IMG/VR virus record: IMGVR_UViG_3300050014_000310
Coordinates: 64,694-128,693 of that record
Source of the DNA: a virus
Strand: one strand, 5' to 3'
DNA length: 64,000 bases
In this document: positions 1-64,000 of the stretch, piece by piece
Position numbering within the stretch: position 1 is the first letter of the stretch
Layout of the letters: each line of letters opens with the position of its first letter
Notes under the pieces: generated by a model
What the model was told of the DNA's origin: nothing
The model's input: the letters and a program-made list of their open reading frames with translations, nothing else
Databases searched by the model: none
Made by a program: the position numbers and the translations under genes

Positions 1-1
1 C

Positions 2-388
2 GTTATTGGTAAAATGAAAAACAGTATCTTCTATGAATTGGCTATTACTGAGCGACACATAAGGATTTCCCATTACGTCTCGATCGACAGCGGCAACGGT
101 TCCGCTCACATCCAAAACCTGATTTTTGTATTTCTCGTCTGCAGAAAATTGGTTATTGACATATTCGTTGGTGAGCGCTTCATCGGATACCTTAATAGGC
201 GGCGGCGCTGGCGATGGTGCTGGCGTACTTGGCTGCTGAGAACTGGCCGAACTAGAATCCGTTGTAGCCGTCGAAGAAGTGTCCTTGCTGCTTAGGTTGC
301 TGATGACGGTAAGCACGATTATTCCAATAATAACCCAAAGCCAGATCGGTAAACCTTTGCGCTTAGAATTTTGTTCCCCACTCATCAT
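2..388 (-). CDS. Membrane-anchored OB-fold (tRNA_anti-like) protein, moron-like; runs off the window start
   Basis: Read manually: ATG at 388 after GGGGAGG; MMSGEQNSKRKGLPIWLWVIIGIIVLTVIS (TM helix), Ser/Pro linker, then NEYVNNQFSADEKYKNQVLDVSGTV, typical of tRNA_anti-like OB domains. Confidence 0.6.
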   Translation of the reverse strand, partial: MMSGEQNSKRKGLPIWLWVIIGIIVLTVISNLSSKDTSSTATTDSSSASSQQPSTPAPSPAPPPIKVSDEALTNEYVNNQFSADEKYKNQVLDVSGTVAAVDRDVMGNPYVSLSNSQFIEDTVFHFTNN

Positions 389-451
389 AATCCCTCCCCT
401 TATAGCAACAGTATATACCACAAAGGGATCGTTTTTCCTGCAAATATTTGC

Positions 452-1081
452 TTATTTCCCAAGTAATTTTTCTCCCTGCACAAGCCAACTCTCTATTTGT
501 GCCGCCTGTGCCGGTGCCGGTGTGCTTGGAATCACAGTCCCGACAGTATTTGAATCTGTCACCTGCGGATTCGCGCTAACCTTGATCTGCACTGTCTGCA
601 CAGTAGCGATAAAAACTTCTTGCAGCGTACAAGTACCCCGCAACCCATGGCAAGTCGTGTTGTCTTCTGTCGGCAGCAATGACGTGATTAACATATTCTG
701 GTAAACATTCAACCGCGTTGTAACTTGAACAGGAACCCTTTGAAGTTGAATCTGCCTCAATGCTTGGAAAGCAGAAACGGATCGAGACGACCAATCCCCG
801 AACTGCCCAGGGATGATCGAAGTGGCGCAATCAGACATGAGAAAACTGATCTGCAACTGGGCCGGCTCAATGTAGCTGTGATCCGAAATGTTCGCGCCTG
901 TTTCGACCGGATGCTGAGTGACGGTTAGATTCAAAGTATGAACAATTTTGAGAAATGCATCCAGGAAAAGCCCGCCAATATTGTATTTTATGTATAATAA
1001 CTGCTGGCCAAGGGGAGGCAAAACAACCCCCGAGGCCAGTTGCTGGCTGCCAGAAAAAAGATTTGATTGAGAGATCGACAT
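452..1081 (-). CDS. Dit-like tail/baseplate hub protein
   Basis: Follows tape measure; motifs LTVTQHPVETGANISDHSYIEP and VQVTTRLNVYQNMLITSL typical of this myophage module. Confidence 0.65.
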   Translation of the reverse strand: MSISQSNLFSGSQQLASGVVLPPLGQQLLYIKYNIGGLFLDAFLKIVHTLNLTVTQHPVETGANISDHSYIEPAQLQISFLMSDCATSIIPGQFGDWSSRSVSAFQALRQIQLQRVPVQVTTRLNVYQNMLITSLLPTEDNTTCHGLRGTCTLQEVFIATVQTVQIKVSANPQVTDSNTVGTVIPSTPAPAQAAQIESWLVQGEKLLGK

Positions 1082-1101
1082 TGATAGATCACCTGCCTAA
1101 G

Positions 1102-2685
1102 TTAACCCATAATTCCCTGCTGAACTCGCATGATCAGACTCAAATTGTTTCCCTGAATAGCATCGGCAGTCTGCTGCGGGCTACCGGCTCCGCTGATGTA
1201 GTAAACCGGGCTTAAGGTTATCGTATTGGTCTTATTGCTTGCTCGAGGTGCTCCGAGATTCTTGAAAGCAGACAGCATATTCGTGAGCACAGAGTTGCTA
1301 AATATCTGGCTTCCACCAGGTAGGTTGAGAATCTCCGGTCCCTTTTCGCCTACCAGGGTGGGGCCGGATGCAAGGCCACCGGATGCTTTGCCGGGCGGAT
1401 CGGGAGGACCGAAAACAGGACTGCCGGGAGCACCCGGTTGATCCGGCGCAATCCACGTATCATAAAGTCCCTGCTCCCCCGTCTTGATATCGGCTTCTCC
1501 CTGAGCAATCATTTGAGGATTGTTCTCGTGCATCCCCAAAAGTTTTTCCGCTTCACCCGCGACAATTGAAATACCATCGGCAATAGAAGACACTCCCATT
1601 ACTACTGCGGTTATAACAGTCAGCACCGCTTTAAAGGCATCTGCTATCACAGTTCCCCAATTGACAAGCTTCCCCTGTCCACCGATCAGTTGCGCTATTG
1701 CGTTGATCATATCCAGCAAGGCTGTTCCTAATCCCTTAAAGGCATCCCATAAGGCTTTGATATCCGGGGTAATGGCCTTCCAAACTCCTGATAATGCACT
1801 CTGGCCACCTTTTGAGTAGGTTATATAGTCCTGCACCAACAGAATAATCGCAAGAATGGCCGCCGAAATCACCAATAGGGGGAGGTTCGCGTCCGCCAAT
1901 CCCGCCAAGATTCCCATGGTAATCTCGATTGCTTTGCCTATTGCCAGAATTGCAATTATTAACCCGGCCGAGATCTCGATGACGTGTTGCCACTTCGTTC
2001 CGAGGTTGTCCCACCAATTAACGAAATCTTTGCCCGCATCGTATACTTTTTCAAATAAAGTTACTATCCTGGCGATGAGGTCAGCGATCTTGGCTTCCCA
2101 TTTAGGGGCATTCTCGACAATCCAGTTGTTCATCTTCTGCAAGCCATCCTGGAAGTTTCCCAAGGGGCCGGATAAGTCTTTTGCTAAATCATAGCCGATA
2201 TTCATGATCCCCATTGTCATTTCAAGTTTTAGCTGGCGAAATTGAAGGGTGATCCCAAATAAATTATTCATCACAGATTGATAATCTGCCGGAGGCTCCA
2301 TTTCTTGAGCTACCTGGCGAAACTTAATAAAAGCGTCCATCAACTGCGGGCTTAAATACAAATCTTGAATAGAAACGCCTAACGCGTCTAAGCTAGACTT
2401 AAAAGCCACGGCAGAATTAAAATTGAGCCACATCTGCCTTGCGAACATTTCATTCTGAATTGTAGCGTTGGCGACCCCAAGGGTGAACTGATTGATAACA
2501 TCAGCCAGGGCGCCTATTCCTGCTATCGCTCCGCCGGCTATGGCAATACCTTGCAGCGAACTGGAAAAACTTGAGATCGATTTTGCTATCTGGCCAAGGG
2601 AGTCTTGGGCCTTACTAAAAGAGGCAGCGTCGGTAGAAAACCCCAGCGAAACGAGATACGAACGTATGATCCCTAATTCAGACAT
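1102..2685 (-). CDS. Tape measure protein (short, 527 aa)
   Basis: After tail chaperones; N-term IIRSYLVSLGF, helical/hydrophobic middle, C-term ASGG..GPTLVGEKGPE motif. Confidence 0.8.
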   Translation of the reverse strand: MSELGIIRSYLVSLGFSTDAASFSKAQDSLGQIAKSISSFSSSLQGIAIAGGAIAGIGALADVINQFTLGVANATIQNEMFARQMWLNFNSAVAFKSSLDALGVSIQDLYLSPQLMDAFIKFRQVAQEMEPPADYQSVMNNLFGITLQFRQLKLEMTMGIMNIGYDLAKDLSGPLGNFQDGLQKMNNWIVENAPKWEAKIADLIARIVTLFEKVYDAGKDFVNWWDNLGTKWQHVIEISAGLIIAILAIGKAIEITMGILAGLADANLPLLVISAAILAIILLVQDYITYSKGGQSALSGVWKAITPDIKALWDAFKGLGTALLDMINAIAQLIGGQGKLVNWGTVIADAFKAVLTVITAVVMGVSSIADGISIVAGEAEKLLGMHENNPQMIAQGEADIKTGEQGLYDTWIAPDQPGAPGSPVFGPPDPPGKASGGLASGPTLVGEKGPEILNLPGGSQIFSNSVLTNMLSAFKNLGAPRASNKTNTITLSPVYYISGAGSPQQTADAIQGNNLSLIMRVQQGIMG

Positions 2686-2741
2686 TTAACGCCACCCCGC
2701 TTATCAATAAGCAAAGGACACCGCATGGCTTTTCAAAGTAA

Positions 2742-2900
2742 CTAAGCCATCCCAGCGCCCTTTGCCGCATCGATTCCCCGTGCCTCATTCTCGCTTTGCA
2801 CGGTCATGACTTCCAGGATATCCAGCAGATCATCTAGATCGTATGTGCCGTCAGACAATTCCTTCTGTCTCCAGTGCCCGGCGATAACCGGCGCAAACAT
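2742..2900 (-). CDS. Tail assembly chaperone, downstream (gpT-like) ORF
   Basis: MFAPVIAGHWRQKELSDGTYDLDDLLDILEVM..; in the -1 frame of the upstream chaperone and open from the slippery site. Confidence 0.65.
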   Translation of the reverse strand: MFAPVIAGHWRQKELSDGTYDLDDLLDILEVMTVQSENEARGIDAAKGAGMA

Positions 2901-2908
2901 CCATGCTG

Positions 2909-3391
2909 CTACGTTTGGACACTCGGCGACTTCGTAAGTAACCCCTCGGGGAGTAAAGCTGAGAGGGCGCCTGGCGAAAAACCCGACAGGTTGAAAACGA
3001 GCGCCTGCACCATTAGCGCCAGGCAGGTCATGGCATCATCGTCCAGGCCAATGACGCCAAGATGCCCCTCGGGATTTAACACCTGTATTTCGCCGCCAGA
3101 CAGGATCTCGAAGCAAACCCTCAGAGATTTGTTCTGGATGTCAACGAAATCAGCCTCTGACAACTTCGACAAAGCCCCTAAAACTGGTGATATGATTTGG
3201 CTGATCTCAATCCCCTGGTTCGTTGCAAGCATGTCAAACACTGGGGCCAGGATCCCTGCCACCTTGATCGCGATGAAACCGCCTGTCTGGGCAGGAAACT
3301 TTCTGAGACGGAACTGCCTGCCGCCTAGTCCAATATCTTTGAATTTTGGTCGTATATCTTCCATCGTTTTAAGCCTCCGCTTTGAATACAA
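2909..3391 (-). CDS. Tail assembly chaperone (gpG-like)
   Basis: Between tube and tape measure; contains the G GGT TTT slippery heptamer. Confidence 0.7.
   Translation of the reverse strand: MYSKRRLKTMEDIRPKFKDIGLGGRQFRLRKFPAQTGGFIAIKVAGILAPVFDMLATNQGIEISQIISPVLGALSKLSEADFVDIQNKSLRVCFEILSGGEIQVLNPEGHLGVIGLDDDAMTCLALMVQALVFNLSGFSPGALSALLPEGLLTKSPSVQT
2978..2984 (-). other. Programmed -1 frameshift site G-GGT-TTT
   Basis: X XXY YYZ heptamer in the correct phase; -1 frame reads FFARRPLSFTPRGVTYEVAECPNVAAW into MFAPV without a stop. Confidence 0.75.
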
Positions 3392-3399
3392 TTTAATTG

Positions 3400-4044
3400 T
3401 TATGCTTGTTTCCCATGACCTTCTTGAATTGGCTGTGCAATTGCTTTTTCAAATGGCCAGCCATTGCTAACGCGATAATACAATTGCGTAAAAGTTAAGC
3501 CATACTGTATTGCCCATTCTATCAAACATTTTGTTTGCCCATTATGTGTAATAAGGTGATTAGCGCTCGTATTTCTGGCTTGTTCTTGCATCGTTGCCCA
3601 TCGACAATTTTCTGGAGAATAACCTTTATCGTTATTTTTTCTATCAATAGTTAAGTCATCTCTATAGCCATGAGAAAGTGCCCAAGAAACAAACGCTTCT
3701 GCATCGTGAAACCATTCTTGACAAATTGTTATTCCTCGACCACCATAACGATCATAGCTTTTATGCTTTGTATTGCAGCATCTTCCTTTTAAATCTGCCC
3801 AAATTCTATAAACACGTAAATAAGATAATCTATGTTTTATGCATTTAACTTGGTCAACTTCTTTTTTGTAACAACCACAACTCTTAGACTTTCCTCTTCT
3901 AAGATCAACGGAAACAACAACAGTTGCATTTCCACAATCACAGTTGCATAGCCATTTAAAGTTATTGTTAATATCCTTACCTTCTGGCCTTATTGCAGTT
4001 AATCTGCCAAACCTTTGCCCTGTAATGTCAATAAATTTCCCCAT
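3400..4044 (-). CDS. HNH homing endonuclease with N-terminal Cys-rich domain
   Basis: DITGQRFGRLT..WLCNCDCG..SCGC; YGGRGITIC; TIDRKNNDKGYSPENCRWAT; AT-rich relative to neighbours. Confidence 0.85.
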   Translation of the reverse strand: MGKFIDITGQRFGRLTAIRPEGKDINNNFKWLCNCDCGNATVVVSVDLRRGKSKSCGCYKKEVDQVKCIKHRLSYLRVYRIWADLKGRCCNTKHKSYDRYGGRGITICQEWFHDAEAFVSWALSHGYRDDLTIDRKNNDKGYSPENCRWATMQEQARNTSANHLITHNGQTKCLIEWAIQYGLTFTQLYYRVSNGWPFEKAIAQPIQEGHGKQA

Positions 4045-4146
4045 AGAAAGACACCTCCGTAGTGTTTAATGCTGTTCCGATTAAATAAAATTTGCGGGAA
4101 ACAGATTCGGAATGTCTGCTTTCGGGTGGCCGCCCTATCCCGCAAA
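4045..4146 (-). ncRNA. Putative structured leader RNA, copy 1 (three-way junction + pseudoknot + RBS hairpin)
   Basis: P1 TTTGCGGGA/TCCCGCAAA, P2 GGG..CCC, P3 AGCAGA/TCTGTT, loop TTCCGA complementary to downstream TCGGAA; covaries with copy at 20228-20322. Confidence 0.65.
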
Positions 4147-4151
4147 AATGG

Positions 4152-4571
4152 TTATGATTGGAACATATTTTCCGCGAGTACCGTCCAAGTTACAAGTTGT
4201 CCCTGGGCCTGGTACGGCAAATCCGCCCTCTTCTGAAAGGCGCACCCCGTGCATTGGTTATTGTCACCCATGACCGCGCTGTCCGCCGTAATGGTCAACT
4301 GGTTCCATTCCGCAGGGTTACCTTTGAGGTAGTTGTATAGGCCCTGCAACCATTTATGAAACGCCGATGTCTGCTGAATCGCTATGGCAATCGAACCGTT
4401 CTCGCCTTCAACATCACTTGTCATAACACGGCCATCCGCCGCCACGTCCTGTACTGTACGATCCGTCGCCATACTGAAGGTGATCGTTCCAAGGCCGGAA
4501 CCGGTAGCAATGTACTGCCCATAAGCTGGATGCGAAAACACGGTCTGGAGATCCTTGAAGCTATAGATCAT
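4152..4571 (-). CDS. Tail tube protein (DUF3277-like)
   Basis: YSFKD start, VAADG, GSIAIAIQQTS; directly after sheath. Confidence 0.75.
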   Translation of the reverse strand: MIYSFKDLQTVFSHPAYGQYIATGSGLGTITFSMATDRTVQDVAADGRVMTSDVEGENGSIAIAIQQTSAFHKWLQGLYNYLKGNPAEWNQLTITADSAVMGDNNQCTGCAFQKRADLPYQAQGQLVTWTVLAENMFQS

Positions 4572-4671
4572 TGGTTATATACTCCTTTCCCAGAATTGAA
4601 AAAGCCCTGACCGAAACTGCCAGAGCCACAACCCTAATTTGTTCCCAATAGGGGATGCCGCTAATTTGTTC

Positions 4672-6189
4672 CTACATCGGCACCTGGACCGCGATCACGA
4701 TCCCCTGAATGGCCCCGGCCAGACAAGGTATCACGTAGATCGGCGGAGATATCCGGGCGCCCTTATTCGCGGAGCTCTGTGAAGCAATCGTCGCCGACAG
4801 TACCAGATATCCCTCGCTCAGCGTATCGCCGGTGTTCAGCGTCGTAGCTCCAATGGTCAAAGGCGGCCCATCCCAGGTGCCTGGAGCCAGGAACCCAGTC
4901 GTGACAGCGCTCTCCAGCGGGACCTTGATCCCGTTCCTCAATAGCGTCATGCCGCCTTCAGTGTAGGGAATCTTCTGGCTACCAGTTTTCAAATTCATCA
5001 CGGCAGTGGCAATCTGGCTCACCAGTTGATCCAGCCCCAAAACTTCGTCAAACCACATGCCGTTGGCCATCGTGCCGTTTTCAAAAACGGTATAGGTGTT
5101 GTTGTAGGTAGCCACGAAGTTGACGTTATCGCCGCCAACGCCATCTACACCAACGAAAATGGCCGCCTGAGCCTCAGTCAACGGCTCCGGGGTCACCCCG
5201 GTTATCACCTTGTCAGCCAGGGCAAAGGAGCTATTGGCTGTGCCCGTGTTGGACCCCATAGCGTAGCCCATAGCCCCGACTACGGCGTTTGGCGTCTGGG
5301 TGCTGTACTGCGTCAAGGTACGCATATAATTGGCATCCATTAAGGCCAGGGCAACAGAACCTACGCCATCGGTGTTAGTCGCTCCATTGGCCGCCCCCAG
5401 TTTCAGCGCAGCCGCCAGGTCATTAGTCGCGCCGTTGACAATCCTGATTCTTGACAATGGTCCGGATGTTGCCGAGGTGACGAGGTAGACCCCACCGGTG
5501 AATGCCACAGTCACGGCAGCATAGGCGCCACCCAGCGCTTGAATAGCAGCCTGCAGCGCAGAGGCAACCAATGCCCCAGTGTTGAGCCCGGTAACGCTCG
5601 TCAGGGTAACAGCGTGGTAGGTCGGAGTCAGGCCGTAGACATCGGCGTCAACAGCAATCTGCAGCGTAGTCTGGCTGCCAGCAGAGATGTTCGTACTTGG
5701 TGATGCCGCGCCGATCTGATACCCGGCTGCCAGGGCTGTGCTGGCGAGTACCGCGGCATCGGCGGTCGTGACAAAATGCTGCGCCGCCGGCTGGCAACTG
5801 TTCACGTAGGCGGAGATCATCAAGATATCCTGAGCGGATGCGCCGCACACGGACACCAGATACCAGTTGGGGTTTAGCGATCGGCAGGCCTGGACCGCGG
5901 CCAGCGCAGTTTCCGTTGAGCTGTTCCACCGGCCAATGACTACCTGAGTGGGCTGCGGAGTCTGCCCGAAGTAGATCTCAGCCGCTAGGTATTCCGGGCT
6001 GGTCAAAGAGAACCCATCGGCGGTCATGCCGTTGGTGCTCGAATAGGCGCGGGTGCGATCAAGCGACGTTCCGGCAATAATTGAAGATGTGCCGACGATC
6101 AAGCCCTGGTTGAAGCTTGGCCCGACTGCCGAGGACGGAGAGATGACTACTGAAATCTGGATGATGTCGTTCAGGTTTAATGTACTCAC
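4672..6189 (-). CDS. Contractile tail sheath protein (DUF3383-like)
   Basis: LNDIIQISVVISP, SPEYLAAEIYFGQTPQP, GTMANGMWFDEVLGLD, KIPYTEGG, AGAIQ. Confidence 0.85.
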   Translation of the reverse strand: MSTLNLNDIIQISVVISPSSAVGPSFNQGLIVGTSSIIAGTSLDRTRAYSSTNGMTADGFSLTSPEYLAAEIYFGQTPQPTQVVIGRWNSSTETALAAVQACRSLNPNWYLVSVCGASAQDILMISAYVNSCQPAAQHFVTTADAAVLASTALAAGYQIGAASPSTNISAGSQTTLQIAVDADVYGLTPTYHAVTLTSVTGLNTGALVASALQAAIQALGGAYAAVTVAFTGGVYLVTSATSGPLSRIRIVNGATNDLAAALKLGAANGATNTDGVGSVALALMDANYMRTLTQYSTQTPNAVVGAMGYAMGSNTGTANSSFALADKVITGVTPEPLTEAQAAIFVGVDGVGGDNVNFVATYNNTYTVFENGTMANGMWFDEVLGLDQLVSQIATAVMNLKTGSQKIPYTEGGMTLLRNGIKVPLESAVTTGFLAPGTWDGPPLTIGATTLNTGDTLSEGYLVLSATIASQSSANKGARISPPIYVIPCLAGAIQGIVIAVQVPM

Positions 6190-6302
6190 GTTAAATATTC
6201 ACCTCGCTTTCTGGAAATTCAGGGCAACAAAAAAGCCGCCTGATGACGGCCATTCTTTGGCGATTCGAGTTAATCCAGACTACTTGACTATTCGGGAATG
6301 TG

Positions 6303-7130
6303 TTACGTGTCAATCGTATCAAACACTCCCCGGTCGGTTTCCACGATGATCTGGGTCGATGCCAGCCAGGGGATCTGGGTATACAGTTTGACTTCCTCGT
6401 TGAATCGCAATCGCAGATGACCGACCGGCCACCACTGCCCCTCGAAATTCTCCGGCTCCCAGACAGTGCTGTAGGGATCCAGGATCAGGGCAACATTGGC
6501 TTCAGCCAAAGTCGTAGAGGTATCGTCAAGGAAACCGTTGTGCAGTTTTTCGGCGTTCTCTTCGGAGTGGGGGCCGTAGACATCGAAGTCCACCGCATGA
6601 ACCCTGACATAGGTGGTAGTAACCTGCTGATTGACTCCATCGCCTACGTCGTCGCCATATTCGGTATCGCGTTGCTGAGTGATCTGATCTGGATCGAAGT
6701 ATGCCTTCAGGAATACCTGATCATTGCCGATTGACCAGGCGGGAGCGCCGTCCTGCGGCCAACTGATTCTCACCCCGGAATTGGGATCTAACCCGGTGAA
6801 GGATGCAGCCATCTTCTGAATGAGATCCCCGAATTGTAGCCGGGTGAGGATCTGATTTGCCGGACCCGTTTCCACGTAGGAAAACTGATCAGATGCGCTG
6901 GTAGCGCTGGCGCCTGATGGAGTCACAACTGTGACGTCTATGGTTCCGATGTCAGATGGAGGAGCGATTACTTCAAGATACCGGTCAGATGCCAGAATAG
7001 GATTTGTTCCTGGGGTTGAGCCAAAGTAGACAGTGGTCATGCCGGTGAATCCGCTGCCCATCACGCCTACCGTAGTACCCCCGGATAGGGGCCCGTATGA
7101 AGTTGTCAGCCTGGCCACTGTGAGGGCCAT
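6303..7130 (-). CDS. Neck/tail-terminator protein with N-terminal IPT/TIG (Ig-like) domain
   Basis: GPLSGGTTVGVMGSGF..VYFG..IDVTVVTPSG..DQFSY (IPT); C-term PENFEGQWW..LRFNE; immediately before sheath. Confidence 0.7.
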   Translation of the reverse strand: MALTVARLTTSYGPLSGGTTVGVMGSGFTGMTTVYFGSTPGTNPILASDRYLEVIAPPSDIGTIDVTVVTPSGASATSASDQFSYVETGPANQILTRLQFGDLIQKMAASFTGLDPNSGVRISWPQDGAPAWSIGNDQVFLKAYFDPDQITQQRDTEYGDDVGDGVNQQVTTTYVRVHAVDFDVYGPHSEENAEKLHNGFLDDTSTTLAEANVALILDPYSTVWEPENFEGQWWPVGHLRLRFNEEVKLYTQIPWLASTQIIVETDRGVFDTIDT

Positions 7131-7204
7131 TTGAGATCACCTACTATCGGAAAAACGAGACTTCTGCGCTGTCGGGAAGCAAGGCCTCTTGTCGAAATCG
7201 CGAC

Positions 7205-7591
7205 TTAATCACCCTGCATATATACAGCGAAGGCGATAAACCACTGATCACCACTAGAAGAGATCCAAGGATTCACCTGAGACACCCTGTACCGGTCACC
7301 GCGATAGCAGATCTCATCTGACGTTCCGGTATTGCCGGATCCATCGTTTTTGTGAGTGACGAAAATCTGCTGCCCGGGGGAATAAAACTTGGTCATGCTG
7401 GTTACACGGTCAGCATCGGGTGTCTGCTGGATTTCCTTGCCTGAAGCCGGCATCACCGGACCACCAAAGGAAAGAGGCTGTTCAGTCTCGATCAGACGGC
7501 CCGCGGAGTATGTGCCTGTTTTGCGGTAAACCGTGTAGGGTTGCCAAAACTCGGAGTCGTTGAGAATTTCAGAGAGATCCGTGGGGATCAC
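7205..7591 (-). CDS. Head closure / head-tail joining protein
   Basis: Synteny; DEICYRGDRYRVSQVNPW. Confidence 0.6.
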   Translation of the reverse strand: MIPTDLSEILNDSEFWQPYTVYRKTGTYSAGRLIETEQPLSFGGPVMPASGKEIQQTPDADRVTSMTKFYSPGQQIFVTHKNDGSGNTGTSDEICYRGDRYRVSQVNPWISSSGDQWFIAFAVYMQGD

Positions 7592-8298
7592 TTCCCTACT
7601 TTATAGGTGAAATCCTTAGTTGCATTGGATTTGCCCATCTGCTTGCCCATGGTGAGATTCTGGGATGATCCCTTCTTGCGAACGACAAATACTATGGCTC
7701 TCCGGAGCTGGCCAGTATCCACCAAGGGGCGCGAGCTTCCTTTAGCCCTGATCGTACTTTCTGCATTCTTCGGCCAATGATTTTTTGGATTCACGAACCA
7801 ATTTCTGCAAAGATTCTGCGCGTCCATGCCAGCCCGCTTCAGCGCATTCTCAGCCCCAGACAGATTCCCATCCAGGGCCAGCCCCGCGGCCTTGGCCAGA
7901 TCCTCAGATAACATCTTCGCGTTCTGCGGGTCCCGGATCGCCGGTTCGATGATCGGTCTGGGCGGGATGCGCCAGTCGGCCTTGCCATGCGCTTTGGTAT
8001 AAAGTGATAGGGCTTGCGAATATGGCATCCCCTTGTCCAGGTTGTCCATCAGGCGGTCATAGTCCAGTGTGTGCGGCAATCCATTGGGGCCGATCATGGC
8101 CTGGGCCATTTCCTGTTGCATATTTTTGGAGCGTACCCCGTGAGTGTGGATGTAGCAGAGTTGGGCATTGGTGATCTTGCCGGACCTGCCGGCATATTGC
8201 TCCGGGATGCCGACCAGGACTTCGGCTCTGGTTAGATCGGCAAGGGACTGGAACATCTGCTGAGATTGATCCTTGACGGTGACTTTAGCCTTCAGCAT
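7588..8298 (-). CDS. Neck/tail-completion protein
   Basis: VLVGIPE, IPPRPIIEPAI, NAESTIRAKGSSRPLVDTGQLRRAI. Confidence 0.7.
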   Translation of the reverse strand: MLKAKVTVKDQSQQMFQSLADLTRAEVLVGIPEQYAGRSGKITNAQLCYIHTHGVRSKNMQQEMAQAMIGPNGLPHTLDYDRLMDNLDKGMPYSQALSLYTKAHGKADWRIPPRPIIEPAIRDPQNAKMLSEDLAKAAGLALDGNLSGAENALKRAGMDAQNLCRNWFVNPKNHWPKNAESTIRAKGSSRPLVDTGQLRRAIVFVVRKKGSSQNLTMGKQMGKSNATKDFTYKVGK

Positions 8299-8467
8299 GG
8301 CCGCCAGACACTTTTAAATGCATGGTTTCTACGAGCACCTTCTGGGCTTCTATCAGGGTTAGAATCTCACTGACGCTCGTCGTGTTATCAATTACTGATT
8401 CAACCCGAGCAGCCAGTTTAATGAATTGTCCATTTAGTTTTTCGCCAGCATTAATCAACTCTGCCAC
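8285..8467 (-). CDS. Small hypothetical protein
   Basis: 60-aa ORF with AGGGGTGA RBS filling the gap between neck genes. Confidence 0.45.
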   Translation of the reverse strand: MAELINAGEKLNGQFIKLAARVESVIDNTTSVSEILTLIEAQKVLVETMHLKVSGGHAEG

Positions 8468-8484
8468 CGTTTTTCACCCCTTTT

Positions 8485-9219
8485 CTAGCGAACATACATT
8501 CCACCCATACCCGCGAGTTTCCCAATCGATGCGAACATTTGCCCAGCTAAAGTCAAATGGTACGCGCCCCACCCATCGATCCCTTTAGCCACAGTCGAGA
8601 AGTCCACGCTAACTGAAACATCTCCGGCCGACTTCCCCGTTTTCAGTCCCCGGGCTTCCCCGGCCACCATGACCTGCTGCGCCGATGCCCCGGCCGGCGT
8701 CATGCTCATCATGTAAATCGTGACGAAATGGGCGACGAAGAAGCCGATAGCAGCCTGCCAGAAGCTTTTATACCGGATCTGAAGGATCACGGCGTTGCCC
8801 AGGCTTAGGTACGTCTGCAGAATAAACAGCGGCACCATGAGCGGATAGCATGTCAGATTCACAGATCCTGACGCAGTGGTCGGAGCCGACAGCGTAACCG
8901 TAGTGGCGCCTACGGTGGTCACTGTAGCGCCATCAGGGATATAGCCAATACCGACGGCCAGCATCCCCGGGGTGATCCCTGTGGTGCTGGACAGGGTTAA
9001 TACGTTGCTGCCGATCGCGGCCGTCCCGGCTGCAGATATTGCGGATCCCCCGAACTGAGGGCAAGCGGCCAGGAAATCAGACAGCAGATAGGGCGAATTC
9101 GTGCCTTGCAGAATGCCGGACGCAACAGCCGTAACCTGTTCGACCATTGCTTCCACGTTCTGCCCATAGGGAGAGATGGCTCCTCCGATGCCTATCGGAT
9201 CGTCAAACATGGGAATCAC
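8485..9219 (-). CDS. Head-tail adaptor (DUF4054-like) with inserted beta-rich domain
   Basis: DFLAACPQF, FVAHFVT, KSAGDVSVSVD, YHLTLAGQMF; Thr/Gly-rich insertion. Confidence 0.7.
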   Translation of the reverse strand: MIPMFDDPIGIGGAISPYGQNVEAMVEQVTAVASGILQGTNSPYLLSDFLAACPQFGGSAISAAGTAAIGSNVLTLSSTTGITPGMLAVGIGYIPDGATVTTVGATTVTLSAPTTASGSVNLTCYPLMVPLFILQTYLSLGNAVILQIRYKSFWQAAIGFFVAHFVTIYMMSMTPAGASAQQVMVAGEARGLKTGKSAGDVSVSVDFSTVAKGIDGWGAYHLTLAGQMFASIGKLAGMGGMYVR

Positions 9220-9284
9220 CTCCGCAGGGGGAATGCTGATTTAAGGCGGCCGGTCATATTACTACAGCAATACCGTCGCATGCC

Positions 9285-9725
9285 TTATGTAGGCTTCTTG
9301 ACGCCCCTGACTTCCTCTTTCCGGGCCTCGAGTTCGGCATCAATTGACTCGATCTTCTCGACATCCTTGGCATCGATCTTCTCTGCTAGAGTTTCGGCCA
9401 TGACCGGAGCGGAAACGGTTGCAGTCGAGGCCGGAGCAGTTGCAGCCGGAGCGACCAGGGACTCCTTTTTTTCTTCCAGCGCCTTGATCTCCTCTTTCAA
9501 AGCTGCCAGTCTCTGCTGTGCCTTCAGGACGTTTTCGTCGTCGGCAGAAGCGGTGAAGGACGTGATCGAGCCATCACTGATTGCCAGCTTGTAATAATCA
9601 TCTTGTTCTACCCAGTCGGGCAGCGTGCAGAAACCAACTTTTGTTTTCACCTTGATCAGCCGGCCTTTGGCGTCTTTCTCGCCCTGGGTAAAGGCAAGGA
9701 CCTTATTTGCCATTAGTTTGAGCAT
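9285..9725 (-). CDS. Hypothetical head-module protein
   Basis: Follows capsid; LPDWVEQDDYYKLAISDGSI then coiled coil. Confidence 0.55.
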   Translation of the reverse strand: MLKLMANKVLAFTQGEKDAKGRLIKVKTKVGFCTLPDWVEQDDYYKLAISDGSITSFTASADDENVLKAQQRLAALKEEIKALEEKKESLVAPAATAPASTATVSAPVMAETLAEKIDAKDVEKIESIDAELEARKEEVRGVKKPT

Positions 9726-9834
9726 AAAAACAGGTCTCCTCTCATTTTGAAACGTAGAAAAAATCAGATATTTTGAAAATGGAAAAGAGCCTCTTTGCGG
9801 GAGGCTCCCTGGCTACAGACGCTTTGAGTTTATT

Positions 9835-18605: not shown

Positions 18606-19466
18606 TTACGCTGCAAGTCTTAAAAATTCGCTCTTTGCCATCATCATTACTCGATTGTTGTGCCAAACCCTATGCGGGAACACAATCCGGTTAATGTCAA
18701 TAATTGGCTCGGCATAGCACCTACAATTCCATATGTTTCCAGCATGGTACGGCGCAGGAATCGTCTTGGGTGGCTTCCCCATCAGGGTTTCAGGCCGGGG
18801 TGGTTCATTCCAGAAAACGATCACATCATCCATCTTCTTGTGGCCTTCTCTGACCCTCTCGTCTTCACTTGTCCGCCAGATATAGGCACTGATGCCCATA
18901 TCCTCGGCCCGAGCCTGCGTCAGGCTTGCTCCGGTTTTGCTGCACTCTGTCCGAGCGATCAACCGCGCCTTCGCCCTACTATTAGCCGGAAACATCTTCA
19001 CGATATCCCCTGCGATGTCCTCAGCCCTTCTGCCTGCAATCGTTTCTTTCCCAACATACTCGGTCACATGGCCCGCGATATCCAGGGGCAACGTTTTTAT
19101 CAGTTCAGCATTACGCAAAATCTGGAAATTAAACACGCCACCAACTGATCCGTTCAACTCATGCCGTAAGGCCTCGTAGATTAAACGTCCCTTCGATGAT
19201 TCCCTCGCGGCTTCCCGCCAACTGTGAGCGCCATCGTGCAGGAGCATCGTCACCATGTTTTTTGCTACCTGGTCGGCGAAATCGTTGACTCGGTAAAGTG
19301 AGGTGAAGGATCTCAGGTTTCGTACCATCTGGAGCGGATCTTTTTCGTCTTTGATGATGCCGTATAGGGCATTGACGAGTTTTTGAAGCTGGGCGAGAAA
19401 GTTCTTTTCGATTCTGGGTTTTGAACTCCAAAAGTCGTATTTGCGGAGTGCGGCATCCATTGGCAT
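18606..19466 (-). CDS. Minor head morphogenesis protein (Mu gpF / SPP1 gp7 family)
   Basis: ARLIARTE, YIWRTSEDERVREGH, HAGNIWNCRCYAEP. Confidence 0.9.
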   Translation of the reverse strand: MPMDAALRKYDFWSSKPRIEKNFLAQLQKLVNALYGIIKDEKDPLQMVRNLRSFTSLYRVNDFADQVAKNMVTMLLHDGAHSWREAARESSKGRLIYEALRHELNGSVGGVFNFQILRNAELIKTLPLDIAGHVTEYVGKETIAGRRAEDIAGDIVKMFPANSRAKARLIARTECSKTGASLTQARAEDMGISAYIWRTSEDERVREGHKKMDDVIVFWNEPPRPETLMGKPPKTIPAPYHAGNIWNCRCYAEPIIDINRIVFPHRVWHNNRVMMMAKSEFLRLAA

Positions 19467-19549
19467 AGGGGATCACCTTGATTCTTGTCTTTATTCACTT
19501 CAAATAAAAAAGCACCCCGAAGGATGCCCTATTTTACTTATTATTTTAA

Positions 19550-20227
19550 TTATATATCATTAAGTTTTGCGAATTCACCAAAGAGTTCTGTCGCTGCCTT
19601 GTTGTATGCAAGAGCGGCTTCTTCTTCTGTCTCATAATAGCCTAAACTTCGATTCCTACCATCATGCTTTATATATGCGTTGTATCGCTTCTTTCCTCTT
19701 TTATAGCAATAAACACCCTTATATTTACTAATGGTATTTTTGCGTTTATTAGTATTATGAAGATTTTCAGCATTTGTGCAAATTCTTAAGTTTTCTCTTC
19801 TATTATCACAAGTATCATGGTTAATGTGATCAACGTACTGACCTTCTTGTGCATCGGTAATTATCCTGTGCATTAATTTGATCTTTCTATTAAAACGCGT
19901 AGATGGATAACCTTGAGAACCAATACACCATGTATAATTCTTTATGAATTCAAAATCAATTTTATCAAAATAAAACTTTTTACCTTTTTGCGTGATGCCT
20001 ACCATACACCCATCTTGTTCATAAAAAATGTTTTTTGATAAATTGCATCCTTCGGTACCACACGTTGTGGTCGATCCACTCATCAAATTAAATGATAGGG
20101 GATGCGTTTCCATCCCACAATCACAAATACATTTCCATCTAAACCTACCTCTGGATCGCTTTTCACTAGGTTCAACAACAGTCAATTTCCCAAATCTTTG
20201 CCCAGTTAAATCGACAAACTTACCCAT
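19550..20227 (-). CDS. HNH endonuclease with C-terminal AP2 domain
   Basis: DLTGQRFGKLT; VDHINHDTCDNRRENLR; SKYKGV..LGYYETEEEAALAYNKAA. Confidence 0.9.
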   Translation of the reverse strand: MGKFVDLTGQRFGKLTVVEPSEKRSRGRFRWKCICDCGMETHPLSFNLMSGSTTTCGTEGCNLSKNIFYEQDGCMVGITQKGKKFYFDKIDFEFIKNYTWCIGSQGYPSTRFNRKIKLMHRIITDAQEGQYVDHINHDTCDNRRENLRICTNAENLHNTNKRKNTISKYKGVYCYKRGKKRYNAYIKHDGRNRSLGYYETEEEAALAYNKAATELFGEFAKLNDI

Positions 20228-20322
20228 AACAATAGCACCTCCTGTAGTGTTTTCCTGATTTTTATTTGTGGGAAAGGCGGTCAGGAAACCGCCCTTGTCA
20301 GGTGTACAGCCCTATCCCACAA
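20228..20322 (-). ncRNA. Putative structured leader RNA, copy 2
   Basis: P1 TTGTGGGA/TCCCACAA, P3 GGGCGG/CCGCCT, loop TTTCCTGA complementary to downstream TCAGGAAA; extended -10 TGGTATAAT just upstream. Confidence 0.65.
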
Positions 20323-20337
20323 TGTAATTATACCATA

Positions 20338-22038
20338 TTACCCCTGCTTCATCATCAAAGTTAATTCGGCAAAATGTTGCTTTTCTTCGTTGAGAATTTC
20401 TTGCAATTTTGCCTTATCCTTTTCTTCTATACTAGGAGACTGAAGAATTTGATCATAAAGATTGATAGCTTCAATTTCACCGTCTAAAGCCATTTGCAAT
20501 AGTGCCATTCTGGTCATCCCCTTAAAAACATCGTTGGAATCGGCCGCGCTGCCTTTTTTTTCGCCTAACATCTCTTTGCTTGATTGCTTCTCTTTTTCGT
20601 CCCCCAGCAGCCCCAGATCCGGCGTATCTTCCCCTGCGCCCCCAAAATCATCACTGGCCCGGGCAATATCCTTATCGCTTATACTTGTAAAGATATTTGT
20701 CGAGTAACTTAATTCATGAAGTTCAGTCAAATAATGCTTCTGGCTTATCGCCCCGTCGTTCCAGGCCTTCGAGATCGACTCCACCTTTTTCGCAACCGTG
20801 TCCGATGCCTTATCCTCGGTAGGTGTCGAAACCGGATTAAACTTGATCCCCAGATCCTTCGGTATCTTCCCAAATTCGCTCATAAACAGCACCGGGTACA
20901 GTTTGTTCAGCTTCGGTCGCAGATCCTTATTCTGCTGCTGCCCGATCATGTCTGTGTACATTTGGATGTCGGACTCACCGGTGGCGTTCATGCCGGCCGG
21001 ACTTCTCCCAAACAGCCGCGTCATTGGTATGTCGCAGGCCCCGGAAATATCCATCATCTGAGACTCGCTTATTTCTTCCAGCCCGGCAAAGGTGTAATTG
21101 ATCGCCGAAATCGTCTCACCTTCGCCGACGATCATCATGCCATTATTCGACCTCATCTGGTTCTGAGCCGATTTAATATTATAAAAGTTTCTCTGCATCT
21201 CCGGATCAGAGGCTGCCTGCAACTGGTTGAATCCTTCAACCTGGTCAACCAGTAGATTGGCCTGGAACACTAGGGACGCGATATTCCAGGATGTGGAGTC
21301 TCTTTTCAGTAACTCCTCATAAACGTGCTCCATCACCGACGATCCCCAGTAGATCTCGGCCATCTCTTCCCAGAAGGGCAGTTTCTTGCCGGTAAACCGT
21401 AGGACCCTACTATGATGCACCTTGGAAATAATCGCCTCGGATACGGTGTCCCTGACCTCGTAGAACTCAGGCATCCCGAATTCAGGGTCCCGAATATCCT
21501 TGATCAGTTCCAGCCCCGGGTAAATGCCGGACCAGCGATCCACCACCATTAAGCCACAGAACGAGCCAGGCAGGATATCATCGTAATCTAACGGCTCATC
21601 GAGTTTATCCTCGTGGCCGTCGATCATCATAATAGCGCCGGCGCCGCCATACAAACGGCCCCAGTAGAGTCCCTCGAGCAGCTTCTCTTTGACTAACGTG
21701 CGTTGCTCAAGCTTATTGATCCTGTCCGTCTCTTTGGGTTGGAGATCAGTGGTCAATGCCCAGCCGTTTTTCATCATGTCTTCGGGGACGGTGTTGACGA
21801 TCTTATTGCAGATCCAGGAATTGCGATATAGAGAATTGAGGAGCTGGTAGTTGCGAGATAAGCGGGTTAACGGATAGGTGGCGGCAGAGATAATATTCTC
21901 TGACGCGCTGCCGAGACGAGCCAGGGAATTTTGGAAGGTGTCCATGACGGTGGAGCGAACCGGGCGGACGTTTCGCTGGGTAGTTAAATTTCCGGGACGC
22001 GAGTTGGGGCGATTGACGATACCTTTTTTGGTTGCCAT
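20338..22038 (-). CDS. Portal protein (DUF1073 family) with C-terminal ferritin-like extension
   Basis: LYRNSWICNKIVNTVPEDM, WGRLYGGA, HHSRVLRF, IPMTRLFGRSPAGMNATGESD; probable start MATKK. Confidence 0.88.
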   Translation of the reverse strand: MATKKGIVNRPNSRPGNLTTQRNVRPVRSTVMDTFQNSLARLGSASENIISAATYPLTRLSRNYQLLNSLYRNSWICNKIVNTVPEDMMKNGWALTTDLQPKETDRINKLEQRTLVKEKLLEGLYWGRLYGGAGAIMMIDGHEDKLDEPLDYDDILPGSFCGLMVVDRWSGIYPGLELIKDIRDPEFGMPEFYEVRDTVSEAIISKVHHSRVLRFTGKKLPFWEEMAEIYWGSSVMEHVYEELLKRDSTSWNIASLVFQANLLVDQVEGFNQLQAASDPEMQRNFYNIKSAQNQMRSNNGMMIVGEGETISAINYTFAGLEEISESQMMDISGACDIPMTRLFGRSPAGMNATGESDIQMYTDMIGQQQNKDLRPKLNKLYPVLFMSEFGKIPKDLGIKFNPVSTPTEDKASDTVAKKVESISKAWNDGAISQKHYLTELHELSYSTNIFTSISDKDIARASDDFGGAGEDTPDLGLLGDEKEKQSSKEMLGEKKGSAADSNDVFKGMTRMALLQMALDGEIEAINLYDQILQSPSIEEKDKAKLQEILNEEKQHFAELTLMMKQG

Positions 22039-22079
22039 GTTGGTTGATCGCCCCCTTTGGTGGAAATACGAATATAAAA

Positions 22080-23399
22080 TCAAGCTGCTCGTTTGACGAT
22101 AGTTTTGACGAAGTAACGAATATCATCGAGGCAATGGTCAAATGCCTTCACAACTTCTTCCGATCCTCGCTCAGAAGCCTTCTCGTTCCACACATAAGCT
22201 GCAAACTCTTTCTTCAGGTTAGGGCATTTATCGACGTTAATTAATAGCCGACCTTGCCGCAATAATGATGATACTAACCTGATTCCTTCTATTACTTCAT
22301 GTTTTGCGTTGATCACATCGTCTGTTCCCCTAGCCCTCAGTAACTTCTTCCTTAATGCCACCTTGAACGATGCCGCCGAAGGGTCAACGATGAGAGAAGA
22401 ATATCGCTTTAATGCTCCGTTTTCGTCTTGGATGAATTTATAAACATCCTCGACATATTCAGAGTCATCTTTCTGCTGATTATGCTGCTTTGAATCGTAG
22501 TAATATTCATCTTCAACGTAGTAATATTTGATATTGGTCAATAAATCAGTCTGCTCAATGATTTCATGCATAGCAAAGGGATTTGTAGTCCCATAATCCA
22601 CACTGTACCAACGCAGGTAATATAAATCATAATCAGGGCCACCTTGGCCGGTGTGATACTGATTCTTGGGAGCAAACATATCGTAGACAATACCTTCTGC
22701 GGCACTACGCTTCCCCAGGATATCCCGAAGATACCAGACTGAGTTTTTTGCGTAAGTTATTAACGTTGTTCGTATCTTTTCAGCAGTGAATGACAGATTA
22801 TCGAATATCGTAAAATGTTCATAGTTCAGTCCATAGTTTGGATATTGATCGTTGTTTTTCTGATGCATATCCAAAATTTCAGGGTAGAACCAATGCTGCG
22901 GAGGCTTCGGGTTGAGATCAAAAAAAAGTTTCCGATCCGAAGACGAGAGTGTCCGGTCGAAAATTTCTTTAACAAAAGGCTTGGCGCAATCATTGACTTC
23001 TGTTGCGTAAACGGTCCCATAAGTGTTGCCATGAATCGATTTTTCGTCGCCGTCCTTGCCTCCGCCGGAGATAAGGATTATCTTCTCTCCGGTCTTTGTG
23101 GAGACATAGAGGCAATCCCGGTTTTGATACTTACCTGGATGCGAACGCCCCTCAAACCAATTGGCAACGCCAAAGCCATTGCAGTCAATTATGTTAAGTT
23201 TTGCTGATGCCACAGAGAAGCCAGATGCCAGGTGGAGTTTGTCAGGATGTGTCTCCAGACATTCGCACCATGCTATGATGTTCAGGACATTTTTTCCCGC
23301 TCTTTTTCCACCTTCTGCTATATTTAACCAACTTTTGTATGATCTCTTCAGGTAATTAACTTGTTTCTGGCAGAACGCAGCATATTCTGGCATGATCAA
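22080..23399 (-). CDS. terL: Terminase large subunit
   Basis: AEGGKRAGKN Walker A, DLNP, VDYGTTNP, VDPSAASF, DHCLDDIRY. Confidence 0.92.
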   Translation of the reverse strand: MIMPEYAAFCQKQVNYLKRSYKSWLNIAEGGKRAGKNVLNIIAWCECLETHPDKLHLASGFSVASAKLNIIDCNGFGVANWFEGRSHPGKYQNRDCLYVSTKTGEKIILISGGGKDGDEKSIHGNTYGTVYATEVNDCAKPFVKEIFDRTLSSSDRKLFFDLNPKPPQHWFYPEILDMHQKNNDQYPNYGLNYEHFTIFDNLSFTAEKIRTTLITYAKNSVWYLRDILGKRSAAEGIVYDMFAPKNQYHTGQGGPDYDLYYLRWYSVDYGTTNPFAMHEIIEQTDLLTNIKYYYVEDEYYYDSKQHNQQKDDSEYVEDVYKFIQDENGALKRYSSLIVDPSAASFKVALRKKLLRARGTDDVINAKHEVIEGIRLVSSLLRQGRLLINVDKCPNLKKEFAAYVWNEKASERGSEEVVKAFDHCLDDIRYFVKTIVKRAA

Positions 23400-24610
23400 T
23401 CATCGCCGTTCTTGTCTTCTTCTTCTTCCTCGAAATCCTCAATACACCGATCCGGCTCCGGATGATTGATCAACTGAGCCAGCGTCGTCACCCGCTCGTT
23501 GTGAGCCGTTTCAGCCGCACCACTGTCACCCAGAGACTTTTTCTTTTCGATCTCCAGGCGCTCACGCTCAATAGCCATCTCCTGTTTCATCTTCTCAATC
23601 TTCAGTTTCTGCTCGTCGTTGGCCATTGCGTCGTACCTGGCGATCAATCTATCCAGAGTGACCATCGCCCTTGACTGAGCCGCCATGAATGTGGCTTGCC
23701 TGTCCCAAGAGAACTGGAACTCCCATTCCTCTTCCCGGAATACTTCGACCAAGGGTTCGCTGCCAGAAATTTCAGGATTATATTTTGAGTTGCCCTCTTT
23801 CTCGACTTTAACCTTTTTTATCTCCTTGATCATCTCATCCCGGTCACGCACGTACATGATCTTCTGCGCCCGGGCAATCTGAGCGTACTGGATGACGATC
23901 TGATCCCAAACTATGTCGATCGGGCTCTTGGCGTCGATGGCCTCGATGATTTCTTTCAATTCCGGATCGTCAGGCATGATCTTGGTGTAGAAGCCGTGCC
24001 GCATAGGGTTCCTGTTCCCTATCTGCCCACCGCTTCCGGGAGCTCCGCCATGCATCCAGCAAGTATTCTTGCCGCGCTCTACCGGGTTCTTACAGGGCTC
24101 ACCACCACGACGGTGGCCAGCGCATATCTTGTCCGGGTCCGGATTGCTGAGAATCGTCCGGCGCTCTCTGCGGAGCAACCCGAACTCCTTCTGCTCCTCT
24201 TTAGTCAACTCGTCATAGTCACTGCTCAGTTCAGCCAGGCGAGATTCTATTTGAATTAAATAGTTATCAAGCTTCTCCTGTGGCCAGCCGGCAAACTGCT
24301 GCTTCAAGGAATTCCAGATCTTAGTCGGTTTATCTGTTAACCGTTGCTTTTTCTCTGTCGATCCCTGTCGTTTCTTTTCCTGTTTCTTTTCCTCTACTGA
24401 TCTCTGTTGTTTCTTTTCCTGTTGCTTGTCTGTTGCCGACAGTGCCTCACGCATCAACTTTGACCGGCTGCCATTAAGTCTGCGGAACTCGTCCCGGACC
24501 TGGTTGGAATTTAAATTCTTCTTCCGGGCAAACTCGGCAATGCTTTTATATCGTCCCTGGCAATATTCCAGGTAAAGGCTTCGCCAGTCGTGTGTCGCAG
24601 TGCGCCCCAT
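23396..24610 (-). CDS. terS: Terminase small subunit
   Basis: N-term HTH; C..HGGAPG..GNRNPMRHGFY; QYAQIARAQKIMYV..WDRQATFM; overlaps terL start. Confidence 0.8.
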   Translation of the reverse strand: MGRTATHDWRSLYLEYCQGRYKSIAEFARKKNLNSNQVRDEFRRLNGSRSKLMREALSATDKQQEKKQQRSVEEKKQEKKRQGSTEKKQRLTDKPTKIWNSLKQQFAGWPQEKLDNYLIQIESRLAELSSDYDELTKEEQKEFGLLRRERRTILSNPDPDKICAGHRRGGEPCKNPVERGKNTCWMHGGAPGSGGQIGNRNPMRHGFYTKIMPDDPELKEIIEAIDAKSPIDIVWDQIVIQYAQIARAQKIMYVRDRDEMIKEIKKVKVEKEGNSKYNPEISGSEPLVEVFREEEWEFQFSWDRQATFMAAQSRAMVTLDRLIARYDAMANDEQKLKIEKMKQEMAIERERLEIEKKKSLGDSGAAETAHNERVTTLAQLINHPEPDRCIEDFEEEEEDKNGDD

Positions 24611-24649
24611 CGCTCCTCAACTCCAGTTTTGCGGGTGAATCTCGGAAAC

Positions 24650-24680
24650 AAAAAAGCCGCCCACGTTTTGGAGCGGCTCT
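24650..24680 (-). terminator. Intrinsic terminator-like hairpin before terS
   Basis: AGCCGC...GCGGCT stem followed by a T-run on the minus strand. Confidence 0.5.
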
Positions 24681-24912
24681 CGCTATTTTATAGACTATCA
24701 CTGATTTTTAATGCTGCGGTGTATCACAGTAAAATATCTTTATCATCGCAGATCTGGCTCATAGGACAAAGGCGATCTACCCCAGCGAGTGACTATAATT
24801 TTACCGCACCTGGTACATTTCCACTTTTCATCACCAAGAAATTCTTCTCGTGGCCCGTCGATCCAATGATGCTTGCGCCAAGTGTGCGGGCAAAATAACT
24901 GTTTGAACCGGT

Positions 24913-25452
24913 TCATAGCAGCCCCCTCTTTGAAGCCAAAATCACGGTATACTCCACAATCCTGGACCACCACTGGCTAAAAGTGAACCTTGATTCGACC
25001 CATGTTTGCTCCGGCTTCTTGCCAAGCTTCTCGGCGACCTGCCTAGCGTAATGATACTGCACATAAGCTACCCATCCCCTACGGCCGACATGGTGCCGAC
25101 ATTCTCGCCGCAGCATCAGAAAGATTCTCATTTTCCAGGGAATACGCTTTTCAATCTCCCGGACCAGCGCAATCCACTTTTCTACTTCCCCCAGATCGGC
25201 CAGGGCCGCCCCCCTGCTTCCTGTCGAATCACTGCTCGGTGTCGTTTTGATATATGGCATCTGCCAATGTCCCACCCCGGCCCTCTGTCCTTTGCCGATC
25301 ACAGTTATCCCCGCCGCGTTAATTGCCCCTGATGAGGCATCGATGATTTCCTCACGATGCTGCTGCATATCAACTTCCCGCTCATCCACCCATAATAGCC
25401 AACCTGAAGCGATACGATTGTCCCTCGACACCTCTTGCTCCAGTTCAACCAA
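24913..25452 (-). CDS. Putative late-transcription regulator (ArpU/RinA position)
   Basis: Last substantial gene before terS; size and C-terminal helical region; mainly positional inference. Confidence 0.5.
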   Translation of the reverse strand: MVELEQEVSRDNRIASGWLLWVDEREVDMQQHREEIIDASSGAINAAGITVIGKGQRAGVGHWQMPYIKTTPSSDSTGSRGAALADLGEVEKWIALVREIEKRIPWKMRIFLMLRRECRHHVGRRGWVAYVQYHYARQVAEKLGKKPEQTWVESRFTFSQWWSRIVEYTVILASKRGLL

Positions 25453-25595
25453 CTTGCCACCCCCGGAAAATATGTTGTAATGTTATCTGCTTGGTTTATT
25501 GCTACAAAAAGAGAGTGTTTGTTGTGATATTTTCAGTTTTTGGTGCATTTTGCCTAGTTAAATTTCAGCAGACAACTTGGCTTCATCCTTCCCTG

Positions 25596-28500
25596 CTACT
25601 GCTGTTTTGCTGCATTTACCCTGATCTGTTCCTGCTTAATTTTCTGCTGTAATTGGGGATCTCCTATCTTAACCCAACCTTCTTCTTCAGATACCAATAG
25701 GGCCAACGCCAACCTTTTTTCAAAAACAGCGTAGGCTTCATCTGTGCATCTGACAATTCCCAAGTGTTTACATAATCTATCAAATTGCTCTGTTGCTTTC
25801 TCCGTTTCTATCACAAAATGCATCCTGCTTGCATCCTGCATTCGTTTCTTGAAATACTCCTCTCGCCTAATTTGAGCCAACACCGGATCGCGCCATAATC
25901 GTAGTCGCAAGTTTTGTTCCCATACTGGAGCATTTGACGAATCCCATATCATATGTTTCATCTCCTTTTTTATTGTTTTGCTGCGTTTACCTTGATCTGT
26001 TCCTGCTTAATTCGATTGTTCATGTCAACGATGATCCTAGCCGCTTCTACTTCTTTTGCGGTAAAACCGACCATAAGCAGTAATTGGTCAATCAAATCAA
26101 GCCTGTAATTAATTTTGTCCATCGCCGTTTTGATGCCTGAGAGTATTTCAGGCAGGTTATCCTGGATCTGTTGTTTTAGTGCACGGCGCTGCTGGGCAGG
26201 ATCGAAGTTGGGATTTAGTATTATTTGCGGCATTGGGGTTGCTCCTCTCTCTAATTCAACTTTCGATTTCACCTACATATGGTTTTGTAGTATCCTCAGA
26301 CAATACTTGTACGTCGAGATTGTCCCAATAACAACTTGAATACTTGCCTTCTCGCCCTCGTTTCTCATATTTTTCTCTTGCCACTTCCAATGCTTTTTCT
26401 TTTGTCTCCACAATCACATATATTCGCAAATAGCTATCTGCCATAAAATCGTTAGTAACCTCAGCTAGTATCATTTAGTTACGCCTCTCTACTTAGTCAA
26501 AATTATAGGTCGTATCTCGCCCTACACTCAAACTTTACCAGTTCATCAACAAGTCTCTTATGATCCTCAGAATAATACTTGATCGCTTCAAGCAGAACTT
26601 CGATGGGATCATGACCATTCAAAATAAGCTGCGTCATCTGATAGAAAGCCGAATCGTCGTTTGCCAGCGGCATTTTTGCAAGGAACTCTACCAGTAAGAG
26701 CCTTGTCTTAGCGTCCATTTCCGGCCAGGGGGTAAGTTCTTTGCAATGTTTCTGCATATTTGTTTCTAACTGTGCTCGGCAATAATCTGTTTCAAAATCA
26801 GGCATTATCGTTTGCTCCTCTCACCTTAATCTAGTGGATGCAGTTCCTGATACTTTTCAAACCATGGAGCCAGCAAATCGTGTTCCTTTAGTGAAATAAC
26901 CGCGGGCGCTCCGAACATTCCCGCACTTCTCATCACGTTCATAGCTGCGCCCCTCACTTCACATGGAACATCATTTTCGTAAAGCATCCAAGCGCCAAAA
27001 CCCATAACATAGTGCTGGTATATAGACTGCAACATTCGCTCTTTTTGCTTTTCTGGGTTATTCCATTCGTCGTTAAAGTTTTTGATCATCTCGTCGAATT
27101 TCTCCGCGGTCAGCACATCTCCAGATTCACAGGTGCTCCAATTTGTACTTGTTGCATTGGAAGATTGGCCGCGTATAGCTTCGTAGATCTCTTTATCTAG
27201 TTTGTCGCTTGCTACTTTCTTTAATTGATAATTTTCCAAATTTCCTCTAAAATAACAACAAATCCGCTCCGTTCTGTAGTCCATTAAGCATTCGCAGACT
27301 TGTTCTGGATTAATTCCTTTCGACAACAATTTGTCTTTAATGAGCAATATCAGTTGTTCTTTACTTAGCCCACGGCCTGCTACTTGACTCATATAACCAG
27401 AAAACTCAATCGCTAGCATATTCTCCAACTTACCACCACTCCCTATTTCAGATTTCCCCTAAATAACTCTGCATTCTTCTCCGCGTCGATAAACTTCCTG
27501 AACCGCCAATCCTCACGATAAAGCCTCAATAGAAACTTGGAATCATTCACGGTTGCCTCTGTTAACTTATTTAGCAGCGCACTTGCCTTAGCATCCGGCA
27601 ATGCCGGTTTCCCTGCCTCTGTTATCATAGCTTCGTTGATCTGCTTTATCTCTTCCTGCATCAATTCCCTTGAGTATTGTTTGCCGATCTCATCAAGGAA
27701 CTCGCCAGGAGTGAGGTTATATTTCTCATAGAACGACCTCTCTGCGGACGACATCCTGCCATCAGGAGTCGCTATAATCTCGTCCATTGTCGGCTTCGAA
27801 ATAACTTTCTCCCAGATAACTTTCGGCTCAACAACATCAAAATCACTCGAAGAATACACCCTTAATTGCCCCCAAATAGCAATGGTTACATTTTCTCCAT
27901 TGACTTCAACGACAGTTCCAACCCACTTTTCAGCTTTATGTCGAACATGCTGATTGACAGAAAAATTCACGATATTTTCTTTTTCTAGCTCTCTTTCTGC
28001 CTTCTCCAACTTTTCCATTTGCTTGAATATTGGAAACGCTTTCTCTATCGGACTCCGACCATAACCGATAGATACATCCCTTGTCTGATCTTTCAATTTC
28101 TCAATGATTTCCGGATCAAAAATCTTGCACTCGAAGCTTGTAGGCTCACCACTCAGACTAATCGTAACTTTAATAACCTTACCCACAATGTTTCCTTTTT
28201 CATCATGAACGGGAGAACCGACAGCGGATATTGGGATTTGCACAGTTAGATTATCACCTTTCATAATTTCACTCATTGGTGTCTCCTTTCTTCCTGTTAA
28301 AATTCAATGGGCAATCAACATCATCCGGCCCAACATACTTTAAGTATTCACCATGTCCATCCAAGTTCTTAATTTCATAATCACGAGGATCGTAATCATC
28401 CCAATGATAACCATCTTCCAAAAACAATTCCCTAACCCGCTGTTCATGCTCTGCTGTTTGCCGATAACACCATTTAGCGTAATCAATAGCCTTCTGGCAA

Positions 28501-30877
28501 CCTATAAAACATTTTGGCTTGTTGCGCTCAAATTGAACATCTGGACAATCAATACAAGGATCGACGAGCATAACTTTCATGGTTGGTGTCTCCTTTCCCA
28601 TTCGTCAATCTCTGCCTGGTTAACTGCCTTGGGACATTCATCCTTGAGATACCGGATAGGCGGCGGATCGAGTGGCAGTGGCCCAATATGGCAGGTATCT
28701 CCCAGGTTCTCCATCGTGACTTCCCTTCCGCATGCCCGGCAGATCACTCTACGCTCCAGCGCTTTTTGCACTGCCTTTACAAACTCACCAGCAAGATATT
28801 CCTGCTGTGACGCATCGCGTGGCGCATCAGTCAACTTCGTCGGTTTCCGCCCCGGGCTGCCAATCGATCTGGCTGCCTTCTTCCCCCATGGCCACATATC
28901 ACGCCATCCCCTTTTTCGCTTTCACGATTTCATTTGCCTTATCAATTTCCGATTTACCAATTCCGGTAGACATTCTTAAGCACTCAAAAAGAACGTCCAT
29001 GTTGTAATTACAGGAATCTATTTGCTGCTGCAATTTTTCAATAACCTTCGGCAGATCACCTTTGGCTGACTCCATGCTAGGGTTTAAGTCAAAATCTCTA
29101 TCATAAATAATATATCCTATCACCCAACTTTATTTTTCATATTGCGCAGACATAATTTTCGTATTGTGCATATAATCTTCTATTTTGAACCCCCTAAAAT
29201 CAATCATGATGCTTTTAAAACGATTGACAAATTCAATATTCTCTAACTCATCTAAAGTATCAAACTGCTTTATTGCATTTTCAGGCCCAGTAACCATGCT
29301 AGGAATATGTTGATAAATACAATATTTTTTGTTGAATGCTTTTCCCCCACACACTCTATTATACTGTGGGCATTTCAAGCATAAACTACTGATTTCATTC
29401 ATTTACTACCACCTTACCTTTCCTTGCCGATATTTCTCGAAAATATCCAACGTAAACCAAAATTAATTATAATCAACATAGTTACTGCACCTAATCCAAC
29501 CTATCGACTACACTTTCCAGCTTCGGCAACGGCAAATACCCGTCCTCACAATACTGCGTGACCTCGTATCCATCCCAGGGAGAGAGAATCATCTTGCCAT
29601 CGCCTCTTAACGGACCAAACCTGGTATGCTCCCTAACGGCCTCCTGCTCCTGATATTCAGATAGGGAAGCGACAATAGCACGGTCATCGGCTAGAAAAAG
29701 TATGAACATCTTGAGCACCATCCTTTTTTTTAATCTTCATATCCCCAAAACCCAAAATCTTTACTACCAAGCAGATTCACATCATTGTCCACCAATAAAT
29801 ATTCATGCCTCTTTTTTCACCCTGGAACCATTCCTATCCCCCCGGTAAGCCCACTGACACGTCAACATCCCCCAACTATCAACCTACCCCCCGAATTTCA
29901 ACACCTATCCCCATTGCCGTATCATCCTCATCGGTAACTTTCTTCTCACACACAGGACATGTCCAACCTTCCTCCTCGTCAAACGTCCACCCCCGCTCAT
30001 GGGCGATCTTTTTGCAGGTAACCAGGTCGAAACATTGATACAGGTGCTCCCACTTATCGCAGACAGAGCAATGCATCGCATAATGAGTACGATCGTCGGG
30101 CATCTACGCCACCCCCTTCCGCGGCCGTCCCCGCTTCTTCTTCACCACCGCATCGATCACCACCGGCGGCCCATCTCCCACGAACGACACCCCGATATTC
30201 CCCTCTTCGCAATAATCCTGATTGACGTTTCCCCTTACTCAGGTCTTCTCAGGGCAATTAGGATTGTCGCCGCAACTGTTAGCGCCACAACCGAGGCTTG
30301 AAGAATTGTAGGGGCACCGCTCCTTTTGCTTATCACCCTTGAATCCCAGCAACTCAGCCGGCACACCTAATTCGGTCAACACTCTATCCTGAAATCCCTC
30401 GGCATCAAGCATTGGCGCCACTGTATCAAGCGGAACTGATTTAAAATCCAACGCCTTCACCTCGAACCCTTGGACCCCCTCGCACCGGCAGACTCGTTTG
30501 AGTCCCGGGCAATACACCCCGGTAGGAGCCTGCGCCGACTTATGGGAAAATGGTTTCCCACGCCGCGCCCTCTTGGCAAATACGGCACCCCCGTGATCGT
30601 CCTCGCCGATCACCATGTCAGGTATAACCCTATGACGCACAGTATCTGGTAGTTCCCCCAGCACGATCCCCTCAAACTCTCTCTTCATCCGACCGTCGAA
30701 ACCCTGGGTCACCGAGATCTCCCACTTCCAGTCAGTCAAACAATACCCTTCCCAGGACGAAACGAAACCAGAAGACAGAGGCAGCCTTGATCCCGCGTGG
30801 ATGATGCAGTCGGTAACGACTTGATCCGGGATCGGGGAGACGATCACGCGGTCAGGGGCAACGATTAGGGCTAACAT
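25596..30877 (-). other. Cluster of small hypothetical early/middle genes
   Basis: Tightly packed minus-strand ORFs with RBSs (e.g. 25596-25961, 25970-26272, 26503-26805, 26826-27428, 27443-28276, 30239-30877); no families recognised. Confidence 0.6.
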
Positions 30878-31662
30878 TAGGCTTCACCGCCCTTCTCTGC
30901 TATTCGCACTCCAATGCCACGCCGGGCCACCCGGCCAGTCCCTGTACGCTCCTTTTCAAAACCTTTTTGCGCTAATGTGCGCCCAAATTTTGTCCGTGTT
31001 CGAACCGGCTCACCGTTCTTCTGCGCCCATTTCACATATTCATCGTATAGCGCCGATGTTTCGCATATTAGCTTCTCGCTTAGAATGCAACAGTCGTTTA
31101 AGAAGGCCGTGAAGTCGATCATCCAACCAGCATCCATCATTGCTATTTTAGGCATGCGCTGAACTTGGCGAGGTTGGGCATTCCCCATTATGCTGCTAGC
31201 AAGGGAAACCAGTTCTGAAGACGACAGCCTGTCCTTTACGCTGTCAAGAAAAGACAACCGCATCGTTTCGGCTTCAATTTGCAGCTTTTTGGTGTCAAGC
31301 TGAACCCGGCGCAGATACAGTTTCTGATCGCCATACTGACCAGTTTTGCGGATAGATGGAAGAATTTCATGGTATACCAACCGCTTAAATTGCTTGGCCT
31401 CTGGTTTACGGCTAGCAAAAATCAATGAGTAAAGACCCGGCTCGTTAACAGTTAGCATCTCCTGCTGCCCACCAAGGGTACGAATTGAACTCGTACCCTT
31501 TTCATCGTCATCAAGACGACCAACCGCCCTAGACACATCACCGAGATCCAAAATATCGCAGACATCTTTAGCGACAAACAGGGGTTCACCGTTCTCAATA
31601 ATAGTACGTACCTGGTTTCCTTGGTAATTAAATACAGGAAAAAGATCGTTCATATTTTCCAT
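30877..31662 (-). CDS. Bro-N antirepressor-type protein fused to a primase-type C-terminal winged helix
   Basis: FVAKDVCDIL..NEPGLYSLIFASRKPEAKQFK (Bro-N); C-term LYDEYVKWA..KFG..LA.KG shared with the primase at 33697. Confidence 0.85.
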   Translation of the reverse strand: MENMNDLFPVFNYQGNQVRTIIENGEPLFVAKDVCDILDLGDVSRAVGRLDDDEKGTSSIRTLGGQQEMLTVNEPGLYSLIFASRKPEAKQFKRLVYHEILPSIRKTGQYGDQKLYLRRVQLDTKKLQIEAETMRLSFLDSVKDRLSSSELVSLASSIMGNAQPRQVQRMPKIAMMDAGWMIDFTAFLNDCCILSEKLICETSALYDEYVKWAQKNGEPVRTRTKFGRTLAQKGFEKERTGTGRVARRGIGVRIAEKGGEA

Positions 31663-32000
31663 CTCCCTTTATTTATAAGTTAAACCGGGATACCGTTACG
31701 CTGAGCAAACTTCTTAAACTTGTATTCATCTAAGGAATTGCTAGCATTTTTAACGATATCCGTAACGCTAAACAGCACTTTTTCGTCCGGCAACTCAAGC
31801 ATTTTTTGCGCCATTCCAGACATTTCCCATGCCGTTCTTAAATCAAAAGACTCTGGATATGTCTTTTCTACTCCATCGATCTTAAACATAACTAGATATT
31901 TACCATTGTTCGTCCCTTTAACTAGAATCCATACCCCTGAATTGGTATCAACTTCATCCATTCAGCACCTACATCCCCTTTTTAATGTGTCATAAAACCG

Positions 32001-32774
32001 TCAGCTCCGTTCAATCTGACCACTACTGGATTTTCCCTCGCCAACACACCCCAGCGCCCCCCTGCAGATCGCCAACGGCAGTGAAAATGCATCGTGGCCG
32101 TGGCCGTCAATGACCTCGTGCCAGGCAGGGCCATCACCTTCTATGTGGCAGAAATCAACGGTTTTGCCTAGCCCCTGTAGGCCTACCGTTATCCTGGTAT
32201 AGCCCCTTTGTTGTAGCTGCTCTACGACCTGCCACGCCGCTGCAATGTCTGACGAAAAATGGGGCAGATTATCGATCAGATACGATTTCGTTGGCCCTTC
32301 CCACCAGTAGGTAGGGCTATCAACGTGAGGATGCTTCGCCCACCCCATAACCCGTTCAGCGATTAGGGAATCCATCTCCTTGCCAGCCGGCATCTGGGCA
32401 ACCTCGATTAATGCCCCGGCAACGCCAATAGGCGGAGCATCAATGTTTTTTGACCCGCACAGATCTCGCTCGACCGTCCTCGCCTTGATCTCCCCTTTAA
32501 CTTTCGCCAGGTTCACCGCGGCAGAAATAGGGGACTCAGCATACGGCGGCCAGTGCTCCGATAGCGGCGCCCGGGCATGAATCAGATCCTCGACGTAGCC
32601 GGCAACGTCCTTATCGTCTTCGGGGGTCAGGGCATGGAGCGAGATACCTGGCGGCAGTGTTGCGCCTTTTATTGGCAGCGTTTCACTCTGGGCAGCGGCG
32701 GTAAGATCATCAGTGAAATTAGCCCCTTTAACGCCGGAATCTGGCTTCCTCTGGCAATTATCTCCATTTTTCAT
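32001..32774 (-). CDS. Phage ABA-sandwich-domain protein
   Basis: EMDSLIAERVMGW..LPHFSSDIAAAWQVVEQL..PLAICRGAL. Confidence 0.6.
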   Translation of the reverse strand: MKNGDNCQRKPDSGVKGANFTDDLTAAAQSETLPIKGATLPPGISLHALTPEDDKDVAGYVEDLIHARAPLSEHWPPYAESPISAAVNLAKVKGEIKARTVERDLCGSKNIDAPPIGVAGALIEVAQMPAGKEMDSLIAERVMGWAKHPHVDSPTYWWEGPTKSYLIDNLPHFSSDIAAAWQVVEQLQQRGYTRITVGLQGLGKTVDFCHIEGDGPAWHEVIDGHGHDAFSLPLAICRGALGCVGEGKSSSGQIERS

Positions 32775-32782
32775 GGACTCGC

Positions 32783-33166
32783 TCAGGCTCCCCTCTCTAC
32801 GCTTAAATACTCACTGTATGCCACGATTCCCTGGCGATAAGCCTTGTACCATGCCACCAGCGCCGCCTTAACCTGCTCCACATTTTTTACCCCATTCAGG
32901 CAATCGAGCCATGTCTGATTCGCCTGGTTATTGGCCTGGCTGATCTGCCGTTCAATGTCCGGCCTGTTGATTTCGATCCATGGGATGCACCCGGGATTAC
33001 CGTTGCCATCAGCGCCCTGGTATACCGCGGCCAGTTGGTCAACCACTTTGCAATACATCCCAGCCAAGGTTATTTCAAGCGCCATTTGCTTTTCCTGCAG
33101 AAAAGTATTTTCCATATCTCTCCCCTTTGCTGTCAGCCTCTTCGCTGTCAACCTCTTCGCTGTCAA
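32783..33166 (-). CDS. Hypothetical protein
   Basis: ORF track; 5' end lies in a 15-bp tandem repeat (TAKRL). Confidence 0.45.
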   Translation of the reverse strand: MTAKRLTAKRLTAKGRDMENTFLQEKQMALEITLAGMYCKVVDQLAAVYQGADGNGNPGCIPWIEINRPDIERQISQANNQANQTWLDCLNGVKNVEQVKAALVAWYKAYRQGIVAYSEYLSVERGA

Positions 33167-33306
33167 CCCTTTAGCGCTCGGCGCTTAAAGAGTTGTCTAT
33201 GATATGCGCAATATCTAGGATTTCTTGTAAGCCAGTTGCAACCAGGGTATTTGCACCTATGCTTTTTTATCTTGACTATGCTTTTAAATCTCTTCGTCTC
33301 AAGCAT
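33163..33306 (-). CDS. Small Zn-finger peptide (47 aa)
   Basis: Read manually: RBS GGGAGG, CKYPGC..YCAYH motif. Confidence 0.4.
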   Translation of the reverse strand: MLETKRFKSIVKIKKHRCKYPGCNWLTRNPRYCAYHRQLFKRRALKG

Positions 33307-33327
33307 CCTCCCTGTTTTTTCCTGCTC

Positions 33328-33607
33328 CGAAGGATCAAATAGTCAGAATAGTCAATCCTTCGGAATGAAGACTGTTGCCCCCCAACGGATTCATCCATAG
33401 GACTTGCCTTCGTCGAAGGATCCGAACCTTTGACCCCCATTGCACACATATAGCGATCACGATCACATATAATTGTGATCCGCTATACACGGTAATAGAG
33501 ATTAATCATTCGTATCATTCGGATGATCCCTGTAGTCTGTATCCCCTATGGAATTGACGCTCCGAATGATCGGGATTTAATCCTTCGACAATCCTTCGGA
33601 TCCTTCG
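33328..33607. repeat. Putative replication origin with nine ATC(C/A)TTCG iterons
   Basis: Plus copies at 33355, 33505, 33514, 33580, 33591, 33600; minus copies at 33328, 33414, 33563; central palindrome GATCAC..GTGATC; directly downstream of the primase-helicase. Confidence 0.7.
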
Positions 33608-33696
33608 GATGCATATTTATGCATAATCGCTCCGTAGTTCCATGATCGCCCCATAATCCCTGCGCCAACTGGTGTGACATCCGTTTTGCATCCACC

Positions 33697-35889
33697 CTAT
33701 TCGTTCCAGCGTTCTTGCATGTTCATAGGGATCACTCTGCCTCGTTCATGGTTTCCCCGATCGCCAAAGGCCGGTTTCGCATTTTCGTCATATCTTAATC
33801 CGATCCCCATCCACCGGATCCGTCCATTCCCGGGGCGATCTCTTTCATATCCCTTTTCCGCCAGAGCTGCCCCGAACTTCTTTTGCGACTTGATCCGCTC
33901 TCCGCTCTTGTCCGCCCATTTTACATATTCGTCATAGAGTTCAGTTGAACCGCAGCTCATCTGATTGTTAACCATGCAGTACTCATCAAGGAAGCCGGCC
34001 AGCCAATCCATCTCCGTTTTGTATTCCTCAGTCGCCGCCCTCACTTCGTCCGGCATTTCTAGCCCTAATCGCTGCCACTTCAGGCATCCTGTGAGTAGCC
34101 AGATCAGAATTCCCTGCTGCTCAGCCCGCAGTTTCTCGGCCAGTTTGCGGTCCTGCTTCTCTTCTGGAATAGAAACGTCGAATGGAACAAGGCAGACCCG
34201 GCGCCAGATACCCAGGTCGGTGCCTGAGATGTATGGCTTTTTATTGGTTGAGATGAACACTTTAAATTGTGGCGTGTATTCAAAGAATTCCTTGAACAGA
34301 AACCGGCAGGCAATGGTATCGCCACCGGTGACCGATTTGACCAGCGACTCTGCCAGCCGGTGCGTTTCCTCTGCCTCCGTGGCGCTGACCATTCTCGATC
34401 CCTTGAGCCCGGCCAGGTCATTCGAGGCGGAATCATTATTGTTTTTAAGCGTGAACGTGGTAATCGGCGTCTGCTTGGCATAGTCACCCATGACATTTTT
34501 GACCGCTTCCATCAGCGTCGATTTTCCATTGGCGCCGTTGCCGTAGAGGAAAAATATCTTATGTTCGGAGATGTCACCGGTTAGAGAATAACCGAATGCC
34601 TTCTGCAGAAATTCCGTCAAGTTGGTGTTGCATGCCATGATCGTATTGAGAAAGTTTTCAAAAGTAGGGCACTTGGCGCCCTGGTCATAGTCCACCGGCG
34701 CTAGCTTCGTAAGCAACTTGTCCTTATCGTGAGGCATCAGTTCGCCGTTTCTAAGATCCACGATGCCATTCTTGCAATTGAGCAGCCAGGTATCGCCGTC
34801 AAGTTGGTCCGGGGTGACCGGGATTCCTGGTTCCGATTGGGCGAGGTTGATCATGGATTTTAGCCGGGATTCGCTTTCAGATCTTTTGGCATGGCTGTAG
34901 ATAGCTTCAACTTCCTTGTTATCGAGCGCTGTTTTAGTCTCTTCCGGGATCCGCTTCACTGTATCTTTGGCAAACTCGAAGATCGTCCCGTTTTCATCCC
35001 GTTCCCACTGAGCCGCGTTCCAGATCAGCCACGATTTCCAGGCATGGCAGTAACGAATATTTTCACCATGACATTTAATCAATCGTTTTGCATTGCCCAT
35101 GTCGGTCAAGCCTAAAGCTTCTGAGCTAGATCTGCTTATTGGTTTGGCTGCTTCTTTCGAGGCAATAGATTCGACAGTCGTCTGTACTTCGGCATCGTCC
35201 AATGGTGGCTTGCAGCGCCGACGGTTCCAGGCCAGCAGCATGGGAAGGGCTTCAGACGCGGGCATCTTAGTTAAAAGAGACCCGGCCCGTTTTGCCAGCG
35301 CATCGTTGCGGCCACCCGACACAATGTCCTGCTCCCAGTCAATGGATGAGGCTTCTGGCGATGGAGCAGGTTCTTTTACTAACGCGATCAGCCACTCTGG
35401 CATGTCCGCCAGAGGTACATCGTCAAGAGATAACCCGTCGCACCATGTATAAGTATTTCCATTGGCGTGTATGCTTGGAGGGGCTATGACGTAGCCGCCG
35501 TCTCCGCGCAGATCCAGGCCCGGCGCTTTGCGTACAAAGTTTCTGATTTCAAATCCCGGATGCTTGAAGTAGTAGTGAAAGCCTTTGCCCGTGCTGGCAC
35601 AGGGCGTTATGGGCAAGTGTTTCTGCTTGATAGTTTCGATGCCTTCCGGACCGTCTACGTCAAGGACTACTAAACCGGAGACGGCACCGGCGATAATAGC
35701 CACGTTGTAGACCGGATACGCTTGTGCCCAGGCCATTATTTCCTGCTCTGAGGCAGGAGTTTTCTGCAGGTGCTGCCAAGCTTTAAGCAAAGGTTTCTTG
35801 GTCATGAAATCGCAGGGAATGACCGAGAAGCCACGGCTTCGGTAACCCAGGGCAGATTGCAATATAATATCGTTTTGGGAATCGCTCAA
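33697..35889 (-). CDS. Bifunctional primase-polymerase + PriCT + D5/SF3 helicase (P4-like)
   Basis: VVLDVD, GFHYYF, DLRGDGGYVIAPPSIH; GRNDAL; TDMGNAKR; GNGANGKST Walker A; TGGD. Confidence 0.92.
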   Translation of the reverse strand: MSDSQNDIILQSALGYRSRGFSVIPCDFMTKKPLLKAWQHLQKTPASEQEIMAWAQAYPVYNVAIIAGAVSGLVVLDVDGPEGIETIKQKHLPITPCASTGKGFHYYFKHPGFEIRNFVRKAPGLDLRGDGGYVIAPPSIHANGNTYTWCDGLSLDDVPLADMPEWLIALVKEPAPSPEASSIDWEQDIVSGGRNDALAKRAGSLLTKMPASEALPMLLAWNRRRCKPPLDDAEVQTTVESIASKEAAKPISRSSSEALGLTDMGNAKRLIKCHGENIRYCHAWKSWLIWNAAQWERDENGTIFEFAKDTVKRIPEETKTALDNKEVEAIYSHAKRSESESRLKSMINLAQSEPGIPVTPDQLDGDTWLLNCKNGIVDLRNGELMPHDKDKLLTKLAPVDYDQGAKCPTFENFLNTIMACNTNLTEFLQKAFGYSLTGDISEHKIFFLYGNGANGKSTLMEAVKNVMGDYAKQTPITTFTLKNNNDSASNDLAGLKGSRMVSATEAEETHRLAESLVKSVTGGDTIACRFLFKEFFEYTPQFKVFISTNKKPYISGTDLGIWRRVCLVPFDVSIPEEKQDRKLAEKLRAEQQGILIWLLTGCLKWQRLGLEMPDEVRAATEEYKTEMDWLAGFLDEYCMVNNQMSCGSTELYDEYVKWADKSGERIKSQKKFGAALAEKGYERDRPGNGRIRWMGIGLRYDENAKPAFGDRGNHERGRVIPMNMQERWNE

Positions 35890-35980
35890 GTCTCCATCTC
35901 CCAGTGTTGCTCCATTACTAACTACCGAGTGCCGTTTTGGTCACTGCAACGTAATTTCCGTTGAGATGATTCACGCTGTC

Positions 35981-36805
35981 TCAGGCATGTTTGACTTCCC
36001 CGTATCTCGCGATTATTTCTTTGATCGAATCCTTCCACCGCACTTTAGGCTCGTCTTTCAGCGCAGCCACCAGTTTTAGAATCTCGCTGTCCTTTTGGTA
36101 TTCTTCTATCCAGCCAATCGCCATCAGGTTCGCCGGTGTCTGCTCGATCCTCTCCCGCATCCGGTTCATTTTGCCGATCCACACTGTCTCCGTGACATAC
36201 GGCTCAACAGCCCTGTAGGTATCAATGGCCATGCCAGTGCCTGCTAACATCGGTTCCATGGATACGGAAGTCTGATAACCCATGAATGCGGCATGTTTAA
36301 GCGCCTCAATTCTATCCCCCGGCAAAGGCGCTCCTGGTTCCCAAAAAATTGACGTATCAATGTCGGTTGTGCCGATGGTGAACCGGAAAAGGATCTGATC
36401 CCTGTACTTTTTGAAGCTACTGCAGATATCCGCGATGCAAACAGGGTCGGGCTTGCTCACGATAAGCACCTTATTGCCCGGCGCCAGGAGGTTGTCCAGG
36501 AATTCCAATACCGATGGAAGATTGTTCTGTGTTATGTCATGGGCCGTCGGGAACATGGTCACGCCTTTCCTTTTTCTGGCAGGCTTTCTTACCGCTTTCC
36601 AGTTGATCTTTTCCTGCGTCCATTCCTCACTTAATTTGATTTTCCCGAATCTGAGGGCGTTGGCGTTGGCATAACAATAAAGGCAAGCGTTGCTGCAACC
36701 CTGCTGGATGTTGGCGTTGATTTCCGCCCACTCCTGGGTGCCGTGGCCTGTGCGGTCTTGGGTGAAATCATTCATTGTGGTCACCGTCCTTTGTGCATGT
36801 TGCAC
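35981..36805 (-). CDS. Radical-SAM-like protein
   Basis: GCSNACLYCYA (CxxxCxxC); SMEPML; WIGKMN. Confidence 0.7.
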   Translation of the reverse strand: MQHAQRTVTTMNDFTQDRTGHGTQEWAEINANIQQGCSNACLYCYANANALRFGKIKLSEEWTQEKINWKAVRKPARKRKGVTMFPTAHDITQNNLPSVLEFLDNLLAPGNKVLIVSKPDPVCIADICSSFKKYRDQILFRFTIGTTDIDTSIFWEPGAPLPGDRIEALKHAAFMGYQTSVSMEPMLAGTGMAIDTYRAVEPYVTETVWIGKMNRMRERIEQTPANLMAIGWIEEYQKDSEILKLVAALKDEPKVRWKDSIKEIIARYGEVKHA

Positions 36806-37217
36806 AATCTGCGTCCAAATCTGCTACGGCAGCGTCCAAATTATCCTCAGCGGACGAAAATGCCTGTTGTACCTTTTGAAACGCTGCAAGGCTCTTGTCT
36901 CCGCTAAGGGCATGTTGCGTATAGGCATTTCGGGCACGCTGTTGTTCTTTTGCGGCGGTGATTACCCGGAGCATCGCGGTGCCGGCAGTTGAAGTCTCCG
37001 CTAACTTTTCTAGCTTTCCAACGGCACGAAAGATATCTTGGGTTGGGTAGTCCAACTCTTCAACGGCAATAGCGGCATCCCTGATGGCTTCCCGCATCTC
37101 CGCCAGGAGCGCGTTGGTCTGCTCTAATTGCCGTGACAACCGGGAGATCTCGGCTGTTAGCTGGCGTGTCAGGCTACCATCAGCGTCCATGATTCCGTTT
37201 TTGGGGTCTCGCATCAC
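36768..37217 (-). CDS. Hypothetical coiled-coil protein
   Basis: ORF track, coupled to neighbours. Confidence 0.5.
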   Translation of the reverse strand: MMRDPKNGIMDADGSLTRQLTAEISRLSRQLEQTNALLAEMREAIRDAAIAVEELDYPTQDIFRAVGKLEKLAETSTAGTAMLRVITAAKEQQRARNAYTQHALSGDKSLAAFQKVQQAFSSAEDNLDAAVADLDADCATCTKDGDHNE

Positions 37218-37876
37218 TTATCACCTTCCAGTTCCGCTATCTCAATAAGCACAATACCTTTTGTAAAGCCGCCTTTACGAGCATGTTTACTTAGACCAAC
37301 ATCAAGAACCTCACCTTTATCCCAGTTGTTGAAAGCCAGGACACCATTGATTACCTCGCACAGGTCGGCCAATTCCTCGATCTCCCCGCTGGCCAAGTAT
37401 TCATGCATTTCCTCAATGAGCTTATCCCGAAGGAGACAGGGCATCTCTTCCGTGGTGGCAACACGATAGACGTTTTTAGGAAACAGCGTCGGACATTTGT
37501 CACGTACTAATTTAGGAAGCATGGGCCTTCTATTCAGGGCATGTTCCGCTATCACCGCTATCTGTGCCAGCAGATCGCCATCGGGTTTGATCACGGCGCG
37601 GGTGTGAATTTTGTCCAGCGCCTCTATTAGTTGGGCATTCTCAGCGCGCAGGGTATCACGCTCGGCTATTCTCTGCTTGATGGTATCGCCTGCATTGTCC
37701 AGCCAAGCCTTCTGCTCTACTACCAGGCGCCGCAGCCCCTTATTTTCGGCACGCAGGGAATCGGAGTAACGTGTCTTCAACGGGCACTGATCAAACGGGT
37801 CTCGGCAGATCTCAATGTTTGTGACCACGGCGTTGTCTATCTTGCAGTGGCCTTTATCTAGGCATGGGCAATACAT
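37214..37876 (-). CDS. Protein with C-terminal MazG-like NTP pyrophosphohydrolase domain
   Basis: KLVRDK..KLIEEMHEY..EELADLCEV..KGGF. Confidence 0.7.
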   Translation of the reverse strand: MYCPCLDKGHCKIDNAVVTNIEICRDPFDQCPLKTRYSDSLRAENKGLRRLVVEQKAWLDNAGDTIKQRIAERDTLRAENAQLIEALDKIHTRAVIKPDGDLLAQIAVIAEHALNRRPMLPKLVRDKCPTLFPKNVYRVATTEEMPCLLRDKLIEEMHEYLASGEIEELADLCEVINGVLAFNNWDKGEVLDVGLSKHARKGGFTKGIVLIEIAELEGDK

Positions 37877-37878
37877 TT

Positions 37879-39105
37879 TTAGTCACCGCCTTTCAACATC
37901 TCAATAACCTGGGAGCACATATCGCAAGCACATCCACCGCCGCATTTCAGACGCCGCTCTCTGGCATGCCTTAGCGCCGTCATTTCCCTGTCAGTGAAGG
38001 GAAGAGGCAGATCATCGTTGCGATGTTCAGCAGCCAGGGATGTTTGCAGCCGGGCGATCTCTTCTTCCTCGGCGATAAGCATGACGTTCAATTCATGTGC
38101 AAAGTTATTTGCTTTTTCAAAGTTGTTCTGTGAAAAACGGAGTTCTTCTTTGATTTCCGCGATCTCGGTTTCTTTAGCGGCGATCGCGGCTACCATCGGA
38201 TCAACCGGTTCCACGTATTCCGGAAATTCCACTGACAGGCGTCTCACAGGCTTGCCATGAGCCACGGCGTAGTCGATTTCTGAGCGGGTAGAGTCTCCGA
38301 TGTAGCCATTCACGTCAAGCACCCATACCCAGTCGCACAAGTCAATTTTGCGCTTATGCAGGGCGTCCAGAAATGCCTTGGTTGCTTCGTCCGGATATTG
38401 CCTCTCATGATGCCCCCATAAGCCGACAGCCAGGACGATGTTACCCTCACCTGTTAGCCGGGCGTTCTCGGCTATCCATGTCTGCTTGAACCTGGTAGAA
38501 CCGCATAGGCAGACGATAGGCGCAACGAAGCGGGCATCCTTGGCGGCGATCTCTTCTCGCTGCACCTGGATCAGCCCGATGGCCTGGCGGTACTGCTCGC
38601 TCCGGCATGTGAGATCTTGCTGCAACTTGCGATTCTCGTTCTCCACTTTCTGATAGTCACACAGGGCCGGCATAATTGCCTTGACTTCTGCACTATGCCC
38701 CTCGAATTGCTCAAATAGTTGATGCTTTAGGTCTGCAACGTGTGATACGGCTTGCAGTTTGCCGCTTTTCGCCTCCCTTAAAACTCTACATCCCTGGCAT
38801 CCCTGACTCTCTTGCCTTGAGCAGCTATCCAGGTCGCTGCCAAACTCCTTGTAGCAACTTTCCGGGACAGTCACGGCCAATTTATACTGTGGCAGCAGAA
38901 TAGGGCGGAACGCGTTGCCATCCTTGTCGGCGACGGTGGTAATCTCATAAGCGCACGGATCAACATTCTTGCAGTCGTCAGGATTGGTACAATCCGGGTT
39001 GGCTCTTGCTGCTTCTTTGGCATCTTCTTTGGTTTCAGCGGCCACATGACAAGCGCATTCCAACTCACAATACCTACTTGTGCAGCAGATATGCCATAAT
39101 TTCAT
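37879..39105 (-). CDS. Multidomain protein with nucleoside-deoxyribosyltransferase-like domain
   Basis: VCLCGSTRFK..LHKRKIDLCD..GYIGDSTRSEIDYA..GKPV. Confidence 0.65.
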   Translation of the reverse strand: MKLWHICCTSRYCELECACHVAAETKEDAKEAARANPDCTNPDDCKNVDPCAYEITTVADKDGNAFRPILLPQYKLAVTVPESCYKEFGSDLDSCSRQESQGCQGCRVLREAKSGKLQAVSHVADLKHQLFEQFEGHSAEVKAIMPALCDYQKVENENRKLQQDLTCRSEQYRQAIGLIQVQREEIAAKDARFVAPIVCLCGSTRFKQTWIAENARLTGEGNIVLAVGLWGHHERQYPDEATKAFLDALHKRKIDLCDWVWVLDVNGYIGDSTRSEIDYAVAHGKPVRRLSVEFPEYVEPVDPMVAAIAAKETEIAEIKEELRFSQNNFEKANNFAHELNVMLIAEEEEIARLQTSLAAEHRNDDLPLPFTDREMTALRHARERRLKCGGGCACDMCSQVIEMLKGGD

Positions 39106-39793
39106 CGTTTTTCGCTCCCCTCAGAATGCATAGTTATTCATCCTCAAACATATTTACTTGCCTAGTTGCCTTCCCTTTCGGCGTCAATGTCACGATCCAC
39201 GCCTTCCCATCGCCATCCTTGACCTCGGACACCTCTTGGACGAGTCTGCCTGCCTGCCACGCATCCTTGGCGTTTTGAGCCGCATAGGGGGTGATGTCGA
39301 GGGCGATGCCCGGGGTGGTAAAATAGAGTTTCATCCTGCCAAGTCCCCCCAATATTCCAGAATGATCATCTGCAACTTTGCTATGTACTCCTTCAACTGC
39401 CCATAGGACGTCCTGTTTGCCTCTCTGACCCTGGGATCATCGTACTTGGGGCATTCCCTCACCAAGACCATTTGCATCCCTTGAACCTTCCTGTGCAGTC
39501 TCACGGGCATATTTTTTGGCTTGGTGGTGAGGTCGTAGAATCCCGGCGTTGGCGTGTAGGGAATATTTGGTCTCACTATTTTCATGCCTCTGCCGCCCCC
39601 TTTGTGCATATTGCACTGTCGCTCTCCGTCGCATAGTACTCGTAAATCCCTCGCTGCTCGATCTCGGATACCTTCAGCCTGATCAGCCCCGGGTGCTTCT
39701 TTTCGATCTGCTCGACCGCCGTCTCCCTGCTGGCTGCGACTACGCGCCCCATGTGGCAGATGACGTATTCTTGGTTCATATTGCCACACTCCA

Positions 39794-40492
39794 TCATACG
39801 AACATCCTTTGCTGTGCCGTTTCTTGGGCTATACGCTTTTGCGCTAGGGCCGCGTATTCGGGAGATATTTCTATGCCGATGTAATTCCTGCCTGTGCTTG
39901 CAGCCGCTATTGCCGTTGACCCACTTCCAAGGAATGGATCGCAAATCGTTTGACCTTTTACGCTAACATCACGGATCAACTTTTCCATAAGAGGAACGGG
40001 CTTTTCGTTTGGGTGCTGGAGTTTTTCTGCATCTACCCTTGGCGAACGAACGATTGATTGTGGTCTATGATTCGGAAACTTGAACAGTCCTTTTGTGGCG
40101 AACCATACAACGTCATGCTGTAGAGCGTATGCGCCCTCTAAATCCCCTAAGCCGTGTACTGCCCTATCCCATATCACCTGAGACTTGATCGTGAATCCTG
40201 CCCATTCTATTGCTTGCTTGAAGGCATCCTGTACATCCCACCGGCAGAAACAAAGCAATGATCCGGTTAGTTTTGTAATGCGATAAGCATCATAGAGCCA
40301 CCAGATAAACGGGAGTTTGTCGTTGGCGATCTTAGGCTTCAATTGCGTTTTATCAATCCGCCAGGCGGATTGATAATCTATTCCATATGGAGGATCGGTC
40401 ACAAAAGAATCGATACTGTTGTCTGGCATCTCCCGCATGACTTCCAGGCAATCTCCGCATATTACTTTGTTCAGCCAGCGATCCATGTTCAT
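39794..40492 (-). CDS. DNA N6-A/N4-C methyltransferase (beta class), orphan
   Basis: GDCLEVM, TDPPY, HPNEKP, DPFLGSGST, GIEIS. Confidence 0.9.
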   Translation of the reverse strand: MNMDRWLNKVICGDCLEVMREMPDNSIDSFVTDPPYGIDYQSAWRIDKTQLKPKIANDKLPFIWWLYDAYRITKLTGSLLCFCRWDVQDAFKQAIEWAGFTIKSQVIWDRAVHGLGDLEGAYALQHDVVWFATKGLFKFPNHRPQSIVRSPRVDAEKLQHPNEKPVPLMEKLIRDVSVKGQTICDPFLGSGSTAIAAASTGRNYIGIEISPEYAALAQKRIAQETAQQRMFV

Positions 40493-40711
40493 GCCTCACA
40501 CTCCCTCAGTTCAATTGTGCCGCCCCACAGATCCCAGCAGGCGCCACCGTCAGGCGGCGGTTGATACTCGATCCCGTGATTCTCGCAGGTTTTGGCGACC
40601 ATTCGTTCGTTGATCACCATGCCATAGGGGATATCGTTGATTTCGCAAAAACGTTTGATCATTGATTCGCTCGGTTCTTCATCATATCGGTTTTTGATGA
40701 ACTCTTTGTAT

Positions 40712-41221
40712 TCATTGACTGTCATAGATATACTCCTGCATATGCTTTATGCTTTTTATCTTGCCATCATATTTAGAATGGCAGGATCGGCACATTCGCT
40801 TATAATCAGCGGGATCTTCATAATTACCGGTGAGATTTGCCCAATCATATCCTTTGCTTGGATCTGTTGTTCCGCATATTTCGCATTTTTGCGGTTTGCC
40901 ATAAAGCGCATATAGCCTCTTGTGCAAAGCAACATAACAAGAATTTGAACCTTTCCATGATTTTTTACGACCAATATCTCTTTTAATCTCTATTCTTGGC
41001 TTGTATTGATTGCGCCGAAATGTTTTGAGTATAACCGTTTGCGTTGTTCCCAGGGCTGCACCAACTTCTGATTGAGTCATGCCTGATTCGTATAGCCTCT
41101 TAACGTCTTCAAAAGAAATCGGGTACATTCGCGCTTTTACAGTGCATTGCCTTGAGCAGCATTTTGCTTTCGAATTATAGCTAATAAATTGCTTACCGCA
41201 TTGCTGGCAGATATGATTCAT
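40712..41221 (-). CDS. HNH-like endonuclease
   Basis: WKG..YVALHKRL..GKPQKCEICG..YDWAN..MCRSCHSKYD. Confidence 0.7.
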   Translation of the reverse strand: MNHICQQCGKQFISYNSKAKCCSRQCTVKARMYPISFEDVKRLYESGMTQSEVGAALGTTQTVILKTFRRNQYKPRIEIKRDIGRKKSWKGSNSCYVALHKRLYALYGKPQKCEICGTTDPSKGYDWANLTGNYEDPADYKRMCRSCHSKYDGKIKSIKHMQEYIYDSQ

Positions 41222-42720
41222 GTGGACTTACTCCCTTCTCGGCAAAGAACGATCTAACCTCGGCGCAGGATGTAAAGCGGGCGCGGACGGTGGTGGTGGT
41301 GTCGGTCATGATGCAGCACCCCTCTTGCAATAAACTGGGAGCGCGTTACCATCTCCATTGCAACTGCAACAGGGGACCGGCTTCTGATCTTTTAATGCCC
41401 TGGCGATTGTCCATGTATGAACGGTAAAATGTTTGCCGCATGTTTCACAGCGCACAACCACCTCTGAATTGCGAATCTCAAAGGCGTGCAGTCGCTTCTC
41501 CACCGCATGGCCATAGTCGCTGTATTTGAGGTCGTTTGTTTCCGTGCCATCTGGGAAAATTCGTTCAAACAGAAGCGCAAACTTTTGTTTTCCTTGTGTT
41601 TCTAATCGTCTCGATGTTGTAATCATCTTTAACGCTCAACTCCTTCACTCTGGCCGCCAACTCTGCATTCTCGGCCATGTAGATCCTCAATTTTTTGAGG
41701 TAACGCCCCTCTCTCGCCAGGGACATGTAGTAGAGGCGCTGGTAATCCGTCGGTTTCGCTATGATGGGACGGTGAGCGGTCAGCATTGTCGTGATCTCCT
41801 TGCATAATCCTGGTTGTCATTGGATACACTAGACTGGGGTATTATGTGCTTTCCCGTGAGACGATAAAAAATTATTCCTTCTGTGCAGTTTCAGCAGAGA
41901 TCCCCTGAATTACATCGCTGGCACAGAACCGGCTCCTTTCCCTTCAGGGCATCCTCTCCCCCGCCGGGTACCCAGCATAACCGTTTGCACTTCGGACAGG
42001 GCACCTGCTGCGTCCAGTGGGCTTGATGACCCCGTGAGTTCACTGGGTATCGCTCTACGAGGGGAAGCACGACGGGATAGGCGGTCATGGCGTGACCTCG
42101 GTGATGTCTTCCGGCTGCACCCTGACGATTTGCCCGTAGGATACGGCTACCAAGTAGACATCGACGTGCTTCGTGCAGATCCATCCGTATGCCTGATCCG
42201 GGGCGCCCCCATCCGTATAACCTGACTGCAGTTGTCTAACTCCGGCAATGATGCCCTCGCCCTTGCAATCGACTCTAATGACATCTTTATCTCGCCAGGA
42301 ATTGTGTTTGCATTGGCGTTCTGATATTGCCGTGAAGCTCACTTGCTGGCCCATGGGGAGCTTATCTTTGATCATGGCGTGGGCTCGGCAACTTCGGGCG
42401 CATTCTCCTCGGCTAGTTGTTTCTCAATTTCCGTGCCGCATTTCTGGCAAACTACCTTGTTCCCTTTGATGGTGAACATCAACCCCATGCGTTCCCCATC
42501 CTCGAACTTCTTGTGGCATAGAAAACAGTCGAATCCTTTGTAGCGCATATTGCCTCTGATCCGTCGCCAAGCGTTATTGAACGCACAAAAATCAACTATA
42601 ACGTGCGTAATCTTATATGTGGTTGTGGTGGTTCGTGTCTTGGTAATCTCGGGCATCTCCGTCTCTCCTCTCGATGAAAGTATCCCGGCAGCCCCCGAAG
42701 AGGCCACCGGGTTAGCAGGT

Positions 42721-43800
42721 CTATTCGTTGAAGCCCAGGTCGTCCTCGCCTGGCTGGCGTTCGCCTGGCAGCGGCATATCGCCGTTAAGAATCTCCTCGT
42801 CTGTCAAGGTATCCGGATGCAGACAGGCTAAGTCGTCAGTAATCAACGCCTGGAACTGCAGCAGGAACTCCGGTTTTTGCAGTTGCTCCCAGAAGCCGGC
42901 CTTGCTGCGCTTGGGGTTGGCATCAATGCGCTTCTTGACGCACACATCGACCTCGCCCCAGGCGTAGCCGTGGATCAGGGACCAGTCGCACATTTGCTTG
43001 TAGAACGCTGCCTGCTGTGGGTTGGCACCGTTGGTTGCCGGGGCGGTCTGCGTTGGTGGTGCTGGCGGAGATACGAGCGGGGGCGCAAGCGCCAGGGGAG
43101 GCTTAGCGGGGGGAACCGCTCCACCATCCAGCCATGTCTTGATCATGGTTGCGACTTCGGCAGTGGGCTTGTTGACGATGAAGCCGTCCATCGAGGCGCA
43201 GCGGGTCTTGCTGACGATGAAGTTATGCTCGGTGTCCATGTCGGCCACGATATCGAACTCGTACTCTAAGCCGTCACGCTGGACCGGCTGCATACCGACT
43301 TTCTTGACAACCTTTTTGCCGTTCTCCTCTGTCTGGATGTACTCCATCTTGGAGCGAATCGTCACGATGACGTGGCAGGGGCTGGTCAGCATGGCCTCAA
43401 TGAGGCGGTTCTGCAACGGAGTGATGTCACCCCAGGCAGCGAACTTGTTGCCGCTGTGCTTCGCTTTGAGTTTCTCGACCATCTCCAGAGCGCCACCGGT
43501 ACCCGCCCAGGCGTGAGATAGGCTGTCAATGATCAGGTTGTCGTATCCTGCGGCGCCGGCGGTGTGGATCGCCTCGATGTAGACCTCAGGGCTGAATGTG
43601 GTAAGCTCCAGGGTGTCGAAGGTGAACAGGTCGGCGTACTTGCTGGCGCTGCCGTGCTCCGTGTCGATCAAGGCGGTCGTCCCGCCCAGGCCGGCTGCCA
43701 GCACCAGGGCGGTGAATGTCTTGCCGGACCCGCTGGGCCCGATGAGGCCGATGCGGCCTTTAGCCTGAGACTTGACGGCTTTCGTAAACTGCATAGCCAT
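42721..43800 (-). CDS. AAA_24 ATPase, Sak4-like single-strand annealing protein
   Basis: GPSGSGKT, IDTEHGSA, IIDSLSHAW, QRDGLEYEFD. Confidence 0.8.
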   Translation of the reverse strand: MAMQFTKAVKSQAKGRIGLIGPSGSGKTFTALVLAAGLGGTTALIDTEHGSASKYADLFTFDTLELTTFSPEVYIEAIHTAGAAGYDNLIIDSLSHAWAGTGGALEMVEKLKAKHSGNKFAAWGDITPLQNRLIEAMLTSPCHVIVTIRSKMEYIQTEENGKKVVKKVGMQPVQRDGLEYEFDIVADMDTEHNFIVSKTRCASMDGFIVNKPTAEVATMIKTWLDGGAVPPAKPPLALAPPLVSPPAPPTQTAPATNGANPQQAAFYKQMCDWSLIHGYAWGEVDVCVKKRIDANPKRSKAGFWEQLQKPEFLLQFQALITDDLACLHPDTLTDEEILNGDMPLPGERQPGEDDLGFNE

Positions 43801-44379
43801 CTACTCCACCCCCGCCATGAGTCTCATATCTCTGCTCACCGTGTTTACGCCTATACATAGCGTTTTTGCTATTGCCTCATATGTCAGTCCCCAATTACGC
43901 AAGTTCAAGATCGCTGGCATCCGTTTTTCCCTCCTTAGTTGACCATGCAGGCGTGTGTGCTCACCTTGCGTTGTTATAAGTAAGTTTTCAGGACGGTTGT
44001 CGTAGGTATCTCCGTTGATGTGATGCACTACTTCCGTTGGTAAGAGTTTACGGCCAAGCATCTTTTCAGCAACAATTCGATGTTGGAATATGCGCCTTCT
44101 TCCTATGGCATAGTAACCTTTGAATTTGAAATATCCTCGCTTAAACCCAGGTGGATTTTTTAACATTCGCTGTAGCAGTTTTTCCCTTGCATTGGGTAGG
44201 GCAGCAGCTTCTTTCGGAGATCTTCTGGGAATATCAAGTTGTCGCAGACCCCGGAAAATGGTATCTTTGCTGCACCCACATAAGGCAGCAATTTCAGCGG
44301 CGGTCATTTTTTCCTCGAGGTACTTGTGCTGAAGCCAGTTAGGATCAAGGTTAATTTTATTGCTGCCACCGCTTCCCAT
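43801..44379 (-). CDS. HNH endonuclease
   Basis: QHRIVAE..LGR..VVHHINGDTYDNRPENL..H; HTH-like ends. Confidence 0.85.
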   Translation of the reverse strand: MGSGGSNKINLDPNWLQHKYLEEKMTAAEIAALCGCSKDTIFRGLRQLDIPRRSPKEAAALPNAREKLLQRMLKNPPGFKRGYFKFKGYYAIGRRRIFQHRIVAEKMLGRKLLPTEVVHHINGDTYDNRPENLLITTQGEHTRLHGQLRREKRMPAILNLRNWGLTYEAIAKTLCIGVNTVSRDMRLMAGVE

Positions 44380-44717
44380 TAATCATCATCCTTCGATAGA
44401 ATCCGTGCCACGTTGCGATAGGCTGCGAATTCGTTCTGCGCCCGGTTCAACAGTTTGCGGTAATCCGGCAGTGCAGCCTCATAATTACTGACGGTGTCCC
44501 GCAATCCGTGGGTCATCTGATGCAGTTGTGCTGTTCTGATCTCAACGTTCTTGCCGTCGATGGTACCGCTGGACAATAGTTCTCCTTCCGCAACCTTGAG
44601 ATCGTCTTGGGCGTTGATAAGGTTCTGCTGTACCCTGATCAGATCAGATTCTGCAGATTCGATCTCCTTCGGAAGTGCCAACAGCCGGTTAATCACTTGC
44701 TCGCGTGTCGATGTCAT
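44379..44717 (-). CDS. Coiled-coil hypothetical protein
   Basis: IDGKNVEIRTAQL motif; upstream of the recombination genes. Confidence 0.55.
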   Translation of the reverse strand: MTSTREQVINRLLALPKEIESAESDLIRVQQNLINAQDDLKVAEGELLSSGTIDGKNVEIRTAQLHQMTHGLRDTVSNYEAALPDYRKLLNRAQNEFAAYRNVARILSKDDD

Positions 44718-45533
44718 TCGGTATCGCTCCCTTCAATTTGCCGCCCTGAGGCGGTCTTTCTATTCCTCTTCCTCTGGCTCCTCTGATGGGGGCGCCGTAA
44801 TGCTGATCCTGCTGTACTTGCCAACTGCGCCATCCCTAAACGTGACGAGGACGGCATCAGGGTACGACTGGCTCGGGATGTTGAAAGCGCCCTGGGGGAT
44901 AGTGACCGAATTGAAACGCTGCGGTATTTGATGGGTACCCTCACATTCCCTTACCCTGGATTCATCCTCATTTTCAAAACCGCAGTCGTCGCAGATGTAA
45001 ATGAACTTGCTATTCATCCTTGCTGCCCCCTTCTATCGCCTCGCTCAGCGCCTCTTGGAGTCTCGCTAATTCCTTGCCCGGGAAGGCCACAAGGTCGTGG
45101 CAGCTCAGATCCAAATAGATAGGTTCTTCCGGGTCTATCCTGGTGGCAGGACGGTATCCAGTGGGAATATCCTGCCTACCGTTGCTCTCAAGAAATGTGA
45201 GGAGGGCTTTAGCGGCGACGAGGACGGGATCGGGCTGCGGCGGTTCCGCCAGATGCCTGACCTCGTAGCCTGCTGCCCAAGTCCAGGGCTGCGGCGGTTC
45301 CGCCAGATGCCTGACCTCGTAGCCTGCTGCCCAAGTCCAGTGGCCGTTGTCGTACTGAATCCTAAACAAAGCATCCGTGTCATAATCCGAAATGGTGCCT
45401 ACCGTTCCCTGGTTCTCCGAGTCACTACGTTTCCAGTGAGGGTTAACCATTTCTACTCTGTCGCCAACCTTGAACCCGTTCATATCCGCGCTCATTCGGT
45501 ATCGCTCCCTTCGATTTGCCGCCCTGAGGCGGT
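44714..45533. repeat. 42-bp direct repeat pair (44714-44755, 45492-45533)
   Basis: 41/42 identical; contains a small hairpin, RBS and ATG. Confidence 0.9.
45232..45339. repeat. Perfect 54-bp tandem duplication
   Basis: Encodes WTWAAGYEVRHLAEPPQP twice. Confidence 0.9.
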
Positions 45534-47233
45534 GAATGCGCCGCCAAAGTATGTCCAGGGCACTGCATCTGCCGCCTGCCGCCAAAATGGTTTGCGGGCT
45601 CCTCTCTGGTGGAGGGCGCTGAGCGATCCGCAGGCTGCACAGGGTTGCCGCTGGAAGTCGTACTGCCCGGCCAGCGGCTTCATGCCGTCCTCGTTGGGTC
45701 TGTCTAGCAGAGCGTTCAGGTTGTGCCGGTCGAGGTGCTTGTGTTCGCACTGTCCGCACATGCCGACGATACAGCAGTCGGTGAATCGGTACATCTCAGG
45801 CAAGTGAAGCCCTCCTCTCAAACACGATGCAGTTTTTCCATCTTGCGATCGCACCCTGCCGCCCAAAGTCATTCTGAATCTCCGGGTGATGGCATGACAC
45901 GCTATCCAGGATGCTCGGCAGGTCGATGTCGATCTCCGTGCGATCCTCGCCCCTGAAGCGGCACATGCAGCACAGCAGAGGATAAGGTGTCTCATCCATC
46001 GGGTCATCCTCGTGCACGTCGGTCGGGCAATCCGGGTACAGCCGGCAGCCCTCACATTGTGAATTGCAGTAACTGTGGCGAGGCGGTGCGATTAATCCTT
46101 CAGGCATTCAGTTCCGCCTCGTTTCTGGCCTCTTCTAATTCGGACAGGTCGAATCCGTGCTTGCTAATTAGCCGAACCATCATGTCCCGGTCAAACTTGG
46201 GATGAAACTTGGTATCCAGGTCAACAATCACTTCCTCAGGATCTGGCCCGTATTGATCCTGGGCATTGCGTTCCTTCGGATCGGTCGGGCGCTGCCATAT
46301 CATCAAAAACTCTCCGCAAGCATGGTCATTGCCAAACGCCAATCCTCTATCCTCATGTTTAACTTCGTATCTACTCACCAGAAATCGCCTCCTGTGCGCT
46401 CTTAATGCGCCTGTTGTGATACGCTCGTAAAGCACTGGTTAACCCATCCATGCCTAACCGCCGATTCCCTGGCACCAACGATGCAACCGGGACGGTGATC
46501 GATATTGGCAACTTCTCGCTGCCGATGTGGACCCTGGCGCGATCGCCGTCGATCTTGACGACGATGGCCGGGATGAGAACGCTGTCGCCGATTTTGAATA
46601 CGTGCATCCCTACTCCTCCTATCTCACTAACTTGTTTGCCCGAATCAGTTTAGTCTCCAACGATTCTTTCTCTTCGGGTAGCAGGATAAATCCCACGACC
46701 AAAAACAGCGCCAGTATTGCCATGACTACGTAACCGTTCAATCCATTCGCCTCCCTGACACCAGGCTGTCTCTGCCATTCCCAGACCGCAGCAGAGAACG
46801 GTCAGCAGGAACTCCAGTGCTCTTCTCACGGTTGTCCTCCCACCTCGCAAATATGGCGCAGCACAACATACAGCCCCATACTGGCAAATCCTGCTGAGCG
46901 CATTCCTTGGCCACCTGGATCAGCCGCAGTTTGTCATGCTTGAGCATCACCCCGCACTTGGGGCAGATGTTGCCAACTATCGTCTGCCGTGCCCTGACGT
47001 GGACATAGCCATCGCGGCCGGGGTAGATGATGTAGCCGGGGAATTTAATCTGCTGCAGCTTCTTGGCCGACAGGACGGCGCTGGCAACGGTGTGAAAGGT
47101 GTCCCGGTACTCGGCGCTCCCGTGCTTGATGAGGCTGTGCATTGTGGCATCCAGGATGTCCCTGGTCCAGTGCGCTTGCTCAAACTCGTAGACGTGACAT
47201 GCCATTGTGTGTTATCCTTTCTAGTGAGTGTTA

Positions 47234-47734
47234 CTATGAGCGCCTTTGCAGAGGCGCTTTTTCATTTGCCAGCATCGCTGTGACTGGCTCCGCGTACTGA
47301 CTTTCTGATTCCACCAAGAAGCTGAACAGTGCCCGCAGCAGTCTGATCATCTCCTGGTCAACATCTTCCAGGAGCGCCTTGTCATCCGGCGCCAGGTCAC
47401 CAGCTCGCAACTTATCGACCAAGTGCTGCGGCAGAACCGCGAGCTCCCCCGCCAGACGTAGCACTTCCTGCTTCACCTTCTCCACCATCGCCAGCGGATG
47501 TCTGTCGCCAGCCAACGGCTCGAAGCAGACGTAGCCGGTGTCTTCCAGCGCCACGGCCAACCCCGCCAGCAGATGCATCGTCGATAATTTGCGCCGGGCC
47601 TGCCGCGGTATCGGGCGCTTCTCCTGGCAACATGAGTACAGCGCATCTGTGCTGACGCCGCATTCGATTGCCCACGCCTTCACCGGTGTATCGCTCCGCT
47701 CGATTGCCTCACGCACCATCGTACCTATCCCCAT
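47234..47734 (-). CDS. Putative HTH regulatory protein
   Basis: WAIECGVSTDALYS HTH-like N-terminus; position after the antirepressor. Confidence 0.5.
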   Translation of the reverse strand: MGIGTMVREAIERSDTPVKAWAIECGVSTDALYSCCQEKRPIPRQARRKLSTMHLLAGLAVALEDTGYVCFEPLAGDRHPLAMVEKVKQEVLRLAGELAVLPQHLVDKLRAGDLAPDDKALLEDVDQEMIRLLRALFSFLVESESQYAEPVTAMLANEKAPLQRRS

Positions 47735-47799
47735 CGTTAATCCCTCCTCTCTCGTCGTTTTTTGCCTGTTTAATCGGACACGGGAAATTGTTACTCTTG

Positions 47800-48534
47800 C
47801 TACATCGCCTGTTGACGGTTCAGCATTTTATCTGCTACTCGCAGGGCGTCTTCAATCAGACCGGCGGCTGTCAAATAGCCCGGCATCGAAAGGCGTTTGA
47901 GGTTGTGCTGTGCCATGTAATTCAGGCGGCGCGCTTCAAGGTTGGTATGGTAGGCGTTGTTGAAGGCGGTCCGGAAATTTTCCCAGCCCTTGGCATAGAT
48001 GATGCCGTTGTCGTAGGCGTACTTTTTAACCATGGAGTTGAGGCGCTGTTGTGGAGTTCCGTCAATGTTGGTTGCATCCAGGCTGTCAACGCGGTGGTTG
48101 ACGGTGGTCAGGGTTTCTTCTACGGCGACAAGGCGTTTTTCTTGAGCAACCAGAAGCTGGACGGTTTGCAGCAGCGCTTCGGTTGGGGAGACGGGCTGGG
48201 ACGACTTGATCTGGTAATAATCATCAACCAACTTCTCATAGGCTTCCCATGCCCGATCGGTGTTCAGAGACTTTGCGTGATGCCAAGCACCCTTTTCAGT
48301 CCAGAGGTAGAGAATAGAAGTAAACTTGAGGCTTTCCGCAATTTGCGGATACCCTTCCTTGAAAGCCTTGAGCGATTCGCCAGACAAGGAATAGAAGTGC
48401 TTTCCCTCGGTATAGCGGCCCTCATTGCGGTTGAAGTTCTCGGAGATGCGCTTCTCGTCCGTACCGTAGGCTTCTGCCAACTGCGCCGTGGTCAAGATTC
48501 TTTGGTTCCGGTACTCAATCGGTTGAATGTTCAT
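47800..48534 (-). CDS. ORF6N-domain antirepressor
   Basis: QRILTTAQLAEAYGT..NFNRN..LYLWTEKGA..HAKSLNTDRAWE. Confidence 0.88.
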   Translation of the reverse strand: MNIQPIEYRNQRILTTAQLAEAYGTDEKRISENFNRNEGRYTEGKHFYSLSGESLKAFKEGYPQIAESLKFTSILYLWTEKGAWHHAKSLNTDRAWEAYEKLVDDYYQIKSSQPVSPTEALLQTVQLLVAQEKRLVAVEETLTTVNHRVDSLDATNIDGTPQQRLNSMVKKYAYDNGIIYAKGWENFRTAFNNAYHTNLEARRLNYMAQHNLKRLSMPGYLTAAGLIEDALRVADKMLNRQQAM

Positions 48535-48570
48535 TGTGCTTCCTCCGTTTCGTTTCTCGTTCCACCGAAG

Positions 48571-48900
48571 TTACTCTGTTACCGGGTTGAACATCTCCTG
48601 ATCCCTCGCCCACTCGATCAGGTCGCTGGTGAGAAATCGCTTGTGCTCACCGACCATGAAGAAAGGGATCTTGTGCTGCTTCATCAGGTCGTAGATCTTC
48701 CACTCGCTGATGTGGAAGAAGGCGCAGACGCCCTTCACCGTGAGAACGGCGTCCGTCTGCTTGATGACGAGCTGGTCATCGATGGCCGGCTGCATCTTCG
48801 GTTTGGGGATGCGCTTCCCGCAGGCCGGGCAGAATCTAGAACCTTCGGGCGCCGGAATGTTGCAGTGCTTGCAGGTAAACTGTTGAAGCTCGATTGCCAT
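48571..48900 (-). CDS. Zn-ribbon + excisionase-type HTH protein (putative Xis)
   Basis: CKHC..FCPACG; LTVKGVCAFFHISEWKIYDLMKQHKIPFF..KRF. Confidence 0.7.
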   Translation of the reverse strand: MAIELQQFTCKHCNIPAPEGSRFCPACGKRIPKPKMQPAIDDQLVIKQTDAVLTVKGVCAFFHISEWKIYDLMKQHKIPFFMVGEHKRFLTSDLIEWARDQEMFNPVTE

Positions 48901-48922
48901 GTGGGTCCTCCTTTCCCAGGGG

Positions 48923-49129
48923 TTAAGAAACCTTCTGACGGAGAAAGACTTCTGCCGGATGTCCGGTGAGCCCGACTAATTTGAGAATCAGTTGTTTGCC
49001 TGGCTGCTTCTTGCCGTTTTCGAGATCGGAGTAGAAACCCGGAACAACTCCGAGGATTGCGGCCATGTCCTTTTTCTTTCTGTCACCACGCCAAATCTTA
49101 AGGATTTCGCTGGTAGTCATTTGGTGCAC
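48923..49129 (-). CDS. Cro-like XRE regulator
   Basis: DMAAILGVVPGFYSDLENGKKQP; divergent from the repressor. Confidence 0.8.
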   Translation of the reverse strand: MHQMTTSEILKIWRGDRKKKDMAAILGVVPGFYSDLENGKKQPGKQLILKLVGLTGHPAEVFLRQKVS

Positions 49130-49135
49130 CTTCTC

Positions 49136-49228
49136 TCTGAGTAAAGCCTATAGTCACATATTACACCCTCAGTAAAGTTGTGTCAACACTGTTGGCGAAT
49201 ATTTATTATTGATGTTTACTTAGGGGAA
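49136..49228. promoter_or_regulatory. Lytic promoter and candidate operators
   Basis: Minus strand TTGACA(49186-49181)-17-TAATAT(49163-49158); three CTnAGTAAA-type motifs near 49138, 49168 and (inverted) 49215. Confidence 0.65.
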
Positions 49229-49263
49229 AAAGGGGAACAATAGCCGCTATAGAAGTGTTTTAA

Positions 49264-49688
49264 ATGATTAATTCGCTGGAGGTAAAGACGATGGGATTCA
49301 AAGGAATGGAGTTCCATGGCGGTAGGCTAAGCAGTAGAAGAAACTCTCTCGATATTAAAATAGAGGGCTTATCCAACGCGACAGGGATTAGCCCTGCCTA
49401 CATATCATCGCTTGAAAATGGCAAAAAAAATAACCCCAGCCTAGACGTCATAAACGGATTGGCCAGGGAGTAGACGTAGATGCTCTATTCTTCTTTATGG
49501 ACGATGTGCCAATGGACATGATGCCGCCATTGCCGAATGATGCTCTTTGTTTCCTAATGCGCGAAGAAAAAGAAGATATTATTCACTGGATCCGTTTTGC
49601 AATAAAGCTCAAGGAACTGGGGAAAGATCCTTACGAGTACCTGAAGGCTCTTGAGTACGTTTCACCTGGATTCCCGCCCTTTGCATAA
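49264..49688 (+). pseudogene. CI-like XRE repressor split by a 1-nt frameshift
   Basis: HTH ends NGLARE-stop; adding one base at 49470/49471 gives E-L-DVDALFFF running into the ORF at 49497. Confidence 0.65.
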
Positions 49689-49956
49689 ACTCAATAAACT
49701 CGGTCTCACATTGCTTGTCCACGACGTACTTATCATTCTGACCTCGTGCCCATTTGAATGGGCCGCCTAAGTCAAAGACTTGATACTCCAAATTCCACCC
49801 CTCCCCCTTCTCTATCACAAACGTAGGTTCTTATGACCTGATTTTACTCTGCATCATAAATTTGTCCATAGCCCTTTTATCCTAATTTTAATTAGGACTT
49901 TCTCGGTATTTCGACTTTATTCGACCTTAACGATGGGATGTAGGCAAAGGAGAGGC

Positions 49957-50052
49957 ATGGAATCCTTCTTTATGGTGATCGGAATTGTCTGTGCTGTGTC
50001 ATTTATCGTGATGTTGATAAGAAAGATATTTTGTAATGACGATGGCGAATGA
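49957..50052 (+). CDS. Small membrane peptide (31 aa)
   Basis: RBS AGGAGAGG; MESFFMVIGIVCAVSFIVMLIRKIFCNDDGE. Confidence 0.45.
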   Translation: MESFFMVIGIVCAVSFIVMLIRKIFCNDDGE

Positions 50053-50082
50053 AGATCTGATCCCCTACCAAGGAGGCAACCC

Positions 50083-51258
50083 ATGCGCGGCAGCATCGCC
50101 AAAAAAGGTAATCGTTACTACGTCATCCTCGACCGGTACGTCAACGGCGCCCGCAAGCCGAAGTGGATCCCCGCCGGCGCATCCCAGGAAGAAGCCGACG
50201 CTAAACTGATCGAGATCAACCATGAGATATTGATCGGTGAGTTTATCGATCCATCCACCCTGACCATCGAAGAATACCTGAAGAAATGGTATGGCTACGC
50301 CCAGCCTGATTTGAGGGAGAAGACGCAAGTGGATTACGAGTGGGCGATCAAGCACATCAATGAGCACCTGGGTAGGGTGATGATCTCCAAGTTGCAACCG
50401 CTCGACATCGAAGAGATGGAAAAGCGGCTTCGGAAACCAGAGGGAACGCTCGGGGGCACCTCGGCTAACAATCTTCATGGCGTGTTCCACATCGCGCTGC
50501 GGCAAGCCGTCAAGTGGAAGATAATCAAGACGAACCCCTGCGATGCCGTGGATGCGCCGAAGAGGGATAAATTCCGGCCTGTCGTGTTGGATGAAGAACA
50601 ACTGGGGTTATTGCTGGATGAAGTGGCCGGCACGGAGATGGACCTGCCAGTGAATGAGGGGCTTCAATGCGGCATGCGCCGGGGGGAGATCTCCGGCCTC
50701 TGGTGGGAAGATGTCGATCTGGAGAAGAAGCAGATCCATATCTGGCGTGCCCTGGCGATGATCAGGGGTAAAGTCAAACCAAACGATGTCAAAACTGAGG
50801 ACAGCGAACGGACGATCATGCTGCCGGAGGACCTTGAGCAAATGCTCAGGTGCGAAGCGCGAAAGCAGGGATACGATGTTGATGATGATGTGGGGGATCT
50901 GATCCAGGAAGCAGAATTTCTGCTGGGGAAGCAGAAAAAGATAAACCGGCCGACCGGTTACGTCTGGCGCCGGGATGATGGGCTGCCGTACGGTCCGAAT
51001 TACCTTTATAAGCATTTCAAAAAGATCATGACCAAGCTGGGCCTTCCTGCCATGCGCGTGCACGATCTGCGGCATTCCTTTGCCACGTTTCTGCTGCTCA
51101 AAGGTGTTGATATAAAGATAGTAGCGGCTATTCTTGGACACAAGCGAGAGGACTTTACCCGGCACACATACGAGCATATATTGCCGGCAATGCAGCAGCA
51201 GGGAACAGACGCAGTGAATGGCCTGATTAAGAAAGCCAGGGAGAAAAAGGAGCGATAG
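50083..51258 (+). CDS. int: Tyrosine integrase with arm-binding N-terminus
   Basis: GMRRGEI (R), VKT (K), HDLRH, LGH, TYEH (Y). Confidence 0.95.
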   Translation: MRGSIAKKGNRYYVILDRYVNGARKPKWIPAGASQEEADAKLIEINHEILIGEFIDPSTLTIEEYLKKWYGYAQPDLREKTQVDYEWAIKHINEHLGRVMISKLQPLDIEEMEKRLRKPEGTLGGTSANNLHGVFHIALRQAVKWKIIKTNPCDAVDAPKRDKFRPVVLDEEQLGLLLDEVAGTEMDLPVNEGLQCGMRRGEISGLWWEDVDLEKKQIHIWRALAMIRGKVKPNDVKTEDSERTIMLPEDLEQMLRCEARKQGYDVDDDVGDLIQEAEFLLGKQKKINRPTGYVWRRDDGLPYGPNYLYKHFKKIMTKLGLPAMRVHDLRHSFATFLLLKGVDIKIVAAILGHKREDFTRHTYEHILPAMQQQGTDAVNGLIKKAREKKER

Positions 51259-51289
51259 AATGTTCTATTCTGCTCTTGTCTTTGATGAC

Positions 51290-51325
51290 CATGTTAGAAG
51301 AATGTTAGAATCCGGGGCGTTAGAA
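51290..51325 (+). repeat. Integrase arm-type sites, left arm
   Basis: TGTTAGAA at 51292 and 51303 (11-bp period), GTTAGAA at 51319. Confidence 0.75.
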
Positions 51326-51359
51326 AAGGCTCCCGGAACCCCGGAAGCCTTGGCAATTC

Positions 51360-51409
51360 TGGTGGACGTGAGGGGACTCGAACCCCTGACCTCCTGGATG
51401 CGAACCAGG
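51360..51409 (-). tRNA. 3' fragment of tRNA-Ala(CGC), att core
   Basis: Minus strand CCTGG-TTCGCAT-CCAGG AGGTC AGGGGTTCGAGTCCCCT CACGTCCACCA: anticodon arm, T arm, CCA; no 5' half. Confidence 0.88.
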
Positions 51410-51708
51410 AGGACGCAGCGAAGATCCTGGCCAAAGATAAGACCATCAAGGGCAGCCTGGATGAGATGCGGAAAGAGGCCCGAAAGCAATCATCCGGCGA
51501 CTGCGCCGTGCTGTCCGATCCCGAAGGTTTTGCGATCGTGCTCAAATACTACGGCATCGAGGGCAGCGCTTCCCCGAGGCCTGCAGAATCGGTGACTCCG
51601 GCAGAAGCAGCTCCAGCACCGGTCCAGGAAGCTGCAGCTCCGGCGCCGCCGGTCCAGGAAGCAAAGAAGAGCGTCAGTTTCGACGTCAATCTGGATGACC
51701 TGTTGTAG
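51405..51708 (+). pseudogene. 3' part of a PcfK-like gene
   Basis: QEDAAKILAKDKTIKGSLDEMRKEARK..CAVLSDPEGFAIVLKYYGI..FDVNLDDLL; no proper start; continues the frame of 56055-56830. Confidence 0.8.
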
Positions 51709-51711
51709 GGG

Positions 51712-53271
51712 GTGGCGCCAATGATATCAAGAGATAGAAAATGGCTGGAGCCATACAAGCCTTACGCTGCAGTAATCACTCCTGGCGCCGAGCAGTATGC
51801 CACCGACGCCGCTCTGCTCGCAAGCCGGTACATATTCACTGAGCGGATGGGGAAGAAGCAGTGGGCATACTGCACTCACTGCCACGGGGGATTTACTCCC
51901 GATGAAACCCTGAAGCACAACTCCGTGGCCATGTGCCCGCACTGCTTGAGCGCATGTATGGTCAAGGCATCCGGGCGCGGCCACTCGTACATGATCGACC
52001 AGACCTACTTCCTCCACTATGATAAGGTGCCTGCCAACCCTGATGCCATCGTGGCCAGGGGGATCCATGCCATCCGGGACTACAGCAGAAACTACAGGAA
52101 TGTTGAGACCGAGTATATCGTGCTGGCATACTACGTGTTCGAGCCGGGCCATGCTGCCATGATCAGAAATCGGTATGGCGAATGGGAGGTGGCAGCTACG
52201 GTCTACACGCTCCCTAAATACTATAGCGCCTTTCCAAGCTCCTACTCCCGGGATAGTGTCGAGGCCGCAGTGGCCGGGACTCCGTTCCGCTACAGCACAT
52301 GGCAGAAATACGACCTAGGCGACATGACCTCATTTTTCCACTTGGCTGCCAGGTACCCTTGCGTCGAATACCTCACGAAACTGGGGTTCAACCGCCTAGT
52401 TGAAGGCAAGATCTGCAATGATATGACCTACAACGCCATCAACTGGCGCGGCAAAAACGTCCTGAAAGTGCTCCGGATGACCAAGCAGGAACTGAACGAG
52501 ATCCGGCGCCAGAAGGTCGATGTGGGCTATGGATTTCTCGAGGCTCTGAAATGCTGCAAGGCGGCCGGCTGGAACCTGACAGTCCAGGAAGCAGTCTCGC
52601 TGGCCAGTGACTTCGGTAATTCGTATGGATTCGAGCATTTCAAGAAATTCCTGGCGCATGACGTTATAAAGAAGATACCGGTCAAAAAGGTTCTGCGCTA
52701 CCTGGACAAACAATATGCCCGGGACAAAGAGCACTATTCATCAAAAAGCAACGTGACCATCACCTGGCGCGATTACCTCGAGGACGCCAAAAGGCTACGG
52801 ATGGATCTGAAATCGGATAATGTGCTCTATCCCAAGAGCGTCTATACCATCCATCAGAACACGCTTACCCAGCTACGGATTAAGGCTGATGCAAAGCTCA
52901 ACGAGCAGATTGCGAAGCAGCTTGAAGAGCTCAACAAGAGATACTTCTTCGAGCATGGTGGACTCAGTATCCGACCGGCGAAGGACACTCTGGAGATGAT
53001 CAGCGAGGGAGAGGCGCTGAACCATTGTGTTGGCAGGTATGGCATTAACTATGCCAAAGGGCAGACCGTCATCCTCTTCGTGCGGAAGACTGACGAGCCG
53101 GACAAGCCCTATTACACAGTCGAGGTTCGCCCGGGTGACAAGGAAGTTTTCCAGATACATGGCAGGCATAACCGGCCACCCGGGCAGGATGTTGAAGAGT
53201 TTATCAAGGCCTTCACGGATGAGAGGCTGGCCAAGAAGAAGGAGCAGGAGCGCATCAGAATCCCGGCGTAG
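51712..53271 (+). CDS. PcfJ-like protein
   Basis: CTHC..CPHC; WRDYL; EGEALNHCVGRY..ILFVRK..PYYTVEV..QIHG..N. Confidence 0.85.
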   Translation: MAPMISRDRKWLEPYKPYAAVITPGAEQYATDAALLASRYIFTERMGKKQWAYCTHCHGGFTPDETLKHNSVAMCPHCLSACMVKASGRGHSYMIDQTYFLHYDKVPANPDAIVARGIHAIRDYSRNYRNVETEYIVLAYYVFEPGHAAMIRNRYGEWEVAATVYTLPKYYSAFPSSYSRDSVEAAVAGTPFRYSTWQKYDLGDMTSFFHLAARYPCVEYLTKLGFNRLVEGKICNDMTYNAINWRGKNVLKVLRMTKQELNEIRRQKVDVGYGFLEALKCCKAAGWNLTVQEAVSLASDFGNSYGFEHFKKFLAHDVIKKIPVKKVLRYLDKQYARDKEHYSSKSNVTITWRDYLEDAKRLRMDLKSDNVLYPKSVYTIHQNTLTQLRIKADAKLNEQIAKQLEELNKRYFFEHGGLSIRPAKDTLEMISEGEALNHCVGRYGINYAKGQTVILFVRKTDEPDKPYYTVEVRPGDKEVFQIHGRHNRPPGQDVEEFIKAFTDERLAKKKEQERIRIPA

Positions 53272-53289
53272 CCGGAAGGAGGAATAAAC

Positions 53290-54273
53290 GTGAGCGTGAT
53301 CGCCATAGAGAGAACCCCGAACCTTATAGCTGCGGAGATCAACGACATCAAGGGGCAGACCCGGACCATGATCCTCTATAGCAGCATCGAGATCGGCCGG
53401 CGCCTGGTCGAGGCCAAGGCGATGATCGACCACGGGGAGTGGGGCAACTGGCTGGAGCAATCGGTTGATTACTCCAAGAGCACGGCCAATAACCTGATGA
53501 AAATATTCGAGGAGTACGGCACCGATCGTACCAATCTCCTCGGCCATACTTCAAATCTCCAAGCGCTTGGAGATTTGAGTTACACGCAGGCGGTAGCACT
53601 CTTAGGCATCCCCCGGGATGAGCGGGAGCATTTCGTCGAGGATCACGACCTTGAGAGCCTTTCCACCCGGGAGTTGCAGAAGGCCATCAAGGAAAAGCAG
53701 GAACTCGAGCGACAGTTGGCAGAGGCCGAGGCCGGCCTTCGGGAAAAGGTGAGGCAAGAGCAACTATTCGAGGAGAAGCTGACCGAGGCGGAACAGCAGA
53801 CAAATTTGGCGGTCAAGCAAGCCCAGAGTGCCGATCGGGCAATCAAGGCCAAGGAGCATGACATCGACCTCTTGCACGAGAGGATCACAGGACTGACGGA
53901 GCGACTTGAAACCGCCCAGGCTGCCGGCAATGACGATGAGGTGGCCACACTCCGGGAGCAGCTCGCTGAAGCTAACAAGGACCTGACAACATCCGCTGAT
54001 CGCATCGATGAACTCGAGGCCCAACTCAAGGCGAAGCCGATCGAGACCACGGCCACGACGGTCGAGGAGCGGATCCCTGAGGACGTGCAAAAGGAGCTGG
54101 CCGAACTCCGGAAGCAGAGCCCGGCGGTCGTCAGATTCAGGGCACACTTCGATGCCCTAGTGAGCGGATTCCAGAAGCTGCTCGAGGACCTGGCCGAGAT
54201 GCAGGGATTAGATCATGACAAATATCGGGGCGCCGTGAGCGGACTGATCGGCAAGATGTCGGAGAGGCTGTAA
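53290..54273 (+). CDS. DUF3102-domain protein
   Basis: IEIGRRLVEAKAMIDHGEWGNWLE..STANNLMKIFEEYG; LSYTQAVALL; STRELQKAI. Confidence 0.85.
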   Translation: MSVIAIERTPNLIAAEINDIKGQTRTMILYSSIEIGRRLVEAKAMIDHGEWGNWLEQSVDYSKSTANNLMKIFEEYGTDRTNLLGHTSNLQALGDLSYTQAVALLGIPRDEREHFVEDHDLESLSTRELQKAIKEKQELERQLAEAEAGLREKVRQEQLFEEKLTEAEQQTNLAVKQAQSADRAIKAKEHDIDLLHERITGLTERLETAQAAGNDDEVATLREQLAEANKDLTTSADRIDELEAQLKAKPIETTATTVEERIPEDVQKELAELRKQSPAVVRFRAHFDALVSGFQKLLEDLAEMQGLDHDKYRGAVSGLIGKMSERL

Positions 54274-54288
54274 AAGGCGTGTGGTTAG

Positions 54289-54723
54289 GTGCCGCTGGAG
54301 CGACTAGAACCCACACGGGAGGAAGATATGAAACTCTACCACTTCACAGCGAATCATTTTGTGCCTGAGATAAAGCGTAGCGGGCTGACCCTGGGGATGT
54401 TCCCGATACTTGACGAGCATGGGAACCTGGTCCGGATGCTGGATAAATGGCAGTGGCTGACGGATGAGCGCCGGCCGGAGGAGCAGAGCTGGGCGACCAG
54501 CGAGGGCCTGGAGTACAGCCGGACGGAGACCAGGCTGACGATAGCTATCCCTAAGTCGCACCGGTACCAACTGCATAAGGCTCGGGACTTGCCTAAATAT
54601 CGGTGGCCGTTCCCTAAATCGGCATGGACGATTATCACGGACTGGTCAGGAAGCGAACACTGGTATGTATACTTCGGGAATGTACCATCCGGATGGATCA
54701 GGGAGATTGAAGCTACAGCTTAA
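54289..54723 (+). CDS. Hypothetical protein, possible ADP-ribosyltransferase-like fold
   Basis: LYHFT....I...GL and WLT motifs; probable start MKLYHF. Confidence 0.4.
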   Translation: MPLERLEPTREEDMKLYHFTANHFVPEIKRSGLTLGMFPILDEHGNLVRMLDKWQWLTDERRPEEQSWATSEGLEYSRTETRLTIAIPKSHRYQLHKARDLPKYRWPFPKSAWTIITDWSGSEHWYVYFGNVPSGWIREIEATA

Positions 54724-54728
54724 GGCTA

Positions 54729-55568
54729 TTGGGGGCAGGAGAATTGGCGAGACAGCGCTTTATACATCCCGAACTATGGACAGATCCAACGGTAGGACAA
54801 TTACCACCGCTCGAGCGTCTTCTTTTCATCGGTTGCTTCTCAAACGCTGACGATGAGGGGCGACTCCTTGGCAACCCAGCCTATCTGAGATCGACGGTCT
54901 TTCCCTATGACGATTTCACCATCGACCAGGTGCGGGAGATGCGGGATCACGTCATTGAGCACTGTAAAAACATCATTCTCTATGAGGCCGATGGTCTTGA
55001 ATACCTGGCCTTTACCAAGTGGGAGAGATACCAAAAACCTAAATACGCCAAGTCTTCCAAGCTGCCTGTACCGCCCGAGAAAAATAATGGAGAAAGCTTT
55101 CTCCAAAATGGGGGAAAAGATGGAGAACATTTGCCGGAAGACTTACTCCCTAGATTGGGTAGGGTTGGGTTGGGTTTGGATCTAGATAGGGTTGGGTTGG
55201 GTAGGGATGAGATTCCGCCGCCCACCCCTGACGATGACCAGTTGTTTATAGCTGAACTGAAACAAATACTGGCCTACCCCTTCGACGAGCAGAAGGACTC
55301 AGAAAACTTGAAACAATTAAGGGCGGATTTCCCAACGCTGAACCTACTGTCGGAGGTCAAGGCCTGGCGCACATACAAGCGGGACAAGCCGCTAAAGAAG
55401 GATTCCAACCCACGCTTGCAGTTCAGAAAGTGGTGTCAGATATCCCTGGAGAAACTGGAGAAGGAGGCACAAGCTCATGAAACCCATGTCGGAACTGATA
55501 CGAGACCTGCAGCAGGCTCAGCTCAATCGAAATACCCGATGCACTTCGAAACCGGAGACACAAGCTGA
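54729..55568 (+). CDS. Phage replication initiator
   Basis: ARQRFIHPELWTD..RLLFIGCFSNADDEGR; precedes the DnaC-like gene. Confidence 0.75.
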   Translation: MGAGELARQRFIHPELWTDPTVGQLPPLERLLFIGCFSNADDEGRLLGNPAYLRSTVFPYDDFTIDQVREMRDHVIEHCKNIILYEADGLEYLAFTKWERYQKPKYAKSSKLPVPPEKNNGESFLQNGGKDGEHLPEDLLPRLGRVGLGLDLDRVGLGRDEIPPPTPDDDQLFIAELKQILAYPFDEQKDSENLKQLRADFPTLNLLSEVKAWRTYKRDKPLKKDSNPRLQFRKWCQISLEKLEKEAQAHETHVGTDTRPAAGSAQSKYPMHFETGDTS

Positions 55569-56076
55569 TTGCCCGTTCTGCGGCGACAAGGGCATGGTGC
55601 TCCGGGAGCGCAACGGGGAATGGTATGCCAGCCCCTGCCGATGCGTGGAGCAAAAGGCGATCGAGCGGATGATCGAGACCTCCGGCCTGGACGATAACGA
55701 GCGGGAAATCCGGCTGGTGGACTTCAACGTGACGAAGAGCACGATTGCCATGTTCAAGGCGGTGCATAAATACCTCGAGGAGTTCCCGGAGCTTTACAAA
55801 TCCCGGGCGATCGCAAAGGGGTTGGCCCTGGCCGGCTGGGTGGGCGTCGGTAAGACGATGTTGGTGCAGGCGATTGCAAACGAGTTCCTGGACCGGCGGA
55901 TCCCAGTAGTCTTCGTAGTGACCCCGGCCCTGATCGGTGAGCTCCGGGCTTCACAGTTCGAGCCTGGCGGCCGTGCGCTTGAAGAAAAGATCGAGGCGCT
56001 CTCTGCTGTCGAGGTGGCCATTTTCGATGATGTGTCCAAGGAGAGCGTGACCGAGTGGGTGCAGACTTCTGGGTAG
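55477..56076 (+). pseudogene. DnaC/IstB-like helicase loader, 3'-truncated
   Basis: CPFC..PCRC, GWVGVGKT, IFDDVSKE..TEWVQ then an abrupt stop; the usual R..T(T/S)N C-terminal part is missing. Confidence 0.8.
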
Positions 56077-56834
56077 AGCCTGATCTGTGCAGTGCCTGTG
56101 TGACGCTATATTGCAGTAAAGCCAAGAAATATGATACCTGCCCTGAGCAGCCGGACTGGAGCAGTTGCTGGAGAGAGGGAGAGCCCTGCAGCTATCTCAA
56201 GTGGAAGCCAAGTGGCCTGACTCCGGAAGAGCAGGAAGCGGATGACGCCGAGCACCAGGCGGCATATGAGCAGGAGATCGCTGAGCAGGGCGCTGCGGTC
56301 AAGGTTGGGCCGGACCAGGAAGTCGTTACCCAGAAATATTACTGTGATTACTCAAGCCCTCACCATAGACATTGTTTATGCCCACCTGAAGTAAGTCCAA
56401 CAGACGACCAATGCGCTACGTGCCCTTTCCTGAAACCTTGCTGGCCAGATAGCTGCGAAGTCTGCGATCCGACAGACGGATCCCCTATCGTTTGCGGTCC
56501 GAAGTGCCCACATTTCGAAGACAAGCCCAAGCCGGTCCAGGAAGAGGAACCGGTCCAGGAAGCCGCAGCTACTCCGGAGCCCGAGCAAGGCGAAACGCCG
56601 GTGGTCCAGGAGCCCAAACCAGAGAAGAAGACCAGGGCGAAGAAACCTGCACCGGAGAAGGTAGCACAACCGGTCCAGGAGACACCGGCAGCTCCGGCAC
56701 CCCAGGTCCAGGAAGCCACCGGCGATCCGCTCACTGATGCGATCGCCAAAATCAAGGCTGAGATGGCCGAAAAGGTCAGCAGCTACACCAAGGTGATCGG
56801 TAACTTCCTGCTTGCGCACCTGGATGCGAATTAG
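56055..56834 (+). pseudogene. 5' part of the PcfK-like gene, apparently 5'-truncated
   Basis: Cys-rich region, PVQE repeats, AIAKIKAEM..YTKVIGNFLLAHLDAN ending in the att core. Confidence 0.75.
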
Positions 56835-56933
56835 AATTTTGCGCTTTTACCGGATTTTATATGCCCTGAAAGGTTTGATAAATAAGGATTCATTGTTGGC
56901 CATCCAGGTTGCTCCACTCTGGAATGTGACGCT

Positions 56934-56955
56934 CATGTTAGAAGTTTGTTAGAAG
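56934..56955 (+). repeat. Integrase arm-type sites, right arm
   Basis: TGTTAGAA at 56936 and 56947, same 11-bp period; CATGTTAGAAG identical to 51290-51300. Confidence 0.75.
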
Positions 56956-56967
56956 CATGGATAGGAG

Positions 56968-57117
56968 ATGGATTGGATGCTCATCGTCGCCTTGGTACTC
57001 GTCGCATTGGCATCACTGGCCACGCTCTATGAACTGCGCTATCGTCAGCAGAAGGAGAGGGAGATCGAGGACAAGAAGGCTATCGTCAGGATCGTCCGCC
57101 ACTGGTTCAGCCGGTAA
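56968..57117 (+). CDS. Small membrane protein (49 aa)
   Basis: RBS AGGAG; MDWMLIVALVLVALASLATLYELRYRQQKERE.. Confidence 0.45.
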   Translation: MDWMLIVALVLVALASLATLYELRYRQQKEREIEDKKAIVRIVRHWFSR

Positions 57118-57181
57118 TGGAAGCCATAGGCATCGTTGTAATCCTGGCGTTCCTTCTGTCCATCTTCAGCGATGATGATCC

Positions 57182-57373
57182 CTAATGCAGCTTCTTCAGC
57201 GTCTTGGCAAGGTTGGCCTGCTTCGCTGTTGTCGGGTTGCTGCTGTTGGCGGCTTTCTTCAAAAACGCCGGTTTGATTGTTCCAGCCTTGGTCAAGCCTC
57301 CGGCCACCTTCGCTTTCTTGGCCAGAGCTCCAGGATGCTTTGAAACGGCCTTCTTAATCCAATTTCCTGCCAT
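57182..57373 (-). CDS. Small Lys/Ala-rich basic phage protein
   Basis: NWIKKAVSKHPGAL..ANLAKTLKKL; RBS AAGGAGG. Confidence 0.7.
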   Translation of the reverse strand: MAGNWIKKAVSKHPGALAKKAKVAGGLTKAGTIKPAFLKKAANSSNPTTAKQANLAKTLKKLH

Positions 57374-57386
57374 GCGCTTTTCCTCC

Positions 57387-58730
57387 TTATATGAGTTTGT
57401 ATTGCCTTAATTTGTGATACCTGGTCAACGGCAGCCGGGGATCGTCCTCCTCGTCGATGTCATCCCGGGCGTACTTGGTGGCGCAATGGAATTGGAAGAA
57501 CTTTTTCCGCAGCTCCGCAAAACTTCCTTCCGGGTTCTCGCCGGTCGCCGTGATGATCGCTATAGCATCGTCGCCGGTGGTCATCAGCTCCCCGCTTTTC
57601 ATGTAGCAATCCCATAACCACACATCGGGCATCATCTCTGCCGGGAAGTCGATCATCTGGTCTGGTGTCTCTGAATCGTTGAACAGGCGCAGAGAGGTCG
57701 CTACCTGGTCTGTGGCGAATGCTTTTTCGGGATCGAGCTTGCCGTCCATGTAGCCAGCCAGGAACTGCCCTACGTCGATCTTCAGCAGGGCAAAGGTGGA
57801 GAATATCGCATTATAGCCGAAGCGCGAGCCGCAGACCTCCAGCGCCCAATACTTGTCCAGGGAGTGATCGTAAATCACCGATATATCCAGAAGCCCCGTG
57901 CCGATGTTCTTCGCTGCGTATGCGTCTAGCTTTGCGTTCGTGGCCATCCTCAGCGGAGAGTCCGGCGGCAGGATGGCGTCGATCGAGAAAGCGCAGCCCG
58001 TTTGAACCTCGCACATCGGGTTGTACTTCAATTTATCCTCAAGGTTGAGGCAGCAGAGAACCGGTTTGCCTTCGTAATACCATGTTTCGATGGCGATCTC
58101 CTCGCCGGCCACCTTCTCCTGAAGCAGAAAGGGCTCCGCGTCGATCAGCTTCGCCTCGGCGGTAAGTTTCTGGATCAGTTCGTCGTTTGAATCGCTGGCC
58201 ACCTGAGTAACCACAGCCGGGTTATCCGACTTCAGCACATACAGTTTATCGGCATTCTTCTGCAAGAACTCAATGGCTTTCTTGCTGCTTCCCTTGCCGA
58301 ACTCCTGCTGCTCCGGGATATCAAGGCCGGACTTGCCCAGGACCCGCAGTGTGGCATCGCGGTCCTTCTCCAGCTCATAGCCTACCTTCGAGCCTCCAAG
58401 CACCAAGCAGCCCTTCTTACGCAGCGCTTCGGAGAACTGGCTGCCGTATATCTGATCGAAGATGTAATAGACCCCATCGCCCTTGTGCGCCTGCTTGACC
58501 ACATCAGAGGCCCATACCTTATCCACCAGGCCGGTGCCGTTCTGGTCCAGGTATTTCATTCTCTTGGCCCATTCCTTGGATTGCTTCGCGTCCCTTGCTG
58601 CCACGATCTTGCCGGTTTTCTCCCACGGTTTGATCATGGCCAGTTTAACCTTGTATCCTTCGTATTTCAGCCGTATTGCAATGGCCAGGCCTGAATGATC
58701 GGCGGTGAAGATGATGAACTGTTTTTTCAT
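57387..58730 (-). CDS. ATP-grasp enzyme, PurD/GARS-like
   Basis: Probable start MKKQF; GGSKVGYELEKDR, YVLKSD, LLQEKVAGEEIAIE, ALEVCGSRFGY. Confidence 0.75.
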   Translation of the reverse strand: MKKQFIIFTADHSGLAIAIRLKYEGYKVKLAMIKPWEKTGKIVAARDAKQSKEWAKRMKYLDQNGTGLVDKVWASDVVKQAHKGDGVYYIFDQIYGSQFSEALRKKGCLVLGGSKVGYELEKDRDATLRVLGKSGLDIPEQQEFGKGSSKKAIEFLQKNADKLYVLKSDNPAVVTQVASDSNDELIQKLTAEAKLIDAEPFLLQEKVAGEEIAIETWYYEGKPVLCCLNLEDKLKYNPMCEVQTGCAFSIDAILPPDSPLRMATNAKLDAYAAKNIGTGLLDISVIYDHSLDKYWALEVCGSRFGYNAIFSTFALLKIDVGQFLAGYMDGKLDPEKAFATDQVATSLRLFNDSETPDQMIDFPAEMMPDVWLWDCYMKSGELMTTGDDAIAIITATGENPEGSFAELRKKFFQFHCATKYARDDIDEEDDPRLPLTRYHKLRQYKLI

Positions 58731-58840
58731 CAGTTGCTCCTTTCCACATCTCCCGGCTCCGTAATCACCGGATAATTGCATTCATCGCAGAAGTTATCGA
58801 AGGGATCGCAAATGAGGCAGACAATCGGGCATTTGGTCAC
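58730..58840 (-). CDS. Cys-rich acidic peptide (36 aa)
   Basis: Read manually: GTG overlaps the upstream TGA and its own TGA overlaps the next ATG; MTKCPIVCLICDPFDNFCDECNYPVITEPGDVERSN. Confidence 0.5.
   Translation of the reverse strand: MTKCPIVCLICDPFDNFCDECNYPVITEPGDVERSN

Positions 58841-64000: not shown

Follow-up and report, generated by a model that had tools for sequence, protein, structure and literature searches.

How did a phage attachment site come to enclose several kilobases of DNA from another element? The question is raised by int2/attP2 in a large temperate myovirus from peat, known from a 128.7-kb (~129 kb) record of which the right half was analysed here (the window, a stretch of 64,000 nucleotides). 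The first-pass annotation of the window had proposed that attP was split by DNA recombined at a tRNA mimic within a gene of another element, and the anticodon arm of the host tRNA and hybrid contigs in public assemblies both agree with that proposal. We consider it probable that Int2 joined attP2 to a 17-bp anticodon-arm mimic in the other element and that one illegitimate join followed. The features of the locus are collected in Table 1.

Table 1. Position and supporting evidence of the features at the attP2 locus (window coordinates)
Feature	Coordinates	Strand	Evidence or remark
int2, tyrosine integrase, 391 aa	50083..51258	+	Pfam PF00589 4.7e-19, PF14659 3.7e-8
P arm of attP2	51273..51325	+	TGTTAGAA at 51292 and 51303; third GTTAGAA at 51319
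3' part of tRNA-Ala(CGC), from CCA end to 5' strand of anticodon stem	51360..51409	-	50-nt identity
Left 12-bp crossover repeat (anticodon stem strand and 7-nt loop); hybrid attL	51393..51404	+	
C-terminal 100 codons of split AcrIIA9/PcfK-like gene	51406..51708	+	P0004 226-315, P0015 380-477, P0002 154-241
PcfJ-like gene	51712..53271	+	PF14284 2e-37
DUF3102 gene	53290..54273	+	PF11300 4.9e-54
ORF of 144 aa without family match	54289..54723	+	
Replication initiator gene	54729..55568	+	phrog_1408 2.6e-19
DnaC/DnaI-like helicase loader, 3' end truncated	55477..56076	+	phrog_50 4.2e-26
Illegitimate joint closing the block	56067..56068	.	contigs branch in X1, X2 and X4
Headless N-terminal part of split AcrIIA9/PcfK-like gene	56068..56831	+	ORF called 56055-56834; P0015 229-378
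Right 12-bp crossover repeat; hybrid attR	56819..56830	+	contigs of X1 and of X2 run across it
P' arm of attP2	56831..56954	+	TTAGAA adjoining core; TGTTAGAA at 56936 and 56947

The attP2 site and its tRNA core

The phage carries two tyrosine-integrase/attP modules, int1/attP1 and int2/attP2. In the second module the recombinase gene is directly upstream of attP2, and its translation contains the tyrosine integrase motifs RRGE, HDLRH and LGH...TYEH. The nearest match of int2 is 37% identical (73 genomes compared), and no close relatives of the phage, of int2 or of the captured block were found in any collection searched. The arm repeats had been described as pairs with an 11-bp period on both sides of the core. 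This was confirmed: TGTTAGAA occurs four times in the 64-kb window, in two pairs (51292/51303 and 56936/56947) with a spacing of 11 bp, where 1.23 copies are expected and at least 4 are reached in 5 of 100 shuffles. Both pairs are embedded in a 38-nt direct repeat whose copies are 76% alike (repeat family D7). When the block is removed, the pairs are located at -106/-95 and +106/+117. In the intact attP1 of the same phage, the arm pairs surround a tRNA-Thr(GGU)-like fragment and are located at -126/-114 and +119/+131 from the tRNA anticodon loop. With the block taken out, attP2 matches the intact int1/attP1 module in layout, and the attP arrangement that had been described for the DNA without the block is indeed there. 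The site combines an adjoining recombinase gene, a tRNA-identical core and arm repeats on both sides, as in the attP of a heterobivalent anticodon-loop integrase.

The core had been read as a tRNA-Ala 3' fragment. Over 50 of 50 nt (51360-51409) it is identical to tRNA-Ala(CGC) genes at 10 of 10 Bacillota/Syntrophomonadaceae MAG loci, and this identity takes in the whole anticodon stem-loop on the minus strand; no whole tRNA was detected in the window by ARAGORN. The host anticodon arm is exactly CCTGG-TTCGCAT-CCAGG at all ten loci, and it is on this arm that the first-pass annotation had made its interpretation depend. Module 2 appears to be built for insertion into the anticodon loop of the host tRNA-Ala(CGC) gene.

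The direct repeat reported at the two ends of the block is exact. Searching the window, CCTGGATGCGAA was retrieved without mismatch at 51393, at 56819 and at one further position, 23134; allowing up to one mismatch, there are 6 matches for 0.38 expected, a number reached in none of 100 shuffles. Both reciprocal products can be recognised, and neither of them has lost or acquired a base. To the right of the loop, attL reads CCAGG as does the tRNA, and the phage side of attR reads TTAGA. Because its CCAGG matches the tRNA where the phage has TTAGA, the gene site resembles attB beyond its overlap with attP. These 5 nt, the last of the tRNA fragment, are native codons of the captured gene as well. 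The 5-7-5 site CCTGG-ATGCGAA-CCAGG, said to be restored by circularising the block, does exist but needs no restoring, as it is intact at the left junction (51393-51409).

The split AcrIIA9/PcfK-like gene

A single AcrIIA9/PcfK-like gene supplies both ends of the block, its C-terminal part at the start and its N-terminal part at the end. Rejoining the halves restores one reading frame, as had been claimed, which runs ...CAC CTG GAT GCG AA|C CAG GAG... across the junction. On all three full-length homologues the pieces meet exactly (at 225|226 in P0004, 378|379 in P0015 and 151|152 in P0002), and each of the 28 homologues aligned has the domain in one stretch, the family counting 425 representatives at E<=1e-3. 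P0015 extends 228 residues upstream of the region aligned to the headless N-terminal piece; the CRVCGCTDDHAC part present in P0004 and P0015 is missing from the AcrIIA9-like gene. The PVQE coding repeat CCGGTCCAGGA occurs in both gene pieces (repeat families D1-D4), again as noted before.

The name 'pcfK-like' given to this gene fared less well with Pfam than with its gene neighbourhood. PF14058 (PcfK) reaches 18.8 bits on P0002, under the Pfam gathering cut-off of 27; it is matched by 4 of 30 family members at E<=1e-3 and by neither gene piece in the window. Five of the 8 plasmid homologues are called 'Cas9 inhibitor AcrIIA9 family' in RefSeq, and an AcrIIA9-family gene is located directly upstream of PcfJ in all three annotated plasmid loci, with DUF3102 next in one of them. 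The AcrIIA9/PcfK label, weak by Pfam, draws more on PcfJ synteny and on the RefSeq naming of homologues. Conservation of the 17-bp mimic in homologues, raised in the first-pass annotation, was checked and is absent: it is kept in 0 of 4 distant homologues, which share 8-11 of its 17 bases.

The captured block and its second joint

The captured block measures 5,426 bp (51405-56830), adjoins int2 and is flanked by CCTGGATGCGAA. Iteron-like TTGGG repeats are found inside the initiator gene at 55150-55213 (repeat family D11). Matches of the DnaC/DnaI-like gene to NCBIfam profiles stop at about position 198 of 269, and the gene does not comprise a complete AAA+ module. At 56067|56068 its product ends in ..EWVQT|SG*, and the next gene opens mid-domain with FWVEPDLCSAC; in a homologue (L031) and at a loose contig end, the DnaC-like sequence is continued by QYFRIIDNR(Y/F). 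We confirmed that the illegitimate joint at this position cuts the DnaC-like gene short and deprives the AcrIIA9-like gene of its head. With this second, illegitimate joint, the DNA taken up is a deletion derivative, and the event therefore comprised two steps.

In tetranucleotide composition the block correlates with the remaining phage sequence at 0.72, compared with 0.847 +/- 0.049 for other windows, of which 2 of 57 have a lower value. The GC content is 0.558 in the block vs 0.507. In sequencing run X4, contigs 95-99% alike to 54329-56067 were recovered while the phage flanks have zero depth. All three observations count in favour of a block foreign to the phage.

Junctions in public contigs

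The junctions were checked in the public Logan assemblies of 4 runs (among them X1, X2 and X4), which consist of contigs from which rare variants are dropped. The right junction is spanned with 0 differences by a contig of X1 (56038-56989) and by one of X2 (56544-57359). The left junction is formally bridged by no single public contig because contigs break in a 52-nt stretch common to host tRNA genes. A contig of X1 covers 51380-54358 with 0 differences, starting with the tRNA-specific letters and continuing into the gene piece. The junctions anticipated in reads were recovered in full on the right and as a hybrid contig on the left. Depth on the block equals depth on the flanks in X1 (35-40 and 32-34, respectively) and in X2 (about 4-5 and about 3-5). 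X1 may be the sample behind the assembly of the record, and the habitat of X2 is of the same type. The second joint is clear only in X1, because the X2 contig over 55507-56067 runs into the full-length dnaC form.

Neither an empty attP2 nor a free circle was present among the contigs of the 4 runs, from which rare variants are dropped. We did not find an intact donor gene with the exact 17-bp site, nor, in the collections searched, a donor element or a lysogen at the secondary site.

Proposed sequence of events

We propose that Int2 would have joined attP2 to a secondary site in place of the tRNA-Ala(CGC) gene. This site would be a 17-bp copy of the anticodon stem-loop, CCTGG ATGCGAA CCAGG, occurring by chance in a conserved domain, and the donor of the AcrIIA9/PcfK-like gene would be another mobile element, contributing the early/replication region of a phage or phage-plasmid. 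Strand exchange within the common 12 bp would yield P-core-gene 3' part on one side and gene 5' part-core-P' on the other. Illegitimate recombination would next join the interior of the neighbouring dnaC-like gene to the AcrIIA9-like 5' part at 56067|56068, and after this second joint no more than 5.4 kb of donor DNA would stay in the phage. Integration most likely preceded the aberrant excision or deletion, as in specialised transducing phages derived from secondary-site lysogens. Int2 is presumably the acting enzyme, with the 7-nt loop as the probable overlap. The two marks of a transduction-type event are present, namely hybrid attL and attR produced by exact reciprocal exchange, and an illegitimate joint bounding foreign DNA.

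The steps could also have taken place in the reverse order, a 5.4-kb circle being first illegitimately cut from the donor, possibly maintained for some time as a small replicon, and then inserted by Int2 via the 17-bp mimic. The end structure would be the same, the block has a replication initiator and the iteron-like repeats, and the donor breakpoints are just 5.4 kb apart. However, this order requires two rare events and a short-lived intermediate, self-replication is doubtful with a truncated helicase loader, and no circle junction was detected among the contigs of the 4 runs; we hold it to be possible but rather unlikely.

Two related explanations would give the block a lasting association with Int2. 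In one, which we judge very improbable, the block would be an Int2-dependent mini-replicon hitchhiker with its own initiator and origin, residing in the spare attP and present in every virion or, equivalently, the attP of a two-module phage would capture anticodon-arm-like circles. In the other, attP2 and Int2 would form an evolved, integron-like capture platform, or host an Int2-dependent cassette or satellite parked in attP. Like integron attI/attC capture, the locus has an integrase gene outside a promoter-poor gene block and beside its insertion site, and the block is at phage depth in two runs. Unlike in an integron, the site is a phage attP with arm-type repeats, there is a single insert and no attC, and the integrase is not of the IntI type. 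The site is situated midway in a conserved protein domain, the closing joint truncates two genes and the 4 distant homologues do not conserve the mimic. Membership of the integrons was tried and rejected, int2 scoring 56.8 bits against the integron-integrase model TIGR02249, whose cut-off is 265, and the single insert, whose site is within a coding domain, forming no attC-bounded array. The integron-like capture suggested in the first-pass annotation accordingly finds no support, and evolved capture in any form appears very improbable.

A chimeric contig of phage and other element would be conceivable in a metagenome assembly, the more so as the left junction lies in the stretch where contigs break. 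Phage and gene nevertheless have only 12-17 bp in common, and so short a stretch would not mislead an assembler; hybrid contigs with 0 differences are present in independent Logan assemblies of X1 and X2, and depth is even over the region, so that such an artefact is hardly credible. Insertion independent of an integrase, by microhomology (template switching) with chance use of the 12-bp identity, is scarcely plausible: that identity could suffice as microhomology and the window holds four further near-matches to the 12-mer, but both junctions coincide exactly with the anticodon-loop position in a core derived from a tRNA and adjoining an integrase gene, sequence was exchanged reciprocally and exactly, and the CCAGG of the gene site matches the tRNA and not attP.

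Significance and related systems

Genes adjoining phage att sites are widely attributed to faulty excision. To our knowledge, such an event has almost never been caught with all its scars. In the present case the packaged phage genome still has the two hybrid att sites, the donor gene in both its halves and the closing illegitimate joint, and so documents, as few natural cases do, the uptake of foreign DNA by a phage. The mechanism itself is classical; the value of the locus is that of a clean natural example and of a ready substrate pair for testing the integrase. It maps the crossover of an integrase from an uncultured phage to a 12-bp stretch including the anticodon loop, and suggests that an off-target site requires the 7-nt loop and both 5-bp stem arms. 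One phage would have carried off part of the replication and anti-defence region of another element, and the loss of one attP would be affordable for a phage keeping a second integration module.

Lambda-type secondary-site integration followed by aberrant excision gives specialised transducing phages, and laboratory lambda phages with two att sites exist. The present case shares with them a heterobivalent tyrosine integrase, a site resembling attB, hybrid att sites and flanking DNA carried off via one illegitimate join. It differs in being natural and in that the DNA carried comes from a mobile element and not from a chromosome. A further difference is that neither a flank nor any part of the phage was given up, which is why attL and attR are both present in the packaged genome. 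Packaging of neighbouring DNA after imprecise excision is treated in a 2026 review (PMC13492144).

In the Islander paper (PMC4383910), 2083 islands have an anticodon-centred attP. As in its class A, attP2 contains the 3' portion of the tRNA, starting at the anticodon loop and reaching the 3' end, with the crossover at the loop; unlike in class A, the partner would be a gene that encodes a protein and bears a 17-bp mimic, and not a tRNA gene. Prophages integrating into prophages are described for E. coli by Nakamura et al. 2021 (PMC8112680), where, as proposed here, the att sequence used by a phage integrase is within the genome of another phage. In that study, attB consists of host-derived copies at effector loci and whole prophages are nested, whereas the mimic in the present locus would be a chance in-gene occurrence and just a 5.4-kb remnant lies within the integrating phage.

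Gene layout of the phage record

The IMG/VR record (128,693 bp, classed linear, CheckV completeness 92%), whose bases 64694-128693 form the window, carries one structural module of the contractile-tail type, with the terminase, portal, protease, sheath, tape measure and baseplate genes listed in the table. Replication and DNA-metabolism genes occupy the left half of the record, also according to PHROG scans. Almost every gene is encoded on the minus strand. Two islands of plus-strand genes occur, each containing one tyrosine integrase; the two enzymes, int1 and int2, are 27% identical to each other. A collinear partial repeat was observed inside the record between window 38878-41297 and contig 1197-4817, with patches 87-98% identical and a 169-aa ORF 100% identical between both copies. 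A protein of 1672 aa with an LPD38 domain (PF18857, 1e-25) is encoded at 58837-63855, to the right of the att region, and an ATP-grasp-like gene (57387-58781) comes after it.

Positions of the features discussed and basis of their assignment
Feature	Position	Location	Basis
Sheath	4672-6189	window	PHROG scan
Protease		structural module	PHROG scan
Portal	20338-22083	window	PHROG scan
Terminase	22080-23399	window	PHROG scan
Tape measure and baseplate genes		structural module	PHROG scan
int2, tyrosine integrase	50083-51258	window, plus-strand island	
Left arm pair, two TGTTAGAA copies 11 bp apart	51292 and 51303	downstream of int2	
tRNA-like stretch (50 nt)	51360-51409	after left arm pair	
CCTGGATGCGAA, exact copies	51393 and 56819	left and right junctions	
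PcfJ		block	2e-37
DUF3102		block	4.9e-54
144-aa ORF		block	no family assigned
Replication initiator		block	phrog_1408, 2.6e-19
Two 32-nt TTGGG-rich units	55150-55213	inside initiator gene	
DnaC-like loader		block	phrog_50, 4.2e-26
Right arm pair, two TGTTAGAA copies	56936 and 56947	attR side	
int1, tyrosine integrase	contig 39923-41086	plus-strand island	
Whole second module, intact (int1 and attP1)	contig 39923-41355 (L014:1923-3355)	outside window	

The attP2 site and its tRNA

The stretch that follows the left arm pair is the reverse complement of the 3' part of a tRNA gene. It runs from the CCA end through the acceptor strand, T arm and variable loop and includes the complete anticodon stem-loop (CCTGG ATGCGAA CCAGG), whose anticodon is CGC. 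When a 27-mer of this stretch was searched against the species-level genome collection, 10 loci matched; each is a complete tRNA-Ala(cgc) gene from a Bacillota MAG, and 3 carry a Syntrophomonadaceae label. The 50 nt are identical in every one of these loci, as expected from the tRNA-Ala 3' fragment proposed in the first-pass annotation; beyond them the loci read CACTCTCCC... versus AGGACGCAG in the window. From this tRNA identity alone we infer the host. On the attR side, TTAGAATTTT... comes directly after the right repeat copy and precedes the second arm pair. The window contains these four copies of TGTTAGAA and no others, the pairs being embedded in a 38-nt direct repeat, 76% alike. Removal of the captured block brings the attP2 arm pairs to positions -106/-95 and +106/+117 relative to the loop.

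The other integration module of the same phage was used for comparison. There, int1 is directly followed by two TAGCACCT copies 12 bp apart, a tRNA-like fragment and two more TAGCACCT copies, the arm positions relative to the loop being -126/-114 and +119/+131. The fragment comprises a T arm and an anticodon arm with loop TTACCAA and anticodon GGU (Thr), and scores 21.9 bits (E 0.038) with the Rfam tRNA model, under the cut-off of 29. Given this arm layout and that of attP2 without the block, the same phage therefore possesses an unbroken attP of the design anticipated by the first-pass annotation, with arm pairs on both sides of a tRNA fragment. The attP1 fragment had matches in 0/5 genomes and in 0/73 genomes of the family holding the tRNA-Ala target, with up to 2 mismatches, so that no host fitting both attP sites was found; int1/attP1 and int2/attP2 may thus be used in different hosts.

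Outside the junctions, one more exact copy of CCTGGATGCGAA (23134) and three 1-mismatch copies (4525, 7865 and 13511) occur inside structural genes. These 4 copies compare with 0.54 expected in the window, a number reached in 0/300 codon shuffles, and the remaining 64.7 kb of the record contain no such copy. We rejected them as additional att sites, their flanks being without likeness.

An AcrIIA9/PcfK-like gene split by the junctions

The ORF running to 56834 ends with ...NFLLAHLDAN and a stop codon, and the frame from 51406 reads QEDAAKILAKDKTIKGSLDEMRK... and terminates 4 nt ahead of the PcfJ gene. When the N-terminal piece was used as query in a word-indexed search, one relative came up, P0002, which reads ...NFLLAHLDANPGDATKILAKDKTIAKSLDEM... 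unbroken. In an exhaustive search, P0002 matched 425 cluster representatives with E<=1e-3, the majority being about 120 aa long and covering P0002 residues 118-241. The domain is unbroken in all 28 homologues aligned with both window pieces, which meet between HLDAN and QEDA. On the three long homologues, BLASTP places the pieces in exact abutment (225/226 in P0004, 378/379 in P0015 and 151/152 in P0002). The gene has therefore been cut in the middle of its conserved domain and its halves circularly permuted, with zero residues lost or repeated, so that the restored reading frame claimed initially holds.

The Pfam PcfK match of this gene is weak (18.8 bits for P0002 versus a cut-off of 27, with 4 of 30 members matching at E<=1e-3) and NCBIfam provided no family for it. 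Comparing a short member with plasmids by tblastn retrieved 8 records, 5 of which carry the annotation 'Cas9 inhibitor AcrIIA9 family protein'. In the 3 annotated loci, the AcrIIA9-family gene is directly upstream of a PcfJ gene, DUF3102 coming next in one of them. The gene order of the window is that of AcrIIA9-family/PcfJ loci, once the two pieces are counted as a single gene.

Proposed recombination between attP2 and the gene site

Both junctions have 12 bp in common. To the left of these, attL (the left hybrid junction) has tRNA/phage sequence and attR (the right one) gene sequence; on their right side, gene sequence follows in attL and phage sequence in attR. As read from the sequence, this pattern is the exact, reciprocal signature that conservative site-specific recombination between attP2 and the gene site would leave. 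The attP2 site reads ...GACCT CCTGG ATGCGAA TTAGA... and the gene site ...GCGCA CCTGG ATGCGAA CCAGG AGGAC.... The second stem arm, CCAGG, is present in the gene site and in the tRNA and absent from attP2; it gives the gene site an extra 5-bp match to attB, with a chance of about 1 in 1000. It is native coding sequence (N-Q-E), and Q-E-D is found in P0004 too. According to the Islander paper (PMC4383910), anticodon-centred integrases cross at the anticodon loop, which is where the crossover falls here. The observation of the first-pass annotation is thus confirmed, and the main reading given there, an attP split at a tRNA mimic within a gene of another element, is supported by the reciprocal 12-bp junctions and by the CCAGG match to the tRNA.

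Integron-like capture had also been put forward. An evolved capture system is highly improbable: there is one insert only, the site sits within a protein domain, the closing joint breaks two genes and int2 is far under the integron-integrase cut-off. Moreover, the equivalent 17-mers of 4 out of 4 distant homologues match at just 8-11/17 bases, without keeping the mimic. Recombination within one phage genome, or within a dimer of it, can be discarded on topological grounds, since it could bring both hybrid sites into direct order 5.4 kb from each other only with int2 or an intact gene lying in between.

Second joint and order of events

The tetranucleotide correlation of the block with the phage (0.72 versus 0.847 +/- 0.049) and its GC content (0.558 versus 0.507) mark it as atypical for the phage. 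The TTGGG-rich units, in frame within the initiator gene and iteron-like, look like an iteron-type origin. The loader ends with ..DDVSKESVTEWVQT-SG-stop and matches NCBIfam profiles only up to about position 198 of 269. Its search against metagenome_contigs gave relatives of 51% and 24% identity only, and the former (locus L031), which runs on ..SEWVQAQYFRIIDNRY.., revealed the truncation. To the right of the joint, the AcrIIA9-like frame opens at FWVEPDLCSAC; P0004 and P0015 show CRVCGCTDDHAC...(Y/S)W(V/L)EPDLCS, with 228 residues upstream in P0015. The loader being cut short and the AcrIIA9-like frame starting inside, the joint at 56067/56068 fuses a gene lacking its 3' end to one lacking its 5' end. 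Contigs of three peat-metagenome runs (X1, X2 and X4) branch at 56067, the loose end reading QYFRIIDNRF in frame. The joint itself is clear only in X1, because the X2 contig over 55507-56067 enters the full-length dnaC form. Homologues and contigs confirm this second joint, and only part of the other element thus remains.

Two orders of events would lead to the same product. In the first, the phage would have integrated into the other element, aberrant excision or deletion following; in the second, a deletion circle would have formed and then been inserted. We consider integration first to be the probable order, because it requires no short-lived intermediate and follows the classical route from secondary-site lysogens; circle formation first is a rather unlikely one. 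In the lambda literature, this classical route leads from a secondary-site lysogen to aberrant excision. The mechanism is a variant of it, and the captured-DNA event is preserved here unusually completely. PMC8112680 describes E. coli prophages integrating into other prophages, and imprecise excision packaging neighbouring DNA is reviewed in PMC13492144.

Searches for relatives

The viral, metagenome, phage and plasmid collections and the 73 genomes yielded no close relative of the phage, int2 or the block. Specifically, P0002, int2, PcfJ and the ATP-grasp neighbour gave no useful relative in viral_contigs, nor did the tRNA-core 33-mer a useful match; the same was true of P0002 in metagenome_contigs, of the block DNA in phages and plasmids, and of P0002 and P0005 in phages. 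Within the 73 genomes of the family holding the tRNA gene, the best int2 match had 37% identity and P0002 had 0 matches. No int2 match was detected by tblastn on the 10 tRNA loci.

Support in metagenome contigs

Parts of 50000-58000 were recovered as Logan contigs from four peat-metagenome runs: X1, possibly the source sample, X2, from another study, and X3 and X4, covering only parts of the stretch. The right junction is crossed with 0 differences by single contigs of X1 (56038-56989) and X2 (56544-57359). Contigs break at the left junction, in 52 nt common to host tRNA genes, where the X1 depth is 141. An X1 contig (51380-54358) starts with 13 tRNA-specific letters and continues into the gene piece; since fewer than 31 of its letters precede the junction, it was not counted as a bridge. 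The junctions are thus spanned in assembled reads on the right, and on the left lack a formal bridge. Loose ends after 51409 correspond in all four runs to tRNA 5' halves resembling those of the MAGs. No contig of the four runs skips the block, as an empty attP2 would, or joins its two ends, as a circle would, contigs being prone to drop rare forms.

In X1 the flanks have a depth of 32-34 and the block one of 35-40; the corresponding X2 values are about 3-5 and 4-5. The block thus occurs once per phage genome. An extra depth of 5-8 was seen in X1 over 54329-56067, the part comprising the 144-aa ORF, initiator and loader, to which X3 and X4 contigs are 95-99% alike, X4 being without depth on the phage flanks. 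This extra depth and the X4 contigs show that a relative of the donor, akin to the replication part of the block, circulates on its own in peat, without the phage.

Another short X1 contig shares the sequence from 56960 onward and differs ahead of that point, which is just past the start codon (56957-56959) of a 72-aa ORF and just after the right arm pair. It may represent a variant phage with other sequence replacing the att region.
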